64,000 bases of DNA, taken from assembly GCA_900769475.1 (NCBI GenBank), contig CAAGGQ010000230.1, positions 519 to 64,518 on the forward strand. The letters are read 5' to 3'. Both the position numbers and the translations under genes were made by a program. A model generated the notes under the pieces. That model had not been told where the DNA came from, ran no database searches, and saw only the letters and a list, made by a program, of their open reading frames with translations. This document shows, piece after piece, positions 1 to 64,000 of the stretch (position 1 is its first letter; each line of letters begins with the position of its first letter). This stretch comes from Clostridia bacterium (GTDB taxonomy: Bacteria; Bacillota; Clostridia; Oscillospirales; CAG-272).

Positions 1-2
1 GG

Positions 3-191
3 AAACTATTGATCGACAAGGATATGAAAAAGAAAGACCTTTGCAAGAGCGCAAAGGTTAGTACAGCTACTCTGTCAAAAATGAATAGGGGAGAGTGCGT
101 GAACACAGATGTTCTTTTGAGAATATGTGTTGCACTTCAATGTGAGCCCTCGGATATTATGGAGATCGTCGAGGTTCAAGAAAGGGCATAA
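3..191 (+). CDS. XRE-family helix-turn-helix transcriptional regulator; the 5' end is probably cut by the window edge
   Basis: Translation KDLCKSAKVSTATLSKMNRGECVNTDVLLRICVALQCEPSDIMEI has the typical Cro/C1 HTH layout. The frame stays open to base 3, and the listed start at 9 is TTG. Confidence 0.6.
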   Translation, partial: KLLIDKDMKKKDLCKSAKVSTATLSKMNRGECVNTDVLLRICVALQCEPSDIMEIVEVQERA

Positions 192-272
192 CAACTGATG
201 AGAATAAATGATACTAAATTTGATTTATGTTAAACGGATATAATGCTGAGTAAAAATTTTGGAGGTGGAAAA

Positions 273-2123
273 ATGTCAGATTCCAAAAACAAATTTCAAA
301 TATTTAAAAAAAGATATTTTCCGATCGTTGGAATTTTGTTTTTAATTTTGCTTGCCGTTTTTTTGCTATGGTTCAATAATAGCGCCAGCCTGCAAGCCGA
401 ACCGGCTTTAATAGCGCAGGTGTATTTTGATGGCGAGTATCGAATTGAGGACGGTGAGTGGCATAAGATAGTGAAGGATGAACATATTCCGGCTACAAAA
501 GGTGATGTCACCTTACGAGGCAATTTTCATATGCTTGATCCGGAAGGCGGGTATGTTGGTATTTATAGAGGAGACTTGCCGATTGCATTCTATACAAATC
601 ATATTAATTTAACATTTTTTGAGGGGGAGAACGAACCCTTTGTTATTGATATGGAAAACCCTTTGTACGGAGATTCCGTATGCGGTGAAGGCTGGTCTGC
701 TTGCTTCCTTACAAGTGAAAGTGAGGAGCAGGTTGAGATCCTCGTTCATAATCCTCACAGCTATGGAAACGAAACCGCCATCGACGAAATGCTTTCCTCG
801 ATGGCTTTTTGGACAGGGATTGAGTTCGAAAAGGGCGTTTTGAGCAGAGGTGAGCCACAGAGAAATGCGGGGATGCTATTGATGCTCATTTCTATCGTGT
901 TCCTCGGTATTGCATTGTTTTCAAGTCTAATACACATAAAAAATAATAAAATCGTTTGGTTGCTCGGAGCAGTGGTTTTGTTTGCAGGCTCCTACGTTGC
1001 ATACAGCGCGGACGGCGTTTCATTTTGGAGTGAATCAATCGTGACCAACACTACAATCTTGGGAGCGTCAATGATGTTCTATATGCTGTTCCTCTTGATG
1101 ATTGTCGCACATCTGTTGAAAACAACGAAAAAGATTGCTAACTGTACGATGATTATTTTGGGCGCGGCAAACGCAGTATTCTTTATTTTACCGATGATAA
1201 CCGATGTGTACTTTTACAATACGTGGATTTGGTGGATTGCTATGCAGCTTATGGCAAACATTGTGTTTGTAGCTTGTTTGATAAAAGAGCTGATAACCAT
1301 AAATGGAAAAGAACGCTGGCTATATATTAGTGTCTTTCTTCCTTTACTCGCTTTTGCCGGTGACATTATTGGAACGTGGCTGGGGGCTTGGCAGGGCGGT
1401 GTTATTTCCCAATATGTTTTTGTTGTTTTATTTGCCGTAGCAATGATTATGATTCTCAAGCTAATTCCTCACAGCATAAATGTAGCTACCAAGGCAAAAG
1501 AGCTTGAGATGGAAAAAATAGTTCTTAACGCAGAGCTTGCCGAGAGTAGAATCTCTACGATGATAAGCCAGATCCGACCTCACTTTATTTATAATACGCT
1601 TGGCAGCATTGAGCAGCTATGTAAGCTGGATCCTCCAAAGGCGGGAGATCTTGTGCACAACTTTGCCAAATATCTCCGAGGCAATTTCGGGGAACTCGAT
1701 AATCCCAAACCAATTTTAATGTCGAAGGAAATGGAGCACGTACACCACTACATCAGTATTGAAAACGTGCGATTTCCGGATATGACCTTCACGTTTGAAA
1801 TGAATTCCGAGGACTTCCACATCCCTGCGCTGACAGTTCAGCCAATCGTTGAAAATGCGATCAAGCACGGCTTAATGAAGCTTCCACGAGGCGGAACAAT
1901 TCACGTGGTTTCCTACGAGACCGAAACGGATTACTGCATTTCAGTGGTAGACGACGGTGTAGGATTTGATACGAGTGCGCTGATAGATGAGAGAAAGCAC
2001 GTGGGACTTCGCAACATTCGTGAACGACTTAAGGTGATGGTAAACGGTAAGCTGGAGATTGAAAGCACCGTAGGTGTCGGTACCAAGGTGTTGGTAACTA
2101 TTCCAAAGGAGGTGAGCAGATGA
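273..2123 (+). CDS. Sensor histidine kinase: N-terminal TM, about 170-aa extracellular domain, multi-TM block (7TMR-DISM-like), LytS/YesM-type His_kinase and HATPase_c
   Basis: RPHFIYNTLGSI (phospho-acceptor His box), QPIVENAIKHG (N box), DDGVGFD and GLRNIRERL (G boxes). About 7 hydrophobic helices lie between residues 200 and 410. GGAGG sits 7 nt before the ATG at 273, so it is preferred over the track start at 243. Confidence 0.85.
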   Translation: MSDSKNKFQIFKKRYFPIVGILFLILLAVFLLWFNNSASLQAEPALIAQVYFDGEYRIEDGEWHKIVKDEHIPATKGDVTLRGNFHMLDPEGGYVGIYRGDLPIAFYTNHINLTFFEGENEPFVIDMENPLYGDSVCGEGWSACFLTSESEEQVEILVHNPHSYGNETAIDEMLSSMAFWTGIEFEKGVLSRGEPQRNAGMLLMLISIVFLGIALFSSLIHIKNNKIVWLLGAVVLFAGSYVAYSADGVSFWSESIVTNTTILGASMMFYMLFLLMIVAHLLKTTKKIANCTMIILGAANAVFFILPMITDVYFYNTWIWWIAMQLMANIVFVACLIKELITINGKERWLYISVFLPLLAFAGDIIGTWLGAWQGGVISQYVFVVLFAVAMIMILKLIPHSINVATKAKELEMEKIVLNAELAESRISTMISQIRPHFIYNTLGSIEQLCKLDPPKAGDLVHNFAKYLRGNFGELDNPKPILMSKEMEHVHHYISIENVRFPDMTFTFEMNSEDFHIPALTVQPIVENAIKHGLMKLPRGGTIHVVSYETETDYCISVVDDGVGFDTSALIDERKHVGLRNIRERLKVMVNGKLEIESTVGVGTKVLVTIPKEVSR

Positions 2124-2893
2124 TAGCAATAGCAGTGGATGATGAAGCATTGATGCTGGGCGCTTTGGTATCAGCCATCGAGGCATCGCCCGATATTACA
2201 GAGGTCGCAAAGTTTTCCGACTGTGAAGAGGCACTTGCGTTTGTTCAAAACCACCCCACAGATATTGCCTTTTTGGATATCAATATGCGTGGTATGGGGG
2301 GACTTGCGCTTGCGAAAAGAATTATCGCGTCCTGCCCAAATTGTAAGATCGTATTTTGCACCGGATATGAAGAATACGCCATTCCCGCGTTCAAGCTTCA
2401 CGCTTCGGGGTATTTGATGAAGCCGATTGCGGCGGAAGACGTACAGGGTGAGATTGACAATATTAAAGGAATTCATCAAAAGGCAAAGCTACTTACCGTG
2501 AAATGCTTCGGTAATTTTGAGGTTTACGCGAAAAACGAAGTGCTTGTTTTCAAACGTTTAAAGACGAAGGAGCTATTTGCATTTCTCGTAGACCGAAACG
2601 GAGCGGGAATGACGGCAAAGCAAATATGTGCAGTACTGTTTCCGGACGATACGGATGATACGAAGAATTCGGCGTATCTTCGTCAGCTTATAATGGACTT
2701 GAAGAACACCTTAAAGGCGGTTGGTGCGGAGAGCGTTTTGTGTCACGAGACTCCTTGTTACCGTGTTGATACCGATCTGATCAAGTGTGATTATATTAGT
2801 TATATTGAAACCGGCAAGCCTGATTTTCACGGTGAATATATGACACAGTACAGTTGGGCAGAGGAAACCTGCGCCATGCTTCTATTTAAATAA
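2120..2893 (+). CDS. Response regulator: REC domain plus SARP/OmpR-like winged-helix DNA-binding domain
   Basis: The N-terminus IAVDDE...DIAFLDINMRGMGG...GYLMKP is a receiver domain. The C-terminus KCFGNFEVY...KTKELFAFLVDRNGAGMTAKQICAVLFPD...YLRQLIMDLKNTL...CYRV resembles SARP-type wHTH. ATGA start/stop overlap with the kinase gene. Confidence 0.85.
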   Translation: MIAIAVDDEALMLGALVSAIEASPDITEVAKFSDCEEALAFVQNHPTDIAFLDINMRGMGGLALAKRIIASCPNCKIVFCTGYEEYAIPAFKLHASGYLMKPIAAEDVQGEIDNIKGIHQKAKLLTVKCFGNFEVYAKNEVLVFKRLKTKELFAFLVDRNGAGMTAKQICAVLFPDDTDDTKNSAYLRQLIMDLKNTLKAVGAESVLCHETPCYRVDTDLIKCDYISYIETGKPDFHGEYMTQYSWAEETCAMLLFK

Positions 2894-2900
2894 CGATCAA

Positions 2901-2937
2901 AGAGCGGCAGAAAAATTTTCTGTCGCTCTTGCTTTTT
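2901..2937 (+). terminator. Intrinsic terminator of the kinase/regulator operon
   Basis: 10-bp stem agagcggcag/ctgtcgctct (one G-U pair), 9-nt loop, followed by tgcttttt. Confidence 0.6.
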
Positions 2938-2970
2938 GTAACATCTTTGTAATGCCTGTGGTAGTATAAT
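2935..2970 (+). promoter_or_regulatory. Box-A promoter: TTTGTAACATC-TTTGTAATGCC, 8 nt, TATAAT
   Basis: Tandem 11-bp-phased direct repeat in place of a -35, followed by a consensus -10 at 2965-2970. Same architecture as 4926-4961 and 5014-5048. Confidence 0.45.
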
Positions 2971-2976
2971 GTATCT

Positions 2977-3221
2977 ATGGACAGAAAAAATTAACAATAT
3001 TACATGCCAACGACTTTCACACTCAGATCAGCTTTAAGATAGCAAAGGACCATACCCCTCGTGGGGGGGGGGATTTCATTGCTTTCAGGATATATAAAAA
3101 AGTTCGCAGTACTGATACTAACGGGGGGGAAAAGAAAAATACGAGAACATTCAAAAGATATGCACCTCCAAAAAAAGATCGTTTTTTGGGGTGCATATCA
3201 ACTGGGGTTCTCGTGTTTTTT
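2977..3221 (+). ncRNA. Candidate ORF-less transcript (about 245 nt) between the box-A promoter and a strong hairpin terminator
   Basis: Bounded by a promoter-like element and a terminator. No ORF with a Shine-Dalgarno sequence. Contains G10 (3063-3072) and G7 (3123-3129) tracts. Confidence 0.3.
3141..3221. terminator. Long bidirectional hairpin terminator shared by the candidate transcript (+) and the GGDEF gene (-)
   Basis: Inner stem gatatgcacc (3157-3166) pairs with ggtgcatatc (3190-3199) and is extended by A7/T6 pairing. Outer stem acgagaac/gttctcgt. T6 run at 3216-3221 on + and a U-rich tract on -. Confidence 0.6.
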
Positions 3222-4797
3222 AGTTGTTTAAAGCTTTCATGATTCTTTTATCTTTGTACATTTCGCGATCTGCGCGCTCAAAAACGTTTGAAAAATGAGT
3301 ATCCTTTTCGGGATCAAATTCGGAAAACCCCTTAGCAATACTTATGGGAAGCGTTACGTTGTTTTTATCTACGTAAGTCATTGCGCATTCCAAATCCAAT
3401 TTTGCAAGCAGCTTTTCCTTATCTTCCAGATCTTTGTTTTGGAGGAGTACCAGAAATTCATCGCCGCCGATTCTGAACACAGGACTTCTTTTGAATGTCT
3501 CGGAAATAACTCGGGAAGCGGTTACGATGAGCTCGTTGCCAAAGATATGGCCGTATGTATCATTGATTTCTTTGAGGCCGTTTATATCAAGGACTACAAC
3601 ACCGAATGAAACACCCCCTGCTTCAATTTTTCTATCAAATTCAATTCCCCACTCTTTGAAGGAGGTAGTGTTTCTCAATCCCGTCAATGAGTCACGGTGT
3701 ACAAGACGGTGTTGAAGGGTTTTATGCTCGCGCAAATTCACGATCATATTTTCAAACGCGGTGCTAAGCAAATTGATCTCCCGTATGTTGCTATAAGTGA
3801 TTTCAACGTCGTAATCTCCCTTTGATAGCATAACCGAGGCATCGGTCAATTTTTTTAATGGGTTTACGATCTTTTTGACCATAAAAATTACAAGCAAAGA
3901 AAATACAAAAGCAAATAAAAGAACGATAAACAGTATCTTGTAAGCTATTTCATAACGTATCTGCCTTATATCATCGTAGCTGGCGGAGAGAACAAGCGTC
4001 ATTCCGTTAGCCAAATCCGCTGATACTCGCAGATATTCTTCCGCATTGTCGCACAAGTTTGTAATACTCGCACTTTCGGTACCGTTATGTATTACAACAT
4101 TGTTCAGCTCAAGGTGCGCAAATCCGTTCTCATAAATTTTGATCCTTTGAACTATTTTGATTAAAACCGTGTAATCAAAATCCATACCCACAACGCCGAT
4201 AAACAAATTTTCGTGATATAGGGGTACAACATAGGAGATCATCAGGATGTTGTTGTTTTGATTGTAGTACGGAGCCATCCAAACGGGCTTACCCGCTTCA
4301 TAAGGCTGCCAATACCATCCGACGTGCTCAGTATCTTCTTTATCGTAAAGGGAAAGATCTGTAGGTGCAAAGCGGACGTAGTCATCGCCACCGTCTATTT
4401 TACTGTAGAACACACCGGCTGTGCTGTCCGATATGGCGGGATTTAAGCGCAAATAGTAGGCAATTGCACCCTTCGTATCTTTTGCTACGTTAACAAACAT
4501 TTTATCCGCAAATTGAATGGCTTCATTTTGCTTGTCTCGGTTTCTGATGTCTGCTGCGCTGTCAAAAAATGACAGCATGTAGTTTTCCATAATCCTTACC
4601 GATTTTTCCATATCTCCAAAGGTATTATTGATCTTTGTTGCTTCGTTTTCGCACATGACTTCTATAAGATTTTGTGTTTGGTTTTGAATATATTTGTCCA
4701 CCTCATAAATACTGAATCCACCCACAAAAACCGTGACAGTCAGTATTGCGGACATGACGATTATAAGAAATCTAAACTGTAAAGAATGTTCTTTCAT
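3220..4797 (-). CDS. Sensor diguanylate cyclase (N-terminal TM, Cache-like periplasmic domain, TM, HAMP, GGDEF)
   Basis: RIGGDEF active-site motif, preceded by DSLTGLRN and VVVLDINGLKEINDTYGH. Two TM segments flank an about 270-aa extracytoplasmic domain. SD AAGGGAGAG lies upstream of the ATG. Confidence 0.9.
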   Translation of the reverse strand: MKEHSLQFRFLIIVMSAILTVTVFVGGFSIYEVDKYIQNQTQNLIEVMCENEATKINNTFGDMEKSVRIMENYMLSFFDSAADIRNRDKQNEAIQFADKMFVNVAKDTKGAIAYYLRLNPAISDSTAGVFYSKIDGGDDYVRFAPTDLSLYDKEDTEHVGWYWQPYEAGKPVWMAPYYNQNNNILMISYVVPLYHENLFIGVVGMDFDYTVLIKIVQRIKIYENGFAHLELNNVVIHNGTESASITNLCDNAEEYLRVSADLANGMTLVLSASYDDIRQIRYEIAYKILFIVLLFAFVFSLLVIFMVKKIVNPLKKLTDASVMLSKGDYDVEITYSNIREINLLSTAFENMIVNLREHKTLQHRLVHRDSLTGLRNTTSFKEWGIEFDRKIEAGGVSFGVVVLDINGLKEINDTYGHIFGNELIVTASRVISETFKRSPVFRIGGDEFLVLLQNKDLEDKEKLLAKLDLECAMTYVDKNNVTLPISIAKGFSEFDPEKDTHFSNVFERADREMYKDKRIMKALNN

Positions 4798-4925
4798 GAT
4801 CTACTCTCCCTTTCCTACCATTGTATCGCAATCAACGGGAATAGTTGATGTATTTATTTCTACCATGGAATGCATCTTTTGTTCACATTTGTTTTGAAAT
4901 GTGGTTGGAAATTTGTTTACCTTAT

Positions 4926-4961
4926 ATATTAACATATCGAGCGTTACAAATGTGTTACAAA
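4926..4961 (-). promoter_or_regulatory. Box-B promoter of the GGDEF gene: TTTGTAACACA-TTTGTAACGCT, 8 nt, TAATAT (read on the minus strand)
   Basis: Same tandem box and same 8-nt gap to the -10 as box A. TGn extended -10 (TGTTAATAT). Predicted 5' UTR of about 120 nt. Confidence 0.45.
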
Positions 4962-4963
4962 CT

Positions 4964-5005
4964 TTCGAAAAATCGAAATATTTGAAAAAATGAAAAAAGT
5001 CGAAA
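4964..5005. repeat. Five phased T(C/T)GAAA A-tract repeats between the divergent box-B and box-C promoters
   Basis: tcgaaa 4965, tcgaaa 4973, ttgaaa 4982, tgaaaa 4991, tcgaaa 5000. Spacing is 8-9 bp. Confidence 0.4.
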
Positions 5006-5013
5006 GCCTTAAT

Positions 5014-5048
5014 TTTGTAACACCTTTGTAACACGTGGGGGTACTAAT
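5014..5048 (+). promoter_or_regulatory. Box-C promoter: TTTGTAACACC-TTTGTAACACG, 7 nt, ACTAAT
   Basis: Third copy of the tandem box. The -10-like hexamer is weaker and 1 nt closer than in boxes A and B. Confidence 0.4.
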
Positions 5049-5066
5049 GTGTTTCAGGAGAAACCG

Positions 5067-5102
5067 ATGAAAACACTTTACTACGATTATGAATATAAAT
5101 GA
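5067..5102 (+). CDS. Candidate 11-aa ORF MKTLYYDYEYK
   Basis: AGGAGA (5056-5061) lies 5 nt upstream of the ATG. It sits between the box-C promoter and the terminator at 5178-5235. Too short for any statistical or homology support. Confidence 0.25.
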   Translation: MKTLYYDYEYK

Positions 5103-5177
5103 GTATCTAACAGGCAGATATCTCCTTCAAGCGCCCGAGATCCTCCGCTTGACCGAGGAGCGCATGAAAGAACGATT

Positions 5178-5235
5178 TCCCCCGACGCATTTGTCAAGGA
5201 ATGATGATGCGTCGGGGGATTTCTTTTTATTTTTA
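5178..5235 (+). terminator. Strong intrinsic terminator
   Basis: 13-bp perfect stem tcccccgacgcat/atgcgtcggggga, followed by tttctttttattttt. Confidence 0.75.
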
Positions 5236-5264
5236 TTGCAAAGGGGAGGGGAATGTGGTATAAT
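5236..5264 (+). promoter_or_regulatory. SigA-type promoter of the histidine phosphatase gene
   Basis: TTGCAA, 17 nt, TGgTATAAT (extended -10). Confidence 0.55.
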
Positions 5265-5295
5265 AGAGTGAAACTAGGAGAGAAGGAAGTTTACC

Positions 5296-5940
5296 ATGCA
5301 AACCACCCTATATTTGATCCGCCACGGAGAATCCGAGGCCAACCGCAGAAACACCTTTTTGGGCCATTACGACCTGGGCTTGACCGATACCGGACATCGG
5401 CAGGCCGAGATCACCGCGGCGTATTTGGTTGAACATCTTTGCCCGGACGCCATCTATTCCAGCGACCTTTCCAGAGCCTATCAAACGGCATGCCCTGCGG
5501 CCGAGCACTTTGGGTTGCCCATTCACAAGGATCCGGCACTTCGAGAGATTATGGCGGGCAAGTGGGAGAATGTTCCCTTTGCCGAAATTGCCGTGCGCTA
5601 TCGAGAGAGCTACCACACCTGGCTGACTGATATTGGAAACGCTCATCCCGATGAAGGCGAAAGCGTTCTGGCGCTGCAGGAGCGCATCGTTGCCGCCGTG
5701 ACCCGCATTGCCATGGCACATCCCGGAAAAACAGTGCTGATCTTTACCCACGCCACTCCCGTGCGCGTGCTGGCGGCGCATTGCCAAAACACGCCAATGA
5801 ATGAAATCAAGGACATCCCCTGGGTCACCAATGCGTCGGTTACCAAGGTGGTTTTTGACGGAGAAAAACTCTCCCTGGCCGACTACGGACGGGATGATTT
5901 TATGGGCAGCATGACCACGCGGCTGGCCGACAACGTTTGA
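5296..5940 (+). CDS. Histidine phosphatase family protein (phosphoglycerate mutase / alpha-ribazole phosphatase-like)
   Basis: The N-terminal LIRHGESEAN catalytic RHG motif and later THATPVR are typical of the dPGM/CobC branch. Confidence 0.85.
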   Translation: MQTTLYLIRHGESEANRRNTFLGHYDLGLTDTGHRQAEITAAYLVEHLCPDAIYSSDLSRAYQTACPAAEHFGLPIHKDPALREIMAGKWENVPFAEIAVRYRESYHTWLTDIGNAHPDEGESVLALQERIVAAVTRIAMAHPGKTVLIFTHATPVRVLAAHCQNTPMNEIKDIPWVTNASVTKVVFDGEKLSLADYGRDDFMGSMTTRLADNV

Positions 5941-5960
5941 GGGAAAGGATCTAAAGAATT

Positions 5961-6521
5961 ATGGCAAAGATCCATCCTTGGTTGCATTTTAAAACCGTCA
6001 CCCGTCATCGGCACCGGGTCATTGCCCATTGCCGTCGTGCAGGCATTGGTTGGCAGGGATTGCTTCACGATCTTTCCAAATACTCCATGACCGAATTTCT
6101 GCCCGGGATGCGCTATTACCAGGGGACAAGTAGCCCCAACGAGCGGGAGCGCGAGTTGTTTGGCTATTCCGCCGCCTGGCTCCATCACAAGGGACGCAAT
6201 CGACACCATTTTGAATACTGGAACGATCTGAATCCAAAAACCAAGATGTACGAGCCGGTTCCCATGCCAGTGCGTTACGTAAAGGAAATGTTTTGCGATC
6301 GCGTGGCCGCCAGCAAGATCTACCAGGGCAAGAATTATACCGATCAACACCCGCTGGAGTACTTTCTTCGAGGAAACGCCCGCAAAAAGATGCATCCTTC
6401 CACCGCCGATCTGCTGGAGGAATGGCTGCGCATGTTGGCCGAGCAGGGCGAGCCGGTAACCTTTGCCCACATCAAGAAGATCTCCAACCAAATGCAATAT
6501 TCCAAGAATGCGGAGGAATGA
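5961..6521 (+). CDS. Conserved hypothetical protein with an HD-like motif (resembles the DUF5662 family)
   Basis: LLHDLSKY and WLHHKGRNRHHFEYW histidine-rich motifs. The family assignment is from memory only. Confidence 0.45.
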   Translation: MAKIHPWLHFKTVTRHRHRVIAHCRRAGIGWQGLLHDLSKYSMTEFLPGMRYYQGTSSPNERERELFGYSAAWLHHKGRNRHHFEYWNDLNPKTKMYEPVPMPVRYVKEMFCDRVAASKIYQGKNYTDQHPLEYFLRGNARKKMHPSTADLLEEWLRMLAEQGEPVTFAHIKKISNQMQYSKNAEE

Positions 6522-6588
6522 ATTTTCTCTGCAATCAAGAAACCCGCGACCCCGTAAAATATCCACGGAGTCGCGGGCTTCATTTCAT

Positions 6589-7524
6589 TTAGAGCATTAT
6601 TTCGGAATTGGCCTTAATAACTACACCTTCACCATCAATCTTAACGTAGAGATCCACGGGAGAGGGATTTACGAGCTTTTCTTCGGTGATCTGCACGGCC
6701 TTTATTGCATCCTCGTAGTCAAAGATCTCTCCAACAGAGGCGTACCAGAAGTCCTTTGGACGGTTGCCGTACTTGTCGCAGAAGTCGATGAGAACGTCCC
6801 AGCAATCGGCGTTCTCAAAGTCGTGGGAGTGAACGCCAAAGCAGAAGAATTTCAGCTCGCCGTCATCAGTAAGGGCATCGTACTGCGCGCCACATTCCTC
6901 CATGCAGGTGCAGTTGGCGTTGTAGCTCCAGGTCATACGATCTGCGGGGAGGGCAAAATTGGTGGTATCCTTCACACATCCTGTCTTGCGGATCGAGCGG
7001 TAGCCTTGCTTTTTCAAGCCTTCAAAGACAACCTCGTTGGCTTGCGCACCATAGGGCCAGACAAAATCCTTGATGGTGCCTTTTCCAAAGACCCTTTCCA
7101 GTTCCTCGGTAGCATCCAGGGCGCAGGTAAGATACTTTTCGTCGGTTGCCACGTGCCACCACCTGTTGCGGGGGACTTCGTTACCCCAATAAAGGTTATC
7201 TTCCTCCGCGTGATAAAGGTAAGCGGGATCGGCGGTCGTCTTATCAAAAGCCTCCTCCGAAATCGGACGAAGGGGCATTTTAGGAGTGAATGCCATGGGA
7301 TGATATTTGCAGTGGTTGGAGATTTCATATCCTTTGTAAAAGGCGACGTATTCCTCGGGCGTGCCGCGCTTCAGGGGCGTGTTGAGATTGAAGGTACCCT
7401 TGAGTCCTGCGGGCTCGGTGATGTCGAGGAACTTTCTGTCCAGCTTCAGATTGCCGTCGTCAATGGTAAAGGTGATGCTTTTACGAACCCAACCGGGGAA
7501 GAAGTTCAAATCGATTTGTTTCAT
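6589..7524 (-). CDS. Polysaccharide deacetylase (NodB-homology) family protein
   Basis: ITFTIDDG motif near the N-terminus, and HSHDF later. SD AGAGAGGA lies 6 nt before the ATG at 7524. The 67-codon upstream extension in the track is Arg-rich and was rejected. Confidence 0.75.
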   Translation of the reverse strand: MKQIDLNFFPGWVRKSITFTIDDGNLKLDRKFLDITEPAGLKGTFNLNTPLKRGTPEEYVAFYKGYEISNHCKYHPMAFTPKMPLRPISEEAFDKTTADPAYLYHAEEDNLYWGNEVPRNRWWHVATDEKYLTCALDATEELERVFGKGTIKDFVWPYGAQANEVVFEGLKKQGYRSIRKTGCVKDTTNFALPADRMTWSYNANCTCMEECGAQYDALTDDGELKFFCFGVHSHDFENADCWDVLIDFCDKYGNRPKDFWYASVGEIFDYEDAIKAVQITEEKLVNPSPVDLYVKIDGEGVVIKANSEIML

Positions 7525-7778
7525 GATTGGTCCTCTCTTAAAGATGAAAATTGCAATACTCCTTAGCCACTTTTCTCTTTGACACCGTAGGTGCAAATGA
7601 GAAAAGGCTCCGCAAGCTCCGCCACAATCGCGAGCGATTGCCAAGCTTGCAAAAGAGAAACGCCGTTTATGGGTTTTCACGCTCTGCGGAGCGCGAGGAG
7701 GGCTTCGCGCCCTCCACCTGCGCAAACTTTTGAAAAAGTTTGATCAAGACTTTTGCTGCACAAAACTTGGTGTTTTGT

Positions 7779-10181
7779 TTAGCTTCTGAGCTCCAGACCC
7801 AGCTTGAATTTCAAGTCATTCAAGATCTTTTTGGAAACCTTGTCGGCTTCTTCCACCGTCAGAGTGCGATCTGCGGCACGAAGGGTTACACGGAAGGAAA
7901 CCGATTTCTTGCCCTCGCCCACCTGTGCACCGCGGTAGAGGTCGAACAGGTTCACGTTCTCTACCAGGTTTCCGCCGGCCTTGGCCATGGTGCTCTCAAT
8001 GGAGCCAACTTCCATTTCTTCGTTGCAAACAAAGGAGAAGTCACGGGTCGTGGCGGGGTACTTGGGCAGGGACTTGTAGGCCTTTTTCATGTTGGACTTT
8101 TCAAAAATACCGTCAAAATCCAGCTCGGCGATCATCACGGGCATGGAAAGATCGTAGTTTTGAGCCATGAGGGGATGAGCCTGACCAAAGATACCAAGCA
8201 CCGTGCCGTCCTCTGCCAGGATCTGAGCACATCTGCCGGGATGGTAAGCGGGATGCTCGCTGTAGGCGGCATAGGAGGCCTTGATTCCGGCCAGGGCAAG
8301 GATGTTCTCGCAAATGCCCTTGAGAACGTAGAAATCGGTGCTTCCGTAAGCGCCTACCGTCATGATCATCTTCTCGTCGGGCAGTTCGTTGACCGATTCC
8401 TTGGGAAGATAGATCTTGGCGATCTCAAAAAGAGTTACGTCTTCGTTGTTAAAGTTATTGTTGCGGGCAACCACTTCCATCATGGAGGGAAGGGCGGTGG
8501 TGCGCATCACGCTGGTGTCTTCGCCCAAGGGGTTGGAGATCACCACCGAGCGGCGCAGAGGATCGTTCGCGGCCATGCGAACCTTATCGTAATACTTGGG
8601 ACTGATGAAGGAGAAGGTGTGGATCTGAGAGGCTCCCATGCCCACCATTGCTTTTTCCACGTTGACCTCAAACTGCTGCTTGGCAGTTCTGCCGCCCAGG
8701 GTGGTTTGTGCATTCATAGTGGAGGATTCGATCTTATCGTAGCCGTAAACGCGGCAGACCTCCTCGGCAATATCGTTCATGCAGGCCAGATCGGAGCGGA
8801 AGGAAGGAACGTAGATCTTTCCGTCCTCAACACGGCAGCCCAGACCCTTCAGGGTGTTGATCATGTGCTCCTCGGGAATGTTCATGCCCAGGAATTCGTT
8901 GTATCTTGCGGGGGTGAAGGGAAGTACCGTTTGTTCTGCCTTGGTGGGGTAAACGTCAATGATGCCGTCCACCACGTCACCGGCGCCCAAAAGCTCTACC
9001 AGCTCGCAGGCGCGTTCCAGACCTGCCATGCAGTTCTCGGGATCCAGCCCCTTTTCAAAGCGAGCCGAGGATTCGGTACGCATGCCGTTCTTCTTTGCGG
9101 TCACACGAACCGACGCACCGTTAAAGCAGGCCGATTCGAATACCACGGTGGCGGTATCGTCCAGGATCTCGGAGTTGGCTCCGCCCATCACGCCTGCCAG
9201 AGCGCAGGCCTTTTTGCTGTCGGCAATCACCAGCATGGTATCGTCCAGGATGTGATCTATATCATCCAGGGATTTGAAGGCCTCGCCCTTTCCGGCGCGG
9301 CGTACGTCGATGGCGGCTCCGTCCAGGCACTTGTAATCAAAGGCATGCATGGGTTGGCCGTATTCCAGCATGACGTAGTTGGTAATATCAACGATGTTGT
9401 TGATGGGACGAACTCCCGACGCGCGCAGACGCATCCGCATCCACAGAGGCGAGGGCGCGATCTTTACGTTCTTCACTACTCTTGCACAGTAGCGGTAGCA
9501 GAGATCGGGGGCCGAGATCTTTACACCCAGGTAGTTCTCGATCTTGTCACCGTCTCCCGCACCCTTGACCATAGGAGCCTTTACCGTCAGCTCTTTATCA
9601 AAGGATACGGCGGTTTCCCGTGCCAGACCAATGACCGAAAGACAATCCGGGCGGTTGGAGGTGATTTCAAACTCTACCGAGGTATCCTTCAGCATCAGTA
9701 CGTCGCGAATGTCGTCGCCCAGGCGATCGGCACAATCCTCGTCCAGGATCAGAATACCGTTCTCTTCCTTGCCGGGGCACTCGTGGGGCGTCAGCTCCAA
9801 TTCGGCCATGGAGCAGAGCATACCGTTGGACTCCACGCCGCGGAGCTTGCCGGCCTTGATCACCACATCCCCGGGGAGCTTTGCCACGGGAAGGGCGGCG
9901 GGCACCAGAGCGCCCACAAATACGTTCTGCGCACCGGTCACGATCTGAATGTCATGTCCGTGTACATCACCTGCATCCAGCTTGCAGATCCACAGGTGAT
10001 CCGAGTTGGGATGCTTTTCCATGGCGGTCACCTTGGCTACCACCACGTTTTCAATATTGCTGCCAAGCTCTTCAAAGCCTTCTACCTTGGATCCGGTAAT
10101 GGTCAGCCGGTCGCAGTAGGTCTTATTATCGATTTCTTCAACGTGAACGAAATCGGAAAGCCAATTTCTGGAAAGATTCAT
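7779..10181 (-). CDS. pheT: Phenylalanine--tRNA ligase beta subunit
   Basis: 800 aa. N-terminus MNLSRNWLSDFV, with tRNA-binding, B3/4, B5 and FDX-ACB layout. Sits immediately downstream of pheS. Confidence 0.95.
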   Translation of the reverse strand: MNLSRNWLSDFVHVEEIDNKTYCDRLTITGSKVEGFEELGSNIENVVVAKVTAMEKHPNSDHLWICKLDAGDVHGHDIQIVTGAQNVFVGALVPAALPVAKLPGDVVIKAGKLRGVESNGMLCSMAELELTPHECPGKEENGILILDEDCADRLGDDIRDVLMLKDTSVEFEITSNRPDCLSVIGLARETAVSFDKELTVKAPMVKGAGDGDKIENYLGVKISAPDLCYRYCARVVKNVKIAPSPLWMRMRLRASGVRPINNIVDITNYVMLEYGQPMHAFDYKCLDGAAIDVRRAGKGEAFKSLDDIDHILDDTMLVIADSKKACALAGVMGGANSEILDDTATVVFESACFNGASVRVTAKKNGMRTESSARFEKGLDPENCMAGLERACELVELLGAGDVVDGIIDVYPTKAEQTVLPFTPARYNEFLGMNIPEEHMINTLKGLGCRVEDGKIYVPSFRSDLACMNDIAEEVCRVYGYDKIESSTMNAQTTLGGRTAKQQFEVNVEKAMVGMGASQIHTFSFISPKYYDKVRMAANDPLRRSVVISNPLGEDTSVMRTTALPSMMEVVARNNNFNNEDVTLFEIAKIYLPKESVNELPDEKMIMTVGAYGSTDFYVLKGICENILALAGIKASYAAYSEHPAYHPGRCAQILAEDGTVLGIFGQAHPLMAQNYDLSMPVMIAELDFDGIFEKSNMKKAYKSLPKYPATTRDFSFVCNEEMEVGSIESTMAKAGGNLVENVNLFDLYRGAQVGEGKKSVSFRVTLRAADRTLTVEEADKVSKKILNDLKFKLGLELRS

Positions 10182-10197
10182 GTTTGTTTACCTCCTA

Positions 10198-11211
10198 TCA
10201 GAACTGGTCGAGGAAGCGTTCGTCGTTTTCATAGAACAAACGAATGTCGTCGATGCCGTAACGGGTCATGGCAATGCGCTCCAGACCCAAGCCAAAGGCA
10301 AATCCGGAGTATTCCTCGGGATCAATGCCGCAGTTAGAAAGAACGAAGGGATGCACCATGCCGGCGCCCAGGATTTCGATCCAACCCTCGCCCTTGCACA
10401 GGCGACAACCCTTGCCACCACAAACGAAGCAGGAAACATCTACTTCTGCCGAGGGCTCGGTGAAGGGGAAGTGGTGTGGACGGAAGCGGATGCGGGTGCT
10501 CTCACCAAAGAGCTTCTTTGCAAAGATCTCCAAGGTTCCCTTCAGATCGCCCATGGTAATGCCCTTGTCAACCACAAGACCCTCCAGCTGATGGAACAGG
10601 GGAGAGTGGGTAGCGTCCAAAGCGTCGGAGCGGTATACGCGACCGGGGGAAATGATGCGGATCGGAGGCTTTTGATGCTCCATGGTACGTACCTGCACCG
10701 GGGAGGTTTGGGAGCGCAGAAGTACATTTTCGCCAATATAGAAGGTGTCCTGGGTATCTCTTGCAGGGTGGTTTTCGGGAATGTTCAGCGCTTGGAAGTT
10801 ATAGTAATCCAGCTCTACCTCGGGGCCTTCTACGATGGAGAAGCCCATACCGATAAAGATGTCCTCCAGCTCTCTTTGTACCTGGGTCAGAGGATGAATG
10901 TGACCCACGGGAGCTGCCTTGGCAGGCATAGTAACGTCCAGCTTTTCGGCCTTCAGTTTTTCTTCCAGGGCTTTGGCCTGCTTTTGCTGCGCCATCACAG
11001 CAAGGGCGTTTTCAATGTCGGCGCGCACTTCATTGGCAAGTTGGCCAATGATGGGGCGTTCCTCGGCACTCAGGGCACCCATGCCGCGCAGAACCGCGGT
11101 AAGTTCGCCTTTTTTGCCAAGATATTTGATTTTGATCTGTTCGGGATCGGCACCTTCTGCATGGATCTGCTCCAGGGCTTCGTTCCGAATACGAGAAAGC
11201 TTTTCTTTCAT
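10198..11211 (-). CDS. pheS: Phenylalanine--tRNA ligase alpha subunit
   Basis: [23 protein letters not shown] and GAGMVHP class II motifs. The start at MKEKLSRI (ATG 11211) lies downstream of the T-box terminator. Confidence 0.95.
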
Positions 11212-11524
11212 TTGGGAGAATCTTCCTTTCTTTTTTTGTGTTTTTGTTCGGGCAGGGCAATAAAAAAAGCCCGTCCCAAGATCAGGACGAGGCGAAAAAC
11301 GCTCGCGGTACCACCCGAATTCCGAAGGGAGTCCCTTCGACACTCTTTGACGGATAACGGTGTCGGCCGTATCGAACTACACACAAGTTTCCTTGCTTTC
11401 CTCCGATCAACTCCGAAGCGAAATGCACAAGCCGAAAAGGGTACGCCGCTTACAGCCGGGGCGGCACTCTCTGAAACGCCTTTGCAACGGTTGGCAAACT
11501 TCATCACAGTCTTTCTTTCTACAT
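11212..11524 (-). promoter_or_regulatory. T-box leader (tRNA-Phe-responsive riboswitch) of pheST
   Basis: The minus strand reads AATTCGGGTGGTACCGCG (11321-11304), the conserved T-box sequence. An AGAGA box is at 11473-11465. A terminator stem and U7 run lie at 11300-11262. Candidate UUC specifier codons are at 11422-11415. Confidence 0.8.
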
Positions 11525-11530
11525 TTATAT

Positions 11531-11559
11531 AGTATAGCATATCTTTGCGCGTTTTGCAA
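11531..11559 (-). promoter_or_regulatory. SigA-type promoter of the pheST leader
   Basis: Minus strand TTGCAA, 17 nt, TGcTATACT. Confidence 0.6.
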
Positions 11560-11569
11560 GTGCTTTTTG

Positions 11570-11610
11570 AAAAAAAAACGAAAAAAGGAACCGACGGTAA
11601 CGTCGGTTCC
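11570..11610 (-). terminator. Intrinsic terminator of the peptide-binding protein gene
   Basis: Stem ggaaccgacg/cgtcggttcc, GTAA loop, long U-run on the minus strand (A-run 11570-11586 on +). Confidence 0.7.
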
Positions 11611-11619
11611 TTAATAAAA

Positions 11620-13770
11620 TTATTTCGTTTCTTCGGGTTCTACGTAGCCCTTCTTGCTCCAATCCACAGCGGGGAAGCCTTCCAGAACCGGAACGTAATC
11701 CTGGTAATCCTTCAGGTTGGTCTTGCGGAAGTAAGCGGGAATGTAGTAGGTAGAAGATACCTTGGTCAGCTCATCGCTTACCAGAACGGCATTCTCGTTG
11801 AATACCACGGGGATCACGGGCATATCCTTGAGCAGCACCTCTTCTGCCTTGTGGAGCAGGATGGACTTCTGCTTGGTCCACTCGGAAGCCTTGGTGGTGG
11901 GGGTAATACCGTTGGCTTCGTAGATAGCCTTGATCTTGTTGTAGAGAGTCTTGAATTCCTCAGCGGTGTCGTACAGACCCAGGAAGCTGGAGCTCTCCTC
12001 GGTCAGGGAAGCAAAGTAGGGAATATAGTAGATGGCTTCCATCAGATCGTTGTACTCCTGGCTGGTGTAGCCGGTGCTGTTGGGGGTGAGGGCGTACTCA
12101 CCGTCCACCAACTGCAGAGCCATACCCGAGAAGGAGTTGGCAAAATTGGAGAGCATGGAGTAAGCGTCGGCAGAGAAGGCGTTGTAATCAAAGGCGATCA
12201 CTTCGTACTTGTTTCTCTGAATGGATTCGATAAACAGATCGTCGCAAACATCGTTGGGAACCGAGGCGGTTTCCTTGTAGTAGTCGTTGTTGGTGATCAC
12301 GAAGATCTCTTCCATGGTTACGTTAAAGCCAAGCTCCTGCCAAGCGGCAACGATCATCTTGGTAATGGCAACATTTACTTCGTCATTGCCGGCAACCTTT
12401 ACGGTAAAGGTGTACTTGGAGGGGGTAATGCCTGCGGCGGTCAAGAGCTCCTGCGCCTTGGCAATGTTCTTGGAGGTGGCGATCAGATCACCGCCCTCGG
12501 TGCGGAATTCCTTCTTCTTGTTGTTGGTTTCGAAAACGCCGGGGCAAACCAGACCGGTAGCGGCCTTGGCGTAAACCACAGCCTCTGCAATGGCCTGACG
12601 GTCGATGGCCAGGGACAGAGCGTTGCGAACATTGGCATCGGCGAACAGCTTGGAGCCGTCACCGCCGTCATTGATCAGAGCGTTCTCGTTCATGTAAAGA
12701 ACGAAGGTGGAGAGTGCGTTGGTGGTCTGTACGTTTTCCTTTACAAAGGCGTCACCGCGCAGGGAAAGGGGAATGTTACCAACGTAGAAGATGCGGCCGG
12801 CCTTGTACTCCTCCAGGAGCTGAGCCTCGGTCATGGAGCAATCCACCAGAATACGGTAGTTGGTAACCGATTCGTCGATGGAATCTCTCTCGGTATCACG
12901 GTAGTAGTATACGTTTCTTTCCAGGTAGAAGAAGTTGATCTTCTTACGAACGTAGGAGCCGCTGCCAATGGTGCCCTTTTCTACGTCCTCCTCCAGGCCG
13001 TAGTAGCCTTCGTCAAAGGCGTAGTCATCCTCAACCTTTACTTCGATCTCCTGGCCTTCTACAACTTCACCCTTGGAGTTGAGCAGAGGCTCGGTCACGT
13101 CCTTGTAGTTGATCTTACCGATCTTGTAGGCACCGCTGGTTACCATGGTGGAGGGCTTCTTTGCCCAGTCTGCATTCTTGGTAACGTAGTTCTCGTAAAG
13201 CGGAGCGGTAGCAACGCTAGTCAGATTCAGAAGGAACTGATCGTAATCGATGGGACCTTCAAAGGTGATCTTTACCACGTTGATTGCTACGGCCTCAACG
13301 CCCAGATCGTCAATGGAAACGTCGCCTTCCTTGATGGCACGAGCGTTCTTGATGTCGTAGAGCAGAGAAGCTGCCGCAAAGTTATTGTTGGAGTTTACCA
13401 AACGCTTCCATGCAAACACAACGTCATCGGCACTCAGCTGGGTACCGTTGCTCCAGCAGGTCTCGTTCAGAATCAGCTCCATGGTGTATTCGTTCTTGGT
13501 AGGATCTTCTACAATCTTGTATTCCTCAACCAAGGATTCCTTTACCTTGCCATCCTTATCCAGGGTAAAGAGGGTATCAAACAGGAGGCCCACGATGTTG
13601 AGGGAATCCTTGTTGTAATACGCGTTGGCGGGATCAAAATCAAAGGTGTCGCTGGTCAGATACATGGTGATGTATGCGCCAACGTCATCATCGTCCTTTT
13701 TCGCACAGGAAGCGAAGCAGGGAATGAGCATGAACGCGCACAGAAGAAGTGCAATGATCCGTTTTGACAT
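11620..13770 (-). CDS. ABC transporter substrate-binding lipoprotein, family 5 (peptide/nickel type)
   Basis: Signal peptide with lipobox MSKRIIALLLCAFMLIPCFASC. The size (716 aa) and overall composition resemble oligopeptide-binding proteins. AGGAGGA lies upstream of the ATG at 13770. Confidence 0.8.
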   Translation of the reverse strand: MSKRIIALLLCAFMLIPCFASCAKKDDDDVGAYITMYLTSDTFDFDPANAYYNKDSLNIVGLLFDTLFTLDKDGKVKESLVEEYKIVEDPTKNEYTMELILNETCWSNGTQLSADDVVFAWKRLVNSNNNFAAASLLYDIKNARAIKEGDVSIDDLGVEAVAINVVKITFEGPIDYDQFLLNLTSVATAPLYENYVTKNADWAKKPSTMVTSGAYKIGKINYKDVTEPLLNSKGEVVEGQEIEVKVEDDYAFDEGYYGLEEDVEKGTIGSGSYVRKKINFFYLERNVYYYRDTERDSIDESVTNYRILVDCSMTEAQLLEEYKAGRIFYVGNIPLSLRGDAFVKENVQTTNALSTFVLYMNENALINDGGDGSKLFADANVRNALSLAIDRQAIAEAVVYAKAATGLVCPGVFETNNKKKEFRTEGGDLIATSKNIAKAQELLTAAGITPSKYTFTVKVAGNDEVNVAITKMIVAAWQELGFNVTMEEIFVITNNDYYKETASVPNDVCDDLFIESIQRNKYEVIAFDYNAFSADAYSMLSNFANSFSGMALQLVDGEYALTPNSTGYTSQEYNDLMEAIYYIPYFASLTEESSSFLGLYDTAEEFKTLYNKIKAIYEANGITPTTKASEWTKQKSILLHKAEEVLLKDMPVIPVVFNENAVLVSDELTKVSSTYYIPAYFRKTNLKDYQDYVPVLEGFPAVDWSKKGYVEPEETK

Positions 13771-13838
13771 GGTACTGTAAATCCTCCTAATAATAAAGAA
13801 ATCGGAATTCGGCGTCAAGGCGCCATATGTACCCCTAT

Positions 13839-13867
13839 ATTATATACTATTTTTCATCCGATTTCAA
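13839..13867 (-). promoter_or_regulatory. SigA-type promoter of the substrate-binding protein gene
   Basis: Minus strand TTGAAA, 17 nt, TATAAT. Confidence 0.5.
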
Positions 13868-13888
13868 TAGATTCCCAAATCTTTTCGT

Positions 13889-13918
13889 GTATATTTTGTT
13901 AATTTTCTTGCCAAAGTA
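13889..13918 (+). promoter_or_regulatory. Possible forespore (SigG/SigF-type) promoter of gpr
   Basis: GTATA, 18 nt, CAAAGTA compared with the SigG consensus GHATR-N18-CATNNTA. About 35 nt upstream of the RBS. Confidence 0.3.
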
Positions 13919-13958
13919 AGGTTAAAATTTACTTTTTTACGAAACGTGGAGGGGAAAA

Positions 13959-14843
13959 ATGAACTTTAACGCAAGAACCGACCTGGCCTGTGAGGCCTCC
14001 TGGCGCAGTGCCGGGACAAGGAAAGCACAACGGGAGCGACGGGAAAAGCTCGGACCCTTCGCGGTATCCGAGCTCCTGGTGCGAGCGGAGGAGGTAGAAG
14101 AATCTTCCATGGCGCCCGGGCATTATCTTACCGTGGAATGTGGAAAAATGAACTTGCTTGGCGAGGAGGACGAGGCCCTTCTGGTGCATTTACTGGCAGG
14201 AAAGCTGAGAGGAATGGCACAAAAAGCTACGGGAAAGCCCCTGGGATCCTCCTTCAGCGTCTTCGTGGCAGGGCTTGGAAACGCCGAGATGACCGCTGAC
14301 GCCATCGGTCCCAAGACCGTGGGGTATCTTACGGCCACTCGCCATTTGCAGGAACATGAGGCGGCGCTGTATCAATCCATCGGCTGTACCGCGCTTTCTC
14401 TGTTAGCCCCCGGGGTGCTGGGACAGACCGGGATCGAGACCTGCGAGCTTCTCAAAAGCGTTGTTGACCACGTGCATCCCGACCTGGTGATCGCGGTGGA
14501 CGCGCTGGCGGCCAGAAATTGCGATCGTTTGGCTTCCACTGTGCAGATCTCGGATGCCGGCATCGCGCCCGGCTCGGGGGTGGGAAACCATCGCGCGGCG
14601 CTCTCCCGCCAAACGCTGGGCGTCCCCGTGCTGGCGCTGGGGGTTCCCACGGTGGTGGATTCAGCAACCCTGGTCTACGATGCCCTGCAAGAGGCGGGGA
14701 TCCGGGAGATTGGGGATCCCTTGGCCCGCGTGCTGGAGAACGGGCGCTCCTTCTTTGTTTCTCCCAGAGAGAGCGACGTGATCACCGAGCGGGTGGCGCG
14801 TCTGCTGTCCTCATCCATTGCCGCTGCCTTTACGGGACTTTGA
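13959..14843 (+). CDS. gpr: GPR endopeptidase (spore germination protease)
   Basis: N-terminus RTDLACEA, then AGLGNAEMTADAIGP, VDALAA and GIAPGSGVGNHR, characteristic of peptidase A25. Confidence 0.9.
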   Translation: MNFNARTDLACEASWRSAGTRKAQRERREKLGPFAVSELLVRAEEVEESSMAPGHYLTVECGKMNLLGEEDEALLVHLLAGKLRGMAQKATGKPLGSSFSVFVAGLGNAEMTADAIGPKTVGYLTATRHLQEHEAALYQSIGCTALSLLAPGVLGQTGIETCELLKSVVDHVHPDLVIAVDALAARNCDRLASTVQISDAGIAPGSGVGNHRAALSRQTLGVPVLALGVPTVVDSATLVYDALQEAGIREIGDPLARVLENGRSFFVSPRESDVITERVARLLSSSIAAAFTGL

Positions 14844-14925
14844 GCGGGGAATGGCATAAAGACGCGCCGCGCCGCATAGAGTGAAGCAGACGCGGCCCGG
14901 AGCCGCGCGGGGAAGGAGAACGAAG

Positions 14926-15981
14926 ATGGAATCGCAAAAACAACCGTTACTGATGTCCACCGGGGACGAGCCAATCGTCCTGTCCTCACAGCGAGGCGGA
15001 GCCTCACGGGTCTTTTGTATTTTTTTGATCGGGTGCGCCCTGCTGGTGGCCCTGTTTGCCGTGGTGGCTATTGCCATGCACGGAAATCCCATGGGATTCT
15101 TTCAAGGCTTGTTTCCGGGGATCTCTACCGATGAAGCCGGCCCGCCATCCGTCACTTCGCCTTCTACAACACAGCCACCTTCCTCAGAGCCGTCCCCGAC
15201 TCCCGAGCAGACTCCCATTGTGGAAATGGATCTTTCTTATCTTTCTTTGGGAGAAGGCTATTTGCATAATGAAACCCCCTATACTCCAAACGTAGAGGCG
15301 CTGCTTTCCGCGCCGTTGCCAAAGTTAACGGGAGAGGGTCCCCGGGTATTGATCCTGCATACCCACACCGGGGAGAGCTATCTTTCAGAGGGAACGACCG
15401 TGCTGGACGGCCTTCCAGGGGATCTGACCTACAGTCGGGATGCCGAGCGGAACGTGCTTGCGGTGGGGGAGGAGCTCTGCCGTGTACTGAACGCGCGGGG
15501 GATCGAGACGATCCATTGCACAACTCTTCACGACGATCCCGATCTGCGAAATGCCTACGCTCGCTCCCGGGAAACCGTGCAAGCCTATCTGGAGCGTTAT
15601 CCCGGCATCGTTTACGTCATCGACCTCCATCGGGATGCGATTCTGACGGGGGACGGGGAATACGTTCGCCCCTTGACCCCCGACGGGGAGGGGGTGGCTC
15701 AGGTTATGGCCGTGGTGGGAAGTGACTGCAACGGCACGGTCTACGATTGGGAGCAGAATCTGGCGCTGGCGTTACAGCTCCGTCAGCGGCTGAATCAGCG
15801 GTGTCCCGCCCTGTGCCGTCCCGTGTCTTTGCGCCGCGCCTCCTATCATCAGGAGCTGGCGCCCGGGTACCTTTTGCTGGAGATCGGGAGCGGTGCCAAT
15901 ACTCCGGAGCAGGCAAAGCGAGCCGCCGCATTGGTAGGGGAGACCCTTGCTGATCTGCTACTGGATTCCCAATACGAATAA
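14926..15981 (+). CDS. spoIIP: Stage II sporulation protein P
   Basis: LILHTHTGESY and DLHRD motifs and an N-terminal TM. Conserved gpr-spoIIP neighbourhood. GGAAGGAGA lies before the ATG at 14926. Confidence 0.85.
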   Translation: MESQKQPLLMSTGDEPIVLSSQRGGASRVFCIFLIGCALLVALFAVVAIAMHGNPMGFFQGLFPGISTDEAGPPSVTSPSTTQPPSSEPSPTPEQTPIVEMDLSYLSLGEGYLHNETPYTPNVEALLSAPLPKLTGEGPRVLILHTHTGESYLSEGTTVLDGLPGDLTYSRDAERNVLAVGEELCRVLNARGIETIHCTTLHDDPDLRNAYARSRETVQAYLERYPGIVYVIDLHRDAILTGDGEYVRPLTPDGEGVAQVMAVVGSDCNGTVYDWEQNLALALQLRQRLNQRCPALCRPVSLRRASYHQELAPGYLLLEIGSGANTPEQAKRAAALVGETLADLLLDSQYE

Positions 15982-15985
15982 AAAA

Positions 15986-16016
15986 CACGGCCGTTGACGT
16001 TGCGTCAACGGCCGTG
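15986..16016. terminator. Bidirectional hairpin terminator
   Basis: 14-bp perfect stem cacggccgttgacg/cgtcaacggccgtg. An A-run upstream supplies the U-tract for the minus-strand gene. Confidence 0.6.
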
Positions 16017-16029
16017 GAACGTTGTTATT

Positions 16030-16368
16030 TTAGTCTTCCTTTTTTGCGGGTTTACCCTTCAGACAAAGGTATTCCACCAGCAATAGGCCGGCACCAATCA
16101 AAAGTCCCATGCCCAATCCCAGCGTACCGCGCTCCATGGCGCCAATGACCCCCACAAAGCCCACCAGGCAAAGTGCAACCGATACCACGCGGACCCATCT
16201 GCGTGTCTCTTGAGAGCACAGGCAACGGCGCATGATAAAAAGGAAGGAAAGGATCGAATCCAGCACCTTTTGTGCACTCGTTCTATAGCTTCTGGCATCG
16301 GTAAAAAAAGTCTCGAAAATTCCACTATCGGAATCAATTCTGCTGCTGTTATCCATATAACGATTCAT
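16030..16368 (-). CDS. Small hypothetical membrane protein
   Basis: 112 aa. Two C-terminal hydrophobic helices (VVSVALCLVGFVGVIGA, LGMGLLIGAGLLLV). GGAGGA lies upstream of the ATG at 16368. Confidence 0.5.
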   Translation of the reverse strand: MNRYMDNSSRIDSDSGIFETFFTDARSYRTSAQKVLDSILSFLFIMRRCLCSQETRRWVRVVSVALCLVGFVGVIGAMERGTLGLGMGLLIGAGLLLVEYLCLKGKPAKKED

Positions 16369-16481
16369 AAAATCCTCCAAAAATACCAAAACTGGAATTT
16401 CTTACATGCGCATTATAACACCTTTTTGTGCGTTTGTCAATAGATTTTTTCCAAAAAAAGAAAAAATATTTTAAAAACCTC

Positions 16482-16509
16482 TTTACAAATTCCAAAAAAG
16501 TGGTATAAT
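16482..16509 (+). promoter_or_regulatory. SigA-type promoter of the XRE-S24/radC operon
   Basis: TTTACA, 16 nt, TGgTATAAT, preceded by A/T-rich tracts. Confidence 0.5.
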
Positions 16510-16539
16510 AGTATCGTAAACGGAAAAGGGAGGTCGAAC

Positions 16540-17334
16540 ATGGAAACCTATATTGACCGTATCAAGTTGTTAAAAAGCCAAAAGAAGATCACCAACGAGC
16601 AGCTCTCTGCCATGACCGGGATCCCCTTGGGAACCCTGAGCAAGCTTCTGGCGGGAATGAGTGATTCTCCCAAGCTTTCCAATATTATAGCCATCTGCGG
16701 TGCGCTGGATTGCTCCGTGGAATATATCGTGAGCGGCACCCCTGAGAACACCCACAACTATACCCTGAGTGCCGGAGAGATCCGTGTGATCGAGCAGTAC
16801 CGCAGGCTGGACGCCTGGGGACGGGATCTGGTAGAAACCGTTCTTGCCAAGGCCGAGGAACACACTGCTCCTGTGGTGGCAGAGCCGGAGGAAAAGTCCG
16901 CACGGATCCTTCAGCCCATTCGCCTTGGAAACCGCTACGCCGAGGAGCAACGCGTTCGCTCCGGCAAGCGTAGCATCCGCTTGTTTGAACTTCCCGTGTC
17001 TGCCGGTGTTGGGGTGTACCTGGATGAGGAGCGGGCCGAGAGCATCAGTATTCCCAATAGCGATAAGACCGCCGAGGCCGACTACGCCCTGCGTATCAGC
17101 GGCAACAGTATGGAGCCCAAGTATCACAACGGCGACATTCTCCTGGTACAGCATGCCGACGGTGTGGAGGTCGGGGAGCTTGGCATCTTCCTGCTGGATG
17201 GCTGTGGCTTCTTCAAGGTCTACGGTGGCGACCGTCTCCTTTCCCTAAATCCCGAGTATGCTCCTATTTTGCTAAAGGATTTTGACGATATCCAATGCAA
17301 GGGCCGAGTGATCGGTCGCTTGAAGCGGAAGTAA
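16540..17334 (+). CDS. LexA/CI-like repressor: XRE HTH plus S24 self-cleaving peptidase domain
   Basis: HTH LSAMTGIPLGTLSKLLAG, candidate cleavage region PVSAGVG, Ser motif ISGNSMEP and Lys motif KGRVIG. Confidence 0.85.
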   Translation: METYIDRIKLLKSQKKITNEQLSAMTGIPLGTLSKLLAGMSDSPKLSNIIAICGALDCSVEYIVSGTPENTHNYTLSAGEIRVIEQYRRLDAWGRDLVETVLAKAEEHTAPVVAEPEEKSARILQPIRLGNRYAEEQRVRSGKRSIRLFELPVSAGVGVYLDEERAESISIPNSDKTAEADYALRISGNSMEPKYHNGDILLVQHADGVEVGELGIFLLDGCGFFKVYGGDRLLSLNPEYAPILLKDFDDIQCKGRVIGRLKRK

Positions 17335-17348
17335 TCCAAGGAGCACTT

Positions 17349-18158
17349 ATGCACCAGAATCACAGACGAAGAATGAAAGATCGGTATTTGAGAGATGGGT
17401 TTGATTCGTTTGCTACACACGAGCTTTTGGAAATGTTGCTTTACTATTCCAAGGCACGGGTGGATACCAACGAATGTGCTCATCTGCTGTTGGAGCGCTT
17501 TGGATCCTTGAAGGATGTGCTCGAGGCCGATCTGGAGGCGCTGGAGGAGGTTCCTGGTATTGGAGAGCACTCGGCCATTATGATCAAGCTCTGCCTGGAG
17601 CTGATCAAACGATATTCCAAGGACCAGTCCACGCCGGTCACCCGCTATACCTCCCTGAGCCAGATCTTGCACTATCTGTTTCAGCTGTACATCGGTGTTA
17701 CCCGGGAGCGGCTGTACATGATGTTGTTCAACAACCGCATGAATCTTCTGGATTGCGTGCTGGTATCCGAGGGAACGGTCAATAGCACCAGTCTCCCTTT
17801 AGCCAAGATCAACGATATCATCGTAAAAAAGAAGGCGGCCGCCGTAGTGCTGGCGCACAACCATCCCAACGGGTTGGCGGTGCCGTCCCCCAACGATTAC
17901 GAGCTAACCGACTCCTTACAGGTTTACCTGGAATCCATTGAGATCGCGTTTGTGGAGCATCTGCTCATTGCCGACAATCGCTTCTACCCCATTTTAAAGC
18001 ATCGGTCGGGAATGTTCCGCTCCTCTCCTTACGGTAAAAATTTGGGAAGCGACTTTTACAAGCTGTTTTACGATCTGGATGAAAGCCAATTTACCTTTCC
18101 GCCCATCTATCCCGAGGATTCCGCTCCCGCGATGGATCCCACCGAGAAAATCGAATAA
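17349..18158 (+). CDS. radC: RadC-family JAB/MPN domain protein
   Basis: HhH region LLERFGSLKDVLEADLEALEEVPGIG and JAMM motif HNHPNG...PSPND. AAGGAG lies before the ATG at 17349. Confidence 0.85.
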   Translation: MHQNHRRRMKDRYLRDGFDSFATHELLEMLLYYSKARVDTNECAHLLLERFGSLKDVLEADLEALEEVPGIGEHSAIMIKLCLELIKRYSKDQSTPVTRYTSLSQILHYLFQLYIGVTRERLYMMLFNNRMNLLDCVLVSEGTVNSTSLPLAKINDIIVKKKAAAVVLAHNHPNGLAVPSPNDYELTDSLQVYLESIEIAFVEHLLIADNRFYPILKHRSGMFRSSPYGKNLGSDFYKLFYDLDESQFTFPPIYPEDSAPAMDPTEKIE

Positions 18159-18162
18159 GAGG

Positions 18163-18199
18163 ACCGACCTGTACCCATGGGATGCAGGTCGGTTTTGTT
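18163..18199 (+). terminator. Intrinsic terminator after radC (convergent with eno)
   Basis: Stem accgacctg/caggtcggt, followed by tttgtt. Confidence 0.55.
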
Positions 18200-18223
18200 G
18201 CTATTTGATGATAGAAAAGGGGG

Positions 18224-19594
<1,371 letters not shown>

Positions 19595-19694
19595 CTATTC
19601 GAATCGGACGGGCTTTTCTCAAAAGGCCTTGCGCGTTTTGTCACTTCCTTGGGAGATTTGTCATATTCTGACAGTAGAAGGGAGGTGGAAGCCC

Positions 19695-19943
19695 ATGAAG
19701 GAAAAAAGGGCGCAAGGGCAATGTATGGCATCCCTTGGCTCCGTGACCCAGGCCATGCAAGCTCGCGCAGCACTGGCGGGAGCGGCCATCCGCGCTGAGA
19801 TAGTGGAAACCGATGGCAATCGGGCCAAGCGTGGGTGCGCCTATGCGGTAGCGTTTCCCTGTGATGTACGGGAGAATGTGCGGCGCGTTTTGAAGAGCGC
19901 GGGGATCCGCGTACGGGAATATTATGAGGGAGAAGGACAATGA
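19695..19943 (+). CDS. Small DUF3343-like protein (putative S/Se carrier-type)
   Basis: 82 aa. The pattern SVTQAMQA....AGI...IVETD....RGCAYAVAF resembles DUF3343. GGAGGTGGA RBS. ATGA overlap with the downstream desulfurase-like gene. Confidence 0.55.
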   Translation: MKEKRAQGQCMASLGSVTQAMQARAALAGAAIRAEIVETDGNRAKRGCAYAVAFPCDVRENVRRVLKSAGIRVREYYEGEGQ

Positions 19944-21085
19944 TCTATTTGGATAACGCCGCAACTAGCTTTCCCAAGCCCCCGCGGGTGTGGGAGGAGA
20001 TGCAGCGCTGTATGCGGCAATATTGTGGAAATCCCGGGCGAGGCTCCCATGCACTGTCCTTGGCGGCGGCCGAAGCGATATACGCCTGCCGCGAGGAAGC
20101 TGCCGCCTTCTTTGGCGCGCCGAGTCCTGCTAACGTGATCTTTACGGCCAACACCACCATGGCCTTGAACATGGCCATCAAGGGCCTGCTTCGCCCCGGG
20201 GATCACGTTCTGCTCTCGGATATGGAGCACAACGCCGTGTACCGCCCCGTGCAAAAGCTGACCTCCGAAGGAAAGATCACCTTTGACGTGTTTCCCAGCC
20301 TTGTGACTCAACCCAATGCCACGGCGGCCGATCTTTGCCTTGGTATTGCTCGCTTGTTGCGTACCAATACCCGTATGCTGATCTGTTCCCACGCCTCCAA
20401 TATTTGCTCTTGGAAGGCCCCCTTACGAGAACTGGGCGCCTTTTGTCGGCGTCACGGGATCTTGTTCGTTGTGGATGCAGCCCAATCGGCAGGACACGAG
20501 GCCATCGATCTGGGACGGATGGGGATCAATGCTCTCTGCGTTCCCGGTCATAAGGGCTTGCTCGGTCCCCAGGGGAGCGGTATGCTGATCCTGGGGGAGG
20601 GGGTTATTGCCGATACACTGCTGGAAGGTGGGAGCGGTTACCGTTCTCTGGATCCCGAAATGCCTGGAGAATCCCCGGAGCGATACGAGGCGGGGACCCT
20701 GGCAACCCCTGCCATCGTTGGACTTTGCGAGGGACTTCGGGAGGTGAAAAACATGGGTGTTGGGGCCATTTCCGGCCATCTCAAGGCCTTGAATCGAAGG
20801 CTTTGTTCCCATTTAAAAACGCTTCCCAAGGTCACGCTTTACGCGCCTCATCACATGGGCGCGGTGGTGCTGTTCAACTTGGAGGGGACAACCGCGGAGC
20901 AGGTTGGCGCCCATCTCAACGCGCGAGGGTTTTGCGTGCGCGCCGGGTATCATTGTTCGGCGTTGGGACATACCACTCTGGGGACGCCCGTGGGGGGCGC
21001 CGTGCGGGTCAGCCCCGGAATCTACAACACCGCTTCCGAGATGGACGCTTTTGCCGAGGCGCTGGAGGAGATGCTCCAATCCTGA
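19940..21085 (+). CDS. Class V aminotransferase-fold PLP enzyme (cysteine desulfurase / selenocysteine lyase-like)
   Basis: IYLDNAATSFP, the PLP-Lys context PGHKGLLGPQG, and the RAGYHCSA active-site Cys context of group II desulfurases. Confidence 0.8.
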   Translation: MIYLDNAATSFPKPPRVWEEMQRCMRQYCGNPGRGSHALSLAAAEAIYACREEAAAFFGAPSPANVIFTANTTMALNMAIKGLLRPGDHVLLSDMEHNAVYRPVQKLTSEGKITFDVFPSLVTQPNATAADLCLGIARLLRTNTRMLICSHASNICSWKAPLRELGAFCRRHGILFVVDAAQSAGHEAIDLGRMGINALCVPGHKGLLGPQGSGMLILGEGVIADTLLEGGSGYRSLDPEMPGESPERYEAGTLATPAIVGLCEGLREVKNMGVGAISGHLKALNRRLCSHLKTLPKVTLYAPHHMGAVVLFNLEGTTAEQVGAHLNARGFCVRAGYHCSALGHTTLGTPVGGAVRVSPGIYNTASEMDAFAEALEEMLQS

Positions 21086-21165
21086 CGGGGACTTTTTCTC
21101 CATTACCAAAAAGGCGGCGATTTTTCCAAAAAGTAGGTTTTTGAATCAACAACTTGTTTTCGGGG

Positions 21166-21194
21166 TTGCAAATCAGTACAAAACATGGTAAAAT
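21166..21194 (+). promoter_or_regulatory. SigA-type promoter
   Basis: TTGCAA, 17 nt, TGgTAAAAT. Confidence 0.5.
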
Positions 21195-21260
21195 AAAGGT
21201 GCCATGGAATGCATTGCCTGCTTTTTCATGGAAATGGATTAACAAACAAAGGAGCTTTTT

Positions 21261-22763
21261 ATGAGAAACAGACGTTATGTTTCCCGCATTACCTGCCTGC
21301 TTCTGTTCTGTTGCGTTTTGTTTGGAGCTCTGGTTGCCTGCGGAACCCAAAACGGAGCGGCTTCGGTGACCACCAACGCCGGAGAAAAGATGACAGAGGC
21401 CACCACCGTGGTCACCGAGGATCCTGCCTACGTGGAGGAGCTTCCCGAGCTGGACTTTACCGGCTATGAGCTGAAGATGCATATGCGCAACAGCGATTTC
21501 TTTATTTCCGACCAGTATATTGAATCCTTCGATACGGCCGTATCCTTTGTGGATCGGGCGGTGTTTGAGCGGAACGAAGCGGTATCCGAGCGCTTTGGCG
21601 GGATTTACTACACCATTGGACGCTCCGATAGCGATAACTACGATATTTCTCTCTACGCCACCATTCAGAGCGGTTCCTGCGATTGGGACGTGGTGATCAA
21701 TCACGGTCATTCCTTGAGCAAGTATGCTCAGGGATCTCTCATGACCGATCTTTACACGGTTCCCAACCTGGATCTTTCCAAGAAATATTGGGATCAGAAC
21801 ATGATCAACGATTTCAAGATCAACGGTAAGATGTTCTTCATTGGCGGCGACATCAGCTATCAACTTCTGGGACACACCGACTCCATGGTGTTCAACAAGG
21901 GCCTGTGCAATGACCTTGGCCTGGAGGAGCCCTACGGCGCGGTGTTGAGCGGGGATTGGACCTTTGAACTCTTTTCCCAGATGGTAAAGTGTGCCTCCGG
22001 TGATGAAAACGGCGACGGTAAGTTGGTGCTGGAGGACGGCGACATTATGGGTTACGTAACCGATAAGTACTGCGGTCCCATCAACGTGCTCTATTCCGGC
22101 GGCGGCCGCGTTTCCTCCAATGACGGAACCACCTTTGCTCTGACGCTGTACAACGACCGTCATATTACCATTTTTGATAAATTCTTTGAGTTCGTGGAGC
22201 AGGACAACTGCCAGATCTTTACCGACTGGAATTCCTCCTCGGAGCTGGTCAAGTTCCGTCGGCAGTACGCCGCGGGCAACGTGCTGTTCATGGATCTTCG
22301 CACCTATGAGATCTCCACCCTGATCCAGGAGGGCATGTTGGATTACGGCGTGATCCCGTGGCCCAAGTGGGACGATACCGTGGAGGGCTATCACTCCTGG
22401 GTGGATGCCGGTGCTAATCAGATCGGTATTCCCAAGGCACGTAGTGAAGAGCGGCTGGAATTCATTGGCGCTGTTCTGGAGGCGCTTTGCGCCGAGGGAC
22501 ATCGAACGGTGCTCCCCATGTACTACGAGCAGATCTTAAAGCTGAAGCTTGCTCAGGATCCGCAAAGCTATGAGGTCATGGACCTGATCAAGGCGGGACG
22601 GGTTTACGATATGGCGTCCTACTGGGGCTCTCCCGTGGGAATGCCCGGATATTATTTGGTTTCCTATTCCGGACACAACTTTACCACCTGGTGGCAATCC
22701 CAGCGCTCTCAGGCGGAATACCACGTAAAGACCCTCAACGAGCTGTTCAGTAAATGGAACTAA
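21261..22763 (+). CDS. Extracellular solute-binding lipoprotein (ABC family 1, sugar type)
   Basis: Lipobox LFGALVACGT. About 500 aa, with composition typical of carbohydrate-binding SBPs. No permease gene is adjacent. Confidence 0.7.
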   Translation: MRNRRYVSRITCLLLFCCVLFGALVACGTQNGAASVTTNAGEKMTEATTVVTEDPAYVEELPELDFTGYELKMHMRNSDFFISDQYIESFDTAVSFVDRAVFERNEAVSERFGGIYYTIGRSDSDNYDISLYATIQSGSCDWDVVINHGHSLSKYAQGSLMTDLYTVPNLDLSKKYWDQNMINDFKINGKMFFIGGDISYQLLGHTDSMVFNKGLCNDLGLEEPYGAVLSGDWTFELFSQMVKCASGDENGDGKLVLEDGDIMGYVTDKYCGPINVLYSGGGRVSSNDGTTFALTLYNDRHITIFDKFFEFVEQDNCQIFTDWNSSSELVKFRRQYAAGNVLFMDLRTYEISTLIQEGMLDYGVIPWPKWDDTVEGYHSWVDAGANQIGIPKARSEERLEFIGAVLEALCAEGHRTVLPMYYEQILKLKLAQDPQSYEVMDLIKAGRVYDMASYWGSPVGMPGYYLVSYSGHNFTTWWQSQRSQAEYHVKTLNELFSKWN

Positions 22764-22772
22764 GAATGAAAA

Positions 22773-22807
22773 AAGAGGCTTTCCCCATGCTCGGGGGAGG
22801 CCTCTTT
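22773..22807. terminator. Bidirectional hairpin terminator
   Basis: agaggctttcccc/ggggaggcctct stem with A-run and T-run flanks, between convergent genes. Confidence 0.55.
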
Positions 22808-22811
22808 TGGG

Positions 22812-23474
22812 TTATTGCAGGCTGGAAAGCCGATGGACCGCATTAGTAGCGCACAGGATCCTGCCGTGCTCCGTGAGATACAGCTTTAAAAACGCGGCGT
22901 TCTCCAAACTGCCGTATTCGGTAATAAATCCCAGCTCCTCGGGCAGGGAGAAGGGGGAGGGGCAGAGGAGAGCGAGTAGGAGATAGTACTGCTTTCTCTC
23001 ATCCCGAAAGGCTTGGCTTTCGCCGATGTAATCCAGATCGAACAGGCGGCGACACACCGCAAGCAGATCCTCCACCCGGTCAAAGCGATAGGCAAGATCC
23101 CGCCGGAAGGCGTGGATCCCCCGTTTGGAAAGTGCCCCGGACGGCGCCCTCAGATGCGCGGAGCGTCCCCGGGTCTCGGTGCGGGTATTGCTGTCCTCAG
23201 GGGCTTCGTCCTTGGCCGCCGCGGGAAGGGCGGGGAGATGAGTAATGAACATTTCGCATCCTCCCTCGCGAGAGGGAAAATACTGAATAGAAATATGGTT
23301 ATCGTCGGCATCAAAGTCGGTCTGCTTTTTTATTTCGGTCATCAGGTGGCGGAATGCGCGTCGCATTTTTTCGCTGTCATCCCCAATGCAATCGTTGGTC
23401 AACTCAAAATGACACATATCCGTTGGGGTCAGCATAATTTTAAGCTTGCTGCTGCTGATACGTATCAGTTCCAT
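22812..23474 (-). CDS. mecA: Adaptor protein MecA (ClpC adaptor)
   Basis: The N-terminus MELIRISSSKLKIMLTPTDM..FEL is typical of MecA. A low-complexity linker follows, then a C-terminal domain. Confidence 0.75.
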   Translation of the reverse strand: MELIRISSSKLKIMLTPTDMCHFELTNDCIGDDSEKMRRAFRHLMTEIKKQTDFDADDNHISIQYFPSREGGCEMFITHLPALPAAAKDEAPEDSNTRTETRGRSAHLRAPSGALSKRGIHAFRRDLAYRFDRVEDLLAVCRRLFDLDYIGESQAFRDERKQYYLLLALLCPSPFSLPEELGFITEYGSLENAAFLKLYLTEHGRILCATNAVHRLSSLQ

Positions 23475-23579
23475 GCAAAAAGGCAACTCCTTTCTTTTAT
23501 TAGACGGAAGCGATGTCCTCTTATTCTTATTATAGTCTTTTTTTCGAAAAATGGAACCCCCAAAAATATGGTAATTCCA

Positions 23580-23608
23580 TTGACAAGCCGAGGGATCTGA
23601 TGTATAAT
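23580..23608 (+). promoter_or_regulatory. Consensus SigA promoter of nnr
   Basis: TTGACA, 17 nt, TATAAT (perfect consensus). It places the TSS downstream of the track's 23513 start. Confidence 0.65.
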
Positions 23609-23632
23609 AACCCCAAAAGGGAGGTGACCGTA

Positions 23633-25144
23633 ATGCAACAAGTGGTGGATGTGAAGACCATGCGAGAAAGTGACACTATGACCATTCACGGCGGGATCCC
23701 CGGACGGGAGCTGATGTGCCGTGCCGGGAAGGAGATCCTTGAGAGTTACCCCTGGCAAGGGCCGGTGGCCATCGTTTGCGGTAGCGGAAACAACGGCGGG
23801 GACGGCTACGTGCTGGCCGATCTGCTGTGGGAGCAAAAGATCCCCGTGGTGGTCTTTCTTTTGTCGGATCGCTTTTCGGAGGATGGACGATTTTATTTTG
23901 AGACCTGCCGAGCCAAAGGCGTGGATGTGCGTCCTTGGACGCCCGAGGAGACCTTTGCCGACTTTTCCGAGATCGTGGATTGCATTTTGGGAACCGGCTT
24001 TGCGGGAGAGGTGCAGGGAAGGGTGGCCGACGTGATCCGTGCCATCAATCAAAGCGGCAAGACCGTGATCTCCGTGGATATCAATAGCGGTATGAACGGC
24101 GATAACGGCACTTCCTCGCTCTGTGTGCACTCGGATCTCACGGTTTCCCTCGGCTTTTATAAGACCGGCCATTTTTTGAACGATGCCAAGGACGTGATAG
24201 GGCGCGTGATCAACCGGGATATTGGCATCGATCTCTACGGCTCTGCCGCGTATCTGGTGGAGGCGGAGGATCTGGGGGCGGTGCTCCGGCCTCGCCGTCA
24301 AAATTCCCATAAGGGAGATTACGGCTACGTTTCGATTCTGGGGGGCTGTACCTCCTATGCGGGAGCGGTCAAGCTGGCCAACCTCAGCTGTGCCGCCCTG
24401 CGCGCGGGCTGCGGCGTGGCTCAGGTGATCCTTCCCATGTCCATCAAGGAGAGCGTTGCACCGCATTTGTTGGAGAGTACGATGGCCTGCTTGCCCGACG
24501 ATGGAGAAGGGCACATGACCTTCTCTCCGGCGGCGTTGAACGCGGCGCTTTCCAAGCAAAAGGCTTTGGCCATCGGTATGGGCTGGGGACGTTCTCCGGA
24601 ATATGCCAGGATCTTAGAGCACATTCTGCGCACGCAGGTCCTTTCTCTCGTCATCGATGCGGACGGCTTGAATATCTTGGCAGAGATGGATCCCTCTATA
24701 TTAAAATCTACCGCTTGCTCGGTGCTTTTAACGCCGCATCTCAAGGAGTTTGAGCGCTTGAGTGGTGTGCCTATGAAGGAGATTCAAACCGATCCCATCG
24801 GCCATGCGATGAATTATGCCAAGAAAACCGGCGTGGTGCTCCTGCTCAAGGGGCCTTGCACGGTGATTACCAACGGCGAGGAGGTACTCCTGGTCAACCG
24901 CGGTTGTGCCGGCATGGCTACCGCGGGGAGCGGAGACGTGCTCGCGGGAGTATTGGTCGGCCTTTTGGGAGCGGCTCCCGTATCCCCTTTGACGGCGGCC
25001 TGCGGTGCCTATGTTGCCGGTCTGGCCGGAGAATTGGCGCAGGCGGAGAGCAATCCCATCAGTATGCTTGCCTCGGATACCGTGGCCAAGATCCCTGCGG
25101 CGATTTCTACGATTTTAAATGCGATCCGAGAAAAACAGCCCTGA
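23633..25144 (+). CDS. nnr: Bifunctional NAD(P)H-hydrate repair enzyme (epimerase / ADP-dependent dehydratase)
   Basis: YjeF-N motif CGSGNNGGDGYV and the C-terminal carbohydrate-kinase part HKGDYG, GMGWG, GSGDVLAG. GGAGGTG RBS. Confidence 0.9.
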   Translation: MQQVVDVKTMRESDTMTIHGGIPGRELMCRAGKEILESYPWQGPVAIVCGSGNNGGDGYVLADLLWEQKIPVVVFLLSDRFSEDGRFYFETCRAKGVDVRPWTPEETFADFSEIVDCILGTGFAGEVQGRVADVIRAINQSGKTVISVDINSGMNGDNGTSSLCVHSDLTVSLGFYKTGHFLNDAKDVIGRVINRDIGIDLYGSAAYLVEAEDLGAVLRPRRQNSHKGDYGYVSILGGCTSYAGAVKLANLSCAALRAGCGVAQVILPMSIKESVAPHLLESTMACLPDDGEGHMTFSPAALNAALSKQKALAIGMGWGRSPEYARILEHILRTQVLSLVIDADGLNILAEMDPSILKSTACSVLLTPHLKEFERLSGVPMKEIQTDPIGHAMNYAKKTGVVLLLKGPCTVITNGEEVLLVNRGCAGMATAGSGDVLAGVLVGLLGAAPVSPLTAACGAYVAGLAGELAQAESNPISMLASDTVAKIPAAISTILNAIREKQP

Positions 25145-25234
25145 TTTTTCCTTGGATTTGCCGTTTTGGATTGACTTTTTTCGCCGTTTGTGCTACAATA
25201 GGAGCGTTGAGTTGATTGGAAAAGGAGCTTTTTT

Positions 25235-26038
25235 ATGATATTAACGATGCTGTTTTGGCTTGCCTCCGTGCTGACCACGGTGGGAGCGTATTGCGTGTGG
25301 TCGGAGCTTTCTCTTTGGTGGATCCTCCCGATCCAGCTGGGGGCCTTTGTGGCCTGGATCGCCTTCTACCTTTTGGTGCTGCTTGTCGCGTCGCTCTTTC
25401 TCTCGGTCAAGCAGCCGGTGGAGCGCCCCAAAAAGATCTGCCGTTACTTTATTGTATTTACCATGGATTGCCTGACCCGGCTCCTGCGGTGCCGCATCAT
25501 CCTGCGCGGTGCCGAGAAGCTCCCGGAAGGCCCCTGCGTATTGGTGAGCAATCACCGTTCTGCAATGGATCCCATCACCGCCCTGGTGGCTCTGAAGAAC
25601 CGTCCCTTGGTCTTTGTTGCCAAGGATTCCACCTTGAAGTTTCCTATTGTGGGCCCTTTCATTCATCATGCGGGCTTCCACGCCATTGACCGTGGCAACG
25701 GGATGCGGGCGCTCCGTACTCTCAAGCACGCCGCGGGGATCATGCAGAGCGAGGGCCTGGATATGGGGATCTATCCCGAGGGAACCCGAAGCCGCACGGG
25801 AAAGCTACTGGAATTCAAGACCGGTGCCTTCCTTTTGGCCAAGCGTGCGGGGGCGCCCATGGTGATCCTGTCCACCAAGGGGACCGAGTCGGTCCTGCAT
25901 CGCTTCCCCTGGCGTTCCACCCGCGTGGAGCTGACGGTGCTGGAGGTGCTTTCCCCCGAGGACATCAAGGAACGCTCCATGGAGGAGCTTTGTGATCATG
26001 TCCGCTCTGTCATTGCCAAGGACCTGGGCGAGGAATAA
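25235..26038 (+). CDS. plsC: 1-acyl-sn-glycerol-3-phosphate acyltransferase
   Basis: NHRSAMD (HX4D) and YPEGTRS motifs, with N-terminal TM helices. Confidence 0.85.
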   Translation: MILTMLFWLASVLTTVGAYCVWSELSLWWILPIQLGAFVAWIAFYLLVLLVASLFLSVKQPVERPKKICRYFIVFTMDCLTRLLRCRIILRGAEKLPEGPCVLVSNHRSAMDPITALVALKNRPLVFVAKDSTLKFPIVGPFIHHAGFHAIDRGNGMRALRTLKHAAGIMQSEGLDMGIYPEGTRSRTGKLLEFKTGAFLLAKRAGAPMVILSTKGTESVLHRFPWRSTRVELTVLEVLSPEDIKERSMEELCDHVRSVIAKDLGEE

Positions 26039-26044
26039 AAAAAC

Positions 26045-26077
26045 GAGTCGATCGTTGTTCGATCGACTCATTTTTTT
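26045..26077. terminator. Bidirectional hairpin terminator
   Basis: gagtcgatcg/cgatcgactc stem, T7 run downstream and A-run upstream. Confidence 0.65.
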
Positions 26078-26085
26078 GTTTGGTG

Positions 26086-26928
26086 TTATGCTTTTGTGTT
26101 TTCCAAATAGTCCGCCAGCAGAGCGTCTTGAAGCTGTTTTACGGTATAGGAGGCTTTTCCGCCCACGGTAACACCGTCCACCTCGATCACACGCATACAA
26201 AGTGCCGAGGCTGAGGTGATCAGAACCTCGTCGGCCTCCATCAGATCGGAGAGAGAATAGACCTTTTCCACCACGGGGATCTCCTGGGCTTTGCATTGCG
26301 CCATCAGATGAGCGCGGCCGGTGCCAGCAAGGATCAGCTCGTTGGCAGGATGGGTAAAGAGCGTTCCGTTTTTCAAGATCGAAATATTGGAGTGTGCACA
26401 TTCGGTCACGTTTCCATTGCGATGCAAAATGCATTCATCCACGCCGGCACGCACCGTGGCCTGGGTTGCCAGCACGTTGGGAAGCAGATTGAGGGATTTG
26501 ATGTTGCAATGATAAAACCGAGTGTCGGCAGCGGTGATACAGCGCAGAGGCACGTAAGTATCCTTGATCTGTCCGGGGCGGAGCATGATCCAAAGGTTGG
26601 ATGCATTCACTTCGGGGAAGGCGTGGGAGCGTATCCCCGTACCTCTGGTGAATTGAAAATAGACCCATTGATCGGGGGTATCCACTTTTTTGACCAGCTC
26701 CTGCAGGAGCGCACAGAGCTCGGCCTTGGTGATGCGGGGCGTGATCTCCAGGAGTGCCGCACTCTGAAAGATGCGGTCCACGTGCTCTTCCAGGGCGTAA
26801 ATGCGGTAGTTTCTGCAGTAGGTAACGTCATAAACGCCGTCGCCAAAATAGCAGGCGCGGTCCAGCATGGGAACCTGGATCTTCTCCAGCTCGTCAACGG
26901 TGCCGTTATAATATCCGAGGGTTTTCAT
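26086..26928 (-). CDS. dat: D-amino-acid (D-alanine) transaminase, class IV aminotransferase
   Basis: FGDGVYDV, FQFTRGTG, CNIKSLNLL, ILHRNGNVTECAHSN and THPANELILAGTGR closely parallel Bacillus Dat. Confidence 0.85.
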   Translation of the reverse strand: MKTLGYYNGTVDELEKIQVPMLDRACYFGDGVYDVTYCRNYRIYALEEHVDRIFQSAALLEITPRITKAELCALLQELVKKVDTPDQWVYFQFTRGTGIRSHAFPEVNASNLWIMLRPGQIKDTYVPLRCITAADTRFYHCNIKSLNLLPNVLATQATVRAGVDECILHRNGNVTECAHSNISILKNGTLFTHPANELILAGTGRAHLMAQCKAQEIPVVEKVYSLSDLMEADEVLITSASALCMRVIEVDGVTVGGKASYTVKQLQDALLADYLENTKA

Positions 26929-26960
26929 AGGTGAGAAAGCGGTCCTTTCTGTTCTTAATC

Positions 26961-29156
26961 TTATTGTGTGGGGATGAGCGAGTGCAAATAAGCGACGGTA
27001 TCCTTGGAATAGGGGGCGGCGGGATCGTTCAATGCCGCCAGCGCCACCTGTGCTACCGAGCGACTGCAGGGCACCGAGGCGGCGGGAATACGGAGCACCT
27101 CACCGTTGGTGTATTGGATCTCCAAATAAAAGGTGGCGGAATAGGGAATAGAAAAATCGGTCAGCGAGGGGGTATTGGCGTGGAGCTTGGCGTAGTCCTC
27201 CAGGAGCTCCAGATTCTCCACCGCGGCGGTGGTCACCCGCGTCCCTTCGGTGATCTCGGCAGAAAGGCGCAGACCGTCGATGTTCTTCAGCACTTGATAA
27301 TCCTCCAGATCCAGAATGGCCGAAAAGCGAAGCTGAGGGGATGCGGTCTTAAGAGAGAGGGCAGCGCCGTGAAGCTGAAAAAAACGGGCGGTGGCGGCTT
27401 CAAAGGTCAGATCCCGGGTCAAAACTACGGAGGAACCGGGCGGCAGAAAGGAGCCGTCCGAGCCGAGCCACCCAACAAAACAGGGAAGCTCACTTTCGGG
27501 CAAAAGCAGGGTCTCTCCCCGTGGGAGGCTTTGCCGTGTGGTGCGATCGGGTTCCACAAAGGCCACCTCGTGGTGGATGGTTTGCAGCTCCAGATAGAAC
27601 ACCGCGCACAGGAAGGCGTGATTCTGCTTTTGGGAGGAGTTGTCGTTATCGTAGTTTGCCAGGCCCCGTATTGTTAATATATGCTTGCTCCCCGGCAAAA
27701 ATTGCATGGGAAGAGTAAGATCCAGCGTTTCCGAGGTGGAACATGTGATCCATTCCCCGTCGTCCAGACGGTATTGCAGTGCGCGAATGCCGTAGGAATG
27801 CTCCACTCGCCCCGAAAGCTTGAGCATTTTCTCGATTTGCGGATACAGGGTTTGATAAACGGTGGAGGATTCAGCCACCAAACGGTCGGGAGAGGTCAGC
27901 TCCACGGTGTAAGAATAGCGACAATCGGCCTGCGCCAGCAGGGTGCAGGTGCCGTTGGCGGGATCCTTGCAGGATGTATCGGGCATGCCTTCGTAGACGG
28001 GGATCAGGAAGGTACAGGCACTGTCCAGCGCGTCCACCGCGGCAAAGGCCGAGTAGAGGGAGCGGGCCTCGGTCAGAGCACCTGCCACGTTTTGCATGTA
28101 TTGTCCCCAAAAGTTGCGGTCGGCGGCGCGGCCGTCCACATTAAATTTTTGCAGATAAACGGTGGATTGATAGCGGTCGATGTAATTTTTTTTCAGCAGA
28201 TGGGAGCCCCCGTAGATCGATTTCCAGCGGGTGTTCCAGGCGGGAGAGCCTCCCCATGCGGCGGCCATGTCAGGCGTACCGTCCACGGCGCGAGTCATGG
28301 CATTATAATAGATGCGGAAGAGTCCCGTGCCGCTGGCTTTTACGTTGAATAGATTGTAGTAGCCGTCCAAGGCCTTCAATTCCTCCACGGTATAGCCCGA
28401 GGAGGGAGGGAGGATCTGTTTTCCACTTTCGCTGGTTTGAGTCTGATTGCGGTAGTAATCGACCAAAAGACTGCCGCACCGCCCCGAAATAATGGGCGAG
28501 GTACCGGCTTTGCCTTGTTCCTGGCGGATCTTGGCGGCCAAATACACCGGGTGAATCCCCAAGGTTTGTCCTACCTCCTGCAGGTAGGCGGCGTAGGATT
28601 TTCCGTTCTCCAGCATGTCGGTTTCCATAAAGGTGCCGCGCAGCACGGCTGCCAGCTCCTCCGCGGAAGCGTTGGTTTGATAGGCGAGATCGTAGAATTG
28701 GAAGATGTCGGCCTCGTTCAAAAAGTTCCGAGGGTCCATAAAATAGCGCACGGCATCCGCAGAGGCCTGATAGTAGCCCGCATCGTAGGATTCTTGGTTG
28801 ATGGGATGGTGATAAGCTGCGTAGGTTTTGGAGGACGGGATCAGATTGGTCAGGGGATTTTCGGTTTCCTTTTTGATCACATAGCTCCAGGTGTAATCGG
28901 GATTGATTTGGGTGATCTGCAGAGGAAGAAAGGTCCAGTTGGGATGCAGGAGATGAAGCTCGGTCAATGCCACGGCGTAGTCCTTGGGAAAGCCTGTCTC
29001 CACAAGGGATTCGTAGTATTCCTGGGCCGCTCCGGAAAAGAAGCGCTCGGTGGTGCTGCCCTCCAGACTCAGGCTGATGCCTACGGCCAGGAGCAGGGAA
29101 ACGATCACCGCCGCCGAAAGAGCGGATAGTAATATTTTCTTGGCTTTTGGTTTCAT
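26961..29156 (-). CDS. Secreted or membrane-anchored cell-wall hydrolase candidate (N-acetylglucosaminidase-like domain) with a large C-terminal region of unknown function
   Basis: N-terminal signal/anchor KKILLSALSAAVIVSLLLAV. The motif VYLAAKIRQEQGKAGTSPIISG resembles glucosaminidase-domain proteins. Upstream of dat in an apparent operon. Confidence 0.5.
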   Translation of the reverse strand: MKPKAKKILLSALSAAVIVSLLLAVGISLSLEGSTTERFFSGAAQEYYESLVETGFPKDYAVALTELHLLHPNWTFLPLQITQINPDYTWSYVIKKETENPLTNLIPSSKTYAAYHHPINQESYDAGYYQASADAVRYFMDPRNFLNEADIFQFYDLAYQTNASAEELAAVLRGTFMETDMLENGKSYAAYLQEVGQTLGIHPVYLAAKIRQEQGKAGTSPIISGRCGSLLVDYYRNQTQTSESGKQILPPSSGYTVEELKALDGYYNLFNVKASGTGLFRIYYNAMTRAVDGTPDMAAAWGGSPAWNTRWKSIYGGSHLLKKNYIDRYQSTVYLQKFNVDGRAADRNFWGQYMQNVAGALTEARSLYSAFAAVDALDSACTFLIPVYEGMPDTSCKDPANGTCTLLAQADCRYSYTVELTSPDRLVAESSTVYQTLYPQIEKMLKLSGRVEHSYGIRALQYRLDDGEWITCSTSETLDLTLPMQFLPGSKHILTIRGLANYDNDNSSQKQNHAFLCAVFYLELQTIHHEVAFVEPDRTTRQSLPRGETLLLPESELPCFVGWLGSDGSFLPPGSSVVLTRDLTFEAATARFFQLHGAALSLKTASPQLRFSAILDLEDYQVLKNIDGLRLSAEITEGTRVTTAAVENLELLEDYAKLHANTPSLTDFSIPYSATFYLEIQYTNGEVLRIPAASVPCSRSVAQVALAALNDPAAPYSKDTVAYLHSLIPTQ

Positions 29157-29236
29157 AGGAGCATATCCGCCTTTCTTGAAAAGATCTTTTTTCCATTATA
29201 GCATATAAAAAGAATTTTTGGAAGGGCTTTTTTGAG

Positions 29237-29275
29237 AAAAAAAGAAAAAAGCCTCGCCCAAAATGCGGGCGAGGC
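29237..29275 (-). terminator. Intrinsic terminator of the ctsR-clpC operon
   Basis: Stem gcctcgccc/gggcgaggc, followed on the minus strand by a long U-run (A-run 29237-29250 on +). Confidence 0.7.
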
Positions 29276-29344
29276 TCGATTGGAGATTTTCAAAATGGGT
29301 GAAAACGAAGGCTTGAAGAAGACACACCGTTAACGGAGCTCCTA

Positions 29345-31837
29345 TTACGCCCCCGTTTCCCCTGCTTTTTCCTTTTCTTGCACTTGAAAAACGACGGTAT
29401 CGTTCTTCGCCGTGGCGGTCACGTGGTCGCCACGCTGAATCCGTCCTTCCAGCATTTCGGTGGAGAAGGCGTCCTCCACCATGCGCACCACGGCGCGGCG
29501 CAGAGGACGTGCGCCGTAGGTGGGATCAAAGCCCTTTTGCGCAAGAAGCTTTGCCACGGAAGGGTCAAATTGGATCGAGATCTCCAGAGCTTCAATGCGT
29601 TTTTGCACCTCGGAGAGCATCAGACCGGCAATGGCCTCGATATCGGCCTCCTTAAGGGGGTGGAAGACAATGATATCGTCGATACGGTTGATGAATTCCG
29701 GGCGGAAGGTGCCACGCAGAGCCTTCATCATCTGCTCGCGGTGCCCGTCCTCCGATGCCGCGGGGGCATCAGAGGCAAAGCCCAGCGCTTTGGGACCGCT
29801 CGTCTCTCCGGCACCCACGTTGGAGGTGAGGATGATCACGGTGTTCCGAAAATCCACCCGCCGTCCCTGGGAATCGGTCAAAATTCCGTCCTCCAGCACC
29901 TGCAAAAGGATATTGAATACGTCGGGGTGGGCTTTTTCAATCTCGTCAAAGAGGACCACCGAATAGGGCTTGCGGCGGATCTTTTCGGTGAGCTGTCCCC
30001 CCTCCTCAAAGCCCACGTAGCCGGGAGGCGAGCCAATGAGCTTGGAAACGCTGTGCTTTTCCATATATTCCGACATGTCCAGGCGGATCATGGCGTTGGG
30101 ATCGCCAAACATCACGTCGGCCAGCGCCTTGGTCAGTTCCGTCTTACCAATGCCGGTGGGACCCATGAAGATGAAGGAGCCGATGGGGCGCTTGGGATCC
30201 TTGAGACCCATGCGTCCCCGACGAATGGCGCGGGAAACGGCGGCGATGGCCTCCTCCTGCCCAATGACGCGGGCGCGGAGAAGCTCGTCCAGGTGCAGCA
30301 GCTTTTCGCTCTCCTCGGCGAGGAGCTGATGCACGGGGATCCCCGTCCATTGGGTCACCACGTCGGCAATATCCTCGGCGCTTACCGTAATGGTGGAGGT
30401 ATCCTGAGAGGCAGTCCAGTCGGTTTTCTTGCTTTCAAATTCTTTTTTCAGCCGTTGCTCCTCGTCCCGCAGGGTGGCTGCACGCTCAAAGTTTTGCTCG
30501 GTAATGGCTTCCTCTTTTTCGGTGGCCACCGAGCGGATCTGCTCCTCCAGATCCTTGAGGTCAGGAGGGGAGGTGAAGGCGGCAATGCGACGGCGGGAAG
30601 CGGCCTCGTCGATAAGATCGATGGCCTTATCGGGTAGGAAGCGGTCGGTGATATAGCGGGTGGAGAGCAGGACCGCGGCGGATAGAGCCTCGTCGGCGAT
30701 CTTCAGCTTGTGATGGGCTTCGTATTTGTCCCGCAGACCGTAAAGGATCTGCAGGGCGTCCTCCTTGCTGGGCTCACCTACCAGCACCGACTGGAATCGA
30801 CGCTCCAGGGCGGCGTCTTTTTCGATATGCTTGCGGTATTCGGCCAGCGTGGTGGCACCAATGACCTGCATCTCGCCCCGTGCCAGTGCCGGCTTGATGA
30901 TGTTGGCCGCATCTACCGCTCCTTCGGCGGCGCCGGCACCAATGATGGTGTGAATCTCGTCGATAAAGAGGATGAGGTCGGGATTTTTTTGCACCTCGGA
31001 CATCACGTTTTTAAAGCGCTCCTCAAATTCGCCCCGGTATTTGGCTCCTGCGATCATCGAGGCAATGTCCAGCGTAACGATGGTTTTATCCCGCAGATTT
31101 TCGGGGATTCGCCCCGAAACGATGCGCTGTGCCAGGCCCTCTACCACGGCGGTTTTTCCCACGCCGGGCTCGCCAATGAGGCAGGGATTATTTTTGGTGC
31201 GGCGGGAGAGGATCTGGATCACCCGCTCGGTCTCGGTTTCGCGCCCAATGATGGGGTCGATCTTTCCGTTGCGAGCCATGGCGGTCAGATCCCGTCCAAA
31301 GCTTTTGAGGGTAGGGGCAGAATCCAGAGCGCGGCTTCCCGCATCGGATTCGCGGCCCTTGGGGGCGGAATTCTTTTCATTCCCTCCGGTGGGGGAGCCG
31401 GTGGTGCCGCCCAGGAAGCTCATCACGTCGTTTTTCAGCTCGTTGACCGAGATCTCCTGACTTTCCAGGATTCGTACGGCTACGCAATCCCGCTCGTTCA
31501 GAAGGGCAAGGAGAAGATGCTCGGTTCCAATGTAATCCTGGCCGTGACGTTGGGACTCGTAAAAGGAGGCCTCGATGATCTTCTTGGTGCGGGGTGTCAT
31601 GTCCGAGGCATTCACCCCCGAGGGCGATCCGGTGCCGGCCAACTGTTCAATGGCCTGGCGGATCTTTTCTTCATCAACGTTCCGCTCGGCCAGATAATGA
31701 GCGGCTACGCCGTTTTTTTCCAGGAGCAGACCCAAAAGGAGATGCTCCGAGCCAATATAGGTGTGTCCCATTTCCGCGGCACTTTTCAGTGCCTGGTTCA
31801 GGACGTTTTGTGCTTTTTGTGTAAAGCGGTTTGCCAT
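29345..31837 (-). CDS. clpC: ATP-dependent Clp protease ATP-binding subunit ClpC
   Basis: Clp_N repeats, two Walker A sites ([16 protein letters not shown]) and a UVR linker. Last gene of the ctsR operon. A TTG start 2 codons upstream (31843) is possible. Confidence 0.95.
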
Positions 31838-31866
31838 AAGCAATCACGCTCCTTTCCATAATGGAC

Positions 31867-32892
31867 TTATTCCGGCTTAGCGGTGCGATGCAACGCAAGC
31901 TTGATTCGTTGTGCACGAAGCTTATCCCGGGCAAATTCGTTTTTGGGGGTAGATTCCGAGGAGAGGGTAAGGGTTGCGGGCATGGTGTCCACCAACAACG
32001 TTCCCAGTTGCTCGTAGCTGATATCTTCTACGATGCCTAAGGAAATGCCGAAGCGAACGTCGGCAAAAAGCTTGATGAACTCTGCCGAGGACATCAAAAA
32101 GGCGTGCTTGAGAAGCCCTTCGCTCCGTAGGATCCGGTCGGTCAGGCGATCCAGGGCTTCCCCTTGAATGCTTTTTCTTGCAAGCTGTTCCTTTTCGGTG
32201 ATCTGCTTCACGGCTTCTTTCAGCTTTTTTAGTGTTTCCTCCTCGGTGATCCCCAGGGTGATCTGATTGGAGATCTGGTACATGCATCCGGCGGCTCCGC
32301 TACCCTCGCCAAAGAGGCCGCGCACGGTCAGACCGATCTTGGAGAGCTGAGAGGCCAAGGAATCCATGTAGCCACCGCGGGTCAGGGCGGGGAGGAACAT
32401 CATAACCGATGCCCGCATGCCGGTGCCAAGATTGGTGGGGCAGTGGGTGAGGTAGCCCAGCTCCTCGCTGTAGGCAAAGTCAAAATCCTCGTCCAGGCGC
32501 TTTTCGGTCTGTTGCGCGTTTTTGTAGGCCTCCTCCAGAGCAAGGCCGGGAAGGATCGATTGGATCCGCAAATGATCCTCCTCGCACACCATCACGGCAA
32601 TGCCCAGGGCTTCCTGGAGCAGGAGAGCGTGGGGGGAATCCTTAGTGGCAAATTCGGGACTGACGTAATGGCGCTCCACGTAGGAGGTGGCCATCACGGG
32701 GGAGAGATCGGCAAAATGGATCTTTCGGAAGCCGGCGGTTTCCAGTGGTGCGCTGACCTTTTCAATGATCTCGTTGGCACCGGCGGCGTCCAGCTTGGAG
32801 GCAAAGGGATAGCCGTTGAGGTTTCGAGCCAGACGGATCCGGGAGCTGATCACCGTATCGGCGTGCTTTCCAACCGTGTTATACCATGCCAT
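31867..32892 (-). CDS. mcsB: Protein arginine kinase McsB
   Basis: SSRIRLARNLNGYPF and CPTNLGTGMRAS (phosphagen-kinase-type motif). The start ATG at 32892 abuts the mcsA stop. Confidence 0.9.
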   Translation of the reverse strand: MAWYNTVGKHADTVISSRIRLARNLNGYPFASKLDAAGANEIIEKVSAPLETAGFRKIHFADLSPVMATSYVERHYVSPEFATKDSPHALLLQEALGIAVMVCEEDHLRIQSILPGLALEEAYKNAQQTEKRLDEDFDFAYSEELGYLTHCPTNLGTGMRASVMMFLPALTRGGYMDSLASQLSKIGLTVRGLFGEGSGAAGCMYQISNQITLGITEEETLKKLKEAVKQITEKEQLARKSIQGEALDRLTDRILRSEGLLKHAFLMSSAEFIKLFADVRFGISLGIVEDISYEQLGTLLVDTMPATLTLSSESTPKNEFARDKLRAQRIKLALHRTAKPE

Positions 32893-32893
32893 A

Positions 32894-33436
32894 TTACTCC
32901 ACCTCCTTTTGTGCTTGCTCCTGGAGCGTGCGGATCTCATCGCGCAGGGTGGCCGCATGCTCGTAATTTTCGTTTTGAATGGCGGTCTGCAGCTCTGCCT
33001 TCAGCTCCTGCAGCCGATGGTCCCGTTCCTTTTTCGCCCGATGCCGTGCGGGAACGTCGCCCTTGTGGGAGGTGGTTCCGTGCACCGAGGCAATCAGGCG
33101 GGAGAGCTCCTCCCGGAAGGTGGTGTAGCATTGAGGACAGCCCACCTTGCCGCTCTTGCTGATCTGGGCGTAGGTCGATTCGCAGGAGGGGCATTTCTTT
33201 TGCGTGGAAAGGGGCAGGGGGGTAGGGATCCCGAAGAATCCGCCAAACAGGTCATCCTGCAAGGAGGAGAAGGGATCGGCAAAGCTGCCGATCATAGAGG
33301 TAATATCCTGAAGCTCACCCTTTTCCCGAAGCTTGGCGGCACATTCCCCACAAAGGGAATAGGATCGGGTCTTGCCGTTGATATTTTCGTTATAGAACAC
33401 GGTCGCGGTTCTTTTTTTGCATGTTTCACAAAGCAT
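32894..33436 (-). CDS. mcsA: McsA, activator of protein arginine kinase (zinc-finger and UVR motif protein)
   Basis: CxxC pairs (CETCKK, CGECA, CPSCES, CPQCY) and the UVR motif ENYEHAATLRDEI. Confidence 0.85.
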   Translation of the reverse strand: MLCETCKKRTATVFYNENINGKTRSYSLCGECAAKLREKGELQDITSMIGSFADPFSSLQDDLFGGFFGIPTPLPLSTQKKCPSCESTYAQISKSGKVGCPQCYTTFREELSRLIASVHGTTSHKGDVPARHRAKKERDHRLQELKAELQTAIQNENYEHAATLRDEIRTLQEQAQKEVE

Positions 33437-33548
33437 TTTTTGTAACTTCCTTTCTCCGCAAGGGGGACTTGCGGCTTTTTTGTTCTATTATAGCTCTTCT
33501 ATGCGAAATAATTTGTCGGATTCTCTGTAAAAGAGAAAAATATCTGTT

Positions 33549-33995
33549 TTACATCAGCGTGAGGATCAGCTGCTTGAGAATATCGGCGCGGGTCACGCTC
33601 CGAACCTGGGGGGGAAGTGCCGCCAGAGAGGCTTGAGAAAGGGCCGCCGCGCAGAGCGCAAACTCTCGGGAGGAGATATACTCGTTTCCCAAAAGATTTT
33701 TTAGGTAGGCCAGAGCCTCCTGCTCGTCGATGCGCTCCCCAATGGCACAAAAGAAGTGCATGAGGTAATCGTTGCGCCCCATCTGCTTGCGCACGATGCG
33801 GATGCATCCACCGCCGCCCCGTCGGGATTCGATCACGTATCCTCGCTCGGGGGTAAAGCGGGAGGAGATCACGTAGCTGATCTGGCTGGGAACACAGCCC
33901 AGGCGCAGAGCCATTTCGTTGCGTTGAAGCTCCAGGATCCCGTCACTTTCGTTTAACATTTCTTCGATCATTTTTGCAATCGCATCGGTTAACAT
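33549..33995 (-). CDS. ctsR: Class III stress-gene repressor CtsR
   Basis: LRLGCVPSQISYVISSRFTPERGYVIESRRGGGG is the CtsR HTH/wing signature. First gene of the ctsR-mcsA-mcsB-clpC operon. Confidence 0.9.
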   Translation of the reverse strand: MLTDAIAKMIEEMLNESDGILELQRNEMALRLGCVPSQISYVISSRFTPERGYVIESRRGGGGCIRIVRKQMGRNDYLMHFFCAIGERIDEQEALAYLKNLLGNEYISSREFALCAAALSQASLAALPPQVRSVTRADILKQLILTLM

Positions 33996-34009
33996 TTTTG
34001 TTCTCCTTT

Positions 34010-34082
34010 TTTGACCTTCTTTGACTTTCCGCTTGTATTATACTTCAAAAGTCAAAGAAAGTCAAAGTCAATGAAAGTCAAA
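34010..34082 (-). promoter_or_regulatory. ctsR operon promoter embedded in three tandem CtsR operators
   Basis: Minus strand -35 TTGACT (34065-34060), 17 nt, -10 TATAAT (34042-34037). Operators are AGTCAAAGAAGGTCAAA (34026-34010, minus), AGTCAAAGAAAGTCAAA (34050-34066, plus) and AGTCAATGAAAGTCAAA (34066-34082, plus). All match RGTCAAANANRGTCAAA. Confidence 0.8.
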
Positions 34083-34216
34083 AATAGACGTTGAGATCAG
34101 AAAAATGAGAAAAAAATAGTCAAAAGCTCGTTTTTTCGGCGTTTTTCGCATTTTTTTGAAAAAAGAACGGAGCAAAGGTCAAAGGCGTGGAAAATCCGAG
34201 AAATCCCAAAGCCGAC

Positions 34217-34245
34217 TTGACAATCGGGGGTTTTTGTGGTATACT
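34217..34245 (+). promoter_or_regulatory. SigA-type promoter of dxs
   Basis: TTGACA, 17 nt, TGgTATACT. Confidence 0.55.
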
Positions 34246-34291
34246 TATACAGATAGAATAATGTAAAAAAAGAGAGGAAGGGTGCTTAGAA

Positions 34292-36205
34292 ATGACGGAA
34301 GAAAAAAAAGATTCGACCGTGCGATATCCTTACCTTGAAAAAGTAAATAGTCCGGAGGACCTGAAAGCTCTGGCACCGGAGGAGTTGCCTGCACTGGCAA
34401 GCGAGATCCGAGGCTTTTTGATCGAGCAGGTGCAGGAGCATGGAGGACATTTGGCCTCGAACCTTGGTGTGGTGGAAATGACCCTTGCCATTCACCGGGT
34501 CTTTTCCTCGCCCCAGGATCATATCATCTTTGACGTTGGCCATCAGAGCTACGTGCACAAGCTGCTTACGGGGCGGCGGGATCGCTTTTCCACACTGCGT
34601 CAGAGCGGTGGTCTGAGCGGATTCCCCAAGCGGAGCGAGAGCGAGCACGATTGCTTTGGCACAGGGCACAGCTCCACGTCTCTGTCGGCGGCGCTGGGCT
34701 TTGCCGAGGCCGATCGGCTGTCGGGCTCCAACGCTTATACCGTATGTGTGCTGGGGGACGGTGCTTATACCGGCGGCATGATCCACGAAGCGTTGAACAA
34801 TTGCCGCAAGAAGCTTCGACTGATCATTATCATCAACGAGAACGAGATGTCAATCTCCAAGAACATCGGCCGCTTTGCTAAATCGCTCTCCAATCTTCGC
34901 TCCAGCCAGCGCTATTTCCGTACCAAGAGCATTACCACGTCGGTGCTGAATCACATTCCTCTGATCGGTAAGCCCATCTTCCGCTTTTTGTTGCGGTTGA
35001 AGATCGCCATGAAGTCTGCGTTGTACGGCTCGAATTATTTTGAAAATCTGGGCATGATGTACTTTGGCCCCGTGAACGGAAACGACGAGGCCGCGGTGGA
35101 GCGTCTGCTTCGGGAGGCTAAGACCACCGGACAGAGCTGTGTGATTCACGTCAAGACCCAAAAGGGCAAGGGATATGCACCTGCCGAGACCCGACCCGAT
35201 CGGTTTCACGGCATTGCCCCCGTGGGGAAGAGCCACGCATCCGGTACCAGCTTCTCGGAGGAGCTGGGGAGTCTTCTTACCGCCAAGGCCATTAAGAATG
35301 AAAAGATCTGCGCCATTACGGCGGCTATGGCCGAGGGGACCGGCCTTTCCACTTTTCGATCCTATCATCCCTCCCGTTTCTTTGACGTGGGCATTGCAGA
35401 GGAGCACGCCGTAACCTTTGCCGCAGGCTTGGCGGCCAACGGCTATCGCCCTGTGGTGGCCATCTATTCCACCTTCCTGCAGCGCGCCTACGATAACATT
35501 CTCCACGATGTAGCTTTGCAGGATCTTCCGGTGGTGATGTGCATCGACCGTGCCGGACTCAACGCTGGGGACGGAGCGACCCACCACGGAATCTTTGACG
35601 TGGCATTCCTCTCCCAGATCCCCGGTCTTCGCATCTATACGCCCGTTACGCGCAGAGGTCTGCAGCTTTCCCTTGAGACTGCTTTGAAGGATTCCCATCC
35701 CTCGGCCATCCGCTATGCCAACGGCTACGAGGATGCCGCCGTGGTTGAAGCTTTTTACGGTGCCACTCTGCAAAACGGGATCGGTGTTCGTTCCAATTAT
35801 TCCGCGCCCCAAAGGGAATCCTTGGATGCGGTGATCGTTACTCACGGTCGCATTGTCAAGGAGGCCATGGCGGCTGCGGAACTGCTGAAGGAGCAGGGGA
35901 TCACCGTTGGGATCTTGCTGCTGGAGTTGCTTAAGCCCTACGGGGAAACAGCGCGGCAGATCCTTCCATATCTTCCTCAAAAGGCCTGCAAAGTGCTCTT
36001 CCTGGAGGAAGAGATCCGTGCAGGTGGCATGGGCATGATGCTCTCCGAGGCGCTGTCTACCTTTGGAGAAATGAAGAACAAAACGGTAGAGATCATGGCG
36101 GTGGAGGATTCCTTTGCCGTGCAGGAAAAGGCCGAGCCCATTCTTACCACCGTGGGATTGGATCGGGAAAGCATCGTTGCCCGCGTGCTGAAAAAGGATC
36201 GCTGA
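34292..36205 (+). CDS. dxs: 1-deoxy-D-xylulose-5-phosphate synthase
   Basis: GGHLASNLGVVE, FDVGHQSY, GHSSTSLSAALG, GDGAYTGGM and a transketolase-like C-terminus. Confidence 0.95.
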   Translation: MTEEKKDSTVRYPYLEKVNSPEDLKALAPEELPALASEIRGFLIEQVQEHGGHLASNLGVVEMTLAIHRVFSSPQDHIIFDVGHQSYVHKLLTGRRDRFSTLRQSGGLSGFPKRSESEHDCFGTGHSSTSLSAALGFAEADRLSGSNAYTVCVLGDGAYTGGMIHEALNNCRKKLRLIIIINENEMSISKNIGRFAKSLSNLRSSQRYFRTKSITTSVLNHIPLIGKPIFRFLLRLKIAMKSALYGSNYFENLGMMYFGPVNGNDEAAVERLLREAKTTGQSCVIHVKTQKGKGYAPAETRPDRFHGIAPVGKSHASGTSFSEELGSLLTAKAIKNEKICAITAAMAEGTGLSTFRSYHPSRFFDVGIAEEHAVTFAAGLAANGYRPVVAIYSTFLQRAYDNILHDVALQDLPVVMCIDRAGLNAGDGATHHGIFDVAFLSQIPGLRIYTPVTRRGLQLSLETALKDSHPSAIRYANGYEDAAVVEAFYGATLQNGIGVRSNYSAPQRESLDAVIVTHGRIVKEAMAAAELLKEQGITVGILLLELLKPYGETARQILPYLPQKACKVLFLEEEIRAGGMGMMLSEALSTFGEMKNKTVEIMAVEDSFAVQEKAEPILTTVGLDRESIVARVLKKDR

Positions 36206-36226
36206 TCCTTTCCAAAAAGGAGAACT

Positions 36227-37237
36227 ATGGAACTGTATAAGTACTTGCAAAGGATCCCCAAGAGTGCCATCTTTTCTGAGGAGGGCTATTTCGTTTGGTG
36301 TGGATCGCTGATCCGCCATGGGGATACCTACTATCTGTTCTATTCCCGTTGGAAAAAGGAATACGGCTTTGACGCCTGGGTTACCCACTCCGAGATCGCC
36401 CTGGCCTCCTCCAAGGAGCTTTTTGGAGAATTTCGCTTTGAAAAGGTATTGTTCACCAAAGAGGATTCCAACGCCTGGGATCGGGATTGCTTTCACAATC
36501 CCTGTGTGATCCAAAAGGACGGCGTGTTCTATCTGTATTATATGGCAAACTACGGCGACGGAACCTATTGGGATCACCGCAACCATCAGCGCATCGGCGT
36601 GGCTTACGCCACCCATCCCCTGGGAGAATGGACGCGGAGCCCTTCGCCTGTGATCGATGTTTCCAATGCCGGCTTTGATTGCCTGATGACCTCCAATCCC
36701 TCGGTGTGCTTGACTCCCGACGGGCGAGTGGCCATGCTTTACAAGGGCGTGGGACGGGAACGGGAGCTGCCAAAGGGCGGCCCCGTGGTCTGCGGTATGG
36801 CCTACGCCTCCCATCCCTTGGGCCCCTTTGAAAAGACCGGGATTCCCGTGATGCAAAATCCCGAGCACCCATGGTCAGTGGAGGATCCCTGTCTCTTCTT
36901 CGACGGGGACCGCATGTGTGCCATTGTCAAGGATTTTCAGGGCTATTTTACCGGAACGGGAAGCACCTCCCTGGCGCTGTTTATCTCCCCGGATGGCGTG
37001 GATTTTCTTCCCGCCAAGGAGCCTCTGGCAATGCCCTTGATTCTGCCTATGGAGGCGGGAGATCTGGCGGTCAAACGCCTGGAGCGCCAGCAGCTATACT
37101 ATGAAAACGGAGAGCTCAAGGCCCTGGTGCTGGCGGTGATGCCCCATCCGGAGAACGGGGAAGTGCATAGCTTCTCGGTTCGCGTGCCGATCCGATCTTC
37201 GAAAAATACGGAGAAAAATGATGATTCCAAAGTGTAA
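36227..37237 (+). CDS. Glycoside hydrolase-like beta-propeller protein (GH43/GH117-like)
   Basis: Repeated blade-like segments GDTYYLFYSRW, KDGVFYLYYMANYG, DGRVAMLYKG and DGDRMCAIVKD. The family assignment is tentative. Confidence 0.45.
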   Translation: MELYKYLQRIPKSAIFSEEGYFVWCGSLIRHGDTYYLFYSRWKKEYGFDAWVTHSEIALASSKELFGEFRFEKVLFTKEDSNAWDRDCFHNPCVIQKDGVFYLYYMANYGDGTYWDHRNHQRIGVAYATHPLGEWTRSPSPVIDVSNAGFDCLMTSNPSVCLTPDGRVAMLYKGVGRERELPKGGPVVCGMAYASHPLGPFEKTGIPVMQNPEHPWSVEDPCLFFDGDRMCAIVKDFQGYFTGTGSTSLALFISPDGVDFLPAKEPLAMPLILPMEAGDLAVKRLERQQLYYENGELKALVLAVMPHPENGEVHSFSVRVPIRSSKNTEKNDDSKV

Positions 37238-38036
37238 TTTACATACTCATACCAATTTGTGTGATGGCAAGGATTTCCCCGAGGCGGTAGTGCTTGCCGC
37301 TATAGAGGCGGGCATGGAGACCCTGGGCTTCTCGGGCCATTCAGGGCTTCCGTTTTCCACCAGCTGGAGCATGAACGCATCGAGAACGCTGGTCTATCAA
37401 AAGGAGATCCTTCGCCTCAAAGCCCTTTATGGGGATCGTATCCATCTTCTGCTCGGCATTGAGCAGGACTATTGCACCGGGATGCCCACGTATCCCTACG
37501 ATTATGTCATTGGCTCGGTGCATTGCCTGCAGCCCGCGGGAGGTGTGGTGATGGTGGATCATTCCGAGGCCGTGCTTCGGGAGGCCGCCAAGACCTATTA
37601 CGGCGGTGATCTGTTCCGCCTTTGCAAGGATTACTACCGGCGCATGGCCGAGGTGGTGGATGTCACCCATTGCGATATCGTCGGTCATTTTGATCTGGTG
37701 ACCAAGTTCAATGAGGGTGGGCGCATGTTCGACGAACAGGATCCCCGTTACCTTCACGCGGCGCTGGAGGCGCTGGACGCCCTGTTGGAGAAGGACGTGG
37801 TGTTTGAGATCAACACCGGTGCCATGTCCCGGGGCTATCGCAAGACCCCTTATCCCTCCCCCATTCTCCTGCGACGGATCGCGGAGAAGCGAGGACACGT
37901 GACCATTACCTCGGATTCCCACGCGAAGGAGACCCTCCTGCACGGCTATGCCGACGCGGTGCATCTGGCGCGCTCCAGCGGATTGGGATGCGTGTGGGTC
38001 ATGACACGGGACGGCTGGAAGAGCCGCCCCCTGTAA
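37218..38036 (+). CDS. Histidinol-phosphatase HisJ-family PHP domain protein
   Basis: NLHTHTNLCDG, GFSGHS, GSVH, GHFD and TSDSH metal-binding motifs of the PHP fold. Overlaps the upstream gene by about 20 nt. Confidence 0.8.
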   Translation: MMIPKCNLHTHTNLCDGKDFPEAVVLAAIEAGMETLGFSGHSGLPFSTSWSMNASRTLVYQKEILRLKALYGDRIHLLLGIEQDYCTGMPTYPYDYVIGSVHCLQPAGGVVMVDHSEAVLREAAKTYYGGDLFRLCKDYYRRMAEVVDVTHCDIVGHFDLVTKFNEGGRMFDEQDPRYLHAALEALDALLEKDVVFEINTGAMSRGYRKTPYPSPILLRRIAEKRGHVTITSDSHAKETLLHGYADAVHLARSSGLGCVWVMTRDGWKSRPL

Positions 38037-38069
38037 CATACCATTCAAAGAACCAAAGGAGGTGTGCCG

Positions 38070-38771
38070 ATGCGTTTAGATAAGATGCTTTCCGAGTGTG
38101 GCGTTGCCACGCGGAAGGAGAGCGCTCGCGCCGCGCGGACAGGTTCTATCACCGTCAACGGCGTCCCGGTGCGCTCGGCCGACGTGAAGGTGGACCCCGA
38201 AGCCGATGCCGTGGTCTATTGCGGCACTCCCGTGCGCTATCGGAAATTCTTTTACTTTATGATTAATAAGCCCGACGGCTATGTCAGCGCCACCGAGGAC
38301 GGTCGCGACCCGGTGGTGACCGAGCTGTTGCCCGAGGAATACCGCAGGCTGGGACTTTTTCCCTGCGGTCGGTTGGATAAGCACACCCTGGGGCTTATGC
38401 TCCTTACCAATGACGGCGTGCTTTCTCACCGTCTGCTCTCACCACGTCATCACGTGGAAAAGTCCTATGGCTTTACCGTCAAGTTCCCCCTCTCGGCCAC
38501 CGATCTGGATGCGCTGGAGGCAGGAGTGGACATTGGCGGCTACGTGACCAAGCCCTGCCGCGTTCGTCTTTTCAATGAAAAAAGCGGTACCATCACCATC
38601 ACGGAAGGGAAGTACCATCAGATCAAGCTGATGATGGAAGCCGTACACAACCAAATCATGTCCCTGGAGCGATTGACCTTCGGCCCACTCTCCCTGGACC
38701 CCGCCCTGGAGCGGGGCGACTGGCGGGAGCTGACCGAGGAAGAGATCGCATTGCTGAACCAACACCTCTAA
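38070..38771 (+). CDS. Pseudouridine synthase, RsuA/RluB family, with S4 domain
   Basis: S4 domain MRLDKMLSECGVATRKE, catalytic GRLDKHTLGLMLLTNDG and KYHQIK. AAGGAGG lies 7 nt before the ATG at 38070. Confidence 0.85.
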   Translation: MRLDKMLSECGVATRKESARAARTGSITVNGVPVRSADVKVDPEADAVVYCGTPVRYRKFFYFMINKPDGYVSATEDGRDPVVTELLPEEYRRLGLFPCGRLDKHTLGLMLLTNDGVLSHRLLSPRHHVEKSYGFTVKFPLSATDLDALEAGVDIGGYVTKPCRVRLFNEKSGTITITEGKYHQIKLMMEAVHNQIMSLERLTFGPLSLDPALERGDWRELTEEEIALLNQHL

Positions 38772-38801
38772 CCTATCCCACAATTCACAACGAAAGGAAC
38801 C

Positions 38802-40979
38802 TTGAATACCCCCATGAACATCAACGAAAAACTTGCCCAAGAATTCAACCTCAAGCTCGAGCAGGTAGACAAGACCGTGGAGCTCATCGACGAAGGCAAC
38901 ACCATTCCCTTTATTGCCCGTTACCGTAAAGAAGTAACCGGAAGTTTGGACGATAATATTCTGCGTGATCTCTTTGATCGTCTCACCTTTTTGCGCAATA
39001 TTGAGAAGCGCAAGCAGGAGGTCTTTGATCTGATCAGCGCCCAGGAAAAGATGACCCCCGAGATCCAGGCCGCTATCGAGGCCGCGCAAACCATTACCGA
39101 GGTGGATGACATCTACCGTCCCTTCCGTCCTCACCGCAAGACTCGTGCGTCGGTGGCAAGAGAGAAAGGGCTGGAGGATCTGGCAACTCTGATCTTTTCC
39201 CAGGAGCCGACCTATACGCCGTCCATCGAGGAGCAGGCCGAGGCCTTTGTCAGCGAGGAAAAGGGCGTGACGTCGGTGGAGGAGGCGTTGCAGGGTGCCA
39301 AGGACATCATCGCCGAGAATGTTTCGGACAACGCCGAGTTCCGTAAAGAGCTTCGCCGCCTGACCTTTGAGTTCGGCCTGCTTACTACCAAGCAGGCAAA
39401 GGAGGAGGATTCGGTCTACGCCCAGTATTACGAGTATTCCGAGCCCCTCAAAAAGGTGCTTCCTCACCGCGTGTTGGCCATCAATCGCGGAGAAAAGGAG
39501 GATTTTCTCAAGGTTTCGGTTACGGTCGCTTCCGAGATTGTGCTGAATTATTTGCTTTCTCAAACCCTGTTGAACAACGGCAGCCCTGCAGAAAAGTACG
39601 TGACTGCTGCCGTTTTGGACAGCTACGATCGTTTGATCGCTCCCTCCATCGAGCGTGAGATCCGCAACGATCTCTTTGATAACGCCAGTGAGGGGGCCAT
39701 TAAGGTCTTTGCCGATAACCTGAGTCATCTTTTGATGCAATCGCCTCTGAAGGGCAAGACTGTGCTGGGCTTTGACCCCGGCTACGCTCACGGCTGTAAG
39801 CTTGCGGTGGTAGAGAAGACGGGTAAGGTGGTGGATACCGCCGTGATCTATCCCGTAAAGCCCCGGGAGGAGACCGAAAAGAGCAAAACCATTGTAAAGC
39901 GTTTGATCGCCAAGCACAAGGTGGATGTCATCGCCATCGGCAACGGCACCGCCTCCAAGGAGAGCGAGATCTTTATTGCCAACCTGCTCAAGGAGATCCC
40001 CGGTGACGTGAAGTACATTGTGGTCAGCGAGGCAGGAGCTTCTATCTACTCGGCCTCCAAGCTGGCCGCTGAGGAATTCCCCGAGTTTGACGTAATGCAG
40101 CGTAGCGCAGTATCCATTGCCCGCCGTTTGCAGGATCCTCTGGCCGAGCTGATCAAGATCGATCCCAAGGGCATTGGCGTTGGGCAGTACCAGCACGATA
40201 TGAAGCAGGCACGCCTGGACGAGGCTCTGGGTGGTGTGGTAGAAGATTGTGTAAATAAGGTGGGTGTGGATGTGAACACCGCGTCCTATTCCTTGCTGTC
40301 CTATATTTCGGGCATCAATATCACCTCCGCAAAGAACATTGTAAAATACCGCGAGGAGAACGGCGAGTTCACCTCCCGTGCCCAACTGCTCAAGGTGCCG
40401 CGCATTGGTGCCAAGGCCTACGAGCAGGCGGCGGGCTTCTTACGTGTTCCCGGAGGAAAGGAGATCCTGGACAACACCGGCGTGCATCCCGAGTCCTACG
40501 CCGCCACCGCACAGCTCCTTGCCATATTTGAGTATTCCAAGGCCGACGTTGCCAACGGAACTATTGGGAAAACGCTGGGGGATAAGGTGCGCAAGACCGG
40601 CGTTGTAAAGGTTTGCGAAACCCTTGGCATTGGAGAGCCTACGCTCTTTGATATTCTGAATGAGCTGGAAAAGCCCGGCCGTGACATTCGTGACGCCCTT
40701 CCTCCTCCCGTGCTTCGGGATGATATCCTGAGTCTGGAGGATCTCAAGCCCGACATGGAGCTGATGGGAACCGTGCGGAACGTGATCGACTTTGGTGCTT
40801 TTGTAGACATTGGCGTACACCAGGATGGTCTGGTGCACATTTCTCAGATCTGTGATCGCTTCGTAAAGCATCCTTCCGAGGTGGTTAAGGTAGGAGATAT
40901 CGTAAAGGTGCGCGTTCTCAGTGTTGACGTTCCTAAAAAGCGGATCTCTCTTACCATGCGCTCCAAATCCAAGGCTTGA
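38802..40979 (+). CDS. tex: Tex-like transcription accessory protein (YqgF/HhH/S1 domains)
   Basis: TIPFIARYRKEVTGSLDD, a YqgF-like GLDPGYAHGCK and a C-terminal S1 domain GTVRNVIDFGAFVDIG. The start is either TTG 38802 or ATG 38814. Confidence 0.9.
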   Translation: MNTPMNINEKLAQEFNLKLEQVDKTVELIDEGNTIPFIARYRKEVTGSLDDNILRDLFDRLTFLRNIEKRKQEVFDLISAQEKMTPEIQAAIEAAQTITEVDDIYRPFRPHRKTRASVAREKGLEDLATLIFSQEPTYTPSIEEQAEAFVSEEKGVTSVEEALQGAKDIIAENVSDNAEFRKELRRLTFEFGLLTTKQAKEEDSVYAQYYEYSEPLKKVLPHRVLAINRGEKEDFLKVSVTVASEIVLNYLLSQTLLNNGSPAEKYVTAAVLDSYDRLIAPSIEREIRNDLFDNASEGAIKVFADNLSHLLMQSPLKGKTVLGFDPGYAHGCKLAVVEKTGKVVDTAVIYPVKPREETEKSKTIVKRLIAKHKVDVIAIGNGTASKESEIFIANLLKEIPGDVKYIVVSEAGASIYSASKLAAEEFPEFDVMQRSAVSIARRLQDPLAELIKIDPKGIGVGQYQHDMKQARLDEALGGVVEDCVNKVGVDVNTASYSLLSYISGINITSAKNIVKYREENGEFTSRAQLLKVPRIGAKAYEQAAGFLRVPGGKEILDNTGVHPESYAATAQLLAIFEYSKADVANGTIGKTLGDKVRKTGVVKVCETLGIGEPTLFDILNELEKPGRDIRDALPPPVLRDDILSLEDLKPDMELMGTVRNVIDFGAFVDIGVHQDGLVHISQICDRFVKHPSEVVKVGDIVKVRVLSVDVPKKRISLTMRSKSKA

Positions 40980-41175
40980 TTTTAATTTATTAAAAATAAA
41001 ACAGTTTTTCTTGGCCTTGAGTTCATACTTTGTTATTGAAAATTGTGCAGGTTGCACAATGGGGGAGAGGAAAATTTGGAGAAATAAACTCTTCCATTTT
41101 CGGAGAAAATTTGGTACAATATATAGTGTTAAAAAATAATGCTCACAAGAGGGGCAATTTTAGGAGGAACAAAAA

Positions 41176-42291
41176 ATGGCAGGCTTATCCCTCAGACATA
41201 TTTATAAAAAGTATCCGGGCGGCGTTACCGCTGTATCCGACTTTAACCTGGAAGTTAAGGATAAAGAATTTTTGGTATTGGTAGGACCTTCCGGTTGCGG
41301 TAAGTCCACCACTCTTCGTATGATCGCTGGTCTGGAAGAAATTTCCGAGGGCGAGCTCTTCATCGGCGATCGTCTGGTGAACGACGTTGCTCCTAAGGAT
41401 CGTAAGATCGCGATGGTGTTCCAGAACTACGCTCTGTACCCCCACATGTCCGTGTTTGAGAACATGGCATTCGGTCTGAAGCTGAGCAAGGTTCCCAAGG
41501 AAACCATTAAGAAAAAGGTAGAGGATGCTGCTCGTATCCTGGATATCACCCACCTTCTGGACCGTAAGCCCAAGGCTCTGTCCGGTGGTCAGAAGCAGCG
41601 TGTGGCTCTGGGTCGTGCAATCGTTCGTGATCCCCAGGTATTCCTTCTCGACGAGCCGTTGTCCAACTTGGACGCTAAGCTCCGTGCTGCCATGAGAACC
41701 GAGCTGACAAAGCTCCACAACCGCGTTGGTACCACCTTTGTATACGTAACTCACGACCAGGTAGAGGCTATGACCATGGCTACCAGAATCGTAGTTATGA
41801 AGGACGGTCTGATCCAGCAGGTAGATACTCCTCAGAAGCTGTATGATGAGCCCGTAAACCTCTTCGTTGCAGGCTTTATCGGAACTCCTCAGATGAACTT
41901 CCTCAACGGTACCCTGGAGAAGAAGGCCGACGGACTGTACTTCGTATACGAGGGCAACGCTCTGAAGCTGCCTAAGGATAAGGCAGAGAACCCCGCACTT
42001 GCTGAGTACATTGGCAAGGAAGTGGTCGGTGGTCTCCGTCCCGAGTGTATCCACGACGATGCTTCTAACATTGATAAGTGCGACGGTGCTACCCTGAACG
42101 CATTCGTAGACGTTACCGAGTTGATGGGTGCAGAGATCTATCTCTACCTCAACGTTGGTGAGGAAGGCAAGTTGACCGCTCGCGTATCCTCCAGATCTAC
42201 CACTCGCGCAGGCGACACCATCAAGATCGGCTTCGATATGGAAAGAATGCACATCTTTGATAAGGACACCGAGCGTTGCATCATTCACTAA
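41176..42291 (+). CDS. Sugar ABC transporter ATP-binding protein, MsmX/MalK/UgpC type, stand-alone
   Basis: Walker A GPSGCGKST, LSGGQKQRVALGRA and LLDEPLSNLD, with a C-terminal TOBE-like regulatory domain. No permease gene is adjacent. Confidence 0.9.
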   Translation: MAGLSLRHIYKKYPGGVTAVSDFNLEVKDKEFLVLVGPSGCGKSTTLRMIAGLEEISEGELFIGDRLVNDVAPKDRKIAMVFQNYALYPHMSVFENMAFGLKLSKVPKETIKKKVEDAARILDITHLLDRKPKALSGGQKQRVALGRAIVRDPQVFLLDEPLSNLDAKLRAAMRTELTKLHNRVGTTFVYVTHDQVEAMTMATRIVVMKDGLIQQVDTPQKLYDEPVNLFVAGFIGTPQMNFLNGTLEKKADGLYFVYEGNALKLPKDKAENPALAEYIGKEVVGGLRPECIHDDASNIDKCDGATLNAFVDVTELMGAEIYLYLNVGEEGKLTARVSSRSTTRAGDTIKIGFDMERMHIFDKDTERCIIH

Positions 42292-42306
42292 TTGCATTTT
42301 ACAAAA

Positions 42307-42336
42307 GAACCGATGGAAACATCGGTTCTTTTTTTT
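42307..42336 (+). terminator. Intrinsic terminator
   Basis: gaaccgat/atcggttc stem followed by T8. Confidence 0.7.
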
Positions 42337-42439
42337 CCTTTTTCCGCAAAAGCCCTTTACAATCGCGGGGTTTTGTGGTAGAATAAAATGAAGTATTATT
42401 TCCAATATAAATGTGGAGGAAAAGAGGAGGGAAGAGCGA

Positions 42440-43459
42440 ATGAATCTCAACGAACAGTATTATCGCAAGATCATGAGTGCCATTGGCTTTGCTCTCTTGA
42501 TCTTCCTCCTATTGTTCAATATTTTTGGTGTGGTGATCTCTTTGATATTGCCCATGGTGCTCCATGCGGCCCTACCTAATGCGCCCATTGCCTACGACGT
42601 GATCTATCAGCTGTCGTACGCGGCGGGGTATTTGGCCAGCTTTATGGTTCCCGTGGCTTTTTTAAAGCTGTTTATCAAAAAGGCGGGATTCCATTACCAT
42701 CCTATGAACGCGCCCTTGCAGATTTCTCCCTGGTTGCCCTTGATTGCGCTGAGCTGTGTATCGCTGGTCTTTGTATTTTCCTATTTGAATTCGGTGATCA
42801 TGGAGCTTTTGGGAGGATACCCGGACTTTTTGTTCCAGCTCCCCGAGGAAGAGGATGTCCCCCCTGGGGTGTACCATTGGGTACTGGAGTTTATCGCAGT
42901 CTGTATGGTGCCCGGCTTTTGCGAGGAGTTTTTGTTCCGCGGAGCCATTCTTACCAACTGCTTGCCCTTTGGTCGAGGAAACGCTATTTTTATTAGCGCC
43001 TTGCTCTTCAGCTTCATGCACCAAAATCCCGCCCAGATCCTGTATACCTTTGCGGCGGGGATCCTGCTGGGGCTGGTTTACGAGCGCACGGGAAGCATTT
43101 GGAATTGCGTGCTGCTTCACATCTTCAATAACTTTGTGGCAACTGTCGAAACCATGCTCTCTACTGCCATCAGGGATTCGGTCATGCTCTCTCTGTGCAT
43201 CGACCTGCTGGAGCTCGCCATTTTCATTCTCGGTCTTCTTTCTGCCGTGATCCTGATCACTCGCTTCTTTGCCAAGGGAAAAACGCGAGTGGAAAACGGC
43301 TTTTTCGGCCGCGCGTTGCCGGCTTGCAATGACTACGCACCGATTCCCGTGGAGGCCCAAAGAGTGCGTCGGCTGTTTCTGGCCCCCTCCATGCTGGCGT
43401 TCCTGATCCTGGCAACGCTTCAGATCGGATTGATCTTACTCTACGCGGTGGTGTTTTAA
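42440..43459 (+). CDS. CPBP-family intramembrane glutamic endopeptidase (CAAX protease-like)
   Basis: EEFLFRG, FSFMH and HIFNN motifs in a polytopic membrane protein. GAGGAGGG lies 8 nt before the ATG at 42440. Confidence 0.8.
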   Translation: MNLNEQYYRKIMSAIGFALLIFLLLFNIFGVVISLILPMVLHAALPNAPIAYDVIYQLSYAAGYLASFMVPVAFLKLFIKKAGFHYHPMNAPLQISPWLPLIALSCVSLVFVFSYLNSVIMELLGGYPDFLFQLPEEEDVPPGVYHWVLEFIAVCMVPGFCEEFLFRGAILTNCLPFGRGNAIFISALLFSFMHQNPAQILYTFAAGILLGLVYERTGSIWNCVLLHIFNNFVATVETMLSTAIRDSVMLSLCIDLLELAIFILGLLSAVILITRFFAKGKTRVENGFFGRALPACNDYAPIPVEAQRVRRLFLAPSMLAFLILATLQIGLILLYAVVF

Positions 43460-43921
43460 ATGATGCAAAATGATGAAAAATGGATGCGCCTGGCCCTGGA
43501 GGAGGCCTCCCTCGCGGTAGCGGAGGGAGAAGTTCCCGTTGGCGCTGTGATCGTGCGCGGGGACGAGCTGATTGCCCGTGCTCATAATCAATGTGTAACA
43601 GCATGTGACGCTACCGCCCACGCCGAAACCCTGGCCGTGGCTAAGGCCTGCAAGACCTTGGGCTCCTGGAGACTGTCAGAGTGTACCCTATACGTGACCC
43701 TGGAGCCTTGCCCCATGTGCGCCGGCGCGGCCATCAATGCCAGAATCTCCAGGATCGTTTACGCCGCCAAGGATCCCCGTGCCGGTGCCTGTGAGAGCCT
43801 GTTCCGCCTGGCTTCCTATCCCCTGGAGTGCCAACCCGCTTGCGAGAGCGGACTGTTGCAGGAGGAATCGCTTGCGCTTCTTTCCAATTTCTTTTCCACT
43901 ATGCGAAAAAGAACCACTTAA
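43460..43921 (+). CDS. tadA: tRNA adenosine(34) deaminase
   Basis: HAETLA and TLEPCPMCAGA zinc-binding motifs; 153 aa. Confidence 0.9.
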   Translation: MMQNDEKWMRLALEEASLAVAEGEVPVGAVIVRGDELIARAHNQCVTACDATAHAETLAVAKACKTLGSWRLSECTLYVTLEPCPMCAGAAINARISRIVYAAKDPRAGACESLFRLASYPLECQPACESGLLQEESLALLSNFFSTMRKRTT

Positions 43922-43961
43922 TTTGCAATATTACAACCCCTGAAAGGCTTGGTAATCAACA

Positions 43962-44966
43962 ATGTCAAACGTTATGATCCCCGAGGGATACCAATCGTTT
44001 CTTTCCCTCCGTCAAACCCAATACGCCATCAAAAAGGTCAAAGATTTCTTCGAGCGCGACCTTACCGCCCAGCTCAATCTGATCCGTGTTTCGGCTCCGC
44101 TGTTCGTGGATCCCGAGATCGGCCTGAACGATAACCTCAACGGCGTGGAGCGCCCGGTACAGTTCGATCTGTTTTCTGGAAAAACGCTGGAGATCGTTCA
44201 TTCTTTGGCAAAATGGAAGCGCTTTGCCCTCAAGACCTATGGCTTTGAGGCAGGCGAGGGCCTGTATACTGATATGAACGCCATTCGCCGCGACGAGGAT
44301 ACCGATAATATTCATTCCATGTTCGTAGACCAATGGGACTGGGAAAAGATCATTACTCCGGAGCAGCGCAACCTGGAATACCTCAAGGAGGTGGTGGAGT
44401 GCATCTACCAGACCCTGCGGCACACTGAAAATTATATCGTAAACGAATATTCCTTTATTGGTAAGCTTCTGCCCGAAAGGATCACCTATGTCACCTCCCA
44501 GGAGCTGGAGGACCGTTGGCCCGAGAAGACCGCCAAGGAGCGGGAATACGCGGCGGCCAAAGAATACGGTGCCATCTTTTTAATGCAGATCGGCGGAAAG
44601 CTGAAGAGCGGAAAGATCCACGATGGTCGCGCTCCCGACTATGACGATTGGTCGCTCAACGGGGACATCATCGTGTATTATCCCATCCTGGACATTGCGC
44701 TGGAGCTTTCTTCCATGGGCATTCGCGTGGACGAGGAGACTCTGCGCCGTCAGCTCAAGGAGCGTGGCTGTGAGGATCGCCAAAATCTTCCATTCCACAA
44801 GGCACTGCTCAACGGAGAATTGCCTTACACCATTGGCGGCGGTATCGGCCAATCCAGAATGTGCATGTTCTTCCTGCGCAAGGCTCACATTGGCGAGGTG
44901 CAGTCCTCCCATTGGAGCGAGGAAGAGGTGCGGCTCTGCGAGAAAAATGGCGTACATTTGCTATGA
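43962..44966 (+). CDS. asnA: Aspartate--ammonia ligase (asparagine synthetase A)
   Basis: About 334 aa. [34 protein letters not shown] and [12 protein letters not shown] are typical of AsnA. Confidence 0.9.
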
Positions 44967-44976
44967 TTTCGTTTGC

Positions 44977-45025
44977 GAAAGCAGAATCGGGATTCGGTTC
45001 TGCTTTCCTTATCTGATTTTTTGAT
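44977..45025 (+). terminator. Intrinsic terminator after asnA
   Basis: gaaagcagaa/ttctgctttc stem followed by a T-rich tail. Confidence 0.6.
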
Positions 45026-45045
45026 CTTATACGGAGGAAATGACT

Positions 45046-46131
45046 ATGAAACAGACGGGAAGGACCGTCGCTCTGTGTTTGCTGTTATGCTTGCTTGGAG
45101 GCATGCTCTGGGGATGCGGTGGGGAAGATCCGGCGGAACTTTTTGTAAAGACCCGCAATCTTACCTGGGCGGTGGGAGCCCCCTTGCCCGCGGCCGAGGA
45201 TTTTATCGTGTCCATGCCCGAGGGCGCAAGCGTCCGTTTTGCCGAGACCTATCGGTTCACGTCCCTGGGAGAATACACGCTTTTGCTGATCGTTACGTCG
45301 GCCAAGGGAAGCGAACAGCTGTGCGAGGTAAAATTTACACTGATCGTGGATGACGATCCTCCCGCGATCCGCGGTGCCAAGGATCTGAGCGCCTACCTTG
45401 GGGAGGGGATCTCCTACCGTGCCGGGATTCTGGTAACCGATAATTGTAGCTCTGAAGTGGATCTGCAGGTGGATACCTCTGCGGTGGATCTGACTACCCC
45501 CGGAGCCTATCCCGTAACCTATATTGCCACCGATGCCTCGGGCAATCGGTCCGAGGTTACCGTGATTCTCTATCTGTATCGGGAGGAGATCACCAAAGAG
45601 ATGCTCTTCCGGCGTCTGGATCTCATCATTCAGGAATTCGTTCCCACGGCAGGAAGTCTGGAGCAGCAGGCCAGAGCCGTTTACGGCTACGTATTTTATC
45701 ACGTGGCATACACTTCCAGCTCGGATAAGAGCGATTGGATTCGCGCGGCCTACGAGGGGCTGCGCACCGGAGAAGGGGATTGCTACACCTATTTTGCCCT
45801 TTCCAAGGCCTTTTTTGAGCGCTTGGGCATAGAGAACATGGATGTTCAACGCACCGAGGGGCTGGTGGACGAGCGGCACTATTGGAACTATATCAACATT
45901 GGAAGCACCGAGGCGCCTCGTTGGTATCATTTTGACGCTTGCCGTTTGCAGGGAATTCAGCACAGCGGATGTCTGCTGACCAATCGGCAGATCGCCTCCT
46001 ATACCCGCCTTCGTGCCAACGAGCAGGGCGTGACCGGCTATTTTTACGCCTACGATGCCTCCAAGTACCCTTCCTGCGCCGAGCAGATCATCACCAGCAC
46101 TCCCAGCCTTGAGCCTTACGCGGAGGATTGA
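45046..46131 (+). CDS. Lipoprotein with an Ig-like (DUF5011/HYR-like) domain and a transglutaminase-like Cys-His-Asp core
   Basis: Lipobox GMLWGCGG. The Ig-like segment is PPAIRGAKD...YPVTYIATDASGNRSEVTV. The TGase-like triad context is GEGDCYTYFAL, RHYWNYI and WYHFDA. GGAGG lies 8 nt before the ATG at 45046. Confidence 0.6.
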   Translation: MKQTGRTVALCLLLCLLGGMLWGCGGEDPAELFVKTRNLTWAVGAPLPAAEDFIVSMPEGASVRFAETYRFTSLGEYTLLLIVTSAKGSEQLCEVKFTLIVDDDPPAIRGAKDLSAYLGEGISYRAGILVTDNCSSEVDLQVDTSAVDLTTPGAYPVTYIATDASGNRSEVTVILYLYREEITKEMLFRRLDLIIQEFVPTAGSLEQQARAVYGYVFYHVAYTSSSDKSDWIRAAYEGLRTGEGDCYTYFALSKAFFERLGIENMDVQRTEGLVDERHYWNYINIGSTEAPRWYHFDACRLQGIQHSGCLLTNRQIASYTRLRANEQGVTGYFYAYDASKYPSCAEQIITSTPSLEPYAED

Positions 46132-46133
46132 CT

Positions 46134-47642
46134 ATGCAAACCAACATTTTAGAATATCTGGAGGCCACCGCCCCGCGGTTGCCCCAAAAGATCGCCTATT
46201 CGGATGGAAGCGACCACATGACCTTTGCCCAGCTTCACGAGGCTAGCCAAAGGATCGGCTCTGCCCTGGTGTCCGAGGGCTTTTCCAAGGGCCCCGTGGG
46301 GATCCTGATGAAAAAGCATCCCACCCAGGTGGCCGCTTTCTACGGTGTGGTCTATGCCGGTGGCTTTTATGTTCCCCTGGATATGGATATGCCCGCGGGA
46401 CGAATGGAAATGATCCTGGAAACCGTTGGAGCTCAGGCCTTGATCGTGGACGAAAAGGGCGAAACTCTTGCCAAAAAGTTGCATTATGCGGGAACAGTTC
46501 TTCGCTACGGTACGTTGGCCGCCGCTCCTATCCAAACCGAGGCGTTGAATGCGATCCGCCGTCGGCAGATCGATACCGATCCCATTTACATCGTGTTCAC
46601 CTCGGGCTCTACCGGTGTTCCCAAGGGCGTGGTGGCCTGCCATCGCTCGGTGATCGACTACACCGAGGCATTGTGCGATGCGTTGCAGTTCTCAGAGGAT
46701 TCGGTGTTTGCCAATCAAACGCCCCTTTTTTTCGACGCACCCCTCAAAGAGCTGATGCCCGTGATCAAACTTGGCGCTACCGCTTATTTCGTTCCCAAAT
46801 CCCTCTTTCTGTTTCCTATGCGCCTGTGCGATTTTTTGAACGAGCACGGCGTCAATACTGTTTGCTGGGTAGTGTCGGCTCTGACCATGATCTCCTCTCT
46901 GGGCGTCCTGGAAAAGAATCCCCCCCGCCATCTTACTACCATTGCCTTTGGAAGCGAGGTCTTTCCCAAGCGTCAGTATGAGCTGTGGCGACAGGCGTTG
47001 CCCGAGGCAACCTTCTACAATCTGTACGGTCCCACCGAGGCAACGGGAATGTCCTGCTATTGGAGAGCCGATCGGGATTTGGAGACGGAGGAGCCCATTC
47101 CCATCGGTCGCCCCTTCCGCAATACCGACCTTTTGCTGATCGGCGAGGATGGCCGCGAGGTGCAGGACAGAGAAATGGGAGAGGTCTACCTGCGAGGAAC
47201 CTGCGTGACCTTGGGATATTATAACCAGCCCGAAAAGACCTCCGAGGCCTTTGTGCAAAACCCTCTGCAATCGGCCTATCCCGAAATTGTTTATCGCACC
47301 GGGGACATTGCTTATCGCAATTCTCACGGGGAGCTGGTCTTCGTTTGCCGCAGAGATGCTCAGATCAAGCACATGGGGCATCGCATTGAGCTGGGCGAGA
47401 TCGAGACCGCCGCCCAAAAGGACGGGGGCGTGGATCAGACCTACTGTCTGTACGATACCGAGAAAAAGCAGATCGTGCTATTCTACACGGGTTCTGCCGA
47501 GCCCCAGGCCTTGATGACCACCCTCAAGCACTATCTGCCACGCTACATGCTGCCGTCGCTCTGCCATCGGCTGGAGCGCATGCCTCTGACGCCCAACGGG
47601 AAAAAGGATCGCAAGCAGCTGGCACAACGGTATTTTATGTAA
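46134..47642 (+). CDS. Stand-alone amino-acid adenylation enzyme, DltA-like (ANL superfamily)
   Basis: A3 FTSGSTGVPKGV, A5 YGPTE, A7 YRTGD, A8 GRRDAQIKHMGHRIELGEIE and A10 PNGKKDRK. No carrier domain. The start lies 2 nt after the upstream stop, with GGAGG inside the upstream gene. Confidence 0.8.
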   Translation: MQTNILEYLEATAPRLPQKIAYSDGSDHMTFAQLHEASQRIGSALVSEGFSKGPVGILMKKHPTQVAAFYGVVYAGGFYVPLDMDMPAGRMEMILETVGAQALIVDEKGETLAKKLHYAGTVLRYGTLAAAPIQTEALNAIRRRQIDTDPIYIVFTSGSTGVPKGVVACHRSVIDYTEALCDALQFSEDSVFANQTPLFFDAPLKELMPVIKLGATAYFVPKSLFLFPMRLCDFLNEHGVNTVCWVVSALTMISSLGVLEKNPPRHLTTIAFGSEVFPKRQYELWRQALPEATFYNLYGPTEATGMSCYWRADRDLETEEPIPIGRPFRNTDLLLIGEDGREVQDREMGEVYLRGTCVTLGYYNQPEKTSEAFVQNPLQSAYPEIVYRTGDIAYRNSHGELVFVCRRDAQIKHMGHRIELGEIETAAQKDGGVDQTYCLYDTEKKQIVLFYTGSAEPQALMTTLKHYLPRYMLPSLCHRLERMPLTPNGKKDRKQLAQRYFM

Positions 47643-47798
47643 AAAGGGAAAAGTCTTGGAAATGATTGTGGTTCGATTGCCAAAAGGCGTTTTGGATGCT
47701 GGATCACAACGGAGGGGCCCATTGTTTCGTTTTGGTGCCTTGAAAAAGAATTCTTTTCGCTTTTTTGGGGGAATTTTTCCAAAACCGCAAGAATTCGA

Positions 47799-47827
47799 TT
47801 GACAACCGTGGGAAAGTGTGCTATAAT
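47799..47827 (+). promoter_or_regulatory. Consensus SigA promoter of asnS
   Basis: TTGACA, 17 nt, TGcTATAAT. Confidence 0.65.
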
Positions 47828-47866
47828 AATTTGATGTAGAAATAACCATCCAAAAAGAGGTTTGAA

Positions 47867-49261
<1,395 letters not shown>

Positions 49262-49269
49262 TGCTTTTT

Positions 49270-49300
49270 GCCGGAGTGCCCCGTTCACTCCGGCATTTTT
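49270..49300 (+). terminator. Intrinsic terminator after asnS
   Basis: gccggagtg/cactccggc stem followed by attttt. Confidence 0.65.
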
Positions 49301-49326
49301 ACGGAAAAGAAAGGAATTGGGAATCT

Positions 49327-50739
49327 ATGAATACCGATATTATTATCGTTGGTGCGGGTCCCGCGGGGATCTTTACCGCATTGGAGCTTTTGCGCAAGGG
49401 AAGCAAACAGAAGATCGTCATCGTGGAAAAGGGAAGAGCGGTGGAGGATCGTAGCTGTCCCAAGGAAAAGACCGGCCGTTGCATGAATTGCAAGCCTTAC
49501 TGTCATATTACCACAGGTTTTTCGGGCGCGGGAGCGTTCTCGGACGGAAAGCTTTCTTTGAGCTGTGAGGTGGGCGGCGATCTTCCCAACCTTCTTGGGG
49601 CCGATGTTGTACAAAAGGTCACCGATTATACCGACACCATCTATCTGGAGTTTGGTGCCGATACCCACGTGGAGGGCGCCGAGATCAATGATGAGGTCAA
49701 GGAGATCCGCAAGCGCGCCATTCGTGCAGGACTAAAGCTGGTGGATTGTCCCATTCGTCACCTGGGCACCGAGAAGGCGCACCAACTGTATTGGGATATT
49801 GAAAAGTACTTGCAGGATCACGGCGTGGAGATCTATTTTGGCTGTGAGTGCCGGGATCTTTTACTGGAGGGAGACCGTTGCCTTGGCGTGATCGTTGCCC
49901 ATCAGAAGGGCGAAACCGAACAGATCCGTGCCAAGCACACCATCATTGCTACGGGACGCCGCGGTGCCGACTGGCTGGAAAAGCTGTGCGGCGAGCATAA
50001 CATTGCTCATCTGCCCGGTACCGTGGACATTGGTGTTCGCGTGGAGGTACGGAACGAGATCATGGAAAAGGTCAACAAGGTTCTGTACGAGTCCAAGCTC
50101 ATCGGTTATCCCGCCCCCTTCAAAAACAAGGTGCGTACTTTCTGTCAAAATCCCGGCGGCTTTGTCAGCCAGGAGAATTACGATAACGATCTGGCCGTGG
50201 TGAACGGACACTCCTACAAGGAGCGTAAATCTGACAATACTAACCTGGCCATTCTTTGCTCTCACAACTTCTCGGTGCCCTTCAATAAGCCCATCGAGTA
50301 TGCGCAAAAGGTTGGCGAGCTGACCAATATGCTGGGCGCGGGTCACATCATGGTGCAGCGCTTTGGCGATATTTTGGATGGGAAACGTACCTGGCAAAAG
50401 GAATTGGCGCAGTCCAACGTTCGTCCCACGCTTCCCGATGCGGTGGCAGGTGATATTACCGCGGCTATGCCGTACCGTGCCATGACCAACATCATCAACT
50501 TTATCCAGGCCATGGATCAGGTGGTTCCCGGCTTTGCTTCTTACGAAACGTTGCTGTATTCTCCCGAGCTGAAGTTCTACAGCAATCGCGTAAAGATGGA
50601 TGAGCGTCTGAACACCAACATCGAGGGCTTGCATTGCCTGGGTGACTCCAGCGGCTGGACCCGTGGGCTGATGATGGCCTCGGTGATGGGCGTGATCATG
50701 GGGCGCATCCTGGCGGAAGAAGAACATGCCGCACGGTAA
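49327..50739 (+). CDS. FAD-dependent oxidoreductase (COG2509-like)
   Basis: Dinucleotide-binding motif IIIVGAGPAGIF at the N-terminus. The overall layout matches uncharacterised FAD-dependent dehydrogenases. Confidence 0.75.
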   Translation: MNTDIIIVGAGPAGIFTALELLRKGSKQKIVIVEKGRAVEDRSCPKEKTGRCMNCKPYCHITTGFSGAGAFSDGKLSLSCEVGGDLPNLLGADVVQKVTDYTDTIYLEFGADTHVEGAEINDEVKEIRKRAIRAGLKLVDCPIRHLGTEKAHQLYWDIEKYLQDHGVEIYFGCECRDLLLEGDRCLGVIVAHQKGETEQIRAKHTIIATGRRGADWLEKLCGEHNIAHLPGTVDIGVRVEVRNEIMEKVNKVLYESKLIGYPAPFKNKVRTFCQNPGGFVSQENYDNDLAVVNGHSYKERKSDNTNLAILCSHNFSVPFNKPIEYAQKVGELTNMLGAGHIMVQRFGDILDGKRTWQKELAQSNVRPTLPDAVAGDITAAMPYRAMTNIINFIQAMDQVVPGFASYETLLYSPELKFYSNRVKMDERLNTNIEGLHCLGDSSGWTRGLMMASVMGVIMGRILAEEEHAAR

Positions 50740-51831
50740 ATGGGAGCGATTGCCATGGGAATTGAAAAAATAGATTCTAACTTTGCTACTGCTCAGATCA
50801 CGGCAGAGGGAGAAAAGGTACTTTATACCCTCCCTTGCGCCCCCTTTGATCTCTACGGTGTATTTTTTGATGAGAAAAATCATCGGTTTGTTCGTATGGA
50901 TCTCGACGTGGCACAGAATGTCAGCGATAAAGTATGCCATCTTTCCAAGCACACCTCCGGTGGGCGAGTGCGCTTTTCTACCGATTCCACCTTCTTTGGA
51001 GTAACGGTGGCCTACGATACTTTTAACCGAATGTCCCATATGCCTCTTTTGGGCTCCTCCGGTATGACCCTTCTGGAGGAGAAAGAGAACGGTGAGGTTC
51101 GTCTGATCCACAGCGTTCAGCCCTCCTATCGCAAGGAAACGGGGTATACCTCGTCGGTAAAGCTTCGCGGAGGTAAGATGCGGAATTATATTCTGTATTT
51201 CCCGCTTTATAACTTTATCAGTTCGCTTCAGATCGAGCTGGATGCAGGCGCGCAGATCGCCGGAGGAAGGAAATATAAGGACGAACTGCCGATCCTGTAT
51301 TACGGCTCCTCCATCACCCAAGGCGGATGCGCCAGCCGTCCCGACAACTGCTACCAAGCGTTGATCTCCAAGTGGAACAACATCGATTATATCAATCTTG
51401 GTTTTAGCGGAAACGGTAAGGGAGAGCAGGCCATGGCGGAGTATTTGGGACAGACCCCCTGTAGCCTTTTTGTTATGGACTACGATCACAACGCTCCCAA
51501 CGCTGAACACCTGGAAAAAACGCATTTCCCGTTTTACGAAACTTTCCGAAAGCTGCAACCCGATACGCCGATCCTGATGATCAGCATGCCGGATTGTGAC
51601 CGAATTCCGGAACAGGCAAAGGAGCGCGAGGCGATCATTCGCAAGAGTTATCGCAAGGCAAAGGCACATGGTGATACCAACGTTTATTTCCTTTCTGGCA
51701 AAACCCTGTTTGGCAAGGAGGATCGCGTCAACTGCACCGTGGATCGCGTTCATCCAAACGATCTGGGCTTTTACCGCATGGCAAAGAAGATCTATCAAAA
51801 GATGAAGCAGATCGATAAAAAATTTCAATAA
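50740..51831 (+). CDS. SGNH/GDSL hydrolase family protein
   Basis: Block I YYGSSITQG, block II GFSGNG and block V VHPNDLG. An N-terminal beta-rich domain precedes them. Confidence 0.75.
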   Translation: MGAIAMGIEKIDSNFATAQITAEGEKVLYTLPCAPFDLYGVFFDEKNHRFVRMDLDVAQNVSDKVCHLSKHTSGGRVRFSTDSTFFGVTVAYDTFNRMSHMPLLGSSGMTLLEEKENGEVRLIHSVQPSYRKETGYTSSVKLRGGKMRNYILYFPLYNFISSLQIELDAGAQIAGGRKYKDELPILYYGSSITQGGCASRPDNCYQALISKWNNIDYINLGFSGNGKGEQAMAEYLGQTPCSLFVMDYDHNAPNAEHLEKTHFPFYETFRKLQPDTPILMISMPDCDRIPEQAKEREAIIRKSYRKAKAHGDTNVYFLSGKTLFGKEDRVNCTVDRVHPNDLGFYRMAKKIYQKMKQIDKKFQ

Positions 51832-51840
51832 TGAAAGAAA

Positions 51841-51875
51841 TAGCGGAAGACGTTAAAATCTTCCGCTACTTTTTT
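51841..51875. terminator. Bidirectional hairpin terminator between convergent hydrolase genes
   Basis: tagcggaaga/tcttccgcta stem followed by T-run. Confidence 0.65.
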
Positions 51876-52947
51876 ATTTGAATTGATATTCCCGATAGGC
51901 TTTTTCTTCCAGATACTGATCGATCAGCGTCTGAAGCCCCTTCATATCGCTTTCGGACTTGAAGATCTCGGGATAGTTGGTGGTAGCACCGTTGTAGGTG
52001 TAATATTTGCTTTTGAACTCCGAGAAGGTGCGCCAGGTGGTCTCGGCAAAATCGTAGGTCTGTCCCACGGCACTCTTGCCGGTGATGGCACAGTAGGTCA
52101 TCAGCGTGGTGATATAGCCTGCCAGCTGATTGGGGTGGTAACCGTCGGAGGCACTTTTGCAAACCGCAAAGCTGTTCTTATTGTAGCTTTGCAGAGCGCC
52201 GGGAACGGTAGTTTCTCCCTTGATCACGTCAGACACCAGCTTGCCCCAGTCCACAATGGTAAAGCCCCACTCCTCAATGGTTTTGAGGTTGTTGAGAATG
52301 TTGATGGGGAAGGTGGGGGAGACCGAAACGTTATGGGCGCCCGAGCTGCAAAGATAGACGAATTTGACGTTGGGATTTGCCGCTTGGAACATGTCCATGA
52401 TGAAACGGATGTTGCCAAGGAAGCTTTCCTCGGTGGTAGCCGAAGCTCTTTCGCCGGAAACGATAACATAGTCGTAATTGCGGTCGGTGAGGTAGGAGAA
52501 GTGATCCTCGCCCTTGCAGCTCTTTTCGGCGTTGCATTTTCCCGAACAGAAGGAGCTCAGTCCGTGACCTCCAAAGGTAAAGTTGGTAACCGACACGTTC
52601 TCGCCGTTGGCTTTGCAGAGCTGATAGAAATAGCCCTTATCGTTCACGCGGTCGGATTGCTTCAAATAGGATGTGCTCTTTTCCAAAACCGTTTGTCCGT
52701 AATAAACGAAAGAGTCACCAATAAAAATAATTTTTTTGCCGTCCAATGAAATGACCTCCGGATCGTTTTGTTCAGGTTCTTTCTCTGTGGTAAGAGCTTC
52801 TGTAGGCTGTTCTGTAGGAGCTTCCGTGGGAGAAGAGGGGGAGGTGGTTGCTGATATTGTTGGATCAGAGGGGACATCTTGGCTACATCCAACCAGAAGA
52901 AGCGGAGCGCAAAGCAGGAACGCTAAGACAAGACACAATTTTTTCAT
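51874..52947 (-). CDS. SGNH-like esterase lipoprotein (DUF4886-like)
   Basis: Lipobox LLLVGCSQ, a Pro/Thr/Glu-rich linker, FIGDSFVYYG (block I-like) and DGYHPN (block V-like). The ATG at 52947 is preferred over the TTG at 52956. Confidence 0.7.
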   Translation of the reverse strand: MKKLCLVLAFLLCAPLLLVGCSQDVPSDPTISATTSPSSPTEAPTEQPTEALTTEKEPEQNDPEVISLDGKKIIFIGDSFVYYGQTVLEKSTSYLKQSDRVNDKGYFYQLCKANGENVSVTNFTFGGHGLSSFCSGKCNAEKSCKGEDHFSYLTDRNYDYVIVSGERASATTEESFLGNIRFIMDMFQAANPNVKFVYLCSSGAHNVSVSPTFPINILNNLKTIEEWGFTIVDWGKLVSDVIKGETTVPGALQSYNKNSFAVCKSASDGYHPNQLAGYITTLMTYCAITGKSAVGQTYDFAETTWRTFSEFKSKYYTYNGATTNYPEIFKSESDMKGLQTLIDQYLEEKAYREYQFK

Positions 52948-52973
52948 AAAGATCAATTCCTTTTTCGAATAAA

Positions 52974-54629
52974 TTATTTCTTAGGAAAGCTATCCTTCAG
53001 TCCAACCACGCGGTTGAAGGTGTTGGCGTTCTTGGTATCCTTACAGAAATAGCCTACGCGAACAAACTGGAATCTTTCTCCTGCTGCAGCAGTTTCCAGG
53101 CTGGGCTCAACCATTGCTGTATCGACCTTGGAGAGTGAATCGGGATTCAGGAAGTCCAGATAGGTCTTTCCCTCGGGAACTTCTGCGGTGTTTTCAATGT
53201 TGAACAGTCGGTCATAGAGCATCATCGATGCAGGACGCGCGTATTTTGCAGAGAGCCAATGGATCGTTCCCTTGATCTTTCTGCCGTCTGCGGGCATTCC
53301 GTTTCCGGTTTCCAGATCTGCGGTGGCGTGAATGCACTTGATACTGCCATCCTCGTTCTTTTCAATGCCGGCATATTTGATGATATAGCCGTTCATCAAA
53401 CGAACCTCGCCATCCGGCTTCAAGCGGAAGAACTTGGGAGGCGGTACCTCTGCAAAGTCGTCGGCATCAATATAGATCTCGCGCGTCATGGGAAGTTGGC
53501 GCGTTCCGAGCTCGGGCTTTTGCGGATGGTTAGAGACGGTGAGCATTTCCTCGCGATCCTCGGGGTAGTTGTCGATGATCACCTTGATGGGATTGACCAC
53601 CGCGATACGGCGAGGCGCGTTCTCGTTGAGATCATCGCGCACGCAGGCCTCCAGCTGACGCACGTCCACGGTATGGTCGGTGTTGGTTACACCCGCTTCT
53701 CTGACAAAGGTAAAGAGGGCATTGGGGGTATATCCGCGGCGGCGAAGTGCGCAAAGCGTGGGGAGACGGGGATCATCCCAGCCGTCTACGTAATTTTCTT
53801 CCACCAGTTGGCGGAGATAACGCTTGGACATCACCGTGTAGGTAATGTTCATGCGACCGAATTCCCATTGATGAGGCTTTTGTGCAAAGCCGATCTTATT
53901 GACTACCCAGTCATAAAGGGGACGGTGGTTACGGAATTCGCTGGAACAGAGAGAGTGGGTAATTCCTTCAAGAGCGTCCTGAATCGGATGCGCAAAGTCA
54001 TACATGGGGTAAACACACCACTCATCTCCTTGGCGGTGATGGTGGATATGCTTGATGCGGTAAATGACGGGATCGCGCAGATAGGGGTTGTCGGAAGAGG
54101 GATCGATCTTTGCGCGGAGCGTGCGTGCACCGTCGGGGAATTCGCCGTTCTTCATTCTTTCAAAGAGCGCAAGATTTTCCTCCACCGAACGGTTACGATA
54201 GGGAGATTCCTTGGAAGCGATCGCGCGGTCGGTTCCCTTGTAGTCGGCAAGATCGTCCTTGGAGAGGTCGCAAACGTAAGCGTCACCCTGCTTGATCAGC
54301 TGAACGGCAAACTCGTAGCATTTTCCAAAATAGTCCGAGCCGTAGAATACGCCGCCTGTGGGGGCTGCGCCCAACCACTCCAAATCCTCACGGATCGAGC
54401 GTACGAATTCGTCCGACTCCTTTGCGGGGTTCGTGTCATCGTAACGCAGATTGAAAAGACCGTTGTATTTGTTGGCAACGTCGGTGTTGATGCAGATTGC
54501 CTTGACCGAGCCGATGTGGAGATATCCGTTAGGCTCGGGAGGGAAGCGGGTGTGGATCTTCAGGTTGGGATCTTCGCGCAGATCCTCGTCGATAATGTCG
54601 TGAATAAAGTTTCTTTCAATTTCTGCCAT
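52974..54629 (-). CDS. glnS: Glutamine--tRNA ligase
   Basis: RFPPEPNGYLHIGS (HIGH) and VMSKR (KMSKS), with a C-terminal anticodon-binding beta-barrel. The start is uncertain: ATG 54629 or TTG 54656. Confidence 0.9.
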   Translation of the reverse strand: MAEIERNFIHDIIDEDLREDPNLKIHTRFPPEPNGYLHIGSVKAICINTDVANKYNGLFNLRYDDTNPAKESDEFVRSIREDLEWLGAAPTGGVFYGSDYFGKCYEFAVQLIKQGDAYVCDLSKDDLADYKGTDRAIASKESPYRNRSVEENLALFERMKNGEFPDGARTLRAKIDPSSDNPYLRDPVIYRIKHIHHHRQGDEWCVYPMYDFAHPIQDALEGITHSLCSSEFRNHRPLYDWVVNKIGFAQKPHQWEFGRMNITYTVMSKRYLRQLVEENYVDGWDDPRLPTLCALRRRGYTPNALFTFVREAGVTNTDHTVDVRQLEACVRDDLNENAPRRIAVVNPIKVIIDNYPEDREEMLTVSNHPQKPELGTRQLPMTREIYIDADDFAEVPPPKFFRLKPDGEVRLMNGYIIKYAGIEKNEDGSIKCIHATADLETGNGMPADGRKIKGTIHWLSAKYARPASMMLYDRLFNIENTAEVPEGKTYLDFLNPDSLSKVDTAMVEPSLETAAAGERFQFVRVGYFCKDTKNANTFNRVVGLKDSFPKK

Positions 54630-54660
54630 TGTTTTATTCCAAAACCTTTCCTTCAAAAGA

Positions 54661-56340
54661 TCAGATCTTTTCGATCATATTTGCAATGCGTGCTCTCGTT
54701 TCATCCTCACCGAGAATCTGCATCACGGTGTAGAGGTCGGGGGCGTTGAGCTTTCCGGTCACGGCAACGCGCAGGAACATGCTCACATCGGCAATGTTAC
54801 CGGGGAAGGCGGTGGGGTCTGCCTTGTAAGCCTTCATATCGTCGCAGTAGCCGATCTCGCGAGTCACGGTCTTGACCTTATCAAACCAGGCGTTCATATC
54901 GTCTGCGGAATCGTAGGAATCCAGGAAGAGGGACAAGGCCTTTTTTACAGTATCCTTATTATGCTCACCGGAGAAATCGTCAATCTGCTCGTAGTTGTAG
55001 AAGAAGCCCATGTAAGGCTTAACGTCCGCCCAAGTGGCAAAGTCTTTTCTCGGTTTTTTGCCGCCGCGACCAATGGCAAAGATGGTCTTTGCAAAGTCGG
55101 GAGAAGTCTGGAGTTGCTTGCCAAATGTGGGATCGAACTCCAGAGCCCAAGCCGTAACCTGCTCGTAGACCTCTTCGGCACTCATGCGAGAGATGACGTT
55201 TTTGCTGACGTCGTTCAGCTTGTTGAAATCAAACAGGCATCCCGAGGAGCTCATTTTCTTGATATTGAAGGGGAAGTCGGTGTAGGGCTTGTCGGGATTC
55301 TGCATATGCCACTCCTCGTAGTTGGAGTTGAGCAGGGTCATGATATATTCGCAAACGCAGGCGGGGGCATAGCCCATACGGCTGTAGTCGTCCATGTTGG
55401 CGCCCATGTCGCGCTTGGAAAGCTTCTTCTTGTTGCCATTCTCGTCCAAACGCATGATCTGTGCGATGTGCATGTACTTGGGCATGCGGAAGCCCAGATA
55501 ACGGAAGAGCATAATATGCTTTGCCAGGCTGGGGAGCCATTCCTCGCCGCGGATCACATGGGTGGTGCCCATGAGGTGATCGTCCACGGCGTGGGCAAAG
55601 TGGTAGGTGGGGATGCCGTCGGACTTAAGAAGAACGAAGTCCTCGTCATTTTCGGGAATCTCCAGCTTGCCCTTGATCAGATCGGTAAAGGGAGTCTTTT
55701 TGTCGGGATCTCCGTCGGCCAACAGACGCAGAACGAAGGGGTTGTCAGCCTTGAGGTTCTCCTCCACCTCTTCCATGGTGATGGCGCGTGCCTTGAGCAT
55801 GGCTTCTTTTTGTGCCGTTTGATCCTCGTGCCAGTCCTTGGCCTTGATCTCGGCCTTCTTGTCCACAGCGTTCAGGGCGTCCAGTTCCTCTTGCGTAGTA
55901 AACACGGGGTAAGCCTTTCCTTCACTTACCAACTGCTTGGCGTATACGTGATAGATGGGGCCGCGCTGGCTCTGACGGTAAGGTCCGTAGATGCCCTTAT
56001 CGCAAATGCCGCCGTCCTCGCCGATCACCGCACCCTCGTCAAAGTGAATTCCATAGTGTGCCAGGGTTTTGATCAAGCCCTCGGCTGCACCGTCCACCTC
56101 GCGCTTGGCGTCGGTATCTTCGATGCGAAGATAGAGAACACCGCCGCTCTGGTGTGCCAATCGTTCCCCGATGGTGGTGGGGAAGAGACCGCCAAAGTGA
56201 ACAAAGCCCGTGGGGCTGGGCGCAAAGCGGGTGACTTTTGCCCCTTCGGGAAGATTGCGGGGCGGGAATTGGGCTTCCATGTCCGCGGGGGTCTGAGAAA
56301 CCTGTGGGAACAGAAGATCGGCAAGCTTTTGATAATCCAT
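54661..56340 (-). CDS. gltX: Glutamate--tRNA ligase (long form, 559 aa)
   Basis: RFAPSPTGFVHFGG (HIGH-like), LRIEDTD and KLSKRD (KMSKS). Confidence 0.9.
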   Translation of the reverse strand: MDYQKLADLLFPQVSQTPADMEAQFPPRNLPEGAKVTRFAPSPTGFVHFGGLFPTTIGERLAHQSGGVLYLRIEDTDAKREVDGAAEGLIKTLAHYGIHFDEGAVIGEDGGICDKGIYGPYRQSQRGPIYHVYAKQLVSEGKAYPVFTTQEELDALNAVDKKAEIKAKDWHEDQTAQKEAMLKARAITMEEVEENLKADNPFVLRLLADGDPDKKTPFTDLIKGKLEIPENDEDFVLLKSDGIPTYHFAHAVDDHLMGTTHVIRGEEWLPSLAKHIMLFRYLGFRMPKYMHIAQIMRLDENGNKKKLSKRDMGANMDDYSRMGYAPACVCEYIMTLLNSNYEEWHMQNPDKPYTDFPFNIKKMSSSGCLFDFNKLNDVSKNVISRMSAEEVYEQVTAWALEFDPTFGKQLQTSPDFAKTIFAIGRGGKKPRKDFATWADVKPYMGFFYNYEQIDDFSGEHNKDTVKKALSLFLDSYDSADDMNAWFDKVKTVTREIGYCDDMKAYKADPTAFPGNIADVSMFLRVAVTGKLNAPDLYTVMQILGEDETRARIANMIEKI

Positions 56341-56376
56341 GGTTGTGTATCCTTTCTTGAGTGGCCAATGGCCGTT

Positions 56377-56988
56377 TCAAATATCCAGTTTGTTGAGTGC
56401 CCGTTCCAGAGTGGTGGAGTCACCGTGGCCGGGATAGATGGGAAGATGTCCGGGAAGCTCCTTCAGAGAGAGCAGAGAACGCATCAGCGTAGCACCGTCG
56501 CCGCTGTAAAGATCAAAGCGCCCGTAGCCTCCGTCAAAGAGGGTGTCTCCTGTGATCAAAAATTCATCGTTGCACAGGTAGCACACCGAGCCGCAGGTGT
56601 GTCCGGGAGTGTGAAGCACTCGAATGGGCTCTTCTCCAAGCCACAGGGTTTGCCCGTCGATTAACCCTTCCTCGGGAGTGCGGTAGGCACGATCCATAAA
56701 GAAGAAATCCTGAAACGCATTTTTGTGGGAATCGGAGGGGAAATCCAACTCCGAGGTGTGGATCATGGCGGGGACACCGGTCTCCTGCCGCAAGCTATCC
56801 AAAGAAACGATGTGATCAAAATGCCCATGGGTCAAAAGAATAAACCGCAGGGACGCACCTTCTTCCCGTAGCGCTTGAACCAGGGTTTTAGCGTCGGCAC
56901 TGGGATCCACAATGGCCGCGTTGCCGCCGCTGATCAGCAGGTAGCAGTTGGAGCCCCAGGAGCCGGGATAAAGATTGCGGATACGCAA
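56377..56988 (-). CDS. MBL-fold metallo-hydrolase (glyoxalase II-like)
   Basis: LLTHGHFDH metal motif, HTPGHT and GHG. AAAGGAGGGAGAG lies 6 nt before the TTG at 56988. The track's ATG at 57018 would sit at the predicted TSS. Confidence 0.8.
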   Translation of the reverse strand: MRIRNLYPGSWGSNCYLLISGGNAAIVDPSADAKTLVQALREEGASLRFILLTHGHFDHIVSLDSLRQETGVPAMIHTSELDFPSDSHKNAFQDFFFMDRAYRTPEEGLIDGQTLWLGEEPIRVLHTPGHTCGSVCYLCNDEFLITGDTLFDGGYGRFDLYSGDGATLMRSLLSLKELPGHLPIYPGHGDSTTLERALNKLDI

Positions 56989-57025
56989 GCCTCTCCCTCC
57001 TTTATTAAAAACAATCATTCATTCT

Positions 57026-57054
57026 ATTATAGCACATTTTCCTTTTATTGTCTA
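57026..57054 (-). promoter_or_regulatory. SigA-type promoter of the MBL-gltX-glnS operon
   Basis: Minus strand TAGACA, 17 nt, TATAAT. Confidence 0.45.
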
Positions 57055-57118
57055 CTGCTTTTTCAAAAAAACAGTCTTAATTTGCGCAAAAATATTTCGC
57101 ATTTTTTCTTTCCGCCTA

Positions 57119-57147
57119 TTGACATCCCATCGCCCCTATGGTATAAT
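57119..57147 (+). promoter_or_regulatory. Consensus SigA promoter of the GntR/ABC operon
   Basis: TTGACA, 17 nt, TGgTATAAT. Confidence 0.65.
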
Positions 57148-57178
57148 ACAGTTGGAACAAATAATACAGTTGATACAG
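57143..57178 (+). promoter_or_regulatory. Direct-repeat candidate operator ATAATACAGTTG x2 plus a third ATACAG
   Basis: Identical 12-mers at 57143-57154 and 57161-57172 (18-bp period), and ATACAG again at 57173-57178. They overlap the -10 and the TSS. Confidence 0.4.
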
Positions 57179-57196
57179 AATGAAAGGAGGGAGCCC

Positions 57197-57553
57197 ATGA
57201 CGTGGAATTTTTCGGGAAAGCATGACGTGTATCTGGAAATTGCCGAGCGGTACCGCCAGTACATTCAGCTGGGCGTGATCGCTTACGGTGAGCGGTTGCC
57301 TTCGGTGCGTACCGCGGCCACCGAGCTTGGTGTGAATCCCAATACCATTGCCCGGGCGTATTCGGTGCTGGAAAGCGAGGGCTTTGTTCGCGCACTTCCC
57401 AAAAAAGGATTGTACGTGATCTGGCAGGGAAGCACCCCCGCTCCTACCATGGACGGGGAAAGCCGCGCGTATCTGGAATCCCTTCGTCAAAAGGGGATCC
57501 CCAAGGAATTGGTCATCGCTTGGATCGAGGAGGTGTATTCGGAAGATGATTGA
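57197..57553 (+). CDS. GntR-family transcriptional regulator, YtrA subfamily (short, 118 aa)
   Basis: wHTH LPSVRTAATELGVNPNTIARAYSVLESEGFV and a short C-terminus. AAAGGAGGG RBS. Confidence 0.85.
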   Translation: MTWNFSGKHDVYLEIAERYRQYIQLGVIAYGERLPSVRTAATELGVNPNTIARAYSVLESEGFVRALPKKGLYVIWQGSTPAPTMDGESRAYLESLRQKGIPKELVIAWIEEVYSEDD

Positions 57554-58427
57554 GGTACGTTCTCTCTCTCACTCCCTGGGTGAGAAGCAGGTTTTGAAGG
57601 ATGTGAATCTAACCCTGAAGGACGGAAGCGTCATGGGACTGGTGGGCATCAACGGCGCGGGAAAATCCACGCTGCTGCGATTGATCGCCGGAGTGTACTG
57701 TCCGGATCAGGGCGAGGTGCTGTGTGATGGAATTTCCACGCAGAGTGCTACGGCAAGGAAGGACATTTTCTTCCTGCCCGACGATCCTTATTATACGGTT
57801 TATACTACGGCACAAAGTCTGTGGCGCATGTATCGCGTCTTTTATCCCAACATGGACCGCGGTATCTGGCGGCAATGCTTGCAGGAGTTTGGCCTGGAGG
57901 AGCGCAAGCCGATCCGTACTTTTTCCAAGGGCATGAAACGGCAGCTTTACGTGGCGCTGGCCCTGGCGGCGCGCCCCAAGTATCTGCTTCTGGACGAGGC
58001 CTTTGACGGTCTGGATCCCTTGGCGCGTCTGCGCTTTAAGAAGGCTATCAACCGCGCCGTGGAGGAGGATGGCACCTCGGTGCTGATCTCCAGCCACTCC
58101 CTTCGTGAGCTGGAGGATTTTTGCGATTCCTATGCGCTCATCGACCATATGACGGTATCCGATTCGGGAAGCCTGAGCGATCATTTGGGGCGGTTCTGCA
58201 AGTTCCAGCTGGCCTTTGCCGTGCCTGCCACGCGGGAAACCTTTCTGGGCTTTCCCGTTGCATCCCTGGAGCTGAGCGGTCGCTTTGCACGGGTGATCTT
58301 AAAGGGCGAGAAGGAAGCCATGCGAACCGCTTTGGAACGCCTTTCCCCCGTGATCATGGAGGAGATCCCCATGGACTTTGAGGAGCTCTTTATTTCGGAG
58401 GTAGGAGAAAGGGGGAATCTGCTGTGA
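57546..58427 (+). CDS. ABC transporter ATP-binding protein (ABC-2 / YtrB-like)
   Basis: Walker A GINGAGKST, signature FSKGMKRQL and Walker B LLLDEAFDGLD. Overlaps the GntR gene by 8 nt. Confidence 0.9.
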   Translation: MIEVRSLSHSLGEKQVLKDVNLTLKDGSVMGLVGINGAGKSTLLRLIAGVYCPDQGEVLCDGISTQSATARKDIFFLPDDPYYTVYTTAQSLWRMYRVFYPNMDRGIWRQCLQEFGLEERKPIRTFSKGMKRQLYVALALAARPKYLLLDEAFDGLDPLARLRFKKAINRAVEEDGTSVLISSHSLRELEDFCDSYALIDHMTVSDSGSLSDHLGRFCKFQLAFAVPATRETFLGFPVASLELSGRFARVILKGEKEAMRTALERLSPVIMEEIPMDFEELFISEVGERGNLL

Positions 58428-59464
58428 AGATCTTTGGAAGGTATTTATCCCATCGCTTAGAAAGCGGCTTTTTGCGCACCCTGATTTTGGCGATCCTGGG
58501 ATTGCTCCTTTGCATGGTGTGCGTTACCCAGGAGATCGATTCCAGCGAGGTTCGCTACAATCGGGTCGCCCTCTATATCTTGGCTATTTTGATGGGAGTG
58601 ATCGCAACGGTGATCCCTATGCTGGAGCTGATGGATTTTAAAAAACGTCGCAATCTGGATACGCTCTTCAGCTTTTCCATCTCCCGCCCGCAAATGGCGC
58701 TGGCCCACTATTTGAGCGGTTGGATCCAGGTAATCATCATCTACTCGGTGTCCTTCTTTTGGGCGTTTGGGTATCTGAGTATTACCACCGATTATTTTGA
58801 TCTCTCCTATATGATCCCCTATTACTTTGTTTCCCTTGGGCTGGGCTGGATCCTGTATTCTTTCTTCCTGTTTTTGTTTGGAGAAGGGAACACCGTGGCA
58901 GATGGCGTGATCTTTTGCATCCTGGGAATGTTTGTGTTCTGGTTACTATTCAGCGTATTCCACGAGCTCCATTGTGTTGCACTGGATTCTACGCTGGCGT
59001 ATGTCGAATCCGAGAATCGCATTTTCAATCATGCGGAGCTTGGCATGGCCTACGTGCCCATCAATCACGTAACCACCTGGTTCCAGGAGGTGATCGAGAT
59101 CAATGATCCCAACAGCAATCCCGACCGCTACTACGAGCGTACCCTGCAGGCTTGCTTGGGATACGTTGGCTTTTGGGGCGTGGTGGGCTTGCTTAGCTCG
59201 GTGGGCTTTGTATGGAGCTTTACCAAGCGGCGTCCCGAGCAGGTGGGGGATATTTCCAACTCCTGGTTTGGATATCGCACCCTCATCCCCATCTACTTTT
59301 ACTCGTTCCTGCTGTTTTGGGGAGGCGACGCCCTCATTTATCTGTGGATCGCTGCCGTGGTTGCCTATTTCCTCTACCGTCGAAGCTTCCGCTTGAAAAA
59401 AAGCGACGTATTAATGCTGGCTTTCGGCTTGATCCCTCTGTTTTTCCATATCGCGTTTTTGTAA
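58424..59464 (+). CDS. Polytopic membrane protein, probable ABC-2 type permease partner
   Basis: About 8 hydrophobic helices. GTGA overlap with the ATPase gene (GTG start). Confidence 0.6.
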   Translation: MKIFGRYLSHRLESGFLRTLILAILGLLLCMVCVTQEIDSSEVRYNRVALYILAILMGVIATVIPMLELMDFKKRRNLDTLFSFSISRPQMALAHYLSGWIQVIIIYSVSFFWAFGYLSITTDYFDLSYMIPYYFVSLGLGWILYSFFLFLFGEGNTVADGVIFCILGMFVFWLLFSVFHELHCVALDSTLAYVESENRIFNHAELGMAYVPINHVTTWFQEVIEINDPNSNPDRYYERTLQACLGYVGFWGVVGLLSSVGFVWSFTKRRPEQVGDISNSWFGYRTLIPIYFYSFLLFWGGDALIYLWIAAVVAYFLYRRSFRLKKSDVLMLAFGLIPLFFHIAFL

Positions 59465-59483
59465 TGACGTAAAGAAAGGGGAA

Positions 59484-59999
59484 ATGAAAATGAAGAAGAA
59501 CACAACAAGAGCCCTGGCGTGGGGACTGAGCTTGCTCCTTCTTTTGCAGATGCTGGTGGGATGCACCGGACGCCCCTATCACGCCGAGCTGTACGATCTG
59601 GCGGCCGAATGGATCCAAGAGGATTTTGCCGCCGAGCATCCCGTGCGGGACTGGGGCAATTCCGAGGAGGCCGACCCCCATCCCAAGACCTGGGTGTTCC
59701 TGGTGAAGGATCGGGAGCAATACGAGGCGATCTTCCGAGAGGATGCCGATGGAGTCCGCGTGGATTTCAATAGCCAAATGCTGGTGGTGTATACCTTTAG
59801 CACGGTGTACCATCGGGAAAATAAGCTCACCGATCTGACGCTTCAGGACGGAGTGCTCACGGTGACCTACCGCATGGAAACGCCGAACAAGCTCTTTGGC
59901 GTTGGCATTGGGGACGCGTCACAGCCCTATCAGCGCTGGTTTGTGGTAAAGCTGGATCGCCTCGAGGTCGATACGGTGATATTTGAAGAGGAAAAATAA
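59484..59999 (+). CDS. Hypothetical lipoprotein
   Basis: Lipobox LQMLVGCTG. No recognisable catalytic motif. An alternative ATG at 59490 has better SD spacing. Confidence 0.55.
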   Translation: MKMKKNTTRALAWGLSLLLLLQMLVGCTGRPYHAELYDLAAEWIQEDFAAEHPVRDWGNSEEADPHPKTWVFLVKDREQYEAIFREDADGVRVDFNSQMLVVYTFSTVYHRENKLTDLTLQDGVLTVTYRMETPNKLFGVGIGDASQPYQRWFVVKLDRLEVDTVIFEEEK

Positions 60000-60003
60000 A
60001 AAA

Positions 60004-60051
60004 ACGAGGATCTCTCACAAAGACGGTGAGAGATCCTCGTTCTCATTTTTT
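60004..60051. terminator. Bidirectional hairpin terminator
   Basis: 15-bp perfect stem acgaggatctctcac/gtgagagatcctcgt, with a T-run downstream and an A-run upstream. Confidence 0.7.
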
Positions 60052-60054
60052 AAA

Positions 60055-61149
60055 TTAAACGTTGAAGCGGAAGAATACGATGTCGCCATCTTGCATCACA
60101 TATTCTTTTCCTTCACTGCGGAGCAATCCCGCATCCTTGACGGCATTCATGGTGCCGTATTTTTGCAGATCGTCAAAGGCCACCACCTCGGCACGAATAA
60201 AGCCGCGCTCAATGTCAGAGTGAATCTTGCCTGCGGCCTTGGGAGCCTTGGTGCCCTTGCGAATGGTCCAGGCACGGCACTCGTCGGGACCGGCGGTGAG
60301 GAAGCTGATCAGACCCAAAAGGGTATAGCTTGCCTTGATCAAACGGTCCAAACCGCTTTCTTCAATGCCAAGGTCGGCCAAAAACATGGCCTTTTCCTCG
60401 CCCGAAAGCTCAGCGATTTCGGCCTCGATCTGACAGCAGATGGGAATGATCTGGGAATGCTCACTCTCGGCGTGGGCCTTGAGGGATACGTAGGCCTCGT
60501 TGTCGGTGGGTTCGCCCGAGGCGTTGTCCTCGTTCACGTTGGCCACGTAGATCACGGGCTTGCGGGTGAGAAGGGGAGTGTCGTAAAGGCAGGCCTCTTC
60601 ATCCTCGGTCAACTCCACCGTGCGGGCACATTTTCCGTCAGCCAGCGCGGCGTACAGCTTTTCGAATACCGCCAGCTCGGCACCGTACTTCTTATCGGCC
60701 TTCATGGCTTTGCGAGTGCGGTCCATACGACGCTCCAGCACCTCCATATCCGAGAAGATCAGCTCCAGATTGATGGTTTCCAGGTCGCGCATGGGATCCA
60801 CCTGGCCGTCTACATGGATGATGTTTTCGTTTTCAAAGCAACGGATCACGTGAAGGATCGCATCGACCTCGCGGATGTTGCCCAGGAACTGGTTGCCCAG
60901 GCCCTCCCCCTTGGAGGCGCCCTTTACAAGGCCGGCAATGTCCACGAATTCGATCACGGCAGGGGTATATTTGTTGGGGTGATGCATATCGGCCAAAAAG
61001 TCCAAACGGCTGTCGGGCACCGATACCACACCCACATTGGGCTCAATGGTGCAGAAGGGGTAGTTTGCCGATTCCGCGCCCGCATTGGTCAGGGCGTTGA
61101 ACAGCGTGCTTTTTCCCACGTTGGGAAGTCCTACGATACCAAGTTTCAT
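60055..61149 (-). CDS. ychF: Redox-regulated ATPase YchF (Obg-family GTPase-like)
   Basis: [40 protein letters not shown] and a C-terminal TGS-like domain. The start at ATG 61149 follows GGAGAG. Confidence 0.9.
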
Positions 61150-61220
61150 TTTGTCTATCTCTCCTTTATTTTCAGGGCTGACGCAGAGGAAACCGCGCCG
61201 AGACCCGCACAATCTTATAC

Positions 61221-61249
61221 ATTATATCATATTGATTTGTGCTTTTCAA
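61221..61249 (-). promoter_or_regulatory. SigA-type promoter of ychF
   Basis: Minus strand TTGAAA, 17 nt, TGaTATAAT. Confidence 0.55.
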
Positions 61250-61264
61250 GACTTCCGGGAGAAT

Positions 61265-63001
61265 TTATCCATTTTTTTCGTCGGTTTCAATGGCAGCGTG
61301 CTGGCAGAGAATGGCTTGGAACAGGGAAGGATCGAATTTTGCCTTTCGGTCAAAGGTATAAAGACCGTTCATTTCCTGCTCCACGTCGGTCAGCTGGGTA
61401 TAGCAGAGGGCGCCCATGTGGGGACTGAACAAAAAGAATTCGGTCTGCTCACGGAAGCGGGCAAGGAACTCCTCTTGCGTGCGGGGCGCATCGCCGTAGC
61501 CCCAGTTACCGCAACGGTTTTTGTCGAGCGCATCGGCGGGATTCCAGTAAATGCCGCCATATTCGCTGATAAAGGTGGGGCGACCGTATTCCTCAATGTT
61601 CCAACGTCTGGGCACGTAAACGCGAACCTCCTCGCCCTTTGCCAGGGCACCGTAGCGCTCCTCCAGCTTTTCACGGTTGGAGTAATCGTGAAGATCCACC
61701 ACGTCGGCAATGCCGGGAACGTGGCAATAACCCGAGGCTTCAATGTACATACGGGTGGGATCGTAGGCTCTCGTCATATCAGCCAAGAAGCGAACGAATT
61801 CGGTATCCTGCTCGGGACGGGTCTCGTTGAGGGGACACCAGCCGATGATGGCCGGGTGATTGAAATCCCGCTTGATCGCCTCCAGCCATTCAGGCAGAAA
61901 TGCCTTATAAGCATCGGGCTGACTCAGATCCAGCCCCCAGTTTCCGTGTTCTCCCCAAACGATGTAACCCAAGCGGTCACAATGGTACAGAAAGAGAGGC
62001 TCAAAGATCTTTTGGTGCAACCGTGCACCGTTAAATCCCATGGCCAGGGAACGCTCGATATCCCCGAGGAGCGCCTCCTCCGAGGGGGCGGTGAGGATTC
62101 CGTCGGGATAGTATCCCTGATCCAAGACCAATCTTTGGAACAGGGGCTTGTGGTTGAGATAGAGGATGCCGTCTTTCCATCCCACGTTGCGCATGCCAAA
62201 GTAGGAGGTGACGTGATCGTTCCCAAGGGTCAGTTCCAGGTCGTAGAGTCTGCCGTTCCCACACTCCCAAAGATGCAGCTCGGAAAGGGGGAGGGTAATA
62301 ATGGCGCTTTTGCCGTGGATCACGCAGGAGGCTTCTCCCATGGGCTTGCCTTTGTAGGATGCCGAAAGCGTTAAGATCATTCCGTCGGCGCGGTCGGCGT
62401 TGGCGTGCACCGTCAGGGTCTTGGCGTCAATGTCGGGATAGTATTTGAGCTCGGTCAGGTAGCTTTCCTCCACGGCTTCCAGCCAAACGGTCTGCCAAAT
62501 GCCGGTGGTACGGGTGTAATAGCAACCAAAGGATTGATGCTTGTGGCTCTGCTTTCCGGCGGCTTGCTTGCCCGAGCGGACGTCATCGTAGGCGCGCAGA
62601 ACCAGCGTGGCCTCGTTGGAGGTAAGATGGGGCGTTAATTCAAAGGAGAAGGAGGAGGATCCACCGCGGTGGTCGCCTACCTTGGTGCCATCCACCCAAA
62701 GGGTAGTGAAAAAATCACAAGCGCCAACATGGAGAAATACCCGTTTGCCCGCCCATTCGTCGGGGATGCGGATCTTCTTACGATACCACACGCAGGAGCA
62801 AAATTCCTTGTCACCAATGCCGGAAAGGATGCTCTCCCGGCAAAAGGGGACGTTGATGACCTCCTCAAAGGGAGCGTCGGGCTCCATGAGCTTGCGATCC
62901 AGCCCGGAATTCATACGGTCGGTGGAATATTCCCATGGACCGTTGAGATTTTGCCACAGCGTACGCTTGAGCTGAGGTCTTGGATATTCGGGTCGAAACA
63001 T
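61265..63001 (-). CDS. Glycoside hydrolase family 2 protein (beta-galactosidase / beta-glucuronidase-like)
   Basis: The N-terminus RPEYPRPQLKR..W.NLNGPWE and the TIM-barrel motif NHPAIIGWCPLNE (acid/base Glu context). Confidence 0.8.
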   Translation of the reverse strand: MFRPEYPRPQLKRTLWQNLNGPWEYSTDRMNSGLDRKLMEPDAPFEEVINVPFCRESILSGIGDKEFCSCVWYRKKIRIPDEWAGKRVFLHVGACDFFTTLWVDGTKVGDHRGGSSSFSFELTPHLTSNEATLVLRAYDDVRSGKQAAGKQSHKHQSFGCYYTRTTGIWQTVWLEAVEESYLTELKYYPDIDAKTLTVHANADRADGMILTLSASYKGKPMGEASCVIHGKSAIITLPLSELHLWECGNGRLYDLELTLGNDHVTSYFGMRNVGWKDGILYLNHKPLFQRLVLDQGYYPDGILTAPSEEALLGDIERSLAMGFNGARLHQKIFEPLFLYHCDRLGYIVWGEHGNWGLDLSQPDAYKAFLPEWLEAIKRDFNHPAIIGWCPLNETRPEQDTEFVRFLADMTRAYDPTRMYIEASGYCHVPGIADVVDLHDYSNREKLEERYGALAKGEEVRVYVPRRWNIEEYGRPTFISEYGGIYWNPADALDKNRCGNWGYGDAPRTQEEFLARFREQTEFFLFSPHMGALCYTQLTDVEQEMNGLYTFDRKAKFDPSLFQAILCQHAAIETDEKNG

Positions 63002-63056
63002 AAAAGATTCCTCCTTGAAATGTGGGATAAGTGCGATTCTTTACAATTAGAACGTG

Positions 63057-63761
63057 TTATGATTTTTTGAAAATTGTTTTTTGTTGCTTTTGATAAATTC
63101 TGCTGACCGAAAAGAATTGACGAACGATGCAGATCAATGTATAGATCGCATAGATCAAGTGCGTCATCTGGGCCGGATTTTCCGCAATCATTTCAAGGTA
63201 GAGCAAAACGGTCAGCGTTCCCGATCCAATCATGAGATAAGAGTATTCCTTGAATGCGAATAAGGATAAAACAGTAGCAAAAAATCCAATCAAGGCGTGA
63301 CTGTTATCCAGGATCAGATAATCGGATCCCATGGCTTGCATGATAAAATAGAGTGCGATGAAAGAAAGCACAAACGCAATTATCATGACGCCCCATTGCT
63401 TTGGTGTTAATTTTTTGAATTTTGTAGAGTTTCCGTCAGCGTTTTTACTCCAACGAATAAAGGTTGCCAGCTGAAGAGGAAAGGATATAAACAACGCGCT
63501 GCACATAGAGGCGTACAATCCCAAATACAGGAAGGTGGCCGCGTACAGAACGGAATTCAGAGATCCTACCAAATGCGCGTATCTGCTCGCCCTGGCTTGC
63601 AACATCCCAACCACCAGAGATATGTATAGGGGAAATACGAGAAATGGTACCTGTTGAAAGAAGATCGCGGCTCCTGTGATCAAGATCGCGGTTAGCCCCA
63701 GCAATAGGTATGGAAGGATATTTTGAATGGATTTCCAATGCTTTTCGGAAATGGTTGTCAT
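63057..63761 (-). CDS. Polytopic membrane protein, possibly a PnuC-like nicotinamide riboside transporter
   Basis: About 7 TM helices, about 234 aa, and a FIRWSKN loop reminiscent of PnuC. The assignment is weak. The ATG at 63761 lies downstream of a TATAAT at 63814-63809. Confidence 0.4.
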   Translation of the reverse strand: MTTISEKHWKSIQNILPYLLLGLTAILITGAAIFFQQVPFLVFPLYISLVVGMLQARASRYAHLVGSLNSVLYAATFLYLGLYASMCSALFISFPLQLATFIRWSKNADGNSTKFKKLTPKQWGVMIIAFVLSFIALYFIMQAMGSDYLILDNSHALIGFFATVLSLFAFKEYSYLMIGSGTLTVLLYLEMIAENPAQMTHLIYAIYTLICIVRQFFSVSRIYQKQQKTIFKKS

Positions 63762-63906
63762 GATCGCTCTGCTTTCTTTTTTGTATATTGAAAAATTGAT
63801 CATGCCAATTATAACGCAAAAAAATTCCGAAAGCAATGACACAACACGCCGTTTTGCAAAAAACGATGTCTTGTTTGCGGAATTTTTTGACGTAGAAAAG
63901 AAGACG

Positions 63907-64000
63907 TTAGTATTGGATATCTGCAGGCTGCGTTTGTTTGCGGTATTTTCCTGCCGAAATGCCGAATTTTGAACGAAAGGCAGAATAGAAGCCGGAGAGA
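63907..64000 (-). CDS. C-terminal end of an AraC-family transcriptional regulator (5' part beyond the window)
   Basis: The minus-strand translation ...LSGFYSAFRSKFGISAGKYRKQTQPADIQY* matches the second HTH of AraC/XylS proteins. It is absent from the track because it is under 60 aa. Confidence 0.55.
   Translation of the reverse strand, partial: LSGFYSAFRSKFGISAGKYRKQTQPADIQY

Follow-up and report, generated by a model that had tools for sequence, protein, structure and literature searches.

Regulators of the PhoB/OmpR type, once phosphorylated, bind head-to-tail at two direct repeats spaced by one helical turn, about 10 bp ahead of the −10 element, at promoters without a −35. LytTR regulators, which work with LytS- or AgrC-type kinases (LytSR, AgrCA), bind 9-bp repeats about 21 bp apart. 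SARP activators follow a rule of 11-bp direct repeats in which 8 bp separate the 3′ repeat from the −10 and the first 8 bp of each repeat are contacted (PMC10936776). COG3947 joins a CheY-like receiver to a SARP DNA-binding activator, and its Deinococcus member is an orphan with no linked kinase (PMC3564903). In the COG3947/SAPR literature that we searched, an operator, regulon or signal is described for no member, and our literature search for the regulator type and box motif treated here found no functional study.

[quoted passage not shown] Our best explanation, with a probability of about 70 per cent, is that the box is the operator of this RR. SARP activators (AfsR, ActII-ORF4, DnrI and their relative EmbR) give the best structural and profile match to the RR DNA-binding domain, and the sites share with theirs the 11-bp direct repeats that overlap or replace the −35, the 8 bp between the 3′ repeat and the −10, conservation in the first 8–10 bp and, presumably, two protomers per operator. 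Unlike in SARPs, the domain sits behind a phospho-receiver that is paired with a LytS/YesM-type kinase, and only ~45 residues follow the winged helix; the hosts are Clostridia with sigma-A TATAAT promoters, and surface and c-di-GMP genes take the place of antibiotic clusters as targets. PhoB/OmpR regulators share the REC plus winged-helix layout and provide the second tier of structural matches, but the RR falls below the Trans_reg_C threshold, its REC is nearest to the LytR/BtsR type, its cognate kinase is of class PF06580 and not HisKA, and it has a C-terminal helical extension as in SARPs. LytTR systems share the PF06580 kinase class and the REC lineage with the HK–RR pair, along with direct-repeat operators and divergent promoter pairs beside regulator genes (as at agr P2/P3); the winged-helix output domain and the 11-bp repeat period set the RR apart from them. 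The RR also fits COG3947, a category that is an annotation label only, and JGI names its close homologues 'two-component SAPR family response regulator'.

Table 1. Features of the HK–RR locus and the three tandem-box sites (window positions).
Feature	Position	Strand	Evidence or details
Sensor histidine kinase (HK)	273..2123	+	Pfam His_kinase (PF06580) 1.9e-18, HATPase_c 5.7e-09
Response regulator (RR)	2120..2893	+	REC, SARP-type winged helix, ~45 residues aligning with start of BTAD
Terminator of HK–RR operon	2900..2930	+	14-pair stem, terminator scan; T-tract extends into site A box 1
Site A	2935..2970	+	boxes 2935-2944 (TTTGTAACAT), 2946-2955 (TTTGTAATGC); PWM 36.9
Decayed 5′ part of 5′-nucleotidase/metallophosphoesterase gene	2977..3135	+	tblastx, blastn to intact relatives
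Hairpin between relic and 3′ end of GGDEF gene	3158..3198		read from sequence
dCache/MCP-like PDC–HAMP–GGDEF diguanylate cyclase	3220..4797	−	Pfam GGDEF 2.2e-24, HAMP, MCP-like_PDC_1; NCBIfam
Site B, predicted promoter of GGDEF gene	4926..4961	−	boxes 4961-4952, 4950-4941; PWM 53.3, near family maximum
Site C, divergent from B	5014..5048	+	boxes 5014-5023, 5025-5034; PWM 15.6
11-codon ORF MKTLYYDYEYK	5067..5102	+	behind AGGAGA; identical in conspecific L081
Strong hairpin (CCCCCGACGCAT...ATGCGTCGGGGG) with T-tract	5179..5236	+	fold −56.4 kcal/mol, z = −3.5; sequence read

The kinase and the response regulator

The HK reading frame opens at 243, and the start is probably the ATG at 273, behind GGAGGTGG. 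Hydropathy indicates a first TM helix, a ~155-aa extracytoplasmic segment and ~6–7 more TM helices ahead of the His_kinase and HATPase_c domains. The preliminary description had spoken of a surface sensor; the extracytoplasmic segment and ~7 TM helices are present, but residues 1–430 lack a recognizable sensor domain and stay without a Pfam match at thresholds up to E ≤ 10. A 7TMR-DISM identity for this N-terminus was considered and dropped, as nothing in the sequence supports it. In all seventy-two loci with a long HK match (72/72), the HK gene directly precedes that of the RR and shares its strand.

The REC domain of the RR (Pfam Response_reg, 3.2e-21) has D7, D8, D53, T81 and K101 in place, and only this part of the protein matches the BtsR and LytR models. 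From the single sequence, Pfam and NCBIfam did not identify the output domain, and a PDB sequence search returned REC matches only. Trans_reg_C (PF00486) reaches 12.2 bits in the window protein, where the cut-off is 26.2, and is matched by 29 of 42 family members, at a best E of 8e-6. A profile of the C-terminal family reaches EmbR (2fez, E = 1.4e-4) and AfsR (8hvr, 4e-4) ahead of OmpR-type regulators, with the EmbR alignment stopping near EmbR residue 122. An AF2 model of the C-terminal domain from 42 diverse relatives had a pLDDT of 96.5; a full-length model from 35 close homologues (pLDDT 47) was set aside. The top six Foldseek matches to the C-terminus are all AfsR or EmbR (E 1.7e-5 to 8e-4, 112–168 aligned columns) and include the AfsR SARP domain in a transcription initiation complex and EmbR at TMq 0.75, followed by PhoB/OmpR domains (1gxp, 1qqi and others), with PhoB effector domains at TMq ~0.5. 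Pfam finds no BTAD in the window RR or in the 42 family members, and no LytTR (PF04397) in the RR.

As predicted from these profiles and models, the output domain is a winged helix of the SARP/OmpR type, in agreement with what had been proposed from the sequence, and more narrowly of the SARP subtype, but without a complete BTAD (~150 aa). With a CheY-like receiver ahead of a SARP-type DNA-binding region, the protein is of the COG3947 type. The BTAD of AfsR makes many RNAP contacts, and because the RR does not have a complete one, its mechanism of activation may differ from that of AfsR.

Tandem boxes in the window and the units behind them

A search with TTTGTAAYNNNTTTGTAAY, allowing up to 2 mismatches, found exactly three matches to TTTGTAAY-N3-TTTGTAAY in 64 kb, at 2935 (+), 4961 (−) and 5014 (+), all no more than 2.1 kb from the RR gene. 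Shuffled windows held a mean of 0.09 matches, and none of 100 shuffles reached three. The single 8-mer occurs seven times where 1.16 copies are expected, with isolated copies at 33439 and, inside enolase, at 18576. Scored with a 36-position PWM built from sites of other genomes only, the three sites reach the values listed in Table 1, and the rest of the window stays below 8. Each box pair is upstream of a −10. A consensus promoter scan reports none of the three sites, and none has a usable −35; the TTGTAA of box 1 and box 2 would stand 23 and 12 bp from the −10, respectively.

These searches bear out most of what the preliminary description had read by eye, namely the three tandem sites with their quoted sequences, the lack of a further tandem copy in the 64 kb, the single copies at 33439 and in eno, and the placing of the boxes where a −35 would be. 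On the distance between box and −10, which it called near-identical, sites A and B have the canonical offset, and site C has a spacer 1 nt below the family norm. The start sites it predicted (2977, 4919 and 5055) fall on position 43 of the family alignment described below, where purines are enriched. As targets it had named a GGDEF cyclase and two tiny terminator-bounded units. The cyclase stood up as a recurrent target, found in eight loci and each time with a box, but the tiny units turned out to be a decayed nucleotidase gene (site A) and an orphan promoter with an 11-codon ORF (site C).

Site A has an 8-bp gap between the 22-bp unit and its −10 (TATAAT, 2965–2970), a predicted TSS at ~2977, and neither a TG nor a −35. 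Its position behind the operon terminator recurs in many orthologous loci. The sequence that follows reads ...KKLTILHANDFH.QISFKIAKD...GGISLLSGYIKK..., with frameshifts and poly-G tracts, and shows indels relative to the conspecific L081. Intact relatives were found with tblastx and blastn in five loci (L015, L018, L029, L035 and L037); in the first four, a 499-aa 5′-nucleotidase/metallophosphoesterase gene is intact behind a box of the site A type, and the L018 gene matches Pfam Metallophos and 5_nucleotid_C. On this comparison, unit A is a frameshifted N-terminal relic of such a gene. The hairpin that separates it from the GGDEF gene is probably a shared terminator; it was not called by the terminator scan, and the segment is kept beside the end of the GGDEF gene in L001 and L006.

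Site B has a TG at 4934–4933, a −10 (TAATAT) at 4931–4926 and a predicted TSS at ~4919, which leaves a 5′-UTR of ~120 nt. The GGDEF motif is intact in the translated gene ('RIGGDEFLVLL'), and by this motif the product qualifies as a putatively active diguanylate cyclase; no RxxD I-site was seen in it. Orthologues stand behind a box in seven loci besides the window, and wherever this target gene is kept, its box is kept too.

At site C the −10 is weak (ACTAAT, 5043–5048; TAATAAT at this position in the conspecific contig), 'AC' replaces 'GC' after box 2, and the predicted TSS is at ~5055. The unit consists only of the 11-codon ORF and a terminator, located where GC climbs toward the rest of the window, and has no homologue in the 80 loci by blastn or tblastx. 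The ORF may be a relic, and the hairpin at 5179–5236 would end a predicted transcript of ~175 nt. Unit C is an orphan promoter unit. Rfam has nothing credible in 2890–5300; accordingly, neither of the small units corresponds to a known RNA. Divergent box pairs are also present in L001, L006, L032, L036 and L169.

The box in related loci

We compared 80 orthologous loci (RR 66–90 per cent identical, 795 kb), or about ninety when further ones are counted. At least one box is present in 74 of the 80, and the other six have none in the sequence at hand. In 64 loci a box lies no more than about 300 nt downstream of the RR stop codon, and in the remaining sixteen there is none directly after the RR. 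At no more than 1 mismatch, the 795 kb hold 96 sites, as against 0–2 in shuffles. Box density falls from 2.29/kb in the 300 nt after the RR to 0.109/kb within 3 kb and 0.024/kb beyond. At 103 of 112 sites, an ORF of 50 aa or more with an RBS before it follows on the same strand within 400 nt.

A frequency matrix of 97 sites shows conservation outside the search pattern, with R-C at positions 9–10, G-C at 20–21, TG at 28–29, TAnAAT at 31–36 (same offset in 79/97) and a purine at 43. The repeat unit of the family is TTTGTAACRC, and TG-n-TAnAAT follows at a fixed offset. Judged by sequence, this layout of two 11-bp repeats at positions 1–22, an 8-bp gap and a −10 at 31–36 is exactly the DNA geometry of SARP sites. 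In geometry, the earlier reading of the repeats as an OmpR/PhoB/SARP binding mode agrees with the published SARP rule (PMC10936776).

RRs with the helix ...YLRQL..DLK... all have TTTGTAAC boxes. A subgroup with YIHQLFRDLR (L074, L076, L079 and L080) has TTTGTAAGAGGTTTGTCAYA boxes, and the L059 RR (YFRHLMQDLR) has TTTGTCATGGGTTTGTCATGC boxes, both at unchanged spacing. By these comparisons, RR lineages that differ in the predicted recognition helix differ in their half-sites and keep the same geometry. If this reading of the helix is true, a change from YLRQL to YIHQLFR would retarget the RR to TTTGTAAG/TTTGTCAY boxes. The lineage changes in the set number only two or three independent ones. 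Among more distant loci (RR 60–67 per cent identical), nine of ten have one box variant after the RR. No box was recognizable in L211 (RR 48 per cent identical), where the contig is short and the downstream gene convergent.

Genes behind the operator in relatives encode Pr6Pr membrane proteins, secreted beta-helix proteins, lipoproteins and a stand-alone receiver protein; capsule operons, SpaA/Cna_B pilus-adhesin operons, GGDEF cyclases and sometimes the HK–RR operon itself are also among the targets. In all, the 22-bp unit precedes more than 30 unrelated gene families in ~90 genomes, and the RR C-terminal domain forms ~1,970 clusters at 50 per cent identity. Other metagenomes contain the exact 21-mer as well, in 11-bp tandem arrays of unrelated context. 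The suggested enrichment of boxes beside orthologous kinase/regulator pairs is borne out (74/80 loci, 64/80 close behind the RR), while the idea of a private regulon is not: the operator, with its half-site variants, is common to a large RR family across gut Clostridia and has many different targets.

Candidate binders, mechanism and meaning

The only other regulator nearby, an HTH_26 gene (9–191), was rejected as the box binder because it is not conserved beside the two-component system, being absent from 79 of 80 loci. The block with the three sites has a GC of ~40 per cent, below the rest of the window. We also dropped the view of this block as a general mobile cassette; the GC of the two-component system tracks its flanks in 26 of 27 other loci, and any acquisition would therefore be specific to this genome.

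A different factor could recognize the boxes, either an ECF sigma factor or an unlinked transcription factor. TGTAAC is the sigma-X-type −35 of Bacillus subtilis and resembles ECF −35 elements generally, and ECF regulons are likewise enriched in envelope genes, as are the targets here. However, the ECF promoter class (an AAC-containing −35 with a CGT-type −10 at 16–17 bp) was rejected, since no CGTC, CGAC or CGTA motif or other CG-rich element is conserved 16–17 bp after either box. What is conserved downstream is instead TG-n-TAnAAT of the sigma-A type, and the two repeats are conserved to an equal degree at an 11-bp period, something a −35 element would not need. No sigma gene is linked, and the boxes track the RR gene in density and co-vary with its helix, which makes another factor very improbable. 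We give even less credence to the three sites being copies of one promoter segment, made by local duplication or carried on a small mobile cassette, with no dedicated regulator. Their closeness (within 2.1 kb) and shared low-GC block would suit such copying, but the sites resemble one another in the 22-bp unit and the −10 only, not in the 8-bp spacer or on either flank, and the unit stands before too many unrelated gene families across genomes. Neither terminal repeats nor a transposase accompany it.

The rival that deserves most attention, though still an unlikely one, is that the RR binds the boxes as a repressor, occluding RNA polymerase from −42 to −21 at promoters that are otherwise constitutive. 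Extended −10 promoters can function without a −35, and most sites have TG-n-TAnAAT, which allows possible activator-independent basal transcription and leaves room for such a role; the binding position overlaps the polymerase footprint, and the RR is without a full BTAD. A repressor would tolerate variable positions, though, whereas the fixed register and −10 distance (the same offset in 79/97 sites) suit an activator that touches RNAP, and the activators AfsR and PhoB use the same geometry. Site A has no TG and no −35, and no −35-like hexamer occurs at 16–18 bp in any of the three sites.

We return to the RR as the probable activator at the boxes, a case that is well supported computationally. 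The analysis itself establishes the sites with their conservation and fixed geometry, how they co-vary with the RR, the RR fold and what the downstream genes are; we infer binding of the boxes by the RR, activation and not repression, dependence on phosphorylation, and the signal. An envelope or extracellular signal would act on the multi-pass LytS/YesM-type kinase, which would phosphorylate D53 of the RR. Two RR molecules would then sit head-to-tail on the two 11-bp repeats (TTTGTAACRCn ×2), from about −42 to −21. Bound there, over the place of the missing −35 and reaching to 8 bp from a sigma-A −10 that is often extended, they may recruit or adapt RNA polymerase in the manner of SARP activators (AfsR) and PhoB. 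In this genome the functional output would be the dCache-HAMP-GGDEF cyclase behind site B, and we propose that the circuit raises c-di-GMP for this reason; site A would now drive only a decayed 5′-nucleotidase gene, and site C an orphan 11-codon unit. Given that the operator of relatives drives surface-protein, capsule, pilus-adhesin and receiver genes, we propose that the system is a cell-surface and lifestyle switch.

For this genome, the prediction is a short circuit that connects an envelope kinase with c-di-GMP synthesis. Two of its three promoters appear stranded before decayed or missing genes, a snapshot of regulon erosion. More broadly, the RR class is common and has so far been an annotation label without a described operator, regulon or signal; a precise candidate operator and predicted TSSs are now supplied. 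The comparisons point to SARP promoter geometry in a Firmicutes two-component regulator and link the system to surface and lifestyle genes of gut and rumen Clostridia, including diguanylate cyclases, capsule operons, pili and adhesins. One tentative generalization, to which we give slightly less than even odds, is that gut Clostridia have a large family of phospho-controlled 'mini-SARPs' (REC, SARP winged helix and truncated BTAD) that carry out SARP-style sigma-adaptation on sigma-A promoters, through the operator TTTGTAAC-N3-TTTGTNAC, which stops 8 bp short of the −10, and serve as a general surface-architecture switch. If true, the switch would cover capsule, SpaA-type pili and adhesins, Pr6Pr membrane proteins and c-di-GMP synthesis; SARP-type activation would extend well beyond actinobacterial antibiotic regulation, and the operator would be a ready regulon predictor for thousands of uncultured gut genomes.

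Tandem boxes in the window and in related genomes

Searching the 64 kb for TTTGTAAY-N3-TTTGTAAY with up to two mismatches returned just three matches, at 2935 (+), 4961 (-), and 5014 (+); dinucleotide shuffles gave a mean of 0.09 matches and never reached three. The preliminary description had likewise listed these as the only tandem copies. Its quoted sequences and positions were all confirmed on re-reading the window, and the isolated 8-mer copies are the two that it named, at 33439 and inside enolase (18576). A PWM trained only on sites from other genomes recovered all three, with nothing above 8 bits in the rest of the 64 kb.

Features around the tandem sites near the response regulator (RR) and its histidine kinase (HK)
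Feature	Position	Strand	Remarks
HTH_26 gene	9–191		
HK	273–2123		Multi-pass, His_kinase/PF06580 class; ~155-aa extracytoplasmic segment
RR	2120–2893		Canonical receiver (D53, T81, K101); C-terminal region not named by Pfam
Site A	2935–2970	+	Canonical layout; PWM score 36.9
5'-nucleotidase/metallophosphoesterase relic	2977–3135		Frameshifted N-terminus
dCache-HAMP-GGDEF cyclase	3220–4797	-	GGDEF motif intact
Site B	4961–4926	-	Canonical layout; PWM score 53.3
Site C	5014–5048	+	Weak -10, spacer 1 base shorter; PWM score 15.6
ORF MKTLYYDYEYK	5067–5102		11 codons, behind site C; strong RBS, then hairpin and strong terminator

A scan of species-representative genomes identified eighty loci with RR orthologues (66–90 per cent identity), all from uncultured gut or rumen Clostridia apart from the label of one MAG. 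That MAG (L045, ‘uncultured Bacteroidales’) has an RR 79 per cent identical to the one in the window and a box as in the Clostridia MAGs, and its label is probably a binning error. The 795 kb of these loci contain 118 boxes with at most two mismatches and ninety-six with at most one (zero to two in shuffles). At least one box is present in 74/80 loci, and in sixty-four a same-strand box lies within ~300 nt after the RR stop. Immediately behind the RR there are 2.29 boxes per kb, compared with 0.109 within 3 kb and 0.024 farther away. Ten further loci, found by a separate route in Eubacterium, Limivicinus, and Emergencia, have RRs that are 48–67 per cent identical, and nine of them carry exactly one box variant, after the RR.

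In an alignment of ninety-seven sites, the bases conserved outside the search pattern are R-C at positions 9–10, G-C at 20–21, TG at 28–29, and a purine at 43, with TAnAAT at 31–36 (identical offset in 79/97). The unit thus comprises a pair of 11-bp repeats (TTTGTAACRCn), 8 bp, and a sigma-A -10, often extended. It includes no usable -35, which agrees with the earlier suggestion that the boxes replace a recognizable one. Most sites (103/112) point at an RBS-preceded ORF at most 400 nt away.

The exact 21-mer TTTGTAACGCTTTTGTAACGC also occurs in seven metagenome contigs (L100, L102, L127, L171, L175, L185, L199). There it forms head-to-tail arrays, (TTTGTAACGCT)n, each made up of at least four to five units of 11 bp and lacking a downstream -10. 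The arrays resemble iterons and seem to have no connection with the promoter module.

Genes behind the boxes

Site B is the predicted promoter of the GGDEF cyclase, orthologues of which lie behind a box in seven other loci. Site A, whose first box is reached by the T-tract of the terminator at the RR gene end, drives no gene; what follows is the relic, and the intact 5'-nucleotidase/metallophosphoesterase (499 aa) lies behind the equivalent box in four loci (L015, L018, L029, L035). Poly-G tracts in the relic (3055–3072, 3123–3129) carry 4-bp indels relative to a 98.6 per cent identical conspecific contig (L081), which fits neutral decay or slippage.

The unit behind site C has no homologue in the eighty loci and no Rfam match, GC climbs from ~40 per cent to over 50 per cent at the site, and elsewhere the GGDEF promoter is paired divergently with a lipoprotein or membrane-protein gene. 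For these reasons site C is most likely an orphaned promoter, with a genuine small peptide or RNA as a less likely alternative. The short ORF, identical in L081, may be a relic or encode either a leader peptide or a small signaling peptide.

The HK has no recognizable sensor domain. The first ATG of its ORF is at 243; a TATAAT (239–244) and an RBS (GGAGGTGG, 261–268) point to the ATG at 273 as the real start. No tandem box lies upstream of the HK-RR operon in the window. Such a box does precede the kinase in three other loci (L013, L029, L039), which suggests autoregulation there.

The block with HK, RR, cyclase, and all three boxes (1–5150) has a GC content of ~38–46 per cent, against 50–62 per cent in the next genes (5300–16000), and its left edge lies beyond the window. 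The flanking His_Phos_1 and DUF5662 genes are present in none of the eighty orthologous loci, and the GC of the system equals that of its flanks in 26/27 other genomes. The block may thus have been acquired recently, and by this genome alone.

Across the related loci, the commonest box targets are a Pr6Pr-family membrane protein (thirteen sites), a stand-alone receiver protein (nine), and the GGDEF cyclase (eight); others are secreted beta-helix proteins (seven), small membrane proteins, lipoproteins, and the HK-RR operon itself (three). The stand-alone receiver (~122–127 aa; L009, L022, L060, L066, L067, L070, L074, L078) could be a phosphate sink or feedback element in the same pathway. In L027, L035, L038, and L047, boxes precede large low-complexity hypothetical proteins that Pfam does not match above its cut-off (e.g. 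MAYELTKNSINNFNKFYGVNISF..., 360 aa), and L027 has up to four such genes in one locus. In loci with RRs that are 60–67 per cent identical (L202–L210), the box is directly followed in some by a capsule operon (CpsB, Wzz, LytR_cpsA_psr), and in others by a signal-peptidase and SpaA pilus operon, a 3,313-aa Cna_B/SpaA adhesin, or a MASE6-GGDEF protein and then VTC/CotH genes.

The response regulator and its proposed operator

The kinase adjoins the RR in 72/72 loci. The only other nearby regulator in the window, the HTH_26 gene, was rejected as a candidate; 79/80 loci lack it. Boxes of the form TTTGTAAC accompany every RR whose predicted recognition helix reads ...YLRQL..DLK..., a YIHQLFRDLR subgroup has TTTGTAAGAGGTTTGTCAYA, and one locus with YFRHLMQDLR has TTTGTCATGGGTTTGTCATGC, a co-variation that represents few independent events; the distance to the -10 is constant among all variants.

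Residues 118–257 of the RR, searched against 1.84 billion representatives, found 1,968 clusters. A profile of forty-two diverse members matched EmbR (1.4e-4) and AfsR (4e-4), both above OmpR-type regulators, and Pfam Trans_reg_C matched 29/42 members. An AF2 model from the same alignment (pLDDT 96.5) had as its top Foldseek matches the AfsR SARP domain, from a transcription-initiation complex, and EmbR (112–168 aligned columns), followed by PhoB/OmpR effector domains (~85–88). These matches thus bear out the SARP/OmpR-like output domain proposed earlier, with SARP nearest, and the model indicates a winged helix of SARP type followed by the first BTAD helices, the complete BTAD being absent. 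Five relatives of this domain (P0124, P0129, P0135, P0149, P0171; ~410–430 aa) have two SARP-like C-terminal copies per chain and may be single-chain ‘dimers’ for a tandem operator.

According to the structural study of AfsR (PMC10936776), SARPs recognize direct repeats spaced by 11 or 22 bp, the 3' one lying 8 bp from the -10. The afs box covers -40 to -19, where the two AfsR protomers each touch the initial 8 bp of an 11-bp repeat. The boxes described here have the same period and the same gap. Based on this match, we propose that two molecules of phosphorylated RR would bind head to tail between about -42 and -21 and activate sigma-A RNA polymerase where the promoter lacks a -35; each of these steps, including the dependence on phosphorylation, is an inference. 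The RR could instead repress at the boxes, a reading that we retain because many sites carry an extended -10 but consider rather unlikely. Reading the box as an ECF-type -35 was rejected, since no CGT-type -10 is conserved among the ninety-seven sites.

The RR differs from the SARP family in lacking a full BTAD, one of its defining features, and from OmpR-type domains in scoring under the Pfam threshold. Regulators of this kind are annotated as COG3947, ‘SAPR family’, a category for which our literature search found no paper giving an operator, regulon, or signal. The RR is predicted to act in the manner of a SARP or PhoB-type regulator. The ‘private regulon’ proposed in the preliminary description holds only in part: the sites are local within the window, but the operator itself is common to a large RR family.
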